A stretch of DNA of 41,846 bases, taken from the NCBI GenBank assembly GCA_016931955.1, contig JAFGDV010000016.1, positions 1 to 41,846 on the forward strand. The letters run 5' to 3'. The notes beneath the pieces were generated by a model. It saw nothing but the letters and a program-made list of their open reading frames with translations, did no database searches and was not told the origin of the DNA. Position 1 is the first letter of the stretch; every line of letters starts with the position of its first letter. A program made the position numbers and the translations under genes. This document shows, one piece after another, positions 1 through 41,846 of the stretch. This DNA is from Candidatus Altiarchaeota archaeon. GTDB taxonomy: Archaea; Altiarchaeota; Altiarchaeia; IMC4; QMZM01.

Positions 1-20
1 TGAGCATCATCTAGGGTTTT

Positions 21-225
21 GATGAACCTTTTATGAAAAGGTTCCTACGAGTACGGACGCATAAGTGTGAGAACCTACGATTCTCCCCCTTTACCAACAT
101 AAGGGCACCTTATGCCCTTATCAACCCTAAGAATCTGCCTTCGGCAGATTCCCGTTTTCGCCAGCCTTTTCCTAAAAGGCTGTGATGCAACCTTTTATGT
201 AAAAGGTTCCTACGAGTACGGACGC
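21..225. repeat. Intergenic cluster of palindromic (REP-like) hairpins with a 25-bp direct repeat
   Basis: AAAAGGTTCCTACGAGTACGGACGC occurs at both 36-60 and 201-225. Perfect inverted repeats lie at 24-44, 99-121, 131-151, 162-182 and 189-208. Confidence 0.85.
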
Positions 226-306
226 GTGTTTATGTTTGTGTTGTAGGAAGTTATACGTATTCTATTCTTAAATTTCTCCTCTCATCTATTAACTAAGGTG
301 ATAATG

Positions 307-972
307 ATGGGTAACGTGATTATTCTGAATTTTAAGACCTATGAGGAGTCAACTGGAGATAAAGGATTAAAGCTGGCTAAGATCTGTGAGGAGGTTGCTG
401 AGGAGACTGGTGCAGAGATTATTGTGGCAGCGCAACTCTCCGACATATACCGAATCAGTCAGGTGGTGAAGATCCCAGTCTACGCGCAACACATAGACAA
501 CATAAAGTATGGGAGTAGCACTGGGCATGTTCTGGCGGAGGCGGCGAAGGCTGCCGGCGCAACCGGTTCATTGATAAATCACTCTGAACTCAGGTTGAAG
601 CTGGCAGACATTGAAGCCAATGTTGAGAAGTTGCTAGGTCTGAGTATGACTTCCGTCGTCTGCACGAACAACGTGAATACGACTAAGGCTGCCGCGGCTT
701 TGAAGCCAGATTATGTGGCGATTGAGCCACCCGAGTTAATAGGTAGCGGTATTTCAGTGTCTAAGGCGCAGCCTGATATCATATCTGGGAGCGTGGAAGC
801 CGCGAAGAAGGTTAATCCCCAAATTAGGGTATTATGCGGTGCGGGGATAAGCACTGGCGAAGACGTCCGGAAGGCTGTAGAACTGGGCGCCTGCGGCGTT
901 CTCCTAGCGTCTGGGGTGATTAAGGCGAAGGATCCCAGAGCGGTGTTGATGGATTTGGTTGAGGGGGTTTAG
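307..972 (+). CDS. tpiA: Triosephosphate isomerase, archaeal type
   Basis: Motifs ILNFKTY (Lys), INHSE (His), AIEPPELIG (Glu), CGAGI and LLASG. Start moved to ATG 307, behind a GGTGA Shine-Dalgarno (SD)-like site. Confidence 0.97.
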   Translation: MGNVIILNFKTYEESTGDKGLKLAKICEEVAEETGAEIIVAAQLSDIYRISQVVKIPVYAQHIDNIKYGSSTGHVLAEAAKAAGATGSLINHSELRLKLADIEANVEKLLGLSMTSVVCTNNVNTTKAAAALKPDYVAIEPPELIGSGISVSKAQPDIISGSVEAAKKVNPQIRVLCGAGISTGEDVRKAVELGACGVLLASGVIKAKDPRAVLMDLVEGV

Positions 973-2024
973 GTTATTCTATGGCTCCTGTAGTCTTCCA
1001 CGATTTTTTCGAGTGAGACTGCCGCCTTGGTCAGCTTGCTGATATCGTCCGCTGAGATGAAGTAGCAGCCGGAAACCTCCCTCAGGTATTCGATGCCTGT
1101 GACAAAGATGTTTCTACTGGCAAGGATACTGTGGTTTGCTTTTTCGGGGGTGAACGCAACCTTCACCTTATCTAGAAGATCAAGGTCCTTCTTCTTCAGC
1201 CTCCTCAAGACGACGGTGTAGCCGTTGTAGACTTCAGGGAATACGCCTATTGGTTTAACTTCGCCCTTAGACAGTTTCTTCCAGAGTCTGCTTAGTTCTT
1301 CCAAGTCCTCTAGACGGTTTCTCATATGTTGGAGAGAGGACTCCATGCTTTTGAGGGAGAAGTCTCTCCTCTTTATCTCATCCTCTCTTCTGAGCTCGAC
1401 CCTGTATGCCCGCTTAGTCGCTGAAATCTTCTTCAGTAGATCCCTGATTTCTCTGTCTCTCTCTTCAAGCTGCTTCCTTAGGGAAAGGTTCTGTTTCTCA
1501 AGTCTGCGGATTTGTTTCTCTTCTTCCGTAGGTTCTCTCTCCTCCCTAAGTGGGGGCTCTATAACAGCTTCTGGTTCCTCCTCTTGGAGCATCTTCTTGG
1601 CTTCGCTGGTTGAGTGACCCTGCAAGACCAGGTGTTTGACGTCGTCTCCAAGATTCATGGAATCGATCTTCTGAAGCCTGTTCTTGAACCGATTGAACGT
1701 GAATAGGGCTGCTGCCAGAGAATCCCTCTGATGGGCGTCGGATGTCTTATGGTTTCGTGTAAGATCGATTTTCTCAGATACGGAGAGTGATTCAGGTGGA
1801 GTATAGACTCTGGCTCCAAGCTGTGCCGCAAGCTTGGAGACGAAACCTGGGGCAGGGTTCACGTCGGTAGCTATCACGGACGACCTGCCTGATTTAACCA
1901 ATCTATGGATTATCTTGTCCATGCTGAGGTCTTTGGAGCTGAATAAGTCAACAGGTTCGCCTCTGAAATTCAACACCGCTACTCCTGTTGTTGTCCCCGG
2001 ATCAACGCCAACAATGAGATACAA
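969..2024 (-). CDS. DUF460-type RNase H-fold protein with coiled coil
   Basis: N-terminal IVGVDPGTTTGVAVL, IATDVNPAP and HQRDSLAAA motifs, followed by a long coiled-coil segment. Confidence 0.85.
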   Translation of the reverse strand: MYLIVGVDPGTTTGVAVLNFRGEPVDLFSSKDLSMDKIIHRLVKSGRSSVIATDVNPAPGFVSKLAAQLGARVYTPPESLSVSEKIDLTRNHKTSDAHQRDSLAAALFTFNRFKNRLQKIDSMNLGDDVKHLVLQGHSTSEAKKMLQEEEPEAVIEPPLREEREPTEEEKQIRRLEKQNLSLRKQLEERDREIRDLLKKISATKRAYRVELRREDEIKRRDFSLKSMESSLQHMRNRLEDLEELSRLWKKLSKGEVKPIGVFPEVYNGYTVVLRRLKKKDLDLLDKVKVAFTPEKANHSILASRNIFVTGIEYLREVSGCYFISADDISKLTKAAVSLEKIVEDYRSHRIT

Positions 2025-2035
2025 TTTAACCAGAT

Positions 2036-3397
2036 TCAGACGTTTAATTTAAGCTGCTCCTCCTTTATGGGATAGGATCCGTTCACGCATGCGAGACATA
2101 GATTCTCTGCAGGCAACCCTATGGCCTCAACCAGGCTGTCTATGGTGTTGTATGCTAGAGAGTCTGCGCCAATCTCTTTCCGGATGTCTTCGACCCCTTT
2201 TTTCTGGGCTATGAATTCCTCAGGTGTCTGCATGTCGATCCCATAATAGCAGGGGTTCTTTACCGGAGGACAGCTGACCCTCACATGGACTTCTGCGGCT
2301 CCGAAATCGCGGAGCAGGTTTATGATCCTCTTAACGGTTGTGCCCCTGACGATGGAGTCGTCCACTAAAACCAGCTTCTTGCCCTTTATTTCGCTCCTGA
2401 TGGGGTTCAGTTTTATTCTGACGCCGACGTCCCTCTCCGCCTGCTTCGGTAGTATGAAGGTTCTGCCAAAGTATCTATTCTTAATCAAGCCTTCACCGTA
2501 TAGGATACCAGAAGCCCTAGAGTAACCGATTGCTGCCGTAATCCCGGAATCTGGGACGGCGACGACCAGGTCGGCTTCGGCTGGAGCCTCCCTGGCAAGT
2601 ATCTCCCCGAGCTTCCTCCGGACCCCATAAACTGACACTCCATCGATGACTGAATCGGGTCGAGCGAAATAAACGTACTCGAACATGCAGTGGCATTTCC
2701 TCTCCTTCCGCGTCCTATAGGATTGGAGGGTGTCGCCTATTACGACGATTTCTCCAGCCCTGACGTCCCTCACCAGCTCGGCATTTACTGCGTCAAGTGC
2801 GCAACTCTCTGATGCGACATAAAAGGAATCATCTAACTTGCCCAGCACAAGGGGCTTGAATGCCCAGGGGTCGCGGACGGCGATGATGTTATCTCCTTTC
2901 AATATGACAAGTGAGTAAGAGCCTTTGAGCTGATTCACGGCCTGCTTCACGCCTTCAATGAAGTCCCCCAACCTGAGATGCTCCTGCGCAATCAGTTGAG
3001 CGATTATTTCCGTGTCTGAGGTGGTTATGAAGACGCTCCCCCTGGACTCCATCTGATGCTTCAGTTCCTCTGTATTCACAAGGTTCCCGTTGTGGGCGAG
3101 GGCGAAGCTGCCTTTGGCGTAGTTTATGACCAACGGCTGAGCGTTTTCTACGTCGGATGATCCGCTGGTGGAGTAGCGGACATGGCCTACGCCGGCGTTG
3201 CCCTCCAAGAAGACCCCCTTAAAGACTTCACAGACGAGGCCTTCGTCTCTGTGAAGGTTTATGCCGCTGTTGTAGGTCGCGATCCCAGCAGCCTCCTGGC
3301 CGCGGTGCTGCATAGAGTAGAGAGCGTAGTATATGGACTCAAAAACAGGTTTATCGGAGCGGACGCCGAAGACTGCACACTTTTCCCTACCAGCCAT
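2036..3397 (-). CDS. purF: Amidophosphoribosyltransferase (Fe-S type, short propeptide)
   Basis: Motifs EKCAVFG (Ntn nucleophile Cys), QHRGQE, GHVRYST and VDDSIVRGTT (PRPP loop), plus the Cys ligands CMFEY, CYYGID and CLAC. Confidence 0.98.
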   Translation of the reverse strand: MAGREKCAVFGVRSDKPVFESIYYALYSMQHRGQEAAGIATYNSGINLHRDEGLVCEVFKGVFLEGNAGVGHVRYSTSGSSDVENAQPLVINYAKGSFALAHNGNLVNTEELKHQMESRGSVFITTSDTEIIAQLIAQEHLRLGDFIEGVKQAVNQLKGSYSLVILKGDNIIAVRDPWAFKPLVLGKLDDSFYVASESCALDAVNAELVRDVRAGEIVVIGDTLQSYRTRKERKCHCMFEYVYFARPDSVIDGVSVYGVRRKLGEILAREAPAEADLVVAVPDSGITAAIGYSRASGILYGEGLIKNRYFGRTFILPKQAERDVGVRIKLNPIRSEIKGKKLVLVDDSIVRGTTVKRIINLLRDFGAAEVHVRVSCPPVKNPCYYGIDMQTPEEFIAQKKGVEDIRKEIGADSLAYNTIDSLVEAIGLPAENLCLACVNGSYPIKEEQLKLNV

Positions 3398-3432
3398 TAT
3401 GTTATTATTTGAGTTTCAAATTAAATAATTAA

Positions 3433-4590
3433 GTGATGAAAATGGAGCGCTTGGATTCTGGTGTGTGCATAGGAGGCTTCAAGGCTTACGGGGTCAGGGA
3501 AGGCAAATACGGTGTGGCATTCATCGTCTGCGATCAGGTGTGCGATGTGGCTGCCGTTTACACTAAGAGCAGCGTCAAGGGGGCGCATATCCTCGTAGAC
3601 GAAAAGAAACAGAGTAATGGATTGCAGGCAATCATCGTCAATTCCGGTAACGCGAACGCCTACGTCAAAGACGGGGTGCAGGATGCTGAAAGAATGTGCG
3701 AGATAGCAGCCAAAGAGCTGGGCATTAAGGCAGAACACGTCGGCGTGGCGTCCACTGGGATAACCGGAAGAAAACTGGATCTGGAGAAGATTGAAAAACT
3801 AGTTGGGAAAGCAGTATCCAAGCTGACGTATTCCGCTGAAGGAAGCAGAAAAGCAGCTGAAGCCATCATGACGACGGATACGAAAGTGAAGGAATTGTGC
3901 TTCGAACACAATGGCATAAGGGTTGGAAGCATAGCTAAAGGCGCTGGGATGATCGCCCCAGACCTGGCGACGATGCTCTGCTTTCTGACGACCAACGCAG
4001 ACCTGGACAGAGAAGAACTGCAGAAGGCCCTTGAAAGAAGCGTAGAAGACAGCTTCAACATGCTCGTAGTGGACGGAGACATGAGCCCAAACGATACCGT
4101 GCTTTTGATGAGCAACCGGAAGAAAAAATGCAGCCTAGAGGACTTCCAATACATACTGGATCACACAACCAAGGAGATGGCTAAGTTGATGGCATGGGAT
4201 GGGGAAGGGGCGACGAAGTTCCTGGAGGTCGAAGTCAAAGGGGCGAGGAGCAGAGAAGAAGCCAAGGCCGCTGCTAAAGCAGTGACCTCATCCCCTCTGG
4301 TCAAGACTGCATTCTACGGAGAAAACCCGAACTGGGGAAGGATAGTTGCCGCAGTAGGGTCAAGGATCGGATTCAGCCTAGAAAAAATAGACTTGTTCTT
4401 CGAGTCAGGAAAACAGAGGGGGCAAGTTGTTGAAGGAGGTGTGGGTGGAGACCTGGAGAAGGCTGCTGAAATCCTGAAAAACAAGGAGATAAAGGTGATA
4501 ATAGATTTGAACGAGGGCGACTGGAAAGCGACAGCTTGGGGCTGCGATCTAACTGAAGACTATGTGAAAATAAACGCGAGGTATAACTGA
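3433..4590 (+). CDS. argJ: Ornithine acetyltransferase / N-acetylglutamate synthase
   Basis: Motifs NSGNANA, ASTG, IMTTDT, KGAGMIAPDLATML (autocleavage Thr), DGEGATK and NWGRI. Confidence 0.97.
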   Translation: MMKMERLDSGVCIGGFKAYGVREGKYGVAFIVCDQVCDVAAVYTKSSVKGAHILVDEKKQSNGLQAIIVNSGNANAYVKDGVQDAERMCEIAAKELGIKAEHVGVASTGITGRKLDLEKIEKLVGKAVSKLTYSAEGSRKAAEAIMTTDTKVKELCFEHNGIRVGSIAKGAGMIAPDLATMLCFLTTNADLDREELQKALERSVEDSFNMLVVDGDMSPNDTVLLMSNRKKKCSLEDFQYILDHTTKEMAKLMAWDGEGATKFLEVEVKGARSREEAKAAAKAVTSSPLVKTAFYGENPNWGRIVAAVGSRIGFSLEKIDLFFESGKQRGQVVEGGVGGDLEKAAEILKNKEIKVIIDLNEGDWKATAWGCDLTEDYVKINARYN

Positions 4591-4591
4591 T

Positions 4592-5206
4592 ATGAGGATA
4601 CTGGGACAACACATCAGGTTCATTGATCTAATGATCATCGTAAACGTCTTCGTCTACATCATGGGGCTGGGAACATACAGTATCCCAGACAACTTCGGAT
4701 TGTGGCCAGCCATGGTATTCACAGAGCCCTGGCGGATGATAACAAGCATGTTCATACACGGAAGCTTCGGTCATCTCCTGATGAATATGCTAGCACTCTA
4801 CTTCTTCGGGATGTGGATGGAAAGGATAGTAAGCGAGAGAGAGGTGATAAATATCTACTTCATAGGAGGCATCGCAGGTTCACTCTTTTATGTCTTTTTC
4901 GCCTTTTTAACACCTTTCGCATCGATAGACACCATAGCCGTAGGTGCCTCAGGCGCCCTCTTCGCTGTAGGCGGGGCTCTGGCAGTCATGAAACCCAACA
5001 TACGGGTTCTTATATTCCCCTTCCCCGTACCATTACCCCTCTGGCAGGCAGAGATTGTGATATTCTTCCTCGTGTCGTTCTTCCCAAACGTTGCATGGGA
5101 GGGTCACCTAGGCGGATTGATCGCTGGTGCGATCTTGGGCTACTACTACAAGAAAAAAGTGATAAGGGTCCCGGAGATAGTGTACTTCACGACGAGACAC
5201 TATTAG
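4592..5206 (+). CDS. Rhomboid intramembrane serine protease
   Basis: Motifs PWR, HxxxxHxxxN, GASG (catalytic Ser) and GHLGG (catalytic His); multiple TM segments. Confidence 0.95.
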   Translation: MRILGQHIRFIDLMIIVNVFVYIMGLGTYSIPDNFGLWPAMVFTEPWRMITSMFIHGSFGHLLMNMLALYFFGMWMERIVSEREVINIYFIGGIAGSLFYVFFAFLTPFASIDTIAVGASGALFAVGGALAVMKPNIRVLIFPFPVPLPLWQAEIVIFFLVSFFPNVAWEGHLGGLIAGAILGYYYKKKVIRVPEIVYFTTRHY

Positions 5207-6982
5207 TCAGCTATTGAAGTACTCATTCCATGACCTGACCTGGACCTCCCTGTTCTTGACCTGTTCTACGGCGTTCGCCGCCGCTGACGCGCTAGCTAAA
5301 GTCGTTATGTAGGGAACGTTCAACTCAACAGCACTGCACCTTATCATGTATCCATCCCTCCTCTGCTTTCTACCAGCAGTCGGTGTATTGATTATCAAGC
5401 TGATGTGTTTATCCCGCATCAGGTCAAGAACATTCGGCCTACCCTCACTTATCTTAAGGATCTTCCTGTTCTTGACGCCGTTCTCAGCCAAGTAGTCGGC
5501 TGTGCCGGCAGTCGAGATGACCTCGAAACCAAGCTCTGAGAACTTTCTCGCGATCTTCAGGATCCCTGGTTTATCCTTCTTCCTGACGCTTATGAAGACT
5601 GTGCCACTTAGTGGCAGCTCATTTCCTGCAGCTAACTGGGCCTTATAATAGGCCATCGCGAAGTCACGGTCTATGCCCATAACCTCCCCAGTAGACTTCA
5701 TCTCAGGCGATAAGACCGGATCCACACCAGGAAGCTTAATGAACGGAAAAACCACTTCCTTAACAGCCACATGCTTTATCTTCTTCATCGGCTCCATGTC
5801 TTGGACGATGTCCTTTATCTTCATCCCAACCATGATCTTGGCCGCGATCTTCGCCAGGGATATGCCAACCGCCTTGCTCACGAAGGGAACAGTTCTGGAA
5901 GCCCGCGGATTAGCCTCAAGCGTGTACACCACACCATCCTTGATAGCGTACTGTATGTTAATCAAGCCCCTCGTATTTAATGCAATAGCAAGCTTCTTTG
6001 TATACTCTATAACCCTGTTCACGATCTCCTCCTTAAGGGTCTGTGGGGGAACAACGCAGGCTGAATCCCCTGAATGAATCCCCGCTTCTTCGATGTGCTC
6101 CATGATCGCCCCTATCAAGACAGTCTCTCCATCGCAGACAGCGTCGACGTCAAGCTCTATCGCATCCTGCAGGAACTTGTCAATGAGGATCGGGTGCTTC
6201 GGCGAAACCTTGACCGCCTCCTTCACATATTCTTCAAGCTCTATTTCGTCGTGGACTATCTCCATGGCCCTTCCACCAAGAACGTAACTAGGCCGAATGA
6301 GAACTGGGTAGCCGATTTTCGCGGCAATATCCTTCGCCTCCTTGAAGCTGCGACCCGTACCCCATTCAGCAGAAGGCATACCCAATTTAGCTAGGATTTT
6401 CCCGAAGAGGTCTCGGTTCTCTGCTAAGTCGATGTCCTCGGGCCTTGTACCCAAGATGTTCACCCCGTGCTCTTTCAGGAGCATTGCGAGGTTTATGGCA
6501 GTCTGGCCACCGAACTGAACCATCACACCCAACAGGTTCCTTGACTCCTCCTCCACGACATTCAACACGTCCTCGAGCGTCAGGGGTTCGAAGTATAGCT
6601 TATCCGATATGTCAAAATCGGTTGAGACCGTCTCCGGGTTGTTGTTTATCACTATGGTTTCAAACCCAGTCTCCCTCAAAGCGAACACTGCCTGAACCGT
6701 GCAGCAGTCGAATTCAATGCCCTGCCCTATCCGAATAGGTCCTGCGCCAAGGATTATGACCTTCTCCCTGTCAGATACCTCGACTTCATCCTCTTCCTCA
6801 TATGTCGAGTAATAGTATGGCGTCTCTGCATCGAATTCCGCAGCACAGGTGTCGACCATCTTGTAGGTGGGTTTTATCCCTGCTTTCTTCCTTGACTCTC
6901 TGACCTTGTCTTCATCCCCCAATTGCTTGTCGAGGAAACCCATCTGCTTCATTTCCCTGATCTTATCCTTATCCTCTTTCAT
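5207..6982 (-). CDS. carB: Carbamoyl-phosphate synthase large subunit, C-terminal half (split carB)
   Basis: Motifs KMVDTCAAEF, GPIRIGQGIEFD, NPETVSTD, HIEEAGIHSGD, NPRASRT, PEMKSTGEVM and an MGS domain. Only 591 aa with one ATP-grasp unit. Confidence 0.95.
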   Translation of the reverse strand: MKEDKDKIREMKQMGFLDKQLGDEDKVRESRKKAGIKPTYKMVDTCAAEFDAETPYYYSTYEEEDEVEVSDREKVIILGAGPIRIGQGIEFDCCTVQAVFALRETGFETIVINNNPETVSTDFDISDKLYFEPLTLEDVLNVVEEESRNLLGVMVQFGGQTAINLAMLLKEHGVNILGTRPEDIDLAENRDLFGKILAKLGMPSAEWGTGRSFKEAKDIAAKIGYPVLIRPSYVLGGRAMEIVHDEIELEEYVKEAVKVSPKHPILIDKFLQDAIELDVDAVCDGETVLIGAIMEHIEEAGIHSGDSACVVPPQTLKEEIVNRVIEYTKKLAIALNTRGLINIQYAIKDGVVYTLEANPRASRTVPFVSKAVGISLAKIAAKIMVGMKIKDIVQDMEPMKKIKHVAVKEVVFPFIKLPGVDPVLSPEMKSTGEVMGIDRDFAMAYYKAQLAAGNELPLSGTVFISVRKKDKPGILKIARKFSELGFEVISTAGTADYLAENGVKNRKILKISEGRPNVLDLMRDKHISLIINTPTAGRKQRRDGYMIRCSAVELNVPYITTLASASAAANAVEQVKNREVQVRSWNEYFNS

Positions 6983-7022
6983 CAGTATATATCTTTAGAT
7001 GTGTTCAATATATTTTGAGTAT

Positions 7023-7919
7023 ATGATGGACTTCAAGAAAACCAAGGAAAACGTGATGCTCTTCTGGGAGCTGCTGAGGATGAGGAACGGGTTAATAGCA
7101 TTCTTCGGCGTATTGGTTGGAGCCTCATTCATCTACACCGAAGGCACACCAATACATTGGGCTTCCGTTTTCATAGCAGGTTTCTCTGCCTTCCTGATAA
7201 CTGGCGCAGGAAACGCATTAAACGACTACTGTGATTCAGAGATAGACAGGATAAACAAACCGAATAGGCCCATACCCTCCGGCAGAATATCCCGCAGCGA
7301 TACACTGATGCTCTCAACAGTCTTATTCCTCTTAGGCCTTGGTTTCTCCAAGTCGATCAACGACCTCTGTCTAATGATAGCATTCCTGAACTCCATCATC
7401 CTAGTAGTCTATGGAATCTACTCAAAGAAGATGCTCTTAGTGTCAAATCTAGGGATAAGCTTCCTCGTATCCTCTCTGTTCGTGTTCGGCGTTGCGGCAA
7501 CAGTCCAAGAGGGGGAGAACATACTACAGAAATTTGGGGTTGAAGGAATAAGCCTCATCACAATCATAACAGCATGTGCCTTCCTCATAACCATGGCAAG
7601 GGAGGTAATAAAAGACATCGAGGATATAAAAGGGGACAAAGAAAAATACGCAGTAACCCTACCAATAAGCATAGGAGAAACCAGAACAAAAAAAATCGCC
7701 TCAGCTTTTACATTAATTGCGATACTATTAAGCCTACTACCATTTATCATACGAGTCGGGGCCTTCAACCTCTACGTCTACGGCTTCATCCTGTTAATCG
7801 CTGACCTGATATTCATCATCTCGCTCACCATGCACCCCTCCCTAAGCCAGAGGATGATGGTATTAGGCATGGGCTTCGCGCTATCCGCCTTCTTCCTAGC
7901 CAACATCTTAGCCCTATAG
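7023..7919 (+). CDS. UbiA-family prenyltransferase, probable digeranylgeranylglyceryl phosphate synthase
   Basis: Asp-rich motifs NDYCDSEIDRINKPNRPIPSG and REVIKDIEDIKGD; about 8-9 TM segments. Start taken at ATG 7023. Confidence 0.88.
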   Translation: MMDFKKTKENVMLFWELLRMRNGLIAFFGVLVGASFIYTEGTPIHWASVFIAGFSAFLITGAGNALNDYCDSEIDRINKPNRPIPSGRISRSDTLMLSTVLFLLGLGFSKSINDLCLMIAFLNSIILVVYGIYSKKMLLVSNLGISFLVSSLFVFGVAATVQEGENILQKFGVEGISLITIITACAFLITMAREVIKDIEDIKGDKEKYAVTLPISIGETRTKKIASAFTLIAILLSLLPFIIRVGAFNLYVYGFILLIADLIFIISLTMHPSLSQRMMVLGMGFALSAFFLANILAL

Positions 7920-7967
7920 TAGCACCAAATTTAATGAAGACATTCTAAATTATAACTCAACTAAAAC

Positions 7968-8065
7968 GCCCTCGTAGCTCAGGCACCCTTTTCTTTACGA
8001 AAGAAAAGCGTGCACGGAAAAGAAAAAGTTGGTATCCTAATGCCGACTAAAAAAGACAAAAACAA
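7968..8065 (+). pseudogene. Decayed tRNA-Thr duplicate (5' part) interrupted by a palindromic hairpin
   Basis: 7968-7982 is identical to the first 15 nt of the tRNA at 8078. It is followed by a hairpin (7983-8013) and then TTGGTATC...CGAC-A-run, matching the anticodon loop and intron of the intact gene. No T-arm or 3' acceptor strand. Confidence 0.6.
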
Positions 8066-8077
8066 AAATTTATACAT

Positions 8078-8169
8078 GCCCTCGTAGCTCAGCCTGGTGG
8101 AGCGCTTGCTTGGTATCAGAAAAGACGACAAAAAGCAAGAAGCCCCGGGTTCAAACCCCGGCGAGGGCT
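8078..8169 (+). tRNA. tRNA-Thr(GGT) with an 18-nt intron at the canonical 37/38 position (8116-8133)
   Basis: Acceptor GCCCTCG/CGAGGGC, D-stem GCTC/GAGC, anticodon stem CTTGC/GCAAG with TT-GGT-A, T-arm CCGGG-TTCAAAC-CCCGG. Discriminator T; no encoded CCA. Confidence 0.93.
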
Positions 8170-8206
8170 AAAGCACTTTCTTTTTTTCCTAAAAAGAAGG
8201 GTGTAT

Positions 8207-8256
8207 CAGCAAGACGCTTAGCGTCTTGTCTGAGTCGAAACTAAAAGTTTCGCTCA
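8207..8256. repeat. Twin bulged-hairpin element, copy 1
   Basis: CAG-CAAGACGC-TTA-GCGTCTTG-(T)-CTG overlapping TGAG-(T)-CGAAACT-AAA-AGTTTCG-CTCA. A homologous inverted copy lies at 41770-41821. Confidence 0.8.
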
Positions 8257-8276
8257 TCATCCCAGAGAAAAACGTT

Positions 8277-8352
8277 GAATTTGCCTTAGGCAAATTCTTT
8301 TTGATCAACCTTTTATAAAAAGGTTGTGAAGCAACCTTTTACGAAAAGGTTG
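8277..8352. repeat. Triple-hairpin palindromic module homologous to 131-208
   Basis: GAATTTGCC-TTA-GGCAAATTC, CAACCTTTT-ATA-AAAAGGTTG and CAACCTTTT-ACG-AAAAGGTTG. Confidence 0.85.
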
Positions 8353-8361
8353 GGGTTGAAA

Positions 8362-9198
8362 ATGGCTGGAGAAAAACTAGTGTATCGAGGAAAATCAAAG
8401 GATGTTTATGAGATAAGTAGGGGAGAACACGCTGGAAGATACCGCTTTGTTTTCACAGACAGGGCGACTGGTTATATTGAAGATGGAAAGCCTGTCTTCG
8501 ATCCAGGATACGACGTCGTCGTCGGTGAGATTCCAGGAAAAGGAGCCATAGCATGCGGGTTTGCGACATACTTCTTCAAGCTCTTACAGGATTATGATAT
8601 CCCATCACACTATATCGAAACCGTAGGCGACAACGAGATGATCGTCAAACCCGCGACGCCGATAAGCATGCCAGCTGAGGCGCCGGAATTCGAAGGAGCA
8701 GCTCCCATGCAGAACATCGAGTGGACTTGGAGGAACAACACACAAGGAAGCTTCTGGCGCAGGTATCCATTCGTGAAACCCGGCAAGAATCTCAATCAAG
8801 TGGTTGAAGCATGGACTAAGGGAGCATCAGACACTCTCATAACATTCGAGGCACTGGAGGCTTCAGGAGCGATGACCAAGGGGGAGATAACATACTCTGA
8901 AAAACTCGTCAAGGATATCGCCGAAATCGTAAGCAAGGAATTCACGTCGAAGGGACTGCACGTAGTGGATGGAAAATTCGAGCTCGGAAGGCTGAAGGGA
9001 GGTAGCGGAGAAATCGTATTGATAGATGAAATATCCCCAGACGTGCTGAGGGTGTGTAAGGGGTATGTGTCAGGAGAAAACGGCGACTGCAAGTCTTACA
9101 GGAAATGCATAAACACAAGCCTAATCGACGGTAAAAGAACAATAAAAGCCAGAAACCTGCTGACCGCCAGCGACCTGCAGGAGATATTCCTAAGATAA
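8362..9198 (+). CDS. purC: SAICAR synthetase
   Basis: Motifs YRGKSKDVY, FTDRATG, IPGKG, VDGKFELG and LIDEISPDVLRV. True start is ATG 8362; the upstream extension runs through palindromes. Confidence 0.9.
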   Translation: MAGEKLVYRGKSKDVYEISRGEHAGRYRFVFTDRATGYIEDGKPVFDPGYDVVVGEIPGKGAIACGFATYFFKLLQDYDIPSHYIETVGDNEMIVKPATPISMPAEAPEFEGAAPMQNIEWTWRNNTQGSFWRRYPFVKPGKNLNQVVEAWTKGASDTLITFEALEASGAMTKGEITYSEKLVKDIAEIVSKEFTSKGLHVVDGKFELGRLKGGSGEIVLIDEISPDVLRVCKGYVSGENGDCKSYRKCINTSLIDGKRTIKARNLLTASDLQEIFLR

Positions 9199-9199
9199 T

Positions 9200-9772
9200 C
9201 TATTTCTCTTTTATCTTACATTCCTCCAGTTCTTCCGGCGATATCTTCATTTTATCCCTGAGTTCCTCGAATTTGCTGTCGTCGTAGGTGCAGCAATCAT
9301 ATCTTGAGATGAACTCCAACCACCACTGAGGAATCTCTTTCCTTATGCTTTCATAGATCCTAAACGCTTTTTCCTTGAAATCCTCAGAAAGCCTATGAGC
9401 CATCGGGCAGTTCTTGTAGTCGACGAAAATCCTGACCTCATCACCTGAAAGCCCGACGAGAACGGGATAAAGCATACCACTTATCGGCTTGCAATTGAAT
9501 TTCTCCAACTCGCACCTGTTCTCCTTGTCTAGGAAAGGACAATCCCCTGCAAGCTTTATCATGTAAACCTCCTCCCCCCGAAATTCGACTATGTTACAGA
9601 CCCTGTCTATGAATTCCTGAGGAGTTAAGTCAAGTTTTTTTGCTATGAACTCCACCTCGCCGGGGAGAAACAAGGCTATCTGATCTCTCTCGCATTTACC
9701 ACCGCATTCACGGCATAAATCAACAATCAAGCCGTCGAATTCCTGATGAATCCGCTCAAAATCAATCGCCAT
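9200..9772 (-). CDS. YkgJ-like cysteine-cluster (Zn/Fe-chelating) protein
   Basis: CRECGGKC and CPFLDKENRC...KP...LYP pattern. Confidence 0.7.
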   Translation of the reverse strand: MAIDFERIHQEFDGLIVDLCRECGGKCERDQIALFLPGEVEFIAKKLDLTPQEFIDRVCNIVEFRGEEVYMIKLAGDCPFLDKENRCELEKFNCKPISGMLYPVLVGLSGDEVRIFVDYKNCPMAHRLSEDFKEKAFRIYESIRKEIPQWWLEFISRYDCCTYDDSKFEELRDKMKISPEELEECKIKEK

Positions 9773-9816
9773 ATAACATAATAGGCTGCAAAAGATAAAG
9801 GAGGGTATATTAAGCC

Positions 9817-10083
9817 ATGAGGGGAGTTATTAATATGGGCTTCTTGGATAGGTTGTTTGGGTTTACAAGATCTTTGTCGAGGGGCAGATACGCATCCTTC
9901 GAAGGACTTCTATCAGGCAAAATAAGGCCGGCATCAGAGTTGGAGGTCAGAGACCAGCTGCTGAGGCTGGCGGAAAAAGATGAAAAACTCAGGAAAGCGT
10001 TGACTGCTTACGTAGAATCCGGCGAATACAAGAAGAGCCCCTTCATAAAAAAAGAGGGGGGAAGCAGCGTCATAAAGAGGTAA
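9817..10083 (+). CDS. Small basic hypothetical protein coupled to the AEP gene (alternative start 9835, MGFLDRLFG)
   Basis: SD-like purine runs precede both ATGs. The stop is 1 nt before the AEP ATG. Amphipathic N-terminus. Confidence 0.75.
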   Translation: MRGVINMGFLDRLFGFTRSLSRGRYASFEGLLSGKIRPASELEVRDQLLRLAEKDEKLRKALTAYVESGEYKKSPFIKKEGGSSVIKR

Positions 10084-10084
10084 C

Positions 10085-11281
10085 ATGAAGGACTTAATCC
10101 CAGACCTGAAGTTCCGGCACATAAGGTTCGTCAACCAGGATGGGAGGTTCATCAAAGCCAGGAGAAAGTTCAGATACTATCATGAACTCCTGGAGTTCCT
10201 GAAGAAAAAAAAGGCTGCTGATTCCTATTACTCAACTGCTAAGTGGCTTAATCCTGAGAGGATAACGCAGGAAAAAAAGGAGGGCGACTATGATACCGTT
10301 TTCCTGGGCTGCGACCTGTTCTTCGACGTCGACTCAAATGAGAAAAACATATTCAAGGTCGTGGAGGAAACACGAGAAGGGGTTAAAAGGGTTCTGGATT
10401 TCATCCGCTGGAAGGGGTGGGAGATAAGATACATTGCATTCTCTGGGGCAAAGGGATTCCATGTATCCGTAAAGGATCCACTGGCTTATTCCTCACCTGA
10501 GCCGAAGAAGAGGGAAACTGAAGCCAAAGAATTCAGGGCAAAAATCGCCAGAGAGGTTACTAAGAAAGGCCTTAACGTGGACTTGGGTGTTCTAAAAGAT
10601 GTAAGAAGGATCGTCAGAATCCCGTTCACCTACAACTCCAGGAGCGGCTACATGTGTTACCCGATCCAAGAAAAAGACCTCGACCTGGAACCGAAAGAAT
10701 TTTTAGGTAGAATACCTAAGATAGGTTATGGAGGGACGAGCCCGTTAAAGCGGGCGATGAAGGCGCTTCGCCTGATCAGAAAATCCCTGGCTTGTGGGTT
10801 CCCCTCCACCCCACAGGCTGAGTACTACATCGGCTTCTCTGTTTCCTCTACAATCGCGGGAACAAAAAGACACACTCTGATGCTGGAATTCGACAACAAG
10901 ATAGACATTACAGGTATCATAGATTACCTGGGGGATAGAGAGATTATCCCGTTATACACCTACAGAGACTATATCTCAACCCTCGTTTTTTCGCCGACGG
11001 CCTTAGACAGGGGGATGATATTGAAGACCATGAAGAGATTCAATGCGAGAAACTATAACGCCTTCAAGAAATACTCGCACAGTCTGATGAGGGTGGGGAG
11101 ATTCTATACGCCATCTTTCAGGGAGGTTGCCTGGGAGGTTGAGTGCAGAGAAATCATTGGAAAAACATCTGACAGATATCCCTGCTCAAGGGCGCACTGC
11201 CTCCTGCTGGATAGAGATGATAGAACCAACGTCTGCGGCAGCGAAGAAGTCATAGTCAGGCTTGCCAAGATAACACCTTAG
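10085..11281 (+). CDS. Stand-alone archaeo-eukaryotic primase (PriS-like AEP) with an additional C-terminal domain
   Basis: Motif I DLFFDVD, motif II FSGAKGFHV and motif III DxxxxxDVRRIVRIPFTYN, plus YYSTAKW. About 150-aa C-terminal extension after a linker. Confidence 0.88.
   Translation: MKDLIPDLKFRHIRFVNQDGRFIKARRKFRYYHELLEFLKKKKAADSYYSTAKWLNPERITQEKKEGDYDTVFLGCDLFFDVDSNEKNIFKVVEETREGVKRVLDFIRWKGWEIRYIAFSGAKGFHVSVKDPLAYSSPEPKKRETEAKEFRAKIAREVTKKGLNVDLGVLKDVRRIVRIPFTYNSRSGYMCYPIQEKDLDLEPKEFLGRIPKIGYGGTSPLKRAMKALRLIRKSLACGFPSTPQAEYYIGFSVSSTIAGTKRHTLMLEFDNKIDITGIIDYLGDREIIPLYTYRDYISTLVFSPTALDRGMILKTMKRFNARNYNAFKKYSHSLMRVGRFYTPSFREVAWEVECREIIGKTSDRYPCSRAHCLLLDRDDRTNVCGSEEVIVRLAKITP
10701..10820 (+). 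ncRNA. Putative structured RNA element embedded in the AEP linker codons
   Basis: Four hairpins, a GAUGA...GA kink-turn-like motif and a 7-bp pseudoknot (10729-10735 with 10802-10808). Folded by eye only. Confidence 0.5.
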
Positions 11282-11283
11282 AG

Positions 11284-11913
11284 CTATTCGATTGAGTAAT
11301 CGAGTCTCGCAAGCCCCTTAAGTTTTTCTATCATCTCCCCTGAGGAGTCGAATACTGTGATAGTGTCTACTTCATTGTCCCAGAAGGGGTCTTTCCTGTT
11401 CATGTAGATGCCCTCTTCGGTGTTTAAGCCTTCTCCCGTATGAATCGACACAGAGGCTCCGGCTTTCAGATAGAATTCCGGCAACTCGAACGTGCTCTTA
11501 TAGTTCTTGTTCCTGATCCTCCAACCAGTCAGATTCACCGTATAGTCTCCAGTGTTCTTGAGTATAATCCATTCCTCCTCAAGGAAACTCTTCTCTGGTG
11601 TGTATGGGGACTCAAACTGGTAGCCTGCAATCCTCACGTCACTGCTGGTCTTCAGGATGGGAAGGGTTGTTGTGGAGGTTGTTGTCGTCGAAGTCGTCGT
11701 AGATGTTGACGTAGTAGTTGACGTGGTCGACGTCGTGGTTGAGGAGGATGTTGTAACCGCAGGCTGCTGGAGGCAACAAAAGGAATATGCTAAGAAAACG
11801 AGAAAAACCAAGAGAGCGAAAAAAGCCAAGACAAACAAGGGGGATATCTTCTTAGGTTTTTTGGGTTTCTTAGGAGTCTCCTCTTTAGCGGGTTGGGGGG
11901 TTTTTTCTTCCAT
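11284..11913 (-). CDS. Membrane-anchored lamin-tail-domain protein with Thr/Ser linker
   Basis: TM helix, TTTS-rich linker, EWIILKNTG...VNLTGWRI and WDNEVDTITVFD. Start ATG 11913; the longer ORF overlaps hxlB antisense. Confidence 0.88.
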   Translation of the reverse strand: MEEKTPQPAKEETPKKPKKPKKISPLFVLAFFALLVFLVFLAYSFCCLQQPAVTTSSSTTTSTTSTTTSTSTTTSTTTTSTTTLPILKTSSDVRIAGYQFESPYTPEKSFLEEEWIILKNTGDYTVNLTGWRIRNKNYKSTFELPEFYLKAGASVSIHTGEGLNTEEGIYMNRKDPFWDNEVDTITVFDSSGEMIEKLKGLARLDYSIE

Positions 11914-11980
11914 CCTAATACTACAATGGAATTCCAGCAAATAAAACCTTAATTTATTCGCTGAATGGTAATAGATAAAC

Positions 11981-12571
11981 ATGCCAGTGAAGGTCAAGAA
12001 CGCGATGCGCAGCATAGCCAGACACGTCGACAAGATCATAGAGGAACTGGATAACACAGAGATAGAAGAGATGATGAAGCAGATAAAGGGGGCTGATAAG
12101 ATATTCCTCATCGGCGCCGGCCGCTCAGGTCTTGTGGGTAAGACATTCGCCATGCGGCTTGCGCAGCTTGGACTGACGGTTTATGTTATAGGTGAGAGCG
12201 TAACCCCCGCGATGAGCGACAAGGACCTGCTCATAGCGATATCCGGTTCAGGAGAGACCAGTTCGGTTGTCAACGCGGCGAAGACCGCTAAGGGCGTCGG
12301 TTCTAAGATCTTGGCTGTAACCTCCTACCCAAAATCCAGCCTCTGCAAGGTCGCTGATTCCATCGTCGTAGTAAAGGGGAGGACTAAGATCGACATAGAA
12401 AAAGACCACATAAAGAACCTGATAGAGGGAACACACACCTCTCTGACCCCTTTGGGGACATTATTCGAGGACTCTGTGATGATATTCTTTGATGGGGTCA
12501 CGGCTGGATTGATGACGCGTCTTAGGAAGGGAGAAGCCGACTTGAAGAACAGGCACGCGACCCTTGAGTGA
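11981..12571 (+). CDS. hxlB: 6-phospho-3-hexuloisomerase (SIS domain)
   Basis: Motifs GAGRSGLV, FAMRL, ISGSGET, PLGTLFE and C-terminal RHATLE. Confidence 0.95.
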   Translation: MPVKVKNAMRSIARHVDKIIEELDNTEIEEMMKQIKGADKIFLIGAGRSGLVGKTFAMRLAQLGLTVYVIGESVTPAMSDKDLLIAISGSGETSSVVNAAKTAKGVGSKILAVTSYPKSSLCKVADSIVVVKGRTKIDIEKDHIKNLIEGTHTSLTPLGTLFEDSVMIFFDGVTAGLMTRLRKGEADLKNRHATLE

Positions 12572-13309
12572 TTAATGCATCCTGAACCTTAGTATCTCTT
12601 TTTTTGACTCATCTGAGACATTCACTTCAGTCACGACAAGCTCCCCACCCTCAAGATCCAGGACATTAAAACATGGATAAGACCTTCCCTTTAACCTGCG
12701 GGTAGTGGCCGTTCCTGCGGTGATGAAGTACGTGTCCTCCATGCACCAGATCCAGGGCCTGTGTTTATGGCCTGATAGAACAAGGTTTACGCCAACGTCG
12801 TGGCAGACCTTTAAGACGTCGCCCGCATCCAATGGAATGTGCCTCTCTCTCCCAGTCCCTGGGATCGGGATCAGGTGATGGTGCAGCGTCAGAATCCTCA
12901 GCTTGTCCAAATCGGACAGGGTTTCTTCTATGAGAGAGTAGTTCTCTCTGCCAACATGTCCGTCGCTTATATCTGGTTCGCTTGAATCTATGCCAAGAAT
13001 CTGGACCACTCCGTTCTCGTACACTGGAAACCTTTTCTCAAAGACTTCCTCGAAGAGCCTGTAGCCTTCATTCCTGGCGTCATGGTTTCCAGGGATGATG
13101 ATCTTCTTCCTGACTTTTATGGCGTCAAGGTATTCGACTGCCTGATCATACTCATGCATCAGTCCCTCATAGACGAGGTCGCCTGAGACAATCAACACAT
13201 CAGGATCCAGGTTGTTTATCAAGTCAACGACCTTCTGCCCCCACTCTGGGACATAATACTGAGAAGAGACATGGATGTCGGAGATATGCACCATGCGCAT
13301 GTTTTTCAT
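12572..13309 (-). CDS. Calcineurin-like metallophosphoesterase
   Basis: Motifs HISDIH, SGDL, PGNHD, HHH and SGHKH. Confidence 0.93.
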   Translation of the reverse strand: MKNMRMVHISDIHVSSQYYVPEWGQKVVDLINNLDPDVLIVSGDLVYEGLMHEYDQAVEYLDAIKVRKKIIIPGNHDARNEGYRLFEEVFEKRFPVYENGVVQILGIDSSEPDISDGHVGRENYSLIEETLSDLDKLRILTLHHHLIPIPGTGRERHIPLDAGDVLKVCHDVGVNLVLSGHKHRPWIWCMEDTYFITAGTATTRRLKGRSYPCFNVLDLEGGELVVTEVNVSDESKKEILRFRMH

Positions 13310-13420
13310 TCTATTTTTGGCATAAACAACCACTGCACAGGTTATATATCGCCTGTTGGAGATATAAGCTTATGGGATATTGACATCCATAAATTAACGC
13401 TCAATCACGTATTATTTATC

Positions 13421-14605
13421 ATGACGAAACCGAACATCAGGGATACTGGGTATTATTCATACAGGCTGGGTTCTCTGCCGAAGGGCTGCAAGCTCTGCGT
13501 AAGAGGAGAGAAACTGGTACTATTCATCACAGGATTATGCAACAGAGACTGCTTCTATTGTCCACTGTCGGACGAGAAAAAGAATAGAGACGTGGTCTAC
13601 GCGAACGAATGGAATACCGGTTTCAGTGGAGGAACGCTAACTGAGGAGGAAACCAACACAATCCTGAAAGAAGCCAGGCTCTGCGACGCAAAGGGGGCTG
13701 GAGTAACGGGAGGGGATCCCCTGCTCGTATTAGATAGAACCGTTGAGGTCATACGGAAACTGAAGAAAGAATTTGGGGAAGACTTCCACGTGCACCTTTA
13801 CACGACGCCTGAGAATGTGACAGAGGAGAGGCTTGAAAAGCTGTTTAAAGCAGGACTCGACGAGATCAGATTCCACCCATTAGTGTGGGATGACAGGTGT
13901 TGGGATAGAATAGACCTGGCGAAGAAGTTCAACTGGAGTGTTGGAGTGGAGATCCCCGCCATCCTAGGGTATGAAGAACAGACGAAGAAGCTCATAGACT
14001 TCCTTGAGGGGAGAATAGGTTTCCTTAACATCAACGAACTCGAGCTTGCTGACACGAAAGCCAACAAGCTGCTGGAGATGGGCTACAAGGCGAAGAATGA
14101 TGAATCCTATGGCGTATCGGGCAGCGAGGAACTTGCCCTCTCGCTCATGGAATACGTAAGGGAAAAAGGCTACTCCTTCCGGGTGCACTACTGCACATGC
14201 AGGCTGAAGGATGCCGTGCAGATGAAACAGCGGATTTTGAGGCGCGCCGGCAACGTCGCCCAAAAATTCGACAAGATAACAGAGGACGGCATGCTTGTAA
14301 GGGGTGCCATATATTTGCCTGAGCTGAAACCTGGATTCGGCTACCGTAAGAAACTGATGGAATTGAGTAGAGATGAAAGGGAAAAAATCCTCTCCGATCT
14401 CATGGAAGCGAAAAACAGGCTTATATGGGATAGAATGTTCAGGGGAGATGAGCTTGTAGTAGATGACTTCAAGCTGCGGCTTCTTGCATCTAGGAGGAGC
14501 GTGAAGAAGCTCAGGAAGAGGCTTAAGAAAATAGGCCTTGCCCCTGCGCTCGTGGAAGAATACCCGACAAGAGACAGCCTTGAAGTGGACGTAGAGTTCC
14601 TATGA
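13421..14605 (+). CDS. Archaeal radical SAM protein of unknown function
   Basis: GCKLC, CNRDCFYC (CxxxCxxC) and TGGDP. Start ATG 13421. Confidence 0.92.
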   Translation: MTKPNIRDTGYYSYRLGSLPKGCKLCVRGEKLVLFITGLCNRDCFYCPLSDEKKNRDVVYANEWNTGFSGGTLTEEETNTILKEARLCDAKGAGVTGGDPLLVLDRTVEVIRKLKKEFGEDFHVHLYTTPENVTEERLEKLFKAGLDEIRFHPLVWDDRCWDRIDLAKKFNWSVGVEIPAILGYEEQTKKLIDFLEGRIGFLNINELELADTKANKLLEMGYKAKNDESYGVSGSEELALSLMEYVREKGYSFRVHYCTCRLKDAVQMKQRILRRAGNVAQKFDKITEDGMLVRGAIYLPELKPGFGYRKKLMELSRDEREKILSDLMEAKNRLIWDRMFRGDELVVDDFKLRLLASRRSVKKLRKRLKKIGLAPALVEEYPTRDSLEVDVEFL

Positions 14606-14646
14606 ATCAAGTGTATGCAGGGTTAGGGGGAATAAAGGATTAAATC

Positions 14647-16548
14647 TTATTCGACGCCCTTCCTAAAGTGGCCTAAGGTGTACTCTTTCCGTGGGCGCCT
14701 AAACTCCTCGCCAGAAAGAATCCTTTGATAGGCTAAAACAGTCTCACCAACCCTTTCCTCAAGGTCCAAAAGATACTGGACTATGCCAGAATCCGCCAGC
14801 TTGAGGACTCCGCCGTACAGTTCCAGCGGAACGCTGTTCACTACCTGCTTATAGTCAGCCTCAGCCCTCACAGGGAAAACGTAGCCCAACTCATCCTGCA
14901 GACTCTCTTCCCTGAGCTGATACTTCGACGTCATCAGAGGAACTCTTCCGTGAACATAGACCCCGAATCTTTTATCCTTGAACTCCTTAAGCTCGCGCAA
15001 GGAAAGCTCCGGCGAAATAACAGGTATCACTCCACGATCATTCCAGAACCTGACATCGATTTCATTGAAGACATTCCCTGACACATTGAGATAGACCTCA
15101 TACCCCTTTAGAGAAGAGGCCACCCCGAGGTCGCCTGAGAGGACCGACAAAGGATTGATCTTTCTGACTGTTTCGATCGCCGCCGAGGCGTTCCACTCAC
15201 TCAGGCAGCGCGGAACATAAGGGCTTATCCTCTTATCCTCTGTAGGATAGTCTTTCGCTAAGACGTTGTAGTACACCCGCAAAGCCCCAGCATACAATGC
15301 AAGGAAGGCGTCGCTAAGTGAGTAGACCTTGACAAGAAGCCGAGGCTCGACAAGACGCGCATCCTCAGCTTTAGGAAGACGCACATCTGTGGATTTATGC
15401 CGTGAAACAACGAGTCTCTCCTTTTTGGGAAACCAATAAGGCTTCCTCCGCGAAGCCGCCGAGGTTATGAAGACCTCATCGCAGGGTTTAGCGTTTATAT
15501 GCAGTTTAACCCTTCGGCCGGCCTCGGCTTGATGAACATCTCTGCCATTACATTCTATCCTCCTTATAACATCTCCGCAGATCTTCTTTCCAGAAACTAT
15601 TCCGACGCCGTCCCCCACCTGCAGGGATTCACTTAGGGTGATTATGCCACCATCCCCTAGTTTACCCAAAAAGACGCCCCTCTTTCCAGACGCCTCAGGG
15701 GATACAACATCAGACTGCCTGAACATCATCCCCAATGTGTAGCCCCGGCTGAAGGATAACCGCGTATCAAATAAGGCTTCGGGGTCGACTTCTCCTGTGT
15801 CGATGGCCTTCCTGTACAAGTAAGTTGCTGCGGCAACATAATCCGGGCTTCTAAGGCGACCCTCTATTTTAAAAGCTGAAATTCCGGCTTCAATTAGGGG
15901 AGTAATCTTCTCTACGAGGCACAGGTCTTTGGTGGATAGCACGAACCCAGAATTATATTTTTTCCTGCACGGCTGGGCGCATAATCCCCGGTTACCGCTT
16001 CTGCCTCCAAGAAAGGAGGACATAAGACACTGCCCACTAATGGAGAAACAGAGGGCGCCCTGCACGAAGACTTCGACAGGGATGCCCGTCTTCTGCCGGA
16101 ATTCCTTGACCTGGCTTACTGTGAACTCCCTCGGCAGGATGACACGATCTACGCCGCCCAAGATGTTCCCATAGAGGGAGTTGAAGATGCTTGCCTGCGT
16201 CGAGGCGTGGACCTCGATCCCTGGGAAGTTTTCCTTTATTATGGATATGAACGCTAAATCCTGCACGATGATGACGTCGACGCCTGCATCATAAGCACGA
16301 CCTATGAGTTTAAAGTAGGCGGACAGCTCATCATTCTTGACGAGCGTGTTCGCAGCGAGATGGACTCTGACGCCGCGGTCGTGGCAGAATGAAGTTACCT
16401 TAGGTAGGTCTTCTTCGGTGAAGTTCTCAGCCCTGCGGCGGGCATTGAATCTGCCTACGCCAAGGTAGACTGCGTCGGCGCCGTTTTCGACCGCCGCCTT
16501 AAGAGAATCCCAATCGCCTGCTGGGGAGAGAAGCTCGACTGAAGACAT
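14647..16548 (-). CDS. Peptidase U32-family protein (RlhA/TrhP-like)
   Basis: Motifs ELLSPAG, GADAVYLG, HASTQ, FVQGALCFSISGQC, NRGLCAQPCR and KIEGRLR. Confidence 0.93.
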   Translation of the reverse strand: MSSVELLSPAGDWDSLKAAVENGADAVYLGVGRFNARRRAENFTEEDLPKVTSFCHDRGVRVHLAANTLVKNDELSAYFKLIGRAYDAGVDVIIVQDLAFISIIKENFPGIEVHASTQASIFNSLYGNILGGVDRVILPREFTVSQVKEFRQKTGIPVEVFVQGALCFSISGQCLMSSFLGGRSGNRGLCAQPCRKKYNSGFVLSTKDLCLVEKITPLIEAGISAFKIEGRLRSPDYVAAATYLYRKAIDTGEVDPEALFDTRLSFSRGYTLGMMFRQSDVVSPEASGKRGVFLGKLGDGGIITLSESLQVGDGVGIVSGKKICGDVIRRIECNGRDVHQAEAGRRVKLHINAKPCDEVFITSAASRRKPYWFPKKERLVVSRHKSTDVRLPKAEDARLVEPRLLVKVYSLSDAFLALYAGALRVYYNVLAKDYPTEDKRISPYVPRCLSEWNASAAIETVRKINPLSVLSGDLGVASSLKGYEVYLNVSGNVFNEIDVRFWNDRGVIPVISPELSLRELKEFKDKRFGVYVHGRVPLMTSKYQLREESLQDELGYVFPVRAEADYKQVVNSVPLELYGGVLKLADSGIVQYLLDLEERVGETVLAYQRILSGEEFRRPRKEYTLGHFRKGVE

Positions 16549-16549
16549 C

Positions 16550-17488
16550 TTAGAGGTTTATGTAGCCGAAGACTCTCGGCGGCTTCTGCCCGGGATCTAG
16601 GAGCAGCATCCTGCCTGGGAGTATCGGAATCTCTTTTTCGAATTCGAGTGAAATCTTCCCTGAGCCGCCGGCTGCGACTCCTCCTCCTACTACCCTCGCA
16701 GGAACATAATTCAGAAAGGCGGCTGCCTGAAACATATCCCCCACAACAAGTCCGCGCGGCGAATACCTTGAGAGGAACGCCTCAGCATCCATCCTCCTCT
16801 CAGTCCTGATCTTACTGGATGTTGATATGATTGTGCCCCGACCTACGTCCTCGGCCTCCACGCCCTTCAATGCGAGACCTACCCGAACTCCGGCAGAAGC
16901 GTCTTCTACGTCAATGTCTTGAACCTGAACCGACTTCACCTGCGTCCTCTTCCGGCTGGGATATATTATGAGTTCATCATGCTTCTTCACAACGCCCTGC
17001 TTCACAACCCCCAATGCGACGGTTCCAACGCCGCGGACACTAAAGGAGTGATCGATCTGCACTACTGGGTCGCCTTCTCTTTTTAAGTCAAATTCAGCGA
17101 GTTTTTCTCTGATAGCTATAACCTGATCTTCAACGACACCGTATTTGAAGGCAACCGTGCCCGAGATGAAGCTTTTGATCAGTTCTGCGTTCACATTCTC
17201 TCCAAGGATGAGATAACCATGAGACATGTTTAATGCATCAAGTGCGACGACGGTCTCAGCAAAGAAAGAATCCACCGTTTCGACCTTGATGAGGACCTGA
17301 TCGGCCATGTAGAGTGAAGAGACCAGCGACTGAATCTTCTCAGGATAAGAAGACGACTCAATGAAGGATAGTATGGTGTCACCCACCTTAGTGTTGTACA
17401 GCGTAACGTCGCTCGACGTGCCCTTCCTGCCCAGAGAAGACGCCAAACCCTTCCCCAAAACCGCCGAAACATTACCTGAAAAAGCCAT
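16550..17488 (-). CDS. SelB-like (SelBL) translation-factor homolog with degenerate G domain
   Basis: LGRKGTSSDVTLY, YPEKIQSL, IDHSFSVRGVGTVALG and GVRVGLALK (EF-Tu domain II). No intact GxxxxGKT. Start uncertain (17488 or 17497). Confidence 0.85.
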   Translation of the reverse strand: MAFSGNVSAVLGKGLASSLGRKGTSSDVTLYNTKVGDTILSFIESSSYPEKIQSLVSSLYMADQVLIKVETVDSFFAETVVALDALNMSHGYLILGENVNAELIKSFISGTVAFKYGVVEDQVIAIREKLAEFDLKREGDPVVQIDHSFSVRGVGTVALGVVKQGVVKKHDELIIYPSRKRTQVKSVQVQDIDVEDASAGVRVGLALKGVEAEDVGRGTIISTSSKIRTERRMDAEAFLSRYSPRGLVVGDMFQAAAFLNYVPARVVGGGVAAGGSGKISLEFEKEIPILPGRMLLLDPGQKPPRVFGYINL

Positions 17489-17703
17489 AATAGACATTAC
17501 CGAAACAAAGGATAAATCACACATATTTGTGAGGTGTTTTGTATGGGTTGAGTTAACTGTAAAACAGGGTTATTGGATGGTTAAGAGGCGTTTGTGTTGC
17601 TACAATGTAAACAAGCCGTTCTTGAATCCCCTCTTTTCTCCTGATCGTACAAACAAAGCAGAATACAAAGGGATATATAATGGAAAATCAAAGGATATTA
17701 TAT

Positions 17704-17958
17704 ATGAGACAATACTGCCAGAGTTGCGGGATGCCTTTGAAGAACCAAGACGACTATGGTACCGACTCCAAGGGTAAGAAGGTCGTGGAATACTGCAGAC
17801 ACTGCTTCCAGTGGGGTGAATTCGTTGAGCCAGAGATAACCATGGAGAAGATGATCGAGCGAGTGGCTTGTAGTATGATAAAGGATATGGGGATGGACGT
17901 AGACCAGGCAGTTAATGTAGCGGTAACACTAATACCTAAGCTGAAGAGATGGCAATAA
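17704..17958 (+). CDS. Putative zinc-ribbon protein
   Basis: YCQSCGMPL...YCRHCF...IPKLKRW pattern. Confidence 0.88.
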   Translation: MRQYCQSCGMPLKNQDDYGTDSKGKKVVEYCRHCFQWGEFVEPEITMEKMIERVACSMIKDMGMDVDQAVNVAVTLIPKLKRWQ

Positions 17959-17983
17959 AAATCAAAAAAGAATAAGAATATGC

Positions 17984-18436
17984 TCATGCAGGGAAGGGTT
18001 GCACACCCTTTCCAGCCTTCTCCGGCATCAGCACCGAATCAATCACATGAATGATGCCGTTCGAGCATTTGATGTCTGGCTCCACGATCGTGGCGTCGTC
18101 CACCTTAATGCCTTCAGATGCGTCTATTAACACCCTCTGGCCGTGGAACGTCCTGGCCGACTTAAACTTTGCCACATCAAATGACTTGAGGTTGCCCACC
18201 ATCATATGATAGGAGAGAACCTCCCTCAGCTTCTCTTTGTCATTCAAGAGCTCCTCTAACGTCTCCTTTGGCAGCTTAGCAAAGGCCTTGTCGTTTGGTG
18301 CGAAAACTGTGAAAGACACACCCTTGCTTATGCTCAACAGGTCCGTTAGGTCCGCTCTCTGCAGCGCCTCCACAAGCTTCTTGAAAGAACCTGCAGACCT
18401 TGCTGTCTCAACAATGTTTTTTTCCATATCAACCAC
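17984..18436 (-). CDS. Fasciclin (FAS1) domain protein, no signal peptide
   Basis: H1 motif FTVFAPNDKAF, LSYH and H2 motif NGIIHVIDSVL. Confidence 0.95.
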   Translation of the reverse strand: MVDMEKNIVETARSAGSFKKLVEALQRADLTDLLSISKGVSFTVFAPNDKAFAKLPKETLEELLNDKEKLREVLSYHMMVGNLKSFDVAKFKSARTFHGQRVLIDASEGIKVDDATIVEPDIKCSNGIIHVIDSVLMPEKAGKGVQPFPA

Positions 18437-18537
18437 CCCTTTTTGGGTAAATATTCAAAATATTTTAAGTATTTAGAAACGATTCCTTATAAATGGAGTA
18501 CTCGACCAGATTTAAGAAAACGATATCAATTATCCTC

Positions 18538-19620
18538 ATGGACAGAATCATAATGCACGTGGACTTAGACTCATTCTATGCTTCCCTGGAAGAGAAGAGG
18601 ACTCCAGGGATAAGGGATAAACCGGTGGTCGTATGCATCTACTCCGGCAGAGCGGAAGACAGCGGGGCTGTGAGCACCGCCAACTATAAAGCAAGGGGGT
18701 TAGGGATCAAGGCAGGTATGCCTATAAAGCAGGCGAAGAGGCTTGCTGAAGGAACCGACAGAGTATTCCTGCCAGCGGACAAAGAACACTATTCAGACGT
18801 CTCGGACAGGATAATGGATCTACTGGAGGACTACTCCAACACCTTGGAGCAGGTCAGCATCGACGAAGCCTACCTTGATGTGACTGAAAAAACTGGGGGA
18901 AACTGGGTTAGGGCAGAAGAGACTGCAGAAGAGATAAAAGAGGGGATAAAAGGGGGGGAAGGCCTCACCTGTTCAGTCGGCGTCGGACCTAACAAATTTG
19001 TTGCGAAGATGGCTTCCAAGCACAAAAAACCTGACGGGTTGACTGTCGTCAGAATAGAGGAAGTGAAGGCCTTCTTAGAGAACATACCCGTTATTGAACT
19101 ACACGGCTTAGGCCCTAAAACAGCTGACGCCTTATATGAACTGGGGATAGAGACTGCCGGCGAACTGGCTGCCTTCGATTTAGTCCGATTGGAAGAGGAA
19201 TTCGGCAGAAACAGGGCTAGATTCCTCCACAACATATCCCATGGAATAGACGACTCACAAGTAGAGCACAGAGAAAAACAGCAGATTGGAAGGATCGGGA
19301 CCCTGAAGGAGGACACATCAGAACCTGAGGTGGTCTTTGAAAAGATCAAGGAGCTCTCAGGGGACCTAGGAAATAGGGTGATGGGAGAGGGTGTGAGGTT
19401 CAGGACCGTCTCCCTCATCTTTGTGGATACAACACTTAAGACCCACTCGAAGAGCGAAACCATTTCTGAGACAGATGACATTGAGATTGTTCTCCGGGTA
19501 GCGGGGAAACTCCTCAAGGAATTCCTGGAAGAAAATTGGGGAACAAGGCTGCGCAGGGTCGGCTTAAGGGTCTCCAACCTATCTCGTGGAAGAGAACAGA
19601 AAACACTGACAGAGTTCTAG
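18538..19620 (+). CDS. dinB: Y-family DNA polymerase IV
   Basis: Motifs HVDLDSFYAS, ANYKAR, SIDEAYLD, KFVAKMAS and KPDG, plus little-finger RRVGLRVS. Start ATG 18538. Confidence 0.96.
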   Translation: MDRIIMHVDLDSFYASLEEKRTPGIRDKPVVVCIYSGRAEDSGAVSTANYKARGLGIKAGMPIKQAKRLAEGTDRVFLPADKEHYSDVSDRIMDLLEDYSNTLEQVSIDEAYLDVTEKTGGNWVRAEETAEEIKEGIKGGEGLTCSVGVGPNKFVAKMASKHKKPDGLTVVRIEEVKAFLENIPVIELHGLGPKTADALYELGIETAGELAAFDLVRLEEEFGRNRARFLHNISHGIDDSQVEHREKQQIGRIGTLKEDTSEPEVVFEKIKELSGDLGNRVMGEGVRFRTVSLIFVDTTLKTHSKSETISETDDIEIVLRVAGKLLKEFLEENWGTRLRRVGLRVSNLSRGREQKTLTEF

Positions 19621-20942
19621 GAGAGGATCTTTCTCGTCTCGATCTTGTATTCTTCGACGTTAGGCTGGTCGAAGGGGTTCACATTCAAGAGAAAGCCCAG
19701 ATATATGACCTCCATCATCTTGAACTGGAGAAACTGCCCGATGGAGTGAGGCGACTTATCCGCTAAGACAACTTCAATGAAGGGCCTCTTTCCTTTCCTA
19801 AAAGAAGCCTTAACCCCACCAAGGATCGCAGCCATTATCTCTCTAAGAGGCCTGCCCTGTATGCCCTCAACCAGCTTAGAATATTCCAGAAGATGAGGAA
19901 CCCTCAGATCAGACCTGTTCTCTTCCACACCAACAAAGCAGGTGAACTTATCTTGTGGACCGCCCAAGTACAGTTGAGCCATAGAGTGCAAGTCCGTAGA
20001 ACCAATCGATACCAGAGGGGTGATGCCCTCCAAAACCCTAACACCCCCCCTATCATACTGCTTCCCTAGGCTCTCAGCCAACAGCTGCCTGCACCATTTA
20101 CCCACAGACTCAAGGTCGGGGCTGAACAGGAACAGGTCACAGATATTCCTAGTCCGCCGATAATGCAGATACATTAGAGCCGCACTCAACGCTGCCGGAT
20201 TATCCCAAATATCCGCCTTAAGACATCTGTCACGCATCAAGGCGGCACCCTCCAGGAGGGCCTCCAAGTCGACACCCAACAGACCAAGAGGAAACAAGCC
20301 AACAGGAGAGAAAACAGAAAACCTGCCACCGACCTTTTTAGGTATCTCAAGCAGAGAGAAGCCCTTCTCCGAGGCAAGACCCCATGTGGCTGAGTCCCTG
20401 TCGGTTGTAATGACGACATAGTCCATATAGTTGCTCTTATACTTCCTCACCAGCTCAACCAAGACCTGGAAGTTTGCAATGGTCTCAGTCGTACGCCCCG
20501 ACTTGCTCACACAGTCAAGGACCACACTACCATCCCCCTCCAACACTGGATCTACCATGTTTATAATGGAATCCATTAGATCAGAGTCCACCGTGTCAGC
20601 ATACAAAACCTTCAGCTCAGGATCCAGTTGATTGAAAAACCTGCCCAAGACGGCCTCCTGCACCGCAATAGTACCAAGACAGCTCCCTCCGATACCCACA
20701 ACAACCAAGTAATCCGGTTTAAGTTTCCTTTTCTCTCCGATAAGTGATTTAACTTTTTTTAACAACTCTTTATCAAACGGTAGATTAATCGAGGATCTGT
20801 CGTCTTCATAACCCGGAGAAGAGGCTTCCTTCATGCGCTCGATTTCGACGCTAAGACTACCGCCTGCTTCAGCTATTTCTTCCTTTGAAATCAACGCATC
20901 CTGATATCTGAAGACGAGAGGCTTCACTTCTTTTATCCCCAT
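19617..20942 (-). CDS. pgi: Glucose-6-phosphate isomerase
   Basis: Motifs GIGGS, SKSGRTTET, VGGRFSV, QLLAESLGK, DLHS and PFDQPNVEEYK. Confidence 0.95.
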   Translation of the reverse strand: MGIKEVKPLVFRYQDALISKEEIAEAGGSLSVEIERMKEASSPGYEDDRSSINLPFDKELLKKVKSLIGEKRKLKPDYLVVVGIGGSCLGTIAVQEAVLGRFFNQLDPELKVLYADTVDSDLMDSIINMVDPVLEGDGSVVLDCVSKSGRTTETIANFQVLVELVRKYKSNYMDYVVITTDRDSATWGLASEKGFSLLEIPKKVGGRFSVFSPVGLFPLGLLGVDLEALLEGAALMRDRCLKADIWDNPAALSAALMYLHYRRTRNICDLFLFSPDLESVGKWCRQLLAESLGKQYDRGGVRVLEGITPLVSIGSTDLHSMAQLYLGGPQDKFTCFVGVEENRSDLRVPHLLEYSKLVEGIQGRPLREIMAAILGGVKASFRKGKRPFIEVVLADKSPHSIGQFLQFKMMEVIYLGFLLNVNPFDQPNVEEYKIETRKILS

Positions 20943-20978
20943 AAAGTTATATACTTACTGATATTTAACGCTTAAAGA

Positions 20979-20986
20979 GGAGGTGA
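20979..20986 (+). promoter_or_regulatory. Shine-Dalgarno site of tspO
   Basis: GGAGGTGA ends 4 nt upstream of ATG 20991. Confidence 0.75.
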
Positions 20987-20990
20987 CTAC

Positions 20991-21461
20991 ATGGAGATAA
21001 AAAAACTTATTGCTGCGATCTTGATATGCAATCTTGCCGGAATCGTCGGCTCAGTATTCACCGCATCCTCTGTCGGAACATGGTATCAGACAATCAATAA
21101 GCCAGGGTTCACACCCCCTGGTTGGGTGTTCGCCCCAGCCTGGACCACGCTCTACATCCTGATGGGAGTCTCCATGTACCTGATCTGGATTAGAGGCCTG
21201 CAGACACCCGGCGTGAAAACCTCTCTAGTAATATTCAGCTCACAGCTGCTCCTGAACACCATATGGTCTATCCTCTTCTTTGGTCTTAGAAACCCATTCT
21301 ACGCCTTCGTCGAGATAATCTTCCTGTGGATCCTGATAGTGGCAAGCATTGTGAGCTTCTACAGGATAGATAGACGAGCCGCCATATTGCTGATACCCTA
21401 CATCCTCTGGGTCAGTTTCGCTGCATACCTAAACTACAGCGTATGGCAGCTCAACATCTGA
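20991..21461 (+). CDS. tspO: TspO/MBR tryptophan-rich sensory protein
   Basis: Motifs WY..KP.FTPP.WVF.PAWT.LY, LNTIWS.LFF and PYILWVSFA.YLN; five TM segments. Confidence 0.96.
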   Translation: MEIKKLIAAILICNLAGIVGSVFTASSVGTWYQTINKPGFTPPGWVFAPAWTTLYILMGVSMYLIWIRGLQTPGVKTSLVIFSSQLLLNTIWSILFFGLRNPFYAFVEIIFLWILIVASIVSFYRIDRRAAILLIPYILWVSFAAYLNYSVWQLNI

Positions 21462-21462
21462 G

Positions 21463-22410
21463 ATGACGGAACCCGAACCGAATGTTGTGGTAAGCAAGTG
21501 CCTGGGCTTCGAAGCCTGCCGATACAATGGACAGATCATAGAAGACCGGTTCGTGAAAAAACTAGAGGAATACGTGAACTATATCCCAGTATGCGCTGAA
21601 GTTGAGATCGGCTTAGGGGTTCCAAGGGATCCGATAAGGGTCATACAATCCGGAGGAGAGAGAAAACTTATGCAGCCCAACACCGGCAGAGACGTCAGCA
21701 AGGAGATGGATGACTTCTCTGAGCGATTTCTCTCTTCCTTGAAGAACGTAGACGGCTTCATACTGAAGAACAGATCACCCTCCTGCGGAATCAAAGACGT
21801 AAGAATCTATTCAGGAATGGGGAGGGGAGAGAATATCGGAAAAGGGGCCGGCTTCTTCGGCGGCCGCGTTCTAGAGAGATTCCTCGGCCTAGCAGTCGAA
21901 GACGAAGGCAGGCTAAAAGACTATAGGATAAGGGAGCATTTTCTGACGAAGCTATACACCCTCGCAAGATTCCGTCAAGTAAAGAATAAGAGAGAACTCC
22001 AGGACTTCCATGCTAGAAACAAATACCTGCTGACAGCATACAACCAAGAAGAGATGCGCATTCTAGGTAGGATAGCGGCGAACCCTGGGGAGGATTCTCT
22101 GGAAAGATACAGGGAACATCTGGGCAAGGCCCTATACAGAGCGCCTAGCTGTAAGTCAAACATCAACGTCCTCATGCACGTATTCGGCTACTTCAAGGAT
22201 AAACTTTCCCCAGGAGAGAAGGCCTTCTTCCATGAGACCCTAGACAGATACAGAAACAGAAGAGCCTCCATCGGATCCCTTCAGAGCGTGCTCAGTTCCT
22301 GGACTATAAGGTTCGGGGAAGACTACCTTGAAGAACAGACCTTCTTCAACCCATACCCAGGAGACCTTATCAAATTAGTGGATGAGTGCATATGCAAGGA
22401 TGAAACATAA
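21463..22410 (+). CDS. DUF523 (TudS-like) + DUF1722 protein (YbgA-like)
   Basis: Motifs VSKCLG..CRYNG, CAEVEIGLGVPR, SPSCG, EDEGRL, FHARNKY, HVFGYFK and FFNPYP. Confidence 0.92.
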   Translation: MTEPEPNVVVSKCLGFEACRYNGQIIEDRFVKKLEEYVNYIPVCAEVEIGLGVPRDPIRVIQSGGERKLMQPNTGRDVSKEMDDFSERFLSSLKNVDGFILKNRSPSCGIKDVRIYSGMGRGENIGKGAGFFGGRVLERFLGLAVEDEGRLKDYRIREHFLTKLYTLARFRQVKNKRELQDFHARNKYLLTAYNQEEMRILGRIAANPGEDSLERYREHLGKALYRAPSCKSNINVLMHVFGYFKDKLSPGEKAFFHETLDRYRNRRASIGSLQSVLSSWTIRFGEDYLEEQTFFNPYPGDLIKLVDECICKDET

Positions 22411-23746
22411 AAAAGCCTTGTTCGTATTCAGGCGTGATCTCCGCCTGGAAGACAACACAGGATTGATCGAAGCAATGAGTTCCTCCACGGAAGTCCTGCC
22501 CTGCTTCATCTTCGACCCAAGGCAGATAGAAGACAACAGATACAGAAGCAATAATGCACTGCAGTTCATGCTCGAATCATTGCAAGACCTTGAAAGACAG
22601 TTGAAGGAAGCAGAGGGAAGGCTTTATTTCTTCCATGGGAAACCTGAAGACGTCGTAGAAAAACTGGACACAATAGATGCAGTCTACGTGAACAGAGATT
22701 ATACGCCATTCAGCAAGGAACGGGATGACGCCATAAGAAGTATCTGTGAGAGAAAAAACGTTCAATTCAGGCAAAGTGGGGATTCACTACTAAACGAACC
22801 TGAAGCGGTCTTGAAGAAAGACGGGAAACCATACACCGTATTCACGCCCTACCTGAGGAAGGCAATAAACCTAGAGGTGAGGAAGCCCCAGGAAAACAAG
22901 TACAGGAACTACTGCACAGAGGATCTGCCCTTCGAGGAGGAGAATAAAGTCTATGAGAGAGATAAAAGCATAAAGGTCCACGGGGGGAGAACCAACGCCC
23001 TCAGAATCCTCCAGGATCTGGGAGAATACGAAGACTACGACGATGAAAGAAATTACCCCTCATTGGATGCGACAACCCACCTATCAGCGCACAACAAGTT
23101 TGGGACATGCTCCATAAGGGAAGTCTACCACGCAATCAAGGGAAAACTCGGCGGAATACACGCGCTTCTGACGGAACTCTATTGGAGGGATTTCTTCACC
23201 CAAATAGGATTCTATTTCCCGCACATCTTCGGCGGAGCATTCAAAGGGGGATACGACAACGTGAAGTGGAGCTACGACAAGGAAAAATTCAGGCTATGGT
23301 GCAATGGACTCACGGGTTTCCCGATCGTAGACGCCGGCATGCGAGAATTAAATTCCACTGGATTCATGCACAACCGCGTCAGGATGATCACATCGTCCTT
23401 TTTAACCAAGGACCTGCACATCGACTGGCTGTGGGGTGAACGCTACTTCGCACAAAATCTGGTGGACTATGATCCCTGCGTGAACAACGGAAACTGGCAG
23501 TGGGCTTCCTCAACCGGCTGCGACTCACAACCGTATTTCCGAGTCTTCAATCCCTGGCTACAACAGAAGAAATACGACCCAGAGTGCGGGTACATCAAAA
23601 AATGGATCCCCGAACTAAAGGATTTGACGGCTGAAGGGATACACAACCTCCATGAGAAAAGACCTCCAACAGAGTACCCCAAGCCGATAGTCGACCACTC
23701 AATAGAAAGCAGAAAAGCAAAGAATATGTTTAAGAAGGCGAGATAG
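22400..23746 (+). CDS. phr: Deoxyribodipyrimidine photolyase / cryptochrome family
   Basis: Motifs FRRDLRLEDN, TTHLSAH, LYWRDF, TGFPIVDAGMREL, MHNRVRM, DYD..NNGNWQW and FRVFNP. Start ATG 22400. Confidence 0.95.
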   Translation: MKHKKALFVFRRDLRLEDNTGLIEAMSSSTEVLPCFIFDPRQIEDNRYRSNNALQFMLESLQDLERQLKEAEGRLYFFHGKPEDVVEKLDTIDAVYVNRDYTPFSKERDDAIRSICERKNVQFRQSGDSLLNEPEAVLKKDGKPYTVFTPYLRKAINLEVRKPQENKYRNYCTEDLPFEEENKVYERDKSIKVHGGRTNALRILQDLGEYEDYDDERNYPSLDATTHLSAHNKFGTCSIREVYHAIKGKLGGIHALLTELYWRDFFTQIGFYFPHIFGGAFKGGYDNVKWSYDKEKFRLWCNGLTGFPIVDAGMRELNSTGFMHNRVRMITSSFLTKDLHIDWLWGERYFAQNLVDYDPCVNNGNWQWASSTGCDSQPYFRVFNPWLQQKKYDPECGYIKKWIPELKDLTAEGIHNLHEKRPPTEYPKPIVDHSIESRKAKNMFKKAR

Positions 23747-23758
23747 ATACAGCTGTTT

Positions 23759-23920
23759 TTATTTCCCCATCAGGAGAAGTTGCTCCCAGGTTACCTGCTG
23801 CAGCCTCCCGTTTCTCTGCATCTGGTTCAGGCATCTCTGCACGGTTCTCAGATCCGAGTTCACCCGCCTGGCGAGCGCCTCAGGGGTTATGGTGCATGCT
23901 TCTCTTCTAATCACTTCCAT
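23759..23920 (-). CDS. Small winged-helix/HTH-like protein (53 aa), not in the ORF track
   Basis: Own translation: MEVIRREACTITPEALARRVNSDLRTVQRCLNQMQRNGRLQQVTWEQLLLMGK. Fills the gap directly after trxB, co-oriented. Confidence 0.65.
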   Translation of the reverse strand: MEVIRREACTITPEALARRVNSDLRTVQRCLNQMQRNGRLQQVTWEQLLLMGK

Positions 23921-23954
23921 AATCTTCTGTTCTGGAACTAGGGATATGAAGAGA

Positions 23955-24863
23955 CTAAGGTCTCCTGTTTGCCAGATACCTTGCAGCCTTCAGCAGAGCC
24001 ATGCAACCCTGACCGGCAGATATAACGTACTGGTATTCGCGACCTGCGGCGCAGTCTCCAGCAGCAAAGACTCCTGGAACAGAAGTATTCATCTGACAGT
24101 CCACGGCGATATGGCCATTATCGTCCAATTCAATGAAGCCCTTAACAAAGTCAACGTTAGCGGTTCTGCCTATCTCGACAATAACACCTTGAACATCAAC
24201 CCTGTATTTTCTGCGTTTTTTCTTGTAGACCAGTCCTGTGACGAATTCATCGCCCAAGATTTCTTTAGTCTCCGCCTCAGTTATTACCTCAACGTTCTCA
24301 TACGATTCAATTCGTTCTATAAGGTATTCATGGGCACTGAACTTCTTACCCATGTTTATCAAATAGATCTTCTTCGCTATCTTGTGCGTGAAATCGACGG
24401 CTTCCAAAGCTGAATTCCCACCCCCGACGACTGCGATATCCAGTCCAGAGAAGAGCGGTCCATCGCATATGGAACAATACGTTACGCCCTTGTTTCTGAA
24501 CTCCTCCTCCCCAGGAATGCTGAGCCTTCGCGGCCTGGCACCAGTCGCTATGATGACCGTCTGAGTCTCGTAGCTGCCTTTATCGCTGACTACCTTGAAG
24601 CCGGCTTTGATCTTTTTTATGCCCTTAATTACTTCACCCTCCCAGACCTTAACGTTGGTGAACTCCAGTTGCTCGCGCATCACTGCGCTGAACTCTGCGC
24701 CAGTAGTCCTCACTATCCCAGGATAATTCAGTATCTCCCCAGACTCAAGGAACTGACCCCCTAATTCCTTTGTAAGGAGCAGGTAGTCCATCCTCTTCCT
24801 GGCTGCGTATATTGCAGCGGTCTGCCCAGCAATACCTGCGCCGATGATAACGACGTCATACAT
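23955..24863 (-). CDS. trxB: Thioredoxin reductase-like FAD/NAD(P)H oxidoreductase
   Basis: Motifs GAGIAG, IATGA, CSICD (redox pair), GGGNSA and TSVPGVFAAGD. Confidence 0.92.
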   Translation of the reverse strand: MYDVVIIGAGIAGQTAAIYAARKRMDYLLLTKELGGQFLESGEILNYPGIVRTTGAEFSAVMREQLEFTNVKVWEGEVIKGIKKIKAGFKVVSDKGSYETQTVIIATGARPRRLSIPGEEEFRNKGVTYCSICDGPLFSGLDIAVVGGGNSALEAVDFTHKIAKKIYLINMGKKFSAHEYLIERIESYENVEVITEAETKEILGDEFVTGLVYKKKRRKYRVDVQGVIVEIGRTANVDFVKGFIELDDNGHIAVDCQMNTSVPGVFAAGDCAAGREYQYVISAGQGCMALLKAARYLANRRP

Positions 24864-24866
24864 CTT

Positions 24867-25112
24867 TTATCCTTTCTTCATGGCCTTGAGTTCCTTCTCT
24901 ATCTCCTCCTTATCGAAGCCGACGATAATCCTTTTATTAATCTCTATCTGGGGAACGCCCATCTGCCCCGACTTCTTGATCATCTCCTGAGCCGCTTCCC
25001 TATCAATGGAAACATCTATCTCCTCGAATTCTACGCCCTTCTCCTCCAGGTACTCCTTAGCCATCCTACAGTACGGGCACATCTTCGTCGAATAAACCCT
25101 GATCTTGGCCAT
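24867..25112 (-). CDS. Glutaredoxin-like (NrdH/YruB-type) protein
   Basis: Motifs CPYC, SGQMGVPQI and GFD. Confidence 0.93.
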   Translation of the reverse strand: MAKIRVYSTKMCPYCRMAKEYLEEKGVEFEEIDVSIDREAAQEMIKKSGQMGVPQIEINKRIIVGFDKEEIEKELKAMKKG

Positions 25113-25122
25113 CTAAATCACC

Positions 25123-25404
25123 TTATTCAAGTTCTTCCTCAACCTCTTTCCGACCTTCCTCAAGTTCCTTCACCTGCTCTTCGTCTTCCATAAGCAGCAG
25201 GGCCTGGAATTCACCAACATGGGTCTTCTCCTCCTTCGCAACATCCAAGAGGATCTTCTTTATATTCTCGTTCCCTGTCAGAGCAGCCATCTGCTCGTAG
25301 AGGTTTATCGCATCCAGTTCAGCGATTATCGCAGCCCTGAGTATCTCCCTAACAAGGTCGTCCCTCTTCACCTTATCCAGATCAATGGGTATCTTAGACA
25401 TCAT
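25123..25404 (-). CDS. Half-ferritin-like protein (encapsulated-ferritin type)
   Basis: Ferroxidase ligands AELDAINLYEQ and EEKTHVGEF in a single helix pair; 93 aa. Confidence 0.88.
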   Translation of the reverse strand: MMSKIPIDLDKVKRDDLVREILRAAIIAELDAINLYEQMAALTGNENIKKILLDVAKEEKTHVGEFQALLLMEDEEQVKELEEGRKEVEEELE

Positions 25405-25457
25405 CTCATATCACCTCAATTATCTATTGATTCGATTTATTATATAGCGGCTTTATC

Positions 25458-26078
25458 CTAAACATGCTTTGATAGGATGCATCTTGCCGGGGCTGCTTCC
25501 CCGCCCCTGACCTTCAGAGGCAGACAGAATAATGTGTATGAACCCGGTTGTATCTTTCCTAGAACAAGCCCCTCTATTATAGCTATATTGTTTGAGAGCA
25601 ACTTTTTGTGGACGTAATGTTCCTTCGAATCAAATGCCTCAATGGACAAGTAGTCTATGCCAACAGCCTTAACCCCCCTGTCAACAAGAAAATCCGCCCC
25701 ATCATCCCCCAGATAAACAAACTCACGAGAAAAATCATCACCACCAAGCGTAGAGTTCTGGGTCTTGAAGAGCACAATATCACCTTCCACGATCTCCAAT
25801 CTCATGAGATCTAATGAAGTGATCGAGTCTTTAACGTGGGATAGATCAAAGACAACCGCTTTTCCAACAATCGGCGGTATCAGGTCTATCGACCTGCCGT
25901 CTTCAAAATAATGCGCTGGCGCGTCCACGTGTGTCCCAGAATGCAGACACAGTGTTATCTCAGAAAGCGCGACACCATCATCTGAGATATCCTTCACCTT
26001 CCTCAACCTAACCCCCGGATCACCTTCATAGACTACCATGTCCTCAGACACCTCCATCGATATGTCAAAGAATTCCAT
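25458..26078 (-). CDS. Cyclase / kynurenine formamidase family metal hydrolase
   Basis: Motifs HSGTHVDAPAH, GIDYLS, IIEGL and PLK...AAPAR. Confidence 0.93.
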   Translation of the reverse strand: MEFFDISMEVSEDMVVYEGDPGVRLRKVKDISDDGVALSEITLCLHSGTHVDAPAHYFEDGRSIDLIPPIVGKAVVFDLSHVKDSITSLDLMRLEIVEGDIVLFKTQNSTLGGDDFSREFVYLGDDGADFLVDRGVKAVGIDYLSIEAFDSKEHYVHKKLLSNNIAIIEGLVLGKIQPGSYTLFCLPLKVRGGEAAPARCILSKHV

Positions 26079-26090
26079 CCTACAAATGCG

Positions 26091-26699
26091 CTACTGCACC
26101 TCATCCAGTCTCTTGCCTACTTCAGCCCAATTAACGAGGTTCCAGAATGCGTCAACAAAGGCTGCCCTATTATTCTTGTAGTCCAAGTAGTAGGCATGCT
26201 CCCACACATCCAACACCAATAGGATATGGAACATCGGATACACGTTCACGTTATGTTTCTCTACCTGCATGATCAACGGCCTCTGCGTTTTTTTACAGAA
26301 AGCCAACGCAGCCCAGCCAGAGCCCTCCACCGAAACAGCCGTCTTAGAGAATTCATCCCTGAACCGCTCAAAACTGCCGAACTCCTTATCCAGGAAATCC
26401 GCTATCGCACCGCCCGGCTTACCCCCACCCTTCGGAGACACATTAGGCCAGAACAATGAATGCAGTATATGCCCTCCAACATTGAAAGACAAGGCCTTCA
26501 AAGTCGACTTAACATCTAATTCAACCCCGCCTTCCCTGGCTTTATCCATACTCTCAAGTAATCCATTCGCTCCATTAACATACGCCTGATGGTGTTTTTC
26601 GTAGTGTATGCTCAGCTGTCCCTCAGATATGTGCGGCTCCAAGTCCTTGAAGCCGTAGGGCAGCTTCGGCAAAGTATATAATTTTTCCATATATTCCAC
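26091..26699 (-). CDS. sod: Fe/Mn superoxide dismutase
   Basis: Motifs [29 protein letters not shown] and DVWEHAYY. Confidence 0.97.
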
Positions 26700-26702
26700 C
26701 TC

Positions 26703-27245
26703 CTAGGTTTTTTCCCTGGCAGCCTTCAAAGCGCCAGCATACCAAATCAGTTCATCGAGGAAGGCCTTCACCCTCTTAGAGTAGGATTTATCCACTATCC
26801 CACCTTCTTCGCCGAACAAATCCTGCACCATGGAGAAATAGATGGCCTCCCGAATCGGAACCATGTGCAGTTCTATGCATACCAATCTCAGTTGTTCCAC
26901 AGCCCGTGCTCCACCAAGACCGCCGGCTGAGACACCACAGATGCCAACAGGCTTGTTGAAGTACTGCTCATAGAGCATGTCCAACATCATCTTCAGCTCG
27001 CCCGGGAAACCATGGTTGTATTCAGGCGAAACAATTACCAGAGCGTCTGCTCCAGAGATCTTCTCAGAAAGCCTCTGAGCCTGAATCAATGTTTCTGAGT
27101 TATCCGTTGCTTGTATCCTGTAGTCCCTTACATCCAGGATCTCAGTATGTAATCCAGCCTTGAGCACCTGCCGGCGCATGAACTCAGCAACCTTCTCGGA
27201 CTGCCTGCCTACGCGAGCAGTCCCCAGAACAACTGGGATATACAT
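26703..27245 (-). CDS. NADPH-dependent FMN reductase
   Basis: Motifs GTARVGRQS, SPEYNHG.PG.LK and GG.GGARA. Confidence 0.93.
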   Translation of the reverse strand: MYIPVVLGTARVGRQSEKVAEFMRRQVLKAGLHTEILDVRDYRIQATDNSETLIQAQRLSEKISGADALVIVSPEYNHGFPGELKMMLDMLYEQYFNKPVGICGVSAGGLGGARAVEQLRLVCIELHMVPIREAIYFSMVQDLFGEEGGIVDKSYSKRVKAFLDELIWYAGALKAAREKT

Positions 27246-27286
27246 TCCATCACCCCAACTTGTAGTTACATAATGCAGACGAAAAC

Positions 27287-29410
27287 TTAAGAATGCTTTC
27301 CAGGCTTTTCGAACACTCTCCTGCAGTGTTCAGAGCAAAAGTAGACCGTCTTCCCTTTATGTTCCGTCTTATACAGCGTATCTGCGCTGACTTCCATCCC
27401 GCATACAGGATCCCTGTGGACCGCAGAAGGCTTGAATGCTCCGCCCTTCGGCTCATACTTCCTCAGGGTCTGCGCATTAACTGCGACGATGACAGTGCTT
27501 AGAGACATCAGTATAGCGCCTACTGCAGGGTTGACGATGACATCATAGCCATACAATACCCCAGCCGCCAAGGGAATCATCACTATGTTGTAGCCTGCCG
27601 CCCACCAGATGTTCTGGACCATCTTGGCGTAGGTTTCTTTGGCGAACTTTATGGCTTTAGAGACGTCCCCTGGATTGCTCCTCACCAAGATGATGTCTGC
27701 GCTCTCTATGGCAACATCTGTGCCCGCGCCTATGGCGACCCCAACATCTGCCGTCACAAGCGCTGGGGCATCATTTATGCCGTCACCGACCATCGCCACG
27801 GTATAACCCTTATCCATCAAGGACTTGATCTTCTCTGCCTTCTTTTCTGGTAATACTTCTGCAAAGTAGTCGTCTATGCCAAGCTCCTTCGAAACATTCC
27901 CTGCGACCTCCCTTGAGTCACCTGTAAGCATGAAAACCTTAACGCCTTTATCCCTCAGTTCCCTGACGGCCCCATATGATTCCTTTCTTATCCTGTCAGA
28001 GAAAGCGAAGGCTCCTGCAAGTTTCCCGTCAACTATCGTGTAGACTACCGTCTTACCCTGCCCCTGTAAATCCCTCATCCCTTGGTCGTCTACTCTGAAA
28101 TCCATCTCCTGGAGGAGTCCAAGTCCTCCAACGTATACCTTTCTTCTGTTGACTTCTGCATGAGCGCCTATCCCAGGCATGGCCTTGAAGCCCTTCGACT
28201 TGGGTATGTCGATTCCCTTCTCCCGCACATATCCAACCACGGTCTTCGCCAGCGTGTGCTCTGAGTTTAGTTCCACCGCAGCCGAAAGAGAGAGCAGTTC
28301 TTTTTCTGGAATCGATGAGACCACGTCTGTTACCGCCATAACCCCCTCAGTCAGGGTCCCGGTTTTATCGAAGACTACTGCGTCCACGTCCTTTACCCTC
28401 TCGAAGGCTTGCCTGTTCCGGATCAGGATGCCATTCTTAGCCGTGATCGAGGTTGAGATGGCAACCACCAACGGTATCGCTAAACCAAGGGCGTGGGGGC
28501 ATGCTATCACAAGCACAGTAACGGTTCTTTCAAGTGCGAACCCAGCATCTTTGAGAAAAAACCAGACCAAATAGGTTACTACCCCAACCGAGAGCGCCAC
28601 ATAAAACAACAAGGCAGCCGCCCTATCCGCTATGTCCTGCGTCCTTGACCTGCTCCCCTGCGCCCTTCTGACAAGATTTATGACCTGAGCAACGTAGGTC
28701 TCCTCGCCAGTCCGCTCTATTCTAACCCTGAGGGCGCCTTCCCCGTTTATTGACGCACCAATGACTTTATCCCCTACTCCCCTGTCCACAGGCTTCGATT
28801 CCCCCGTGAGGAGCGCCTCATTAATAGAGGAGGAACCTTCAACTATGACCCCATCTGAGGGAATCTTTTCCCCAGGACGTATCAGGACGACATCCCCCCT
28901 CTTGAGCTCAGACGCCTGCACATCCACAACTTCCTCATCCTTCAATAGGTGTGCCATGGTCGGCATAATCCTGACAAGCTCTTCCAGGGACTTTGACGCC
29001 CCCATGACGCTTTTAGCCTCAACCCAGTGGCCGAGAAGCATCACGTCAATCAAGGTGGCGAGCTCCCAGAAAAAATCTTTCCCAACTATGAGGAAGACTG
29101 TCGCCGTTGAGTATAGGAAAGCAACTGATATGGCGAAGCCTATCAAGGTCATCATGCCCGGCTGTCTGCTCTTTACTTCATCCACAGCGCCTCTTAAGAA
29201 GGGCATACCACCATAGAAGTAGACAGCAGCCGAAAGCAGGAACAGAATCTCCTTCTGGAATGGTATCTCTAAAACAAAGCGGAACCACTCCTGTATCATC
29301 TCCGACAATAGGAGGATCGGTATCGTTAACAGAAGCGAGAACCAGAACCTTTTCTTAAACTCCACCATGTGGTGCGTATGGTCATGACTATGGTGTTGGT
29401 GTCCTCTCAT
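27287..29410 (-). CDS. copB: CopB-type (P1B-3) heavy-metal P-type ATPase with C-terminal YHS/TRASH domain
   Basis: His-rich N-terminus, TGES, CPH, DKTGTLT, GDGINDAP, YN, and C-terminal DPVCGM...YFCSEHC. Confidence 0.9.
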   Translation of the reverse strand: MRGHQHHSHDHTHHMVEFKKRFWFSLLLTIPILLLSEMIQEWFRFVLEIPFQKEILFLLSAAVYFYGGMPFLRGAVDEVKSRQPGMMTLIGFAISVAFLYSTATVFLIVGKDFFWELATLIDVMLLGHWVEAKSVMGASKSLEELVRIMPTMAHLLKDEEVVDVQASELKRGDVVLIRPGEKIPSDGVIVEGSSSINEALLTGESKPVDRGVGDKVIGASINGEGALRVRIERTGEETYVAQVINLVRRAQGSRSRTQDIADRAAALLFYVALSVGVVTYLVWFFLKDAGFALERTVTVLVIACPHALGLAIPLVVAISTSITAKNGILIRNRQAFERVKDVDAVVFDKTGTLTEGVMAVTDVVSSIPEKELLSLSAAVELNSEHTLAKTVVGYVREKGIDIPKSKGFKAMPGIGAHAEVNRRKVYVGGLGLLQEMDFRVDDQGMRDLQGQGKTVVYTIVDGKLAGAFAFSDRIRKESYGAVRELRDKGVKVFMLTGDSREVAGNVSKELGIDDYFAEVLPEKKAEKIKSLMDKGYTVAMVGDGINDAPALVTADVGVAIGAGTDVAIESADIILVRSNPGDVSKAIKFAKETYAKMVQNIWWAAGYNIVMIPLAAGVLYGYDVIVNPAVGAILMSLSTVIVAVNAQTLRKYEPKGGAFKPSAVHRDPVCGMEVSADTLYKTEHKGKTVYFCSEHCRRVFEKPGKHS

Positions 29411-29445
29411 CTCATTGAAGAATTGGATTGCTCCCTAATAAGGCA

Positions 29446-29925
29446 TCAGGCGAAGACTGACCCCACCCAGTCGCCTACGTAGTGGGTTATGGATATGACT
29501 AACAAGGCGATAGCTATGTGTTCCATTACCACGTTCAGGGGTTTTTCTTTCTGGTCTCTTGCGATATAAAAACTGAAGACACCAAGCATCAGGATACCCC
29601 AGACCACACTCACTATGATCGCCGTGTCGAGAGACAGTAGGAAAACTGGAACAATGAACGTCATCGAGAATATGAACTTGGCGAATAGTGTCGCTATCGT
29701 CGACTCCCATATGTCCTTCGACTTGGTCCCATTCTTCGCCTCTTCGGATACGTGTATTCCAAGGGCGTCCGAGAATGCATCCGCTATAGCTATCGTGAAT
29801 ATCCCGCCGAGGACGGCCACCTCGGACCCTGTTCCAGAATGCAGTCCAACCATTAAACCCAGCGTTGTAATTATGCCCGACGTCAATCCAAAGCTGACAC
29901 CAGTCTTATAGGACTCCCTCACCAT
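29446..29925 (-). CDS. VIT1/CCC1-family transporter (short form)
   Basis: FGLTSGIITTLG, ADAFSDALGIHVSEE; about 5 TM segments. Confidence 0.85.
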   Translation of the reverse strand: MVRESYKTGVSFGLTSGIITTLGLMVGLHSGTGSEVAVLGGIFTIAIADAFSDALGIHVSEEAKNGTKSKDIWESTIATLFAKFIFSMTFIVPVFLLSLDTAIIVSVVWGILMLGVFSFYIARDQKEKPLNVVMEHIAIALLVISITHYVGDWVGSVFA

Positions 29926-29931
29926 TCTCTT

Positions 29932-30936
29932 TTATTTCACTATGAACGCATCCTTCAAACACTTGTTTTCGTAGTCAAGGATGTTCTGCGCAGTCCTCTC
30001 CATTATCCTCTCCAATGCTTCTCTGCTGTAGAAGGCTATATGTGGAGTATATACTACGTTGTCTTTCGCCAATAGTATGTTGTCCTGCACCAGCTTACCG
30101 AGGACCTCCACCTTCTCTGGCGCATACAGCAGCTGTTTCTCCTCCTTAATGTATTCCTCGCCCTCCAAGACGTCTATTCCAGCTCCAGCCAGTATTCCCT
30201 TATCCAGTGATTCAATCAATGCTTCAGTGTCCACTATGCCGCCCCTGGAGGTGTTTACCAACAAAGAACCCTTCTTTATCGTTCTTATATTGTCTTTGTT
30301 GATCAGATGATGAGTGTACTTATTCAATGGAACATGCAACGTTATGATATCCGACTTCTTCAAGAGCTCCTCTAATGAGACATACTTGAAATCCAATACT
30401 TCTGCTAGAAAGTGGTCCTGGTTGGAGTCGTATGCCAGCACACTCATTCCAAAGCCTTTCGCGGTCCGGATCACATGCAACCCTATTCTCCCGGCTCCCA
30501 CCACCCCTATAGTCTTACCCTTCAAGTCGAATCCCTCCAAGCCCTCCAGTGTGTAGTCCCGCCGCAGAACCTTCAAGTAGGCCTTCCTCAGATTCCTTGA
30601 AAGAGACAGAATCAACGCGAAAGTGTGCTCAGCTACCGTATTTTCTCCATAGAAGGGCACATTGCAGACTGTTATGTCTTTCCTCCTGCATTCATCCAAG
30701 GCGATGTGGTCGTATCCCGTCGACCTCGTCGTGATCAGTTTCAGCTTCGGCAGCTTTTTCAGCATCGAGCAGTCCAGGTTCGAGTAAATGAACACAGACA
30801 ATACGTCAGCGTCCTTCGCCTGACTTATGTTCTCTTTACTCAGCGGCTCCCGGTAGAACTCCAACTCATGCCCCCTCAACCTCTTCCTCAACAGCTTCTT
30901 CTCCCAACCCTTAACCTCAAAAAACTTAACCCTCAT
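29932..30936 (-). CDS. D-isomer-specific 2-hydroxyacid dehydrogenase (D-LDH-like)
   Basis: Motifs RSTGYDHI, VAEH, GAGRIG, NTSRG, DVLEGE and TPHIAF. Confidence 0.93.
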   Translation of the reverse strand: MRVKFFEVKGWEKKLLRKRLRGHELEFYREPLSKENISQAKDADVLSVFIYSNLDCSMLKKLPKLKLITTRSTGYDHIALDECRRKDITVCNVPFYGENTVAEHTFALILSLSRNLRKAYLKVLRRDYTLEGLEGFDLKGKTIGVVGAGRIGLHVIRTAKGFGMSVLAYDSNQDHFLAEVLDFKYVSLEELLKKSDIITLHVPLNKYTHHLINKDNIRTIKKGSLLVNTSRGGIVDTEALIESLDKGILAGAGIDVLEGEEYIKEEKQLLYAPEKVEVLGKLVQDNILLAKDNVVYTPHIAFYSREALERIMERTAQNILDYENKCLKDAFIVK

Positions 30937-30971
30937 CTTATAACTATAGTCTGGACTTCTTATAACCTCTT

Positions 30972-31901
30972 CTACAGGATTCTTATCAATAACGTCCTAT
31001 TCTCTGTTTGCCCCACATATCCCCTGTATCCCACAGAGTATTCTTCCATAATATCTTCTTCCTCGCTGCAGTCTATGAATTCCTTCACGCGCACATCCTC
31101 TATCCTGCACCCAATCTCCTTCCCCGATTTCTCAGATATGTAATCTGCTACCTCACTCATCGGATGATCTATCGCCAAATAGTTGTCGTTGAGCGATAGA
31201 ATGCGATCTTTAAGCTTAACAGAATAGCTTGGAATCTTATACCTATTATATTCCCCAGTCGTCATTATAAACCCCTTTTCTTGGGAGACACCTTCCACGT
31301 CACTCCAATAATAGAATTTTTCTTCACCCAGAGACAGCCAGTCGTTTACATAAATTCCTTCCTCAGCTACTCGCGTATAATAGTCCACATTCAACGCAGT
31401 AGGGATAAACGCTATTATCCCTAAAACCAGGAGAGCGGTCGTCGCTACTTTGAGATAAGTATCAGGATCATCGAAGAGACAAGCAAATGGATCAAGAAAT
31501 GGCAAAGTGGATCGAATAAGTTCGATATTTCGTTTTACATACCATAGATGATATTCTCCGCCTTTTTCTTTTCCCATCTCCTTTATGAAGAGTTTTTTGC
31601 CGATGAATCGCTCTATGATCAGTCCACCTATTCCTAAAGTGAAAAAAATAATTGGCAGCATGAAAACCCAGAATGATTCTACTACAACGTATCCTCCTCC
31701 AGGGATGATCTGAAGTTGTATTATCCTGAACAGATTATGGGAGAATACTACCAATAACAGAACGGCTGGAAAGACCAAGAAATACATCATAGACACTTTC
31801 TTCGCCAACGCCTCTTTATCCCCTCCAGAGGGAAATATTTTTCTGACAACAAGTATTACCATCACAGTTAATATCAGAGGTACTAGAAGCGACTTCAACA
31901 T
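30972..31901 (-). CDS. Hypothetical membrane protein
   Basis: Four hydrophobic segments followed by a soluble C-terminal domain. No motif recognised. Confidence 0.75.
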   Translation of the reverse strand: MLKSLLVPLILTVMVILVVRKIFPSGGDKEALAKKVSMMYFLVFPAVLLLVVFSHNLFRIIQLQIIPGGGYVVVESFWVFMLPIIFFTLGIGGLIIERFIGKKLFIKEMGKEKGGEYHLWYVKRNIELIRSTLPFLDPFACLFDDPDTYLKVATTALLVLGIIAFIPTALNVDYYTRVAEEGIYVNDWLSLGEEKFYYWSDVEGVSQEKGFIMTTGEYNRYKIPSYSVKLKDRILSLNDNYLAIDHPMSEVADYISEKSGKEIGCRIEDVRVKEFIDCSEEEDIMEEYSVGYRGYVGQTENRTLLIRIL

Positions 31902-31934
31902 ATTAGTTTATTGGAGAACCACGCTAAAAAAACC

Positions 31935-32999
31935 TTAGATCGGATACCTTAATAATGCGGCTATTCCCCCCAGTGAGTGCAGTTGTCTGCCGGCTTCGGT
32001 GTCGTGGTTTATTAGATGCACTTCTCCGTTGAGGGTTTTCACGGTCTCCATCAATGGCTCCAAGTCTCTTCTATCCTTCAGGAAAAAGTCGTCGCATAGA
32101 AGCAGTTTAGCCACTGCCCCGGAATTCGCGGCATTCCTTATGTCCTTCACCCCATAGGCTCCTAACCCCGTGCCTTTCCCAATCTCCTTCAGCAGTTCCT
32201 GCATAAGCTGCATGTCTCTCGCCGAGGTAATCTCATCCAACACCTTCCTCACACCAGCTCTCTTCAGCACTTCCTGCACGCCGTTTCTCCCATGGGAGCC
32301 GATGTTTTCCAGTGCAGTTTTCTCCCTCAGTTCAGGGTATTTCTCCGACATGAACCTGTACAGGTGTTCTTTCTCGAAGCCTGCTCCAGCCACTACTATT
32401 GCCGCGATCTTTTCCCTCTCCAGTATTTCTTTCATGAATTTTATGGCATCACTGTAGAATTCCGTTTTCCTCTCGGCTCTTCCTTTGGTGTCGTATTTTC
32501 CGCCGATCAGCTTCGATAATTCAAAGTATTCCGTCTTAGACTCCCTTATGAGCCCAAAGGTGGCTTCTCCCTCATCCACTACTGTAACCAGGATCTTAGG
32601 CCTCAAAGCTGCTTTCTCTGCTTCCCTGAGCCTGTCCAATTCAGTCTTAGACCATCTGTCTTTTATTATCTTCAGTTCAGAGCCCTTCTCCACATTGAAT
32701 GTGTGATGCGATCCAATAGAGACAAGGTCCTCAGGTCCTTCCTCTATTATGCCAGTTATCCGATAAGTGTCTGAGTCCGATTTAAAATCTGCCTTCTCCA
32801 CCCGGAGCGCTACTGTCACCGTTTTTCTCTCCGCCTTCTTGCTCCGCTCTATGTCTTCCTTAGCCTTTATCCGCCTCTCAGTCTTCGTCTTCACCAAGTC
32901 CCCTCTATGGACTACGGTGCTCAGATACCACAGGTCGTCGAGGTTCTCTATCCTCAACTTCACCACACCCACCCTCGGATTCATGGCCGAGATTTTCAT
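31935..32999 (-). CDS. pelA: mRNA surveillance protein pelota
   Basis: ENLDDLWYL, GSHHTF, AGAGFEK, AYG, and C-terminal GRQLHSLGGIAALLRY (eRF1 domains 1-3). Confidence 0.96.
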   Translation of the reverse strand: MKISAMNPRVGVVKLRIENLDDLWYLSTVVHRGDLVKTKTERRIKAKEDIERSKKAERKTVTVALRVEKADFKSDSDTYRITGIIEEGPEDLVSIGSHHTFNVEKGSELKIIKDRWSKTELDRLREAEKAALRPKILVTVVDEGEATFGLIRESKTEYFELSKLIGGKYDTKGRAERKTEFYSDAIKFMKEILEREKIAAIVVAGAGFEKEHLYRFMSEKYPELREKTALENIGSHGRNGVQEVLKRAGVRKVLDEITSARDMQLMQELLKEIGKGTGLGAYGVKDIRNAANSGAVAKLLLCDDFFLKDRRDLEPLMETVKTLNGEVHLINHDTEAGRQLHSLGGIAALLRYPI

Positions 33000-33077
33000 T
33001 TTTTCATTTATACCATATTATGGGAGCCTTAAAGTAAAATCCCGGCTTATTTATTCTTTATTCTCTATTTTCTTGTT

Positions 33078-33656
33078 ATGGATGAATCCCTTTACAAAAC
33101 AATCCTGCTGGTGATGCTTTTTCTCTTCTTTTTAGTCCGAAGTCTCTTCATGCGTTGGTCTGGTCTTGGGGATTCCTCCTACGTGAAGCGTTTGAGGGAG
33201 AACCTTCTGGTAGCCTTGAACTGGACAGGCATGGTCTTTCTCCCCCTTATCTATGTTTTTTCCACCTGGCTTGACCGTTTTTCATTAGGTTTCCCCAGCT
33301 TTCTTCGTTTTTTCGGCGTCTTCCTGTACCTTGCTGCTCTTGTGTTGATGTTCTGGAGTCACCGTTCCTTGGGCGGAAACTGGTCCATGGTTTTGAGGCT
33401 TCACAGAAATCATTCGCTTATAACCTCCGGCCCCTACCGCTTTATCCGCCACCCAATGTATCTGGCTTTTTACTTGATAGTGTTCGCTCAACTCCTTGTG
33501 TCGTCTAACTGGGTTGTTGGCTTCTATGGCGTCTCCGCCTGGAGTCTCCTCTACTTTATCCGCATACCCTCCGAGGAAAAAATGCTCAAAGAAAAATTCG
33601 GTGACGAATACAACAAATACAAAGAAAAAACCGGGCGAATCCTACCCCACCTATAA
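33078..33656 (+). CDS. Isoprenylcysteine carboxylmethyltransferase (ICMT/Ste14) family membrane protein
   Basis: Motifs LGGNWS, HSLITSGPYRFIRHPMY and RI..EE..L...FG.EY..Y. Confidence 0.92.
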   Translation: MDESLYKTILLVMLFLFFLVRSLFMRWSGLGDSSYVKRLRENLLVALNWTGMVFLPLIYVFSTWLDRFSLGFPSFLRFFGVFLYLAALVLMFWSHRSLGGNWSMVLRLHRNHSLITSGPYRFIRHPMYLAFYLIVFAQLLVSSNWVVGFYGVSAWSLLYFIRIPSEEKMLKEKFGDEYNKYKEKTGRILPHL

Positions 33657-33657
33657 C

Positions 33658-35016
33658 CTATTCTTCAATCACATAGAACCTGGGTTCTCCTGTCTCTTCC
33701 AGCCTACACATTCCCACAATCAGGTTATCAATTTTTCCTCCAAAATCGAAGCCGCTTTGGATTAATTTAATCGATCCATCTGGTTTTTCCACGTCTAGTG
33801 TTGCTGCTACGGCTTCATTGTTCCTTGAGTAAACAAAGTGGTCAATCCTGAAACCATAATCCTTGTATGGGATGAATTCTTCACCCGATATCCCTTCCAG
33901 AAGATGTGCATTTGTTGGAATACAGTCCTCGAAGTCGGGTGGTTTTATGTAGACGATTACGTATGAGTGTTCCATGGAGGCGTAGCTTAGAGAGACCTCT
34001 ATGTCGTTGATTTTCTTTGCAAGACCGCTGCAGAACAGGACATGTTCACTTTCGTTTCCTTCGGCGTCTACAATATGTAAGACTATGCCTTCTTCAGGGT
34101 GCTCAAAGAAGTAGTTCAACCTAAATCCATAGAATACCCCAGGTGAAGTTTCGTAGTAGACCATTTCTTCTGGCTCCAACATCAAGCAACCCTCTACATC
34201 GCATTTTCTGCCGCATTTCCAGAAGCCTTCCAAGACCCTACAGTATACCTTACCTGTGAAGCAGACGTCTTTTTCGCCTATCGTCTGTGCGTAGGCTACA
34301 GTATAGCCCCCAGGGTATGACGAGATTTCCAGTATGCCAAATTCTATGTCGTCTATTGTCGTTTTCTCTCCTTCTCTCAAATCGCAGTAGACAGCTTCTT
34401 CATCTGGTTTTTGTATCCGAAGATTGACTTCTTCCAGCGACCTAGGGTATTCTTGCCTGAATCTATATCCCATGTATTCTCTCTCAAACATCCTGTAGTC
34501 TTTCCCTCCAATAGTGAAGACTGTAGAGTATAGCGGTGCCTTGGAAGCTCCACTGTATTTTTGAACATATATTTTAACCTTTATCGCTCCCGGAATTTTT
34601 TCCATGACACCAAACTCTAGGCCGTCTATGATGCTTTTTTCGTAGAAGACCTCGGTTTTAGTGGCATTATCTGGTGTCTTTATCTCGAACTCATATTGGT
34701 TGCCTTTACTGGTCGAGACTACGTTTTCAATGCGGAATTCATATCCCCCATACCCCCCAGGGTTTGTAGCGTCTATGTAGAATGTCGTCGAAGTGGTGGT
34801 TGATGATGTCGTCGTGAATATCTTTGTTGTCGTAGTTGTAGTAATCGCCGTTGTAGTGGTTGTTGCCGTAGTTGCAGTGGTTGTCATTGTATAGGTGGTT
34901 GTCGCTTCTTTGGTGGTGGTCGTTATTTCTATTTCAGTTTCCTTTTTTTCCTCAATGCAACAAGCTAATAGGCTCAACAGTATAACTGCGATAGATAATC
35001 TTTTTCCATTGTTCAT
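33658..35016 (-). CDS. Putative lipoprotein with Thr-rich linker and four internal repeats
   Basis: Signal ending LLACC, poly-Thr stalk, and repeated YxFR...(K/T)PD units. Confidence 0.8.
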   Translation of the reverse strand: MNNGKRLSIAVILLSLLACCIEEKKETEIEITTTTKEATTTYTMTTTATTATTTTTAITTTTTTKIFTTTSSTTTSTTFYIDATNPGGYGGYEFRIENVVSTSKGNQYEFEIKTPDNATKTEVFYEKSIIDGLEFGVMEKIPGAIKVKIYVQKYSGASKAPLYSTVFTIGGKDYRMFEREYMGYRFRQEYPRSLEEVNLRIQKPDEEAVYCDLREGEKTTIDDIEFGILEISSYPGGYTVAYAQTIGEKDVCFTGKVYCRVLEGFWKCGRKCDVEGCLMLEPEEMVYYETSPGVFYGFRLNYFFEHPEEGIVLHIVDAEGNESEHVLFCSGLAKKINDIEVSLSYASMEHSYVIVYIKPPDFEDCIPTNAHLLEGISGEEFIPYKDYGFRIDHFVYSRNNEAVAATLDVEKPDGSIKLIQSGFDFGGKIDNLIVGMCRLEETGEPRFYVIEE

Positions 35017-36374
35017 TTTTTGTAATTGGGTCCCTGGAACATGTAGAACTTGTATCCTTTAGACTCTGTTTCCACTATGTCTGCACCTAATTGACTTATC
35101 CTTGTCTCTTTCACGACTTCTTCTGTGCTGGCCGCAATAAACCTACCATATGAAGTCATCTCTGCTTTATCTATCTTGTAGTCTGCCTTGTATTTCCAGA
35201 GAAGGTTTCCTTCCTCGTCGAATACATACAGTTGACTGTCTTTGCCACCCGCAAGCACGTATTTTCCGTCTTCTGTTATGTCCACGTCGGCTATCTGCCA
35301 TCTTGCCGTGTAATTCCAAAGCATTTTTCCTTCCCCATCAAAGAAGTAGACTTTGTTGTTGTAGCTGCCCGCAACTATTCGGCTGCCGTCCGAGTTCATG
35401 ACAGCGGAACTGAATCCTTCAGGTACGGCGTACTCCCATAATAGGTCGTCATCTTCGTATACACTGATTTTGTTGTTTCTTACGTAGATGTTGTCGTATA
35501 GTGCTATCATGCTTGTTTTTCCGTCAAAGCTTACCGCTGCATCAGAGTACAGGCCTTCTTCTCTTATTTCCCTGACTTTTAGGCCATACTCGTTGTAGAA
35601 TTCTATTCTTACTTCCCGCTCTCCTTCGTTGCTGATGTAGACTGCGGCGTAACGTGCGTCTTCTGTTAGCTTGACCCCTTTTATATCATCATCGTATGTC
35701 CAATCCCATTTAAAGCGGTCTACTCCATGGGGTTCGATGCACGCCCCCCATTGGAATTCTCCATCTAAGTCAAAGACTTTGATTTCTCCTGAGCTGACTG
35801 ACGCTATGTATTTTTTGTGCGGTGAAAGGTCTACTGCGCTTCCAGATGTCCTGACCTTTGTTAGGCTACGGTCTGTTATGTCTTTTCGGCAGGATTCGAT
35901 TTTGGATCTGTTGAGTGTGTACTTGAAGCATTCTGGGTTCATGAGGGGATGCTTTTTGTTTATTATCCTGCATGTTTCAAAGTAGATTTCTCCTGTATTG
36001 GTTATTATTATGTTATAGTAGAAGGTTAGTTTTTCTGTTCCCGCTGGGTTGCCTTCTGAATCGAATATGTAGATTTTATCCGCCATTAATACTGCTTCCC
36101 CGTTTTCTGCGAGCGCTATCTGGCTTATGGAGTCATTGAATGTGTACTCCCATAGTAGGTAGTCTTTTCCTTCAGTAGATGGTGTCGTCGTTGATGTGGT
36201 TGATGTGGTTGTCGTCGACGTTGAAGTGGTCGTAGTCGTTGTTGAGGTCGTTGTAGTAGTTGTGGTTGTCGTAGTCGTAGTAGTTGTCGTGATTTTCGTC
36301 GTCGTGGTCTCCGGCTGCTGCGTGCAGCCTACAAGCAAACTCAATAACAACACAAACAGGATTATTTTTTTCAT
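35013..36374 (-). CDS. Putative lipoprotein with Thr stalk and WD40/PQQ-like beta-propeller
   Basis: MKK...LVGC lipobox, poly-Thr, and repeated 'G.LLW.Y' / 'DG.Y' blades. Start ATG 36374. Confidence 0.88.
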   Translation of the reverse strand: MKKIILFVLLLSLLVGCTQQPETTTTKITTTTTTTTTTTTTTTSTTTTTTSTSTTTTSTTSTTTPSTEGKDYLLWEYTFNDSISQIALAENGEAVLMADKIYIFDSEGNPAGTEKLTFYYNIIITNTGEIYFETCRIINKKHPLMNPECFKYTLNRSKIESCRKDITDRSLTKVRTSGSAVDLSPHKKYIASVSSGEIKVFDLDGEFQWGACIEPHGVDRFKWDWTYDDDIKGVKLTEDARYAAVYISNEGEREVRIEFYNEYGLKVREIREEGLYSDAAVSFDGKTSMIALYDNIYVRNNKISVYEDDDLLWEYAVPEGFSSAVMNSDGSRIVAGSYNNKVYFFDGEGKMLWNYTARWQIADVDITEDGKYVLAGGKDSQLYVFDEEGNLLWKYKADYKIDKAEMTSYGRFIAASTEEVVKETRISQLGADIVETESKGYKFYMFQGPNYKK

Positions 36375-36457
36375 CTTTAGCACCACCATAAAGACATTAT
36401 TAGTTCACCCACAGATAAAAATATGTTGGTATTGTGTGAAAGTGCTTTATATCCCAG

Positions 36458-36820
36458 TCATCTTTGCGGCTTGAATTCTAATGAGACGGAGTTAACGCAG
36501 TGTCGGGTGTTTTTTGGCGTGAGCTTCTCCCCTTTGAATATGTGCCCCAGGTGAGCTCCGCATCTCTTACATTGTATCTCAGTTCGTATCCCATCTGAAT
36601 CCAGAACTCTCCTTATCGCTCCTTTTATTTCGTCGTCGAAGCTCGGCCAACCGCATCCGGAATCGAATTTGTCCTCTGACCTGTAGAGGGGTGCGCCGCA
36701 TCTCTTACAGACGTAAGTTCCCCTCTCACGGTGATCCCAGTATTCGCCGCTGAAGGGCTTCTCTGTTCCCTTCCCCACTATCACTTCCCCCTCTTCTTTG
36801 GTCAGTTTTTTCGGTTCCAT
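36458..36820 (-). CDS. msrB: Methionine-R-sulfoxide reductase
   Basis: Motifs GTEKPF, Cxx[25 protein letters not shown] and RHCVNS. Confidence 0.96.
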
Positions 36821-37095
36821 CTAAGCTCTTTGTTTTTCCAGTTCCACCATTTCAGCAGTTTAGGGTCGTGTTCGGTGTTTGAAACATAATATACTGCACA
36901 GCGTAGCACATACAGCATGCATCTGTCTACTTCGTCTTCTTTTTGAGTGCATAGTCTACTGTACAGTTTCTCTGGGTCTTTGTTTTTGAGTTCTCCAGCG
37001 GATCTGAATCCCATACTCCACAGGTCTTCGGCGATTTTTCCCCCCACGCCGGGGATCTGCTGAAATTCTTTCAAGGTTATTTGTTTGCCTGACAT
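36802..37095 (-). CDS. Cdd1-like helix-hairpin-helix protein
   Basis: IPGVG..IA.DL (HhH), DP..LY..LC, DRC.LY..RCAV and WWNW. Confidence 0.88.
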
Positions 37096-37104
37096 CTTCT
37101 GTGT

Positions 37105-37506
37105 TTATTCTACGATCACTGTCCCAGTCATGTATCTTTTGTGGATGCTGCAGTAGTAGTGGTATGTTCCAGTCTCATTGAAGACGTGGGTGTACATTTC
37201 TCCCTGACTTATAGGTCCTGAGCTGAAGTCGTCGAATGCTATATTGTGCGCTACTGGGTCGTCGTTCATCCAGGTTACTGCGTTCTCTCTCTTAATCGTC
37301 ACCGTCTCCGGTATAGCCCTGAAGTCGCGGAGGCGCACCATGATGGCGACTACGGGCTCCAGCGTCGTTGAAGTCGTTGTCGTAGAAGTGGTTGTAGTCA
37401 TTTGGAGCGCTGTCGTCGTTTTTTCCGTGAACGGCTGAGATATTTCCTCCAAACATCCACACACCAGAATCAACATGAATAAGGTGACTACAAGAAGCCT
37501 GCCCAT
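37105..37506 (-). CDS. Plastocyanin-like cupredoxin lipoprotein 1
   Basis: VCGC lipobox, Thr linker, and type-1 Cu ligands H(N)...C(SI)H...M. Start ATG 37506. Confidence 0.9.
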   Translation of the reverse strand: MGRLLVVTLFMLILVCGCLEEISQPFTEKTTTALQMTTTTSTTTTSTTLEPVVAIMVRLRDFRAIPETVTIKRENAVTWMNDDPVAHNIAFDDFSSGPISQGEMYTHVFNETGTYHYYCSIHKRYMTGTVIVE

Positions 37507-37654
37507 AGTACAATATTTGATACTAAAACAAAAAAAAGCGTTCACTTATCTCAGAACACGAAGGATAAGCCTCCCCCCATTTAAATACTTTAGTTACTGT
37601 ATACATTATAAGCATTGATTTATTGCTTGATGTATATATAGGAGGCAAATCGAG

Positions 37655-37810
37655 ATGAAATATGATAGGGGCTCTGAGAGGAAGATGTACCCCATAGTCT
37701 GCGCTGACTGCGGTAAGGAGGCTGAAGTGCCTTTCAAGCCTGACAGCGATAGGCCTGTCTACTGCAGGGATTGCTATCAGAAGCACAGACCACAGAGAGA
37801 TAATTACTGA
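37655..37810 (+). CDS. CxxC-x17-CxxC small zinc-binding protein (51 aa), not in the ORF track
   Basis: Own translation: MKYDRGSERKMYPIVCADCGKEAEVPFKPDSDRPVYCRDCYQKHRPQRDNY. GGAGG at 37641-37645. Confidence 0.93.
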   Translation: MKYDRGSERKMYPIVCADCGKEAEVPFKPDSDRPVYCRDCYQKHRPQRDNY

Positions 37811-37812
37811 GG

Positions 37813-37901
37813 ATCCGTTGTATACTAGTTCTCTAACGTAGATAACGGATTACCGTATTATCAGCTTATGCATATGGTTTTTATTTTGTTTATTTTTCTT
37901 T
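37813..37901 (+). terminator. 3' hairpin and T-rich tract downstream of the CxxC-x17-CxxC gene
   Basis: ATCCGTTGT...ATAACGGAT imperfect stem at 37813-37850; T-rich run at 37878-37901. Confidence 0.45.
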
Positions 37902-37987
37902 CTATCCTCTTCTAGGAATTTTATGGTATGCATCAACATAGTTATATACCAGCATATTACCATATCAATATATAAAAAGACTGCAGA

Positions 37988-38413
37988 TTAGTTTACGCGT
38001 ACTTCACCTTTCATTTGAGGGTGATAGCCGCAGTGGTAGAAAAAATTCCCTGCTTTATCGAAGGTTCGGCTGTATGTTCCGCCTTTGAGCAGGTCACCTG
38101 ACTTGAAGCCGATGCCTTCGACGCTGTGGCGTGCAGAATCCTCATTCACCCAAGTAACGGTTTCGCCTCGGTTTATCGTCACCGGCGAAGGATCAAAGGC
38201 AAAGTTCTTGATCCTTACCACTGTGCCGGCAAGGGTTGTAGTGGTTGACGTAGTCGTCGTAGTGCTTGTCGTAGTAGTAGTCGTCGAAGTAGTCGTGGTC
38301 GTAGACGTCGTAGTAGTAGTCGTAGTCATGGAAGTCGTTGTTGTAGTCGTCTGCTCCTGAACACACCCACTCCACAAAACCATTAAGACCAGCAAAGGAA
38401 TAATCCACTTCAT
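37988..38413 (-). CDS. Plastocyanin-like cupredoxin lipoprotein 2
   Basis: WSGC lipobox, long Thr stalk, FAFDP..VTI..GETVTW.N.D..RH and YHCGYHPQM. Confidence 0.92.
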   Translation of the reverse strand: MKWIIPLLVLMVLWSGCVQEQTTTTTTSMTTTTTTTSTTTTTSTTTTTTSTTTTTSTTTTLAGTVVRIKNFAFDPSPVTINRGETVTWVNEDSARHSVEGIGFKSGDLLKGGTYSRTFDKAGNFFYHCGYHPQMKGEVRVN

Positions 38414-38515
38414 GGTATAGTATTATGCACATAATACAAAAAACCTACATGGGATGAGACAAAACAAATCAACAACCACAATACTAAAGGGGGGTGTTTG
38501 TCTTTCGATCTTAGA

Positions 38516-38851
38516 CTAACGGAAGGTGCAGTACCTTGCGAGCAGCCTTCTGATTTCTTCTGCAAGCGCTTCCTCCAGACCATTCCCCTCAACACGGCCA
38601 ACGTAGTCTAATGCCGCCTCTATGCCGTCCTTTGCTGCGGTGTTGAGGATGGTCGCTGCTATAATTCTTTTATTGTCTTTGTTGGCGGATTTATCCAGAA
38701 CATCCTCTAAGTCAAAACGGAAGTATTTCTCTCTCTTCATATCCAGCATCTTCCGCCTGTCTGTGCAGTCATTTCTCCAGTTATGTTTTGGTTTGCTTGA
38801 CTTACTCTTCAAAAGATTCTTGCGTTTTTTAGGTGACTTAGCCATATGCAA
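38516..38851 (-). CDS. Hypothetical helical protein (start uncertain, possibly 38749 or 38740)
   Basis: The ORF fills the gap and has normal composition in its C-terminal ~75 aa. No motif recognised. Confidence 0.65.
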   Translation of the reverse strand: MHMAKSPKKRKNLLKSKSSKPKHNWRNDCTDRRKMLDMKREKYFRFDLEDVLDKSANKDNKRIIAATILNTAAKDGIEAALDYVGRVEGNGLEEALAEEIRRLLARYCTFR

Positions 38852-39050
38852 TCATCCGCCTGCAGGACTTGAATCCCTACCAACCAGAGCATCAGATACA
38901 ACCAACAACACCAGAAGCATCAAAAACTCAACCCAGTAGAGATTATCCTATTGTATATTTAGATTAGAGACTTAAAAGTCGGTACAATATGGCCACACCC
39001 CAATTTCCTCTAAGAGTGTTTTTATAGTTGTTGGAGGTAATATTCTTCTG

Positions 39051-39992
39051 ATGAAGACACTGTGGCTTTTGTTGGGCGGATTTGCGTTGTTGGGTGCTTT
39101 TGTCGTGGGTTTGGCTTTAGTGTCTGGTTTTTTTTATATTCTCGCGCTTCCATCCAATCAGCTGCAGGTTTTGGTGTCGGATCTGCCCTATTGGGTCTCA
39201 GGCCAAAGCGGCTCCATTAATCTGACGCCAGCTGGAGGTATTCCTCCCTATCATTGTTATGTTAAGGAGGGGTCTGCTCTCCCAACTGGTTTTTCTCTTT
39301 CAGATGATTGCGTCTTTTCAGGGACGGCGCCTGCGTTGGCTGGGGGGTCGACTAAGAGGATTTCCCCCCCTTTCACTGTGGTCGTAAATGATTCAGCTAT
39401 GCCGCCCGCCTCCATCGAGGTTGTGTATCAGTTCACAACTGTTTCGGAGTTACCCACCTTGATCCCGGTTTCTTCGAACAGCTGTACTGTGGGCAAGTAT
39501 TGTTCAGTGCAGGTGGCTAAGGCTTCTGGGGGTGTTCCTCCCTACACTTTTATGTCGGATTCGTTTTCCACTGGAGCGCCTCCGGCGGGTATGATCGTGG
39601 ACGTCAACGGCTATTTAGTCGGCACTCCGAAGACGACTGGTGCGGGGTCTTCGAAGTCGGGCAGGTATTCTTTTGGAGTGTGTGTGAAGGACTCCATTGG
39701 TTCAAGCTCCTGTGAAGAGACCAGCGTAGTCATATATCCTGGATCTACTACATCGTCTACGTCACCGTCTGGTGGCGGATACTGCTCCAGTAACTCTGAC
39801 TGCAAGAGTTTCGCCTTAAAATACTGTGGCGGCTCCAGTAATGTGCGCTGCGGCTCAGACAGATTATGCCATTGTTGTCTCACATTGCGCGGAGAAACCT
39901 GCATATCCTGTCCGGCAAGTGGCTGCACCGGCGGCACATACTGTGACAAAGGAGTCTGCGTCTTCCAGAAAGGAGGGAAAACCACTGATTAG
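39051..39992 (+). CDS. Membrane-anchored protein with two putative Ig-like repeats and a Cys-rich tail
   Basis: N-terminal TM helix; two GG.PPY...G.(L/P)P.G...(S/V)GT repeats; 12 Cys in the last ~70 aa. Confidence 0.85.
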   Translation: MKTLWLLLGGFALLGAFVVGLALVSGFFYILALPSNQLQVLVSDLPYWVSGQSGSINLTPAGGIPPYHCYVKEGSALPTGFSLSDDCVFSGTAPALAGGSTKRISPPFTVVVNDSAMPPASIEVVYQFTTVSELPTLIPVSSNSCTVGKYCSVQVAKASGGVPPYTFMSDSFSTGAPPAGMIVDVNGYLVGTPKTTGAGSSKSGRYSFGVCVKDSIGSSSCEETSVVIYPGSTTSSTSPSGGGYCSSNSDCKSFALKYCGGSSNVRCGSDRLCHCCLTLRGETCISCPASGCTGGTYCDKGVCVFQKGGKTTD

Positions 39993-40042
39993 AATTTTGC
40001 TTCTTTTTATTGTATGTGGATAGTTTAAGGAGGTGGCTGAGG

Positions 40043-40435
40043 TTGATCGGAAAATTATCGTATGAGTTATTGGATGCTGTTTTGGAAACTATTCCTGTTG
40101 AGTTTTCCGTGCTTGACGGAGATGACAAAGTAGTTGGATGGAATAAACATGAAACCAGGGTATTCAAGAGACCTGAGGGCGTGGTCGGCAGAAATGTGAG
40201 AGACTGCCATCCCAAGAAAAGCTTAGACAAAGTCGAGAAAATATTGGAGGAGATGAAGGAAAATAAACTAGACAAAGCAAGATTCTGGATCGAACTGGGA
40301 CCTCAGAAAAAGAGGGTACTGATAGAATACTATGCCCTAAGAACTAAAGAAGGAAAATATCTAGGATGCTTGGAAGCCACTCAAGACCTCACAGACATCC
40401 AAAAACTCAAAGGAGAAAAAAGGCTGCTAGACTAG
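40043..40435 (+). CDS. Stand-alone PAS-domain protein
   Basis: LETIPVEFSVLD, GRNVRDCHPKKS, FWI and G.YLGCLE.TQD. Probable TTG start at 40043 behind GGAGGTG. Confidence 0.88.
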   Translation: MIGKLSYELLDAVLETIPVEFSVLDGDDKVVGWNKHETRVFKRPEGVVGRNVRDCHPKKSLDKVEKILEEMKENKLDKARFWIELGPQKKRVLIEYYALRTKEGKYLGCLEATQDLTDIQKLKGEKRLLD

Positions 40436-40653
40436 CCCCAGCCAGTGTGAAAGAAGCCACAAAATACCACACTATTTCAAAAACCACAGAGAATATGAAT
40501 GCTAGAACAGAACATACAAATAAAAAAAAATCCATAAGTTCTAACACATTAGGTGAGTTTTCCCACACACCACTTTTTATCTCCAACTGTCTCGTATTTG
40601 TTAAAATGGTGGGATACAGGTTTTTTCTGCATACAATCCAATGGATACCTAAG

Positions 40654-41304
40654 ATGGGTCGGAAGTTCTGCCCAAGGTGCGGCTCAGAGAACATCAAATG
40701 GATTCTACCGCAGGAATGGTCCAAGTGGAGCTGCCAAGAATGCGGATACACCGGACCACTGATAATAGAAGACGGAGAAATCGGCGAAAAAATCAGGGAA
40801 AACTACATGAAAAAACAAGAAGCTGAGACAATCCAAAGATGTGGAGAAGAAGACTTCCAAGACATTTATGAGATAATAAATGATGCGGCGCAGGCATACA
40901 AAGGAGAGATCCCAGAAGACCGATGGACGGAACCATATATGCCGTTAGAGGAATTGCGGCATGAAATACTTGAGGGAGTGGAGTTCTGGGGATACTACGA
41001 ACCAGAACTAGTGGGAGTCATGGGAGTACAGGACAAAGGAGACGTGGCATTGATAAGGCACGCCTATGTGTTGACTTGGAAACAAGGACATGGGATTGGG
41101 GGAAAACTGATGGAGAAGATAAAAACACAGACAGATAAACCGATGCTGGTGGGGACATGGAAGGCAGCTACATGGGCGATCAGGTTCTATGGAAAACACG
41201 GATTCAAGGAAGTAGACGAAGAAACCAAAAATAAGCTATTAAGGAAATACTGGAGGATACCAGAAAGACAGATAGAAGAATCGACGGTGTTAACACTTCT
41301 TTAA
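40654..41304 (+). CDS. Zinc-ribbon + GNAT acetyltransferase fusion
   Basis: N-terminal CPRCGS...CQECG, then INDAAQAY, LIRHAYV, QGHGIG (AcCoA motif A) and AIRFY..HGF. Start ATG 40654. Confidence 0.85.
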   Translation: MGRKFCPRCGSENIKWILPQEWSKWSCQECGYTGPLIIEDGEIGEKIRENYMKKQEAETIQRCGEEDFQDIYEIINDAAQAYKGEIPEDRWTEPYMPLEELRHEILEGVEFWGYYEPELVGVMGVQDKGDVALIRHAYVLTWKQGHGIGGKLMEKIKTQTDKPMLVGTWKAATWAIRFYGKHGFKEVDEETKNKLLRKYWRIPERQIEESTVLTLL

Positions 41305-41331
41305 TATTTCCTCCTATTTTTAAACACTAAG

Positions 41332-41499
41332 ATGAAAGAAAAAATACAGTTTATGGTGGGTGTTATATTGGCACTGACTGCGGCAGCATTAATGATAGAA
41401 GGCAGCATCCTGGGAGAAAACACTACAGGAATAGCGACGGTCACTGGCATAATTGGGATAGCATTGATTGCGACATCCAAGTTCAGGCTGCTGAAATAA
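41332..41499 (+). CDS. Small two-TM membrane protein (55 aa), not in the ORF track
   Basis: Own translation: MKEKIQFMVGVILALTAAALMIEGSILGENTTGIATVTGIIGIALIATSKFRLLK. Confidence 0.7.
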   Translation: MKEKIQFMVGVILALTAAALMIEGSILGENTTGIATVTGIIGIALIATSKFRLLK

Positions 41500-41552
41500 T
41501 TAACCTATTTATCCCATCAAATACATAGAATAGATGGAGGTTGGATAGATAA

Positions 41553-41747
41553 ATGCCGCAAACAGTCCACGAACTGCTGACAGCAACGATCATATTCTCC
41601 ACCATACTAGTGCTAGGCGGACTCGCACTGACAAACATAACAGACGACCCCGCTAAAGCATACATGATATCCTTCACAGTAGCCACACTACTTGGAGGGG
41701 CAATCTTCATAAAAATCCATGAAATAAAATCAACAACCACACCCTAA
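41553..41747 (+). CDS. Small two-TM membrane protein
   Basis: Two hydrophobic helices; GGAGGT upstream. Confidence 0.6.
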   Translation: MPQTVHELLTATIIFSTILVLGGLALTNITDDPAKAYMISFTVATLLGGAIFIKIHEIKSTTTP

Positions 41748-41769
41748 AGGGCGTGGTATGAACTTACAA

Positions 41770-41821
41770 TGAGCAAGACGCAAAGCGTCTTGACTCAGAC
41801 AAGACCCTCTGGGTCTTGCTG
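41770..41821. repeat. Twin bulged-hairpin element, copy 2 (inverted relative to 8207-8256)
   Basis: TGAG-CAAGACGC-AAA-GCGTCTTG-(A)-CTCA overlapping CAG-(A)-CAAGACCC-TCT-GGGTCTTG-CTG. Confidence 0.8.
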
Positions 41822-41846
41822 AACACGTTAAAATGTCAAAAACAAA

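Follow-up and report, generated by a model that had tools for sequence, protein, structure and literature searches.

A conserved archaeal two-gene unit encoding a PriS-like primase-polymerase paralog and a small, probably membrane-targeted partner protein

A two-gene unit encoding a paralog of the archaeal primase catalytic subunit PriS and a small partner protein is conserved across archaea, yet has no name. We have analysed an example in a stretch of 41,846 nucleotides from Candidatus Altiarchaeota archaeon (contig JAFGDV010000016.1 of assembly GCA_016931955.1), the whole of which is called the window below. Our preferred reading, to which we would give about an even chance, is that the unit encodes a non-replicative, probably membrane-tethered, heterodimeric primase-polymerase that exists beside PriS and PriL. 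Both genes would be translated from one operon with a gap of 1 nt. The large subunit would use a PriS-like AEP domain to make or extend nucleic acid on a DNA template, and a family-specific C-terminal domain (CTD) would stand in for the usual C-terminal and PriL-binding parts of PriS. The small subunit is predicted to bind the CTD through a conserved helical core, and its N-terminus would tether the enzyme to the cytoplasmic membrane, by a MinD-type amphipathic motif in the present case and by transmembrane helices in certain others; some lineages have a zinc ribbon in place of, or besides, the membrane N-terminus. The putative role of such an enzyme would be specialized priming, gap-filling or damage tolerance at the membrane, and not bulk replication of the chromosome.

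The small partner gene lies at 9835..10083 on the + strand and has a product of 82 aa if translation starts at ATG 9835. At its longest the ORF runs from 9817 to 10083 (88 aa); the true start is probably ATG 9835, giving MGFLDRLFG..., as judged from the sequence of the same-genus ortholog (L005/L024) that begins there at MGFL. A TATA-like element, TATATTAA, is found at 9806-9813, ~22-29 nt upstream of this ATG. The TAA stop codon of the small gene (10081-10083) is separated by the single base 10084 from the ATG at 10085 of the PriS-paralog AEP gene (10085..11281, + strand, 398 aa), and the ORFs flanking the pair (9200-9772 and 11284-12153) are both on the - strand. This layout confirms the original prediction of a two-gene unit (TAA, 1 nt, ATG) bounded by oppositely oriented genes. 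The same prediction held that the window contains no PriL, helicase, integrase, Cas or NHEJ gene, and a Pfam scan of the whole window (43 non-overlapping ORFs of at least 90 aa, plus the small ORF and the SIS gene) bore this out, revealing no PriL, helicase, integrase, Cas, Ku or ligase. Restriction and toxin genes were likewise not found by Pfam among the window ORFs. The window does encode a polymerase of the Y family (18493-19620) and also a photolyase (22382-23746), ~7-11 kb from the unit. Among the sequencing runs listed as containing this sequence none is of RNA, and the only one may be the source sample.

The N-terminal PriS-like AEP catalytic domain comprises aa 1-215 (10085..10729, + strand), as indicated by profile, Foldseek and structural model, the latter having a mean pLDDT of 91.4 over this domain. 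All three AEP catalytic motifs are intact, as had been predicted, and are invariant in the 49 family N-domains that were aligned. In motif I (D81-V-D83, 10325..10333, + strand) the two aspartates that are the metal ligands are invariant in 49/49. Motif II (S120-G-A-K-G-F-H126, 10442..10462, + strand) is invariant at 6/7 positions, and with the preceding residue the invariant set is F119, S120, G121, K123, G124, F125 and H126. In motif III (10598..10624, + strand) D172 and the strand bearing R174, R175, R178 and P180 are again invariant in 49/49. Since the metal and nucleotide ligands are invariant, we infer from sequence that the AEP domain synthesizes or elongates nucleic acid with DNA as the template. 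N184 follows motif III at a site that is histidine in the aligned archaeal PriS chains, so that the chemistry may differ.

The closest known structures are those of PriS. The family profile matches PriS structures in the PDB at E values from 5.9e-20 (1zt2_A) to 1.2e-15, with 1g71_A at 2e-18, and PriS chains head the Foldseek matches, the best being 5of3_A (E 2.6e-8, TM 0.39/0.48); LigD PolDom structures are also among the Foldseek matches of the AEP protein. The catalytic fold and motifs I-III are thus shared with the PriS/PriL(/PriX) enzymes (PDB 1zt2, 5of3, 1g71). Against Pfam PF01896 the window protein scores 17.3 bits, under the gathering cut-off of 26.8, and 41/61 family members match PF01896 at E <= 0.01. 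The family differs from replicative PriS in several respects. It lacks the ~36-residue insertion found between motifs I and II in S. solfataricus PriS, it has the Asn in place of His, and its CTD is different. It forms a separate clade, and lies far under the PriS equivalog cut-offs (48.6 bits for the window protein against 326 for NF001641, and 37.6 against 143.5 for TIGR00335).

The CTD is an alpha/beta domain of ~180 aa (aa 216-398, 10730..11278, + strand) that was modelled with a pLDDT of 87.6. Its only invariant or nearly invariant residues lie in S368-R-A-H371 (11186..11197, + strand). In 51 CTD sequences the His is invariant and the Ser is conserved in at least 90%, and both S368 and H371 are nearly invariant across 61 full-length members. 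No cysteine that could serve an Fe-S cluster is conserved across the 51 sequences, no Pfam family recurs among them, and the CTD gives no match to PriL by sequence or fold. There is no sequence relative in the PDB, and Foldseek against the PDB and BFVD returned no structural relative at E <= 0.001. The original prediction described the large protein as a double-domain AEP. For the second domain the ESM Atlas provides a structural lead, in that residues 250-427 of a Methanoregula homolog (P0154) give TM values of 0.52 to the AEP-like PF24387, 0.51-0.52 to LigD Prim-Pol and 0.55 to AEP_C962R, all of the AEP rows being graded 'under the bar'. Sequence comparison gave no evidence for this, the hhalign probability for the CTD against the N-terminal domain being 0.2%, and Pfam being silent. 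The CTD is possibly a degenerate AEP-like fold, on the basis of these structural comparisons.

The partner adjoins the AEP gene on the same strand in 51/79 loci, lying upstream in 39 and downstream in 12, so that gene order has been inverted with the linkage kept. In the upstream class the gap between the genes is mostly between -8 and +13 nt. Conservation of the small upstream gene, a test of which had been proposed, is seen, as a tightly linked partner across phyla. The partners are 80-150 aa long and share the core Y..[IL]..W[IL]K ... K.GF..YI....Y..L, for which no relatives were found in Pfam or the PDB. No case of a partner fused to the AEP was found among the longer proteins, which is weak evidence. 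In Poseidoniales the downstream protein was compared with the partner profile; the hhalign probability is 5.9%, homology is not established, and given this weak similarity the claim of a universal partner is firm for the 51/79 loci only. The partner differs from the Fe-S subunit PriL in its size and in having a membrane or zinc-ribbon N-terminus.

The first ten residues of the partner, MGFLDRLFGF (codons at 9835..9864, + strand), are a probable amphipathic membrane-targeting sequence. The N-terminus MGFLDRLFG closely matches the membrane-targeting tag of E. coli MinD, KGFLKRLFGG in the available part of PMC5471200, the short motif GFLDRLFG being nearly identical. By contrast with the C-terminal tag of MinD, the putative membrane-binding motif forms the very N-terminus of a small protein that is no ATPase. 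N-termini of the MGFLDRLFG type recur in the partners of Micrarchaeota, Bathyarchaeia, Methanoregula and Methanomassiliicoccales, and one locus (L080) has GFLKKLFGG. In the partners of Poseidoniales, Heimdallarchaeota and locus L006 the motif is replaced by hydrophobic segments of 19 residues with Kyte-Doolittle means of 2.1-3.2. The partners of Methanomicrobiales have a zinc ribbon at this end, where no membrane element is obvious. The hydrophobic moment of the window partner's own motif was reached by 36% of shuffles, a comparison of low power for N-termini of 11 residues. The match to MinD and the substitution by probable transmembrane helices in other lineages favour the original suggestion that the MGFLDRLFG protein is a membrane-targeted partner.

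Prediction of the complex placed the partner core on the CTD with a score of 0.72, compared with 0.01 for the best control; the level of 0.72 is reached by 58/80 solved complexes and by 2/110 mismatched pairs. Three runs gave 0.72, 0.00 and 0.72, their contacts agreeing in at least 0%, and the pLDDT of the partner was at least 56. The confident predicted contacts are all made to the CTD, with none to the active-site domain. They involve residues 249-258, 334-348, 354, 370-376 and 386-397 of the large subunit, and the segments 21-33 and 45-73 of the partner. In the models, then, the small partner probably docks on the CTD of the AEP protein. We note that this predicted arrangement, in which an accessory subunit without catalytic function sits on the catalytic one at a distance from the active site, is like that of PriS/PriL.

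The family is large and old. At E <= 0.001 it has 413 cluster representatives, spread over Micrarchaeota, Bathyarchaeia, Methanomicrobiales, Thermoplasmatota, Undinarchaeota and Heimdallarchaeota; the number falls to 145 at E <= 1e-10 and to 35 at E <= 1e-30. A search of GTDB species genomes with a six-sequence family alignment gave 156 confirmed loci in many archaeal phyla. An ortholog is present in 34/61 Poseidoniales genomes, and a true ortholog in 3/61 genomes of the window's own class, a patchy spread that would suit an accessory function and a housekeeping one equally. The family tree largely tracks taxonomy, and the pattern looks vertical within Thermoplasmatota, Methanomicrobiales and Bathyarchaeia. 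The window protein and that of locus L006 belong to different clades, and are thus two divergent subtypes within one GTDB family.

The strongest alternative is that the protein is a replicative primase, i.e. a second catalytic subunit used in chromosomal or extrachromosomal replication, acting either with canonical PriL or with the partner and CTD replacing PriL and PriX. The kinship with replicative PriS in sequence and fold, the age of a family that follows taxonomy, and the layout of catalytic and accessory subunits would all suit such an enzyme. The family is moreover kept in small DPANN and Poseidoniales genomes, and one member carries a LAGLIDADG intein; such inteins are typical of replication proteins. 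We nevertheless think this unlikely, because a canonical primase is already there. As had been anticipated, the window's own genome has a separate canonical PriS (G000:C13:21333-21992, a 386-aa frame scoring 55 bits, above the Pfam cut-off) and PriL (contig C26, 76.5 bits). The other five genomes with a family member that were examined also have a better-scoring PriS elsewhere, so that canonical PriS is kept in 6/6. In a quick maximum-likelihood tree a single branch with SH-aLRT of 100 parts 49 family domains from 19 canonical PriS, 17 of the 19 being from the window's own class. Together with the presence of PriS and PriL elsewhere, this separation agrees with the original proposal of a non-replicative AEP module. 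Furthermore, within the window's class a paralog occurs in just the 3/61 genomes, and the CTD is without conserved Fe-S cysteines. No neighbour other than the partner was found to be conserved across lineages, replication genes included; because of this, any cellular role given to the non-replicative enzyme that we favour is a guess.

Several known enzymes resemble that proposed enzyme in part. The primase PolpTN2 of Thermococcus nautilus plasmid pTN2 and the fused PriS-PriL of Nanoarchaeota likewise have a PriS-like AEP and a non-PriS C-terminal module in one chain and act with no separate canonical PriL; in the accessible portions of PMC3973330 and PMC3914693 the C-terminal part of these is described as PriL-like, with a 4Fe-4S cluster. 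The present CTD has neither conserved cysteines nor detectable similarity to PriL, and the family is chromosomal and has its small partner as a protein apart. Second AEPs are also kept beside the replicative primase in the case of eukaryotic PrimPol and the polymerase domain of bacterial LigD, with functions in repriming, translesion synthesis and repair according to the available part of PMC4538821. Our family is similar in being a second AEP, and the LigD_Prim-Pol Pfam family gives weak matches in 9/61 members. However, the large subunit lacks a UL52-type zinc finger, no ligase, Ku or nuclease gene is near the window's unit, and by profile and Foldseek the family is nearer to PriS than to either. 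We found no description of the family in the available parts of the literature on archaeal PriS paralogs and second primases (including PMC3914693, PMC5862659, PMC4538821 and PMC12680538), although the supplementary tables of PMC3914693, which cover extra 'shell' copies of replication genes, and of PMC5862659 may list members. NCBI annotates the proteins as "hypothetical protein".

The usual account gives archaea a single primase, PriS/PriL, to which PriX is sometimes added. The unit would be a second, ancient, chromosomal AEP enzyme of archaea with a dedicated small subunit of its own, which would enlarge the AEP repertoire by a new kind of accessory subunit. It occurs in abundant uncultured groups that include marine Poseidoniales, Bathyarchaeia, Methanoregula, Methanomassiliicoccales and DPANN lineages. 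If the enzyme is a membrane-tethered primase-polymerase, it would point to undescribed DNA transactions at the archaeal membrane, for which repair, repriming and the handling of incoming or segregating DNA are candidates. In any event the analysis provides a concrete, testable pair of proteins with a predicted interface.

The patchy distribution in the window's class and the occurrence of two divergent subtypes in one GTDB family (the window and L006 clades) might also be expected of a module directed against viruses or mobile elements, in which an AEP placed at the membrane would detect incoming foreign DNA or act on it, or replicate an integrated element. A position at the membrane would suit the surveillance of DNA entry, and the Atlas rows for the CTD of P0154 include protein clusters of tailed viruses with TM of 0.77 and 0.65. 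We regard this as distinctly improbable. PADLOC gave no match for either of the window's two proteins; the partner of locus L006 has a weak match to ZorA, of 17.9 bits and over the transmembrane segment only. The genes around the unit are of a housekeeping kind, with mobile-element and defence genes absent by Pfam and PADLOC, and the synteny downstream of the unit is kept in the same-genus genome. Two pattern scans of IMG/VR revealed no close relative. Among viral contigs the scan by alignment gave no relative, and an extended DNA pattern picked out three, of which L104 and L105 carry a distant AEP (the better with 24% identity, E 1e-5) and L106 gave no tblastn match; all three are without the partner. 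The vertical-looking pattern in Thermoplasmatota, Methanomicrobiales and Bathyarchaeia also speaks against such a module. The suggested link to defence or mobile elements thus found nothing to sustain it in PADLOC, the viral contigs or the Pfam scan of the window.

The unit was also suggested to be a ribonucleoprotein, loosely like a retron, in which the linker of the enzyme's own mRNA would provide the AEP with a template, a primer site or a regulator. A locally stable mRNA fold is indeed present at 10701..10810 (+ strand), with a 9-bp hairpin and a domain of three hairpins, which a long-range helix closes. As predicted it coincides with the domain linker, encoding aa 206-242, which have a low pLDDT of 51-74 in the model. 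When 120-nt segments were tiled over 9700-11409 (60 shuffles each), that at 10690-10809 gave z = -4.8 and that at 10660-10779 z = -3.0, with none of the remainder below -2.7; this is the most stable fold in the gene. Folding of 10690-10815 gave z = -2.93, with 2/200 shuffles as good, and that of the wider stretch 10700-10860 gave z = -1.83, with 12/200 as good. RNAalifold with the same-genus ortholog gave -37.4 kcal/mol with 34 consensus pairs, of which none is broken and 6 are compensatory, and the structure conservation index for the pair is 0.79-0.94 at the fold, compared with a gene mean of 0.44.

This consensus is, however, built from two sequences, and the ortholog's own fold has z = 0.06, with 91/200 shuffles as good. 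There is no excess stability at the site in 37 homologs, where the mean z of -0.34 equals that of other positions; in 120-nt segments z < -2 was reached at the site in 3/25 homologs, as against ~12/175 control segments. A covariance model gave weak matches at the homologous site in 5/80 loci and none in the other 75, while a sequence-only model run on 34 of the 80 recovered only L028, missing L032 and L050. Conservation of the linker RNA across homologs, a test of which had been proposed, is seen with the same-genus ortholog only. With no family-wide stability signal the retron-like proposal is unsupported, and we consider it very unlikely; the linker region also encodes a conserved protein helix. 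Moreover the structure is genus-restricted while the module spans many archaeal phyla, so that it cannot be integral to the module. In our reading the linker mRNA structure is no part of the enzyme mechanism; it is a genus-level feature that possibly affects translation or mRNA stability. Within the genome the covariance model finds this locus alone, so a repeated element was rejected, there being no second copy. A C/D-box sRNA (GAUGA...CUGA in the linker) was rejected too, as the ortholog has no CUGA, its AUGAUGA corresponds to Met-Met codons, and the linker RNA has no match in Rfam.

Finally, Tyr19 is the sole invariant residue in 29 partner sequences, and the 16 downstream proteins of Poseidoniales have an invariant Tyr within the same motif. 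Conceivably the small protein is a substrate and not an anchor, the tyrosine being nucleotidylated by the AEP in protein-primed synthesis or covalent modification; this is most improbable, since the predicted contacts are on the CTD and not on the active-site domain, and a tyrosine that opens a helix may be invariant for structural reasons alone. We know of no AEP that primes on protein. A bolder scheme, with an equally slight chance of being right, would make the pair a self-contained, membrane-anchored priming machine with no need of PriL, in which a degenerate AEP-like second domain (the Ser-x-x-His remnant) would form the initiation site and the hydroxyl of the invariant Tyr would start the chain, so that an AEP would carry out protein-primed nucleic-acid synthesis at the membrane of archaea. 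It is the case that Tyr19 lies just ahead of the segment 21-33 that is predicted to contact the large subunit.

The two genes lie where the original prediction placed them. An 88-aa ORF (9817-10083, +) ends with TAA and is separated by 1 nt from the ATG of a 398-aa ORF (10085-11281, +); both neighbors, an ORF at 9200-9772 (-) and a lamin-tail-domain ORF at 11284-12153 (-), are on the opposite strand. The true start of the small gene is most likely the second ATG, at 9835 (i.e. a protein beginning MGFLDRLFG), since the same-genus ortholog begins exactly at that position. A TATA-like TATATTAA lies 22-29 nt upstream of this ATG, and we infer that the transcript of the small gene is leaderless.

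The large protein clearly belongs to the primase-polymerase (AEP) superfamily despite weak scores against family libraries. It scores 17.3 bits against Pfam PF01896 (cut-off 26.8) and falls far short of both NCBIfam PriS equivalogs (48.6 bits against a cut-off of 326, and 37.6 against 143.5). A profile of 61 family members matches archaeal PriS in the PDB (1zt2, E 5.9e-20; 1g71, E 2e-18; 1v33, E 1.2e-15), and the first PDB matches of an AlphaFold model (mean pLDDT 91.4) are PriS chains (5of3_A, E 2.6e-8). All three AEP catalytic motifs are intact, as had been claimed; D81, D83, F119-S-G-x-K-G-F-H126, D172, R174, R175, R178 and P180 are invariant in all 49 aligned N-terminal domains, so the active site is under selection. 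Compared with the aligned PriS structures, the family lacks a ~36-residue insertion that the S. solfataricus chain has between motifs I and II, and has Asn184 where those chains have His. One member of 826 aa (P0146) contains a LAGLIDADG-type intein (Pfam PF14528, residues 630-695) in its C-terminal domain, just before a conserved S-R-A-H motif, with the insert ending in VHN followed by Cys; motif II of this protein is without its His.

This known superfamily and the nearness of the enzyme to PriS bring to mind an alternative replicative catalytic subunit. The genome has a canonical PriS on another contig, C13 (55 bits, above cut-off, in a 386-aa frame), and a PriL on C26 (76.5 bits). A better-scoring PriS was found elsewhere in all five other family-carrying genomes checked, one each from Methanoregulaceae, Thalassarchaeaceae, Methanomassiliicoccales, Micrarchaeota and Bathyarchaeota. 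In a quick maximum-likelihood tree a single branch (SH-aLRT 100) parts 49 family domains from 19 canonical PriS, of which 17 come from the GTDB class of the window. The separate PriS and PriL and the split in the tree favor a non-replicative paralog, as originally proposed; by sequence the large protein is a PriS paralog and not the replicative PriS, and we regard a replicative role as unlikely. In two genomes canonical PriS appears as two adjacent ORFs, of 185 and 176 aa in Methanoregulaceae (L109, G061:C1:230200-232100) and of 162 and 281 aa in Methanomassiliicoccales (L110, G063:C1:1220700-1222700); this may be a split gene or a fault of ORF calling.

The family is broad. In an exhaustive HMMER search, 413 of 1.84 billion cluster representatives matched at E <= 0.001; of these, 145 pass a threshold of 1e-10 and 35 one of 1e-30. 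Most are ~400 aa long, with alignments that cover both domains. Relatives are encoded in 156 stretches of GTDB contigs (one genome per species), of which 80 were kept. These come from Altiarchaeota, Micrarchaeota/Anstonellales, Iainarchaeota, Undinarchaeota, Bathyarchaeia, Methanomicrobiales (mostly Methanoregula), Methanomassiliicoccales, marine group II/III Poseidoniia and Heimdallarchaeota. Three loci (L034, L054 and L076) are in bins labeled as bacterial (Thermodesulfobacteriales, Gemmatimonadales and Parachlamydia). Both L034 and L076 are likely to be mis-binned, since their contigs have a length of ~2 kb and the L076 sequence is almost the same as that of a locus labeled Nitrososphaerota. 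This is less obvious for L054 because its contig is 667 kb, and it may be a real bacterial copy. Orthologs at E <= 1e-20 occur in 34 of 61 sampled Poseidoniales genomes (of unstated completeness). Within the class of the window only 3 of 61 genomes have a true ortholog, i.e. the window, its same-genus relative (65% identity) and genome G010; the other 36 matches align the N-terminal third with canonical PriS, at E >= 1.7e-7. The tree largely tracks taxonomy, but the window copy groups with those of Micrarchaeota (support 99) and the G010 copy lies elsewhere, so the family is old, with some loss or transfer. Members in Methanoregula and Poseidoniales are named 'hypothetical protein' by NCBI, and we found no description of the family in the article texts searched on PriS paralogs and second primases. 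The family is unnamed in public annotation. What appears to be undescribed is the combination of a separate ancient clade, a C-terminal domain of no recognizable family and a small partner of its own, whose head may be of the membrane or the zinc-ribbon type.

A role as a defense or mobile-element module seems improbable. The window is ordinary archaeal chromosome, with genes for triose-phosphate isomerase, a purF-like protein, ArgJ, carbamoyl-phosphate synthase, UbiA prenyltransferase, SAICAR synthetase, a SIS-domain isomerase, eRF1, superoxide dismutase and the like. The reported lack of PriL, helicase, integrase, Cas and end-joining genes was borne out by a Pfam scan of its 43 non-overlapping ORFs of at least 90 aa, where none of these, nor Ku or ligase, was found. 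A Y-family (IMS/Dpo4-like) translesion polymerase (18493-19620, +) and a DNA photolyase (22382-23746, +) lie 7-11 kb downstream of the pair, too distant and with linkage too unconserved for a functional tie.

It had also been suggested that a structured RNA in the linker between the domains might provide a template, primer site or regulatory RNA, the pair possibly being a ribonucleoprotein. The structure does exist as a locally stable fold. Among 120-nt windows over 9700-11409, z <= -3 occurs only across 10660-10809 (minimum -4.8), and 10690-10815 folds with z = -2.93 (2 of 200 shuffles equal or better). The consensus with the same-genus ortholog has 34 pairs, all of them intact in both sequences and 6 of them altered at both positions, with an energy of -37.4 kcal/mol (covariation term -4.5). 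Mapped onto the ortholog, the window fold has 96.2% paired cells, matched by 3 of 500 shuffles. Varying pairs stay paired at 61-85% across 10640-10864 against 45% (589/1314) gene-wide, and the pairwise structure conservation index, which averages 0.44 over the gene (sd 0.21), is 0.79-0.94 at the fold (10701-10810), where sequence identity is ordinary. Only two sequences are available at this distance. Folded by itself, the ortholog segment does not surpass its shuffles in stability (z = 0.06). Conservation across homologs did not follow. The homologous 120-nt window falls below z = -2 in 3 of 25 homologs, compared with ~12 such cases among 175 control windows, and a 48-nt scan of 37 homologs showed no excess stability (site mean z -0.34, other positions -0.44 to +0.21). 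A two-sequence covariance model matched only itself in the genome; on the 80 loci (611,784 nt, both strands) it gave 5 weak matches (21.1, 19.3, 14.2, 12.5 and 11.2 bits), all at the homologous site, and nothing in 75. A sequence-only model on 34 of these loci recovered only L028 and missed L032 and L050. The five matches may reflect a faint pairing tendency in a few lineages. The segment also encodes a conserved helix, S-x-L-x-x-A-M-x-A-L-R, and has no Rfam match. We read the fold as a real mRNA structure at the level of the genus, for which the ordinary candidate uses are mRNA stability and a pause in translation between the domains, and not as part of the conserved module; we see no indication that it serves as a template or primer, and a ribonucleoprotein is very improbable.

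Conservation of the small upstream gene, which the original prediction had proposed to check, was found. The same-genus genome has an 81-aa MGFLSKLFG... gene 1 nt before the AEP gene, and in G010 a 119-aa gene overlaps the AEP start. Upstream ORFs of the fetched loci share a core of ~65 residues, Y-x-[RS]-[IL]-x-x-W-[IL]-K ... K-x-G-F-x-x-Y-I-x-x-x-x-Y-x-x-L. An iterated HMM of this core detects a partner beside the AEP gene and on its strand in 51 of 79 loci, lying upstream in 39 and downstream in 12; the latter are in Methanomassiliicoccales and other Thermoplasmata, where the order is inverted and the linkage kept. The small gene is a dedicated partner of the AEP gene. No other neighbor is common to several lineages among the fetched loci. 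Apart from occasional zinc ribbons the partner matches no Pfam family, and it has no relative in the PDB. No fused partner-AEP form was found, in itself weak evidence.

Twenty-one of the 28 loci without an HMM partner are from Poseidoniales. Downstream and on the same strand they encode a conserved protein of 230-440 aa, which begins with hydrophobic segments, carries a Y-D-R-L-I motif and has a Cys-rich finger at its C-terminus. Homology to the partner is not demonstrable (hhalign probability 5.9% against its profile), so that the protein is a candidate analogue only. Its finger is invariant in L066 (5361-6101, +) and the 20 related loci, C-G-x-x-x-C ... F-x-C-x-x-C-R-x-R-x-C ... C-x-x-C, and it has no Pfam family at E <= 0.001. 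A convergent ResIII/DEAD-type helicase (928 aa; L066 6105-8891, -) directly follows the candidate gene in 19 of the 21 loci, which may be lineage synteny only. Of the other seven loci, L034, L055 and L082 have the AEP gene within ~150 nt of the contig end, so that upstream sequence is absent. L063 and L074 are from marine group III; the L063 contig stops ~160 nt after the AEP gene, and the downstream ORF of L074 clusters by BLAST with Methanomassiliicoccales partners. L086 and L087 are from Heimdallarchaeota, and the upstream protein of L087 has a transmembrane segment and a zinc ribbon.

The C-terminal domain (residues 216-398) is predicted to adopt a confident alpha/beta fold (pLDDT 87.6). 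It has no sequence relative in the PDB, no Pfam family recurring across 51 members, and no Foldseek match in PDB or BFVD at E <= 0.001. Only Ser368 and His371 are (nearly) invariant; no cysteine is conserved, excluding a PriL-type Fe-S domain. An ESM Atlas model of a Methanoregula homolog has TM 0.51-0.55 to AEP-like, LigD Prim-Pol and C962R-type AEP clusters, and 0.65-0.77 to unnamed tailed-virus proteins. As a lead from this model, the domain might be a second, degenerate fold of the AEP-like type. When its profile was compared with that of the N-terminal domain, no relation was seen (probability 0.2%).

Complex prediction supports binding of the partner to this domain. The pair scored 0.72, against 0.01 for the best of three controls; of 80 solved complexes, 58 reach this value, as do 2 of 110 mismatched pairs. 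Three runs gave 0.72, 0.00 and 0.72, with contact agreement of at least 0% and partner pLDDT of at least 56. Confident predicted contacts join residues 249-258, 334-348, 354, 370-376 and 386-397 of the large subunit to 21-33 and 45-73 of the partner, i.e. the conserved core is placed against the C-terminal domain, with the N-terminal motif outside the confident contacts. Such docking would account for the joint occurrence of the partner and the family-specific domain.

While the partner core is constant, its N-terminus is of three kinds. The first, M-G-[FLI]-[FLW]-x-x-[LI]-x-x, is present in the window, Micrarchaeota, Methanomassiliicoccales and many Bathyarchaeia and Methanoregula (MGFLDRLFG in L052, identical to the window; MGFLKKLFGG in L080). 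It closely resembles the E. coli MinD membrane-targeting tag KGFLKRLFGG, described as a portable membrane anchor (PMC5471200). The second, found in G010, Heimdallarchaeota and the Poseidoniales candidates, has one or more strongly hydrophobic 19-residue segments (Kyte-Doolittle means 2.1-3.2). The third, in some Methanomicrobiales and L052, is a CxxC...CxxC zinc ribbon. Since the MinD-type motif and the transmembrane helices take the same position, membrane attachment is probably their shared property. A hydrophobic-moment test did not discriminate on peptides this short, the window value being reached by 36% of shuffles.

We give about an even chance to the pair being a heterodimeric, non-replicative primase-polymerase. 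The PriS-like domain would polymerize nucleotides on DNA, the family-specific C-terminal domain would replace the PriL-binding part and dock the small subunit, and the latter would localize the enzyme to the membrane, or add a zinc ribbon in some lineages. The analysis shows the structure of the genes, the conservation of the motifs, the paralogy, the linkage and how broad the family is; the interface is predicted, and tethering to the membrane and a role in repair, repriming or DNA handling would follow by inference. That the partner is instead a substrate, through its one invariant tyrosine, is highly improbable.

Two further features of the window may be noted. The lamin-tail-domain protein (11284-12153, -) has a long Thr/Ser-rich linker, and its longest ORF shares ~170 nt with the beginning of the SIS-domain gene (11981-12571, +); its true start is probably further in, since the same-genus homolog is of only 184 aa. 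ARAGORN reports no tRNA anywhere in the window, and Rfam has a 92-nt tRNA match at 8078-8169 (+; 54.6 bits, E 4.1e-10); this is probably an intron-containing archaeal tRNA.

Follow-up and report, generated by a model that had tools for sequence, protein, structure and literature searches.

Does the coding sequence of a primase-like gene in an uncultured archaeon hold a structured RNA that is selected in its own right, and if so, what might that RNA do? The question is raised by a 41,846-nt stretch of DNA (the window) from a Candidatus Altiarchaeota archaeon, in which a pseudoknotted, kink-turn-like structure had been proposed, from the letters of this one sequence, to lie within the coding sequence of a PriS-like AEP gene. 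That original prediction had added an alternative pairing that would exclude the pseudoknot, and had named recoding and control of an internal start codon among the possible roles. Here the window's own sequence (G000) is compared with a same-genus ortholog (G001) and with metagenomic homologs (L-numbers). We conclude that positions 10729-10819 of the plus strand are very probably the local copy of a conserved structured RNA module of ~90-110 nt, set in frame within the inter-domain linker of the AEP; on the central point, that the AEP coding sequence carries on its sense strand a pseudoknotted k-turn RNA selected in its own right, the comparative evidence agrees with what had been proposed.

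Results

The host gene and its product

The host gene (10085-11281, plus strand; 398 amino acids) was assigned from its reading frame, profile searches and Foldseek as a divergent PriS-like AEP. By its sequence, the product is a second AEP beside the genome's canonical PriS, whose PF01896 gene lies elsewhere in the same genome on contig C13. The NCBIfam PriS profile matches the N-terminal part only, at 5.7e-13 and under the cut-off, and as its HMM scores stay under the curated cut-offs we regard the protein as a divergent member of PriS. Foldseek searches returned 55 PDB matches at E<=0.001, headed by PriS chains (5of3_A, 4.9e-9), with PriS of S. solfataricus, Pyrococcus and human as the top matches. 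Residues D81, D83 and H126, which we take to be the acidic and His catalytic motifs of the AEP fold, are invariant in 70 sequences; the fold and the motifs that mark a PriS member are both found. The AF2 model has a mean pLDDT of 88.1 and residues 211-245 as its sole internal low-confidence stretch. The peptide encoded by the module is the sole internal stretch with a pLDDT below 50, the rest of the model being confident and PriS-like, which bears out the linker-like character first suggested for this peptide; the model indicates a disordered inter-domain linker.

The AEP gene is single-copy and chromosomal, in housekeeping surroundings. A small ORF of 88 amino acids (9817-10083, plus strand), placed by ORF positions and alignment, abuts the AEP start, and as a homologous small ORF with a conserved C-terminal block lies upstream of AEP in all 15 loci aligned, its product is a probable partner of the AEP; a Pfam search with this small protein gave no family over the cut-off. 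Searching genome contigs with the single AEP protein yielded one distant homolog only, and the viral contigs searched held distant AEP catalytic domains, none of the same family as this AEP. The second primase-like AEP shows a patchy distribution in small-genome archaea.

Anatomy of the module in the window

All features described here lie on the plus strand. The four hairpins that had been proposed (10701-09/10713-21, 10740-45/10750-55, 10761-65/10769-73 and 10790-98/10810-18) are present in the sequence, and so are the complementarity of TGGAGGG (10729-35) to CCCTCCA (10802-08), the alternative complementarity of AGGGA (10732-36) to TCCCT (10784-88), the GA at 10759-60 and the GA at 10774-75. 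The region 10729-10820 is indeed rich in G+C (57/92), compared with 0.44 and 0.43 in its flanks.

The module opens with the 5' strand of the pseudoknot (10729-10735), which is purine-rich in the G000 clade, followed by the GA of the non-bulged strand of the k-turn (10738-10739; positions 2n and 1n), recognised by its conservation in homologs. Hairpin A (10740-10755), six base pairs with a UAAA loop, is the C-helix of the k-turn, and behind it stands the GAUGA core (10756-10760), made up of the bulge GAU (10756-58) and the bulged-strand GA (10759-60) and enclosing the ATG at 10757, which in the window is in frame with AEP, as had been noted. Hairpin B (10761-10773) has five base pairs and the loop CUU; UUC is conserved in this loop family-wide. 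Hairpins A and B are both supported by covariation. The A-rich linker AAAAUCCCU (10774-10788) carries a conserved AAAAU block and ends in TCCCT, which may pair with 10732-36 in place of the pseudoknot. Hairpin C (10789-10819), ten base pairs in the RNAfold MFE structure, is the fourth of the proposed hairpins lengthened outwards to 10789/10819, and bases 10802-08 of its 11-nt loop (10799-10809) form the 3' strand of the pseudoknot. Since the loop of hairpin C pairs back to the 5' strand, the k-turn stands at a three-helix junction and is k-junction-like. Hairpin 1 (10701-10721), of nine base pairs, is conserved within the genus only and falls outside the covariance model described below; it appears to lie outside the family-wide module.

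Folding energy and the same-genus comparison

The MFE structure that RNAfold gives for 10701-10820 coincides exactly with the nested structure first proposed, at -47.5 kcal/mol (z -3.14; 0/200 dinucleotide shuffles as low). The comparison with codon-shuffled sequence that had been called for came out in favour of the fold, 9 of 500 synonymous resamplings being as low for these 120 nt (z -2.27) and 2 of 500 for 10727-10819 (z -2.92). Among 8346 windows scanned on both strands with correction for GC, the one at 10701 falls at the 0.56th percentile, and ~8 distinct regions of the contig match or surpass it. The pseudoknot of G000 taken alone is not significant: in 550 of 5000 composition-preserving shuffles (11%) the 11-nt loop could form at least 7 bp with the 14 nt that precede the k-turn. 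The G000 sequence by itself is unexceptional in folding energy; it is comparison that makes the structure real.

The same-genus AEP ortholog G001 aligns without gaps at 65% protein identity. Five of the six pairs of hairpin A (10740-55) are changed in G001 and all six still pair; hairpin B keeps 4/5 pairs, the fourth hairpin (C) 8/9 and hairpin 1 9/9, the last with one double-sided change, at two synonymous sites. In the 5' arm of hairpin C of G001 a compensated frameshift alters the peptide while the nucleotides are retained. When G000 and G001 were compared by pairwise RNAalifold across ~11 kb of synteny (950 windows), the 10724 window (plus strand) ranked first in consensus energy (-31.65) and the 10704 window (plus strand) was tied second (-31.25), with an SCI of 0.78 against a 99th percentile of 0.73. 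Counts of double changes in the pairwise consensus, which often reach 5-9 in ordinary windows, were dropped as a statistic.

Covariation and selection across the family

The module architecture recurs in 53 distinct metagenomic homologs, drawn from the best 80 of 388 and sharing 30-38% protein identity, which were aligned with MAFFT and not fitted to the structure. Pairing holds in 85.8% of the 1666 cells of this alignment, compared with 29.6-50.3% once the partners are slid, and 256 cells carry double-sided changes, against 42-74 when slid, a value reached in 0/500 shuffles; such changes fall on 25 of the 32 modelled pairs. The covariation to be looked for in homologs is thus strong. Every one of the 7 modelled pairs of helix B has changed on both sides somewhere in the family, 7 of the 8 inner pairs of hairpin C covary, and hairpin A varies in both length and sequence, with covariation. 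One homolog pair carries a tandem duplication of hairpin A.

As none of the 66 full-length CDS that have the region is interrupted within the module, the module is certainly also translated. The phase of GAUGA differs among these CDS, being 2 in 42/66 and 0 in 24/66 (a count that contains at least one mis-pick, L111), and the flanking landmarks remain in one frame. Synonymous sites, a second check proposed for homologs, proved to be frozen inside the module: the median synonymous-codon entropy is 0.47 in 7 conserved columns inside it and 0.86 in 62 columns outside, and the conserved Arg codon of the module is AGG in 57/58. Its loops and linkers are likewise conserved, with high information content. 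As read from these alignments, selection acts on the RNA and not on the encoded peptide. Since L089 and L031 have lost or deleted the module and kept the ORF intact, the module is not indispensable.

The kink-turn

The k-turn had been placed on the third hairpin, with the GA at 10759-60 facing the GA at 10774-75. In terms of sequence a k-turn is present, but the partner of 10759-60 is the GA at 10738-39; the GA at 10774-75 is absent in G001 and not conserved in the wider family, and a k-turn on that hairpin was rejected. The letters, which are what this test reads rather than sheared geometry, assign the k-turn to the second hairpin, with the C-helix at 10740-55, the bulge GAU at 10756-58 and G.A/A.G between 10759-60 and 10738-39. 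A Watson-Crick C-helix followed by the bulge is found, with GAU in 51/53 homologs and an A:U closing pair (-1b:-1n) in 53/53, and the tandem G.A/A.G letters are A1n in 53/53, G2n in 50/53, G1b in 51/53 and A2b in 51/53; the GA/GA letters also stand in 5/5 sequences of the G000 clade.

Beyond the G.A pairs only 3b:3n (columns 28/61) pairs before hairpin B and the pseudoknot strand, and as these follow at once the k-turn is again k-junction-like. The 3b:3n pair is C/G in 38, U/A in 5 and G/U in 2 of the 53 homologs; in G000 itself it is A.C, not Watson-Crick. According to PMC6298567, a Watson-Crick 3b:3n pair blocks ion-induced folding of k-turns. As 3b:3n is Watson-Crick in most homologs, the k-turn should need an L7Ae-family protein to kink, and protein-dependent folding of the L7Ae type is, on balance, what we would expect. 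The genome has two L7Ae-family (PF01248) genes; its L7Ae is encoded on contig C46 at 13749-14018.

The pseudoknot and the alternative helix

The pseudoknot is of the H-type: the family helix (3-7/115-119) is 99.2% paired, and its pair 5-117 is UA in 35 of the 53 homologs, CG in 18 and unpaired in none. Its polarity is inverted between the G000 clade, in which the 5' strand is purine-rich, and the main clade, in which it is pyrimidine-rich. Members of the G000 clade keep the k-turn and the pseudoknot in different letters (UGGAGGG/CCCUCCA, AUGGGGGA/UCCUCCAU, AGGGG/CCCCU and UGGAAG/CUUCCA), and the partner strands co-vary in G001, L036 and L039/L042. The two-state switch suggested for this locus fared less evenly: the alternative helix, formed by the 5' pseudoknot strand and the A-rich/UCCCUGGG linker, is found in one large clade as well as in G000, its covariation being limited, and is broken at the same columns in G001.

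Distribution and relation to catalogued RNAs

A covariance model (R1), built without the G000 clade, has its best match in the window at 10728-10814 on the plus strand, with a marginal score of 14.8 bits (E 0.052 in 60 kb, 0.31 in 349 kb). Among 84 sources R1 matches 71 loci and the window, once in each and always within the AEP gene, and it finds no further matches elsewhere in the 349 kb of loci. On the window's own genome it gives nothing at E<=1, and as the element itself is among what it misses, R1 is too weak at genome scale for a variant of the G000 type; by blastn with a 130-nt stretch, the module is single-copy in the 1.55-Mb assembly. R1 also misses G001, L034-36 and L039/41/42, whose modules were picked out with a simple script and by visual inspection. 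In 151 genomes from the phylum of the Iainarchaeum MAG it gave no match, an empty result that is uninformative there.

Rfam 15, run at the gathering threshold on the whole window, yielded only a tRNA. When 4227 families were run at E up to 10 on window positions 10400-11100, L072 and L081, none matched, the best score being 15.8 bits against a threshold of 45; this cmscan search, also proposed at the outset, places the module in no Rfam family. In a full-text search of the literature, no report of a structured RNA within an archaeal primase gene came up. Among RNA runs none was listed for 9800-11400, and two metatranscriptome runs and the DNA run gave no coverage of the locus, which speaks neither for nor against transcription of the module.

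Discussion

Our best guess at function, which we offer tentatively, is that the module serves as an L7Ae-type protein-dependent RNP element acting in cis on the AEP mRNA. The k-turn would kink when an L7Ae-family protein binds, the pseudoknot would then fix a compact RNP midway along the mRNA, and this RNP would act in cis on AEP expression, either by slowing or blocking translation between the two domains or through control of mRNA stability; in the unbound state the 5' strand would be paired with the linker as the alternative helix. Two observations weigh against such cis control: the information content of the conserved loops and linkers is high for a mere roadblock, and an A/T-rich box at promoter distance from the module fits a separate RNA.

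A separate small RNA is the close rival, possible though in our estimate rather unlikely. It would be made in sense from an internal promoter in the AEP gene, or cut from the mRNA, and would act in trans or as a subunit or cofactor with the AEP and the small upstream protein, in likeness to the guide and scaffold RNAs that overlap the genes of the proteins using them. The box in question, GAAUUUUUAGG (10697-10707, plus strand), lies 21-27 nt upstream of the 5' end of the module and is a candidate internal archaeal TATA-like promoter, or simply the codons of a conserved helix. An A/T-rich box centred ~26 nt upstream of the transcript start is the archaeal TATA geometry, and here the box is conserved at a fixed 21-27 nt before the module's first conserved bases; a pure A+T octamer occurs at -34..-19 in 48/70 CDS, compared with ~11% expected from gene-wide density, and the Ile codon inside the box is ATC in only 2/55. 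Oligo-T runs directly after hairpin C in one clade, strict co-inheritance of the single-copy module with the gene pair, and loops and linkers rich in information speak for a separate RNA as well. However, the residues encoded by the box belong to a conserved helix (I/F-L-K), so that constraint on the protein may account for the box, and the T-run after the module is absent in the largest clade and in G000. A more ambitious reading, which we think unlikely, makes the module the RNA subunit of a primase-like RNP with L7Ae, the AEP and the small upstream protein; the RNA would be produced inside the AEP gene by an internal promoter or by processing, and would be needed by the second, non-replicative AEP, for example as scaffold, primer or template.

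It is improbable that the module is a ligand-sensing or self-cleaving RNA placed in a coding region by chance. Architectures that combine a k-turn and a pseudoknot are typical of several riboswitch aptamers, and in those of SAM-I and c-di-GMP-II the k-turn bends a helix so that its loop or neighbour forms a pseudoknot, a combination that the module shares; the conserved single-stranded blocks and an alternative helix that excludes the pseudoknot in one clade point the same way. Unlike these aptamers, the module has no known ligand and does not lie upstream of a regulated ORF, its position within an ORF being atypical for riboswitches; none of the 4227 Rfam families matched the three representatives at E up to 10, and no conserved cleavage-site signature was recognised.

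That the module is the functionless relic of a selfish in-frame palindromic insertion, akin to the Rickettsia palindromic elements, would agree with its place in a disordered linker, with the intact ORFs of L089 and L031 that lack it and with the tandem duplication of hairpin A in one homolog pair. Against this stand its one copy in the genome, the lack of any match elsewhere in the 349 kb of flanks and its constant position in proteins of just 30% identity; many dispersed copies in unrelated genes, the mark of such elements, were not found. Since the module covaries, has near-invariant k-turn letters and frozen synonymous sites, its fold has been under long purifying selection, and we rate a relic as very improbable.

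An action as DNA, for instance as a single-strand hairpin that serves the encoded primase as a priming or origin signal, has a still smaller probability. The gene product is primase-like, and main-clade helices are almost equally well paired on the two strands (85.8% on plus, 83.4% on minus), so that helix pairing was set aside as uninformative about strand. As this pairing is near-equal, the strand was called from the k-turn letters, the UUCG-like loops and the SCI asymmetry between G000 and G001. The invariant GA/GAUGA and the UUCG-like loops make sense only as sense-strand RNA, the SCI is 0.78 on the plus strand against 0.48-0.57 on the minus strand, and 100 of the 1666 cells are G.U.

Recoding and internal initiation, both raised in the original prediction, did not hold up and are most improbable. 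Pseudoknots are classical frameshift stimulators, and in G000 the in-frame ATG at 10757 is preceded at 21 nt by GGAGGG, with hairpin A between, as if an SD sequence bridged by a hairpin served a start giving the C-terminal domain alone. However, this AUG is part of the invariant GAUGA and out of frame in 24/66 homologs, and the 5' strand of the main clade is pyrimidine-rich and not SD-like; the hairpin-bridged start was ruled out on these two grounds. By eye, no conserved slippery heptamer of the form X XXY YYZ, which would stand 5-9 nt ahead of the structure, was found in the 60 nt upstream of the module in 62 sequences (the run A-TTT-TTA of G000 lies 24 nt upstream of the structure, inside hairpin 1), and split genes number 0 among 83 loci. 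A SECIS-like reading of AUGA...GA was ruled out by the lack of an in-frame UGA. Chance is refuted for practical purposes, its probability being next to negligible: Gly (GGN) and Pro (CCN) codons are complementary and, with local G+C, could yield helices, and the single-sequence statistics are modest, but the covariation, frame-independent conservation, synonymous-site constraint and rank of 1/950 in the two-species comparison all oppose it.

Returning to cis control through an L7Ae-type RNP, the nearest known counterpart is the L7Ae-binding k-turn operator that sits in the 5' leader of archaeal l7ae mRNAs (PMC5539422; PMC6298567). Both are k-turns in an mRNA, predicted by their sequence rules to fold only with an L7Ae-family protein, both have one arm capped by a stem-loop, and the action proposed for the module is likewise cis translational control. 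Unlike the operator, the k-turn of the module lies deep in the coding region of a primase-like gene, where two further hairpins and a pseudoknot complete a larger fold.

The module can be set beside three further groups of RNAs. K-junctions and hairpin-capped k-turns are known, for example, from the 5' stem-loop of U4 snRNA. With k-turns of the U4 type the module shares the GA/NNN-GA signature, a C-helix closed by a loop and a non-canonical arm leading into other helices; unlike them it has a non-canonical arm of G.A, A.G and one pair, and no relation in sequence. The GAUGA core coincides with the last five letters of the C box of Box C/D sRNAs (C box RUGAUGA, D box CUGA), the full stretch reading AUGAUGA in G001 and GAGAUGA in the main clade, but, unlike those sRNAs, the module shows in the alignments no conserved CUGA, C'/D' pair or guide regions, and none of the C/D families of Rfam rose over noise (best sR3, 7.7 bits, on the wrong strand). 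RNA structures in coding regions include the picornavirus cre and the HIV RRE, and the guide RNAs of TnpB/IscB overlap the gene end. As in these, the structured RNA and the ORF of a nucleic-acid enzyme share nucleotides, and constraint bears on both at once; unlike these viral and transposon RNAs, the module resides in a single-copy chromosomal gene of uncultured archaea, where it occupies the linker that joins two domains, and its reading frame is one of two, depending on the clade.

Conserved, covarying RNA folds within cellular protein-coding genes are rare, and proof is difficult, since constraint on the coding sequence can pass for conservation of the RNA. As the module is read in two frames across clades, swaps the polarity of its pseudoknot and encodes a disordered linker, it provides a clean example of an RNA that dictates a protein segment. 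It belongs to an uncatalogued RNA family of 71 loci or more, with 388 related genes among metagenomes, and offers a testable case of a k-turn and L7Ae on an archaeal mRNA beyond the l7ae leader. If the module were indeed an RNA subunit, this would be the first cellular AEP with a dedicated RNA, opening a new chapter for the AEP superfamily, and a cellular RNA gene nested in frame in the gene of its partner protein.

Folding of the window sequence

The assembly holding the window measures 1.55 Mb (92% complete), the window being one entire 41.8-kb contig, and the module resides within a 398-aa ORF (10085-11281, +) as the one copy in this genome (G000). The four hairpins proposed originally were all found in the sequence (hairpin 1, 10701-10721; A, 10740-10755; B, 10761-10773; C, 10789-10819), as were the complementarity of the loop at 10802-10808 to 10729-10735, the in-frame ATG at 10757 and the G+C enrichment (57/92 over 10729-10820 vs 0.44 and 0.43 in the flanks). 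The nested fold is the RNAfold minimum free energy structure (-47.5 kcal/mol, z -3.14, 200 dinucleotide shuffles), and when the protein was kept and codons were resampled from contig usage, only 9/500 (10700-10819) and 2/500 (10727-10819) sequences were as stable. In a GC-corrected scan of 8346 windows of 120 nt, the one at 10701 lies at the 0.56th percentile of folding energy, and about eight separate contig regions equal or beat it. Pairing of at least 7 bp between 5' strand and loop arose in 550 of 5000 shuffles of both segments, a frequency due to the G-rich 5' strand and the C-rich loop. Taken alone, the G000 sequence exceeds chance only mildly.

Across the contig, folding of 120-nt windows is most stable at the two ends (11-250 and 41641-41840; minus strand, GC-corrected z -4.3 and -5.1). 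Also among the contig's strongest GC-corrected signals (z about -4, both strands) is a series of four hairpins, short and perfectly paired, at 8200-8330, in an A/T-rich spacer between a tRNA and the SAICAR-synthetase gene. This tRNA gene (92 nt, 8078-8169, +; Rfam 54.6 bits), with a seven-T run on its 3' side at about 8181-8187, escaped ARAGORN, an intron 3' of the anticodon being the presumed cause.

Covariation among metagenomic homologs

At the homologous place, metagenomic genes show a pattern that looks like that of an RNA. The 5' strand is short, RCUCC or RCCCC in most genes, and is followed by four bases ending in GA, by hairpin A, which varies in length and sequence, by a near-invariant GAUGA, by hairpin B, whose variable stem carries a loop with a conserved UUC, by a linker containing AAAAU and by the long hairpin C, with an 11-12-nt loop (e.g. 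AUUGGGAGUAA or GUUCGGGGUAA) that complements the 5' strand. Covariation was counted over 32 pairs, fixed beforehand from one sequence, in a MAFFT alignment unfitted to structure of 53 distinct sequences (the main clade, with no G000-clade members). Pairing was found in 85.8% of 1666 cells, compared with a shuffle mean of 71.2% and 0/500 shuffles as high, and fell to 29.6-50.3% when partners were slid by 1-3 columns. Both sides changed in 25 of the 32 pairs, and cells with both-side changes numbered 256 vs 42-74 when slid. The pseudoknot helix was 99.2% paired across the 53 sequences, one of its pairs being U-A in 35, C-G in 18 and unpaired in none. In two loci (L067 and L074) about 21 nt of the hairpin A unit are tandemly duplicated, the duplication being placed after the 5' strand of the pseudoknot and before the k-turn.

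The candidate kink-turn

The letters match a standard k-turn in which hairpin A would be the C-helix, the layout being N-G-A on the non-bulged strand, stem A, loop, stem A', bulge GAU, G-A and N. In the 53 sequences A1n is present in all, G2n in 50 and the -1n:-1b pair U:A in all; on the bulge side GAU, G1b and A2b are each found in 51/53, the two exceptions being one-base alignment shifts. Mapped onto the window from homologs (+ strand), the non-bulged GA is 10738-39, the C-helix hairpin 10740-55, the bulge GAU 10756-58 and the bulged-strand GA 10759-60, and the same pattern occurs in the same-genus genome G001 and in loci L036, L039 and L042. Thus the k-turn signature proposed around GA 10759-60 is present, whereas its supposed partner, GA 10774-75, is not conserved and is replaced by GA 10738-39.

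Beyond the G.A pairs just 3b:3n pairs (G:C 38, U:A 5, G:U 2 of 53), A.C standing there in G000 itself. As hairpin B and the pseudoknot strand start directly after 3b:3n, the k-turn would sit at a three-helix junction. According to PMC6298567, a Watson-Crick 3b:3n blocks ion-induced k-turn folding, and the k-turns of l7ae leaders fold only with L7Ae; by this rule most family members should need protein to fold. The G000 genome encodes two L7Ae-family genes.

Conservation within the genus

G001 shares synteny with positions 214-14317 of the window (about 69% nucleotide identity), and its AEP aligns to that of G000 without gaps (65% protein identity). Projecting the G000 minimum free energy structure onto G001, 9/9 pairs of hairpin 1 are kept (one double change, two synonymous sites), 6/6 of hairpin A (five of them changed), 4/5 of hairpin B and 8/9 of hairpin C. 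In an indel-aware comparison, a one-base deletion and a one-base insertion separated by 8 nt within 10784-10798 form a compensated frameshift, which preserves the 5'-arm nucleotides of hairpin C and alters the peptide from SLACGF to SWLEGF. As a control, pairwise RNAalifold was run on 950 windows of the syntenic alignment (475 positions, both strands). The consensus energies at 10724 and 10704 (+), -31.65 and -31.25, rank first and tied second, with an SCI of 0.78 (99th percentile 0.73) at only 68-72% identity, and the minus strand of these windows gives 0.48-0.57. The sole comparable region (5572-5770, -; energy to -31.25, SCI 0.72-0.84) lies inside the carbamoyl-phosphate synthase gene, and its rivalry may be due to its higher identity of 78-82%. 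Double-change counts in the consensus were dropped as a statistic, ordinary windows reaching 5-9.

The position of the window element in the protein alignment indicates that it is the same thing as the family module. A covariance model of the module built without the G000 clade (R1; 99 positions, 24 pairs) finds its best window match, a weak one, at 10728-10814 (+; 14.8 bits, E 0.052 in 60 kb), aligned in the expected order of GA, hairpin A, GAUGA, hairpin B, AAAAUCCCUGG and hairpin C. In 71 further loci the model gives one match each (45.8-99.8 bits), always within the AEP gene, and none elsewhere in the 349 kb searched; it fails on G001, L034-36, L039/41/42, L031, L089 and three contigs ending before the region. 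The low score on the window is explained by the inverted polarity of the pseudoknot in the G000 clade, where the 5' strand is purine-rich and the loop pyrimidine-rich. The helices of this clade differ by lineage (UGGAGGG/CCCUCCA, AUGGGGGA/UCCUCCAU, AGGGG/CCCCU, UGGAAG/CUUCCA), and the inversion is itself a compensatory change of the whole helix.

Selection on the RNA

Three independent signs show that selection acts on the RNA and not on the peptide. GAUGA is read in phase 2 (..E-M-T..) in 42 and in phase 0 (G-D-D/E) in 24 of 66 CDS, by an automated pick with at least one mis-pick (L111), whereas a single frame is used throughout in the blocks that precede hairpin A and that lie within hairpin C; the third GAUGA frame would include UGA. 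In the residue columns at least 80% conserved among 59 main-clade CDS, synonymous sites are constrained, the median normalised codon entropy being 0.47 (7 columns in the module) vs 0.86 (62 elsewhere; Mann-Whitney p 3e-4, phylogeny not corrected for), and one module Arg is AGG in 57/58 whereas conserved Arg elsewhere use four to six codons. The peptide does appear linker-like: residues about 211-245 are the sole internal low-confidence part of the AlphaFold model (pLDDT <50 at 216-218 and 230-241). In L089 the k-turn/hairpin A-B part, most of the module peptide, is deleted, and in L031 (an AT-rich Iainarchaeum MAG) the conserved module letters are gone; both ORFs are open, and therefore the protein can exist without the RNA.

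The host gene

The host gene encodes a divergent member of the PriS-like AEPs. Its N-terminal part matches NCBIfam PriS models (5.7e-13, far under cut-off), Pfam DNA_primase_S scores 17.3 bits, and a model built from 70 homologs (mean pLDDT 88.1) has PriS of Saccharolobus, Pyrococcus and human as top PDB matches (5of3_A at 4.9e-9). As a canonical PriS gene (PF01896, 55 bits) sits on another contig of the genome (C13, 21333-21992, -), the AEP in the window represents an additional paralog. Housekeeping genes surround it (SAICAR synthetase, UbiA, carbamoyl-phosphate synthase, SIS, metallophosphatase). The family is patchy, being present in 3/61 genomes examined from the whole phylum; only 6 proteins of a 5.8-billion-protein collection reach E<=1e-10, viral contigs hold distant AEPs only, and our comparisons rest on the best 80 of 388 tblastn relatives in metagenome contigs. 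The AEP was split at the module region in 0/83 matching loci, being a single ORF wherever the contig extends. Codon 143 of L064, within the catalytic domain, is an in-frame TAA, reflecting either a pseudogene or an error of assembly, and the L064 module is nonetheless intact (R1 77 bits).

A homologous small ORF (75-162 aa) adjoins or overlaps the AEP start in 15/15 loci aligned (window 9817-10083, +; L036, L043, L044, L049, L057, L066, L067, L077, L084, L087, L091, L094, L095, L109). In an alignment of the 15 products, a C-terminal stretch of about 65 residues is conserved; none of the proteins scores above the cut-off of a Pfam family, and one carries an N-terminal zinc ribbon. The small protein is probably a partner subunit of the AEP.

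Possible modes of action

We favour, tentatively, that an L7Ae-dependent RNP would form on the module and act in cis on the AEP mRNA, the mechanism being our inference. Ranked next, and only slightly less likely, is a partner RNA for the enzyme that would be produced from inside the AEP gene. A lead towards such a separate transcript is an A/T-rich box whose distance from the first conserved bases, 21-27 nt on their 5' side, matches archaeal TATA box geometry; its sequence is RAAAUAMUUAAAU in the main clade and GAAUUUUUAGG (10697-10707) in the window. A pure A+T octamer occurs there in 48/70 CDS, where the density in these genes would predict about 11%, and the Ile codon within the box is ATC in 2/55, compared with 13-33 of 51-59 at other conserved Ile outside the module. 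However, the box also codes a conserved I/F-L-K helix, and oligo-T runs 3' of hairpin C are found in one clade only, being absent in the largest clade and in G000.

The module could possibly switch between two states. The AGGGA/UCCCU pairing originally suggested to close a three-way junction (10732-36/10784-88) exists in G000, but only 2/5 of its pairs are kept at the corresponding columns of G001, where a shifted GGAUU/AAUCC pairing is possible by eye. In the largest clade the 5' strand and k-turn GA (CCCAGGAU) can pair instead with the linker (AUCYCUGGG), which would be incompatible with the k-turn, with the pseudoknot and with the basal part of hairpin C. The six alternative pairs are 82.1% paired vs 60-63% slid by one (53 sequences) and one covaries (C-G 33, A-U 10, G.U 5), but three fail in 22-23 of 53.

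Control of the internal ATG and recoding fare poorly, the AUG lying outside the reading frame in one third of the homologs and a conserved slippery heptamer upstream not being seen by eye. A box C/D RNA (no CUGA, second box pair or guides) and a SECIS-like element (no in-frame UGA) were ruled out.

The original observation was thus right and its structural interpretation largely so, with the k-turn partner reassigned. The module has no Rfam 15 match, and the portions of the literature available held no description of such an element. It belongs to an uncatalogued k-turn/pseudoknot RNA family supported by covariation, which lies in frame within the linker region of a second, PriS-like AEP found in uncultured archaea with small genomes.
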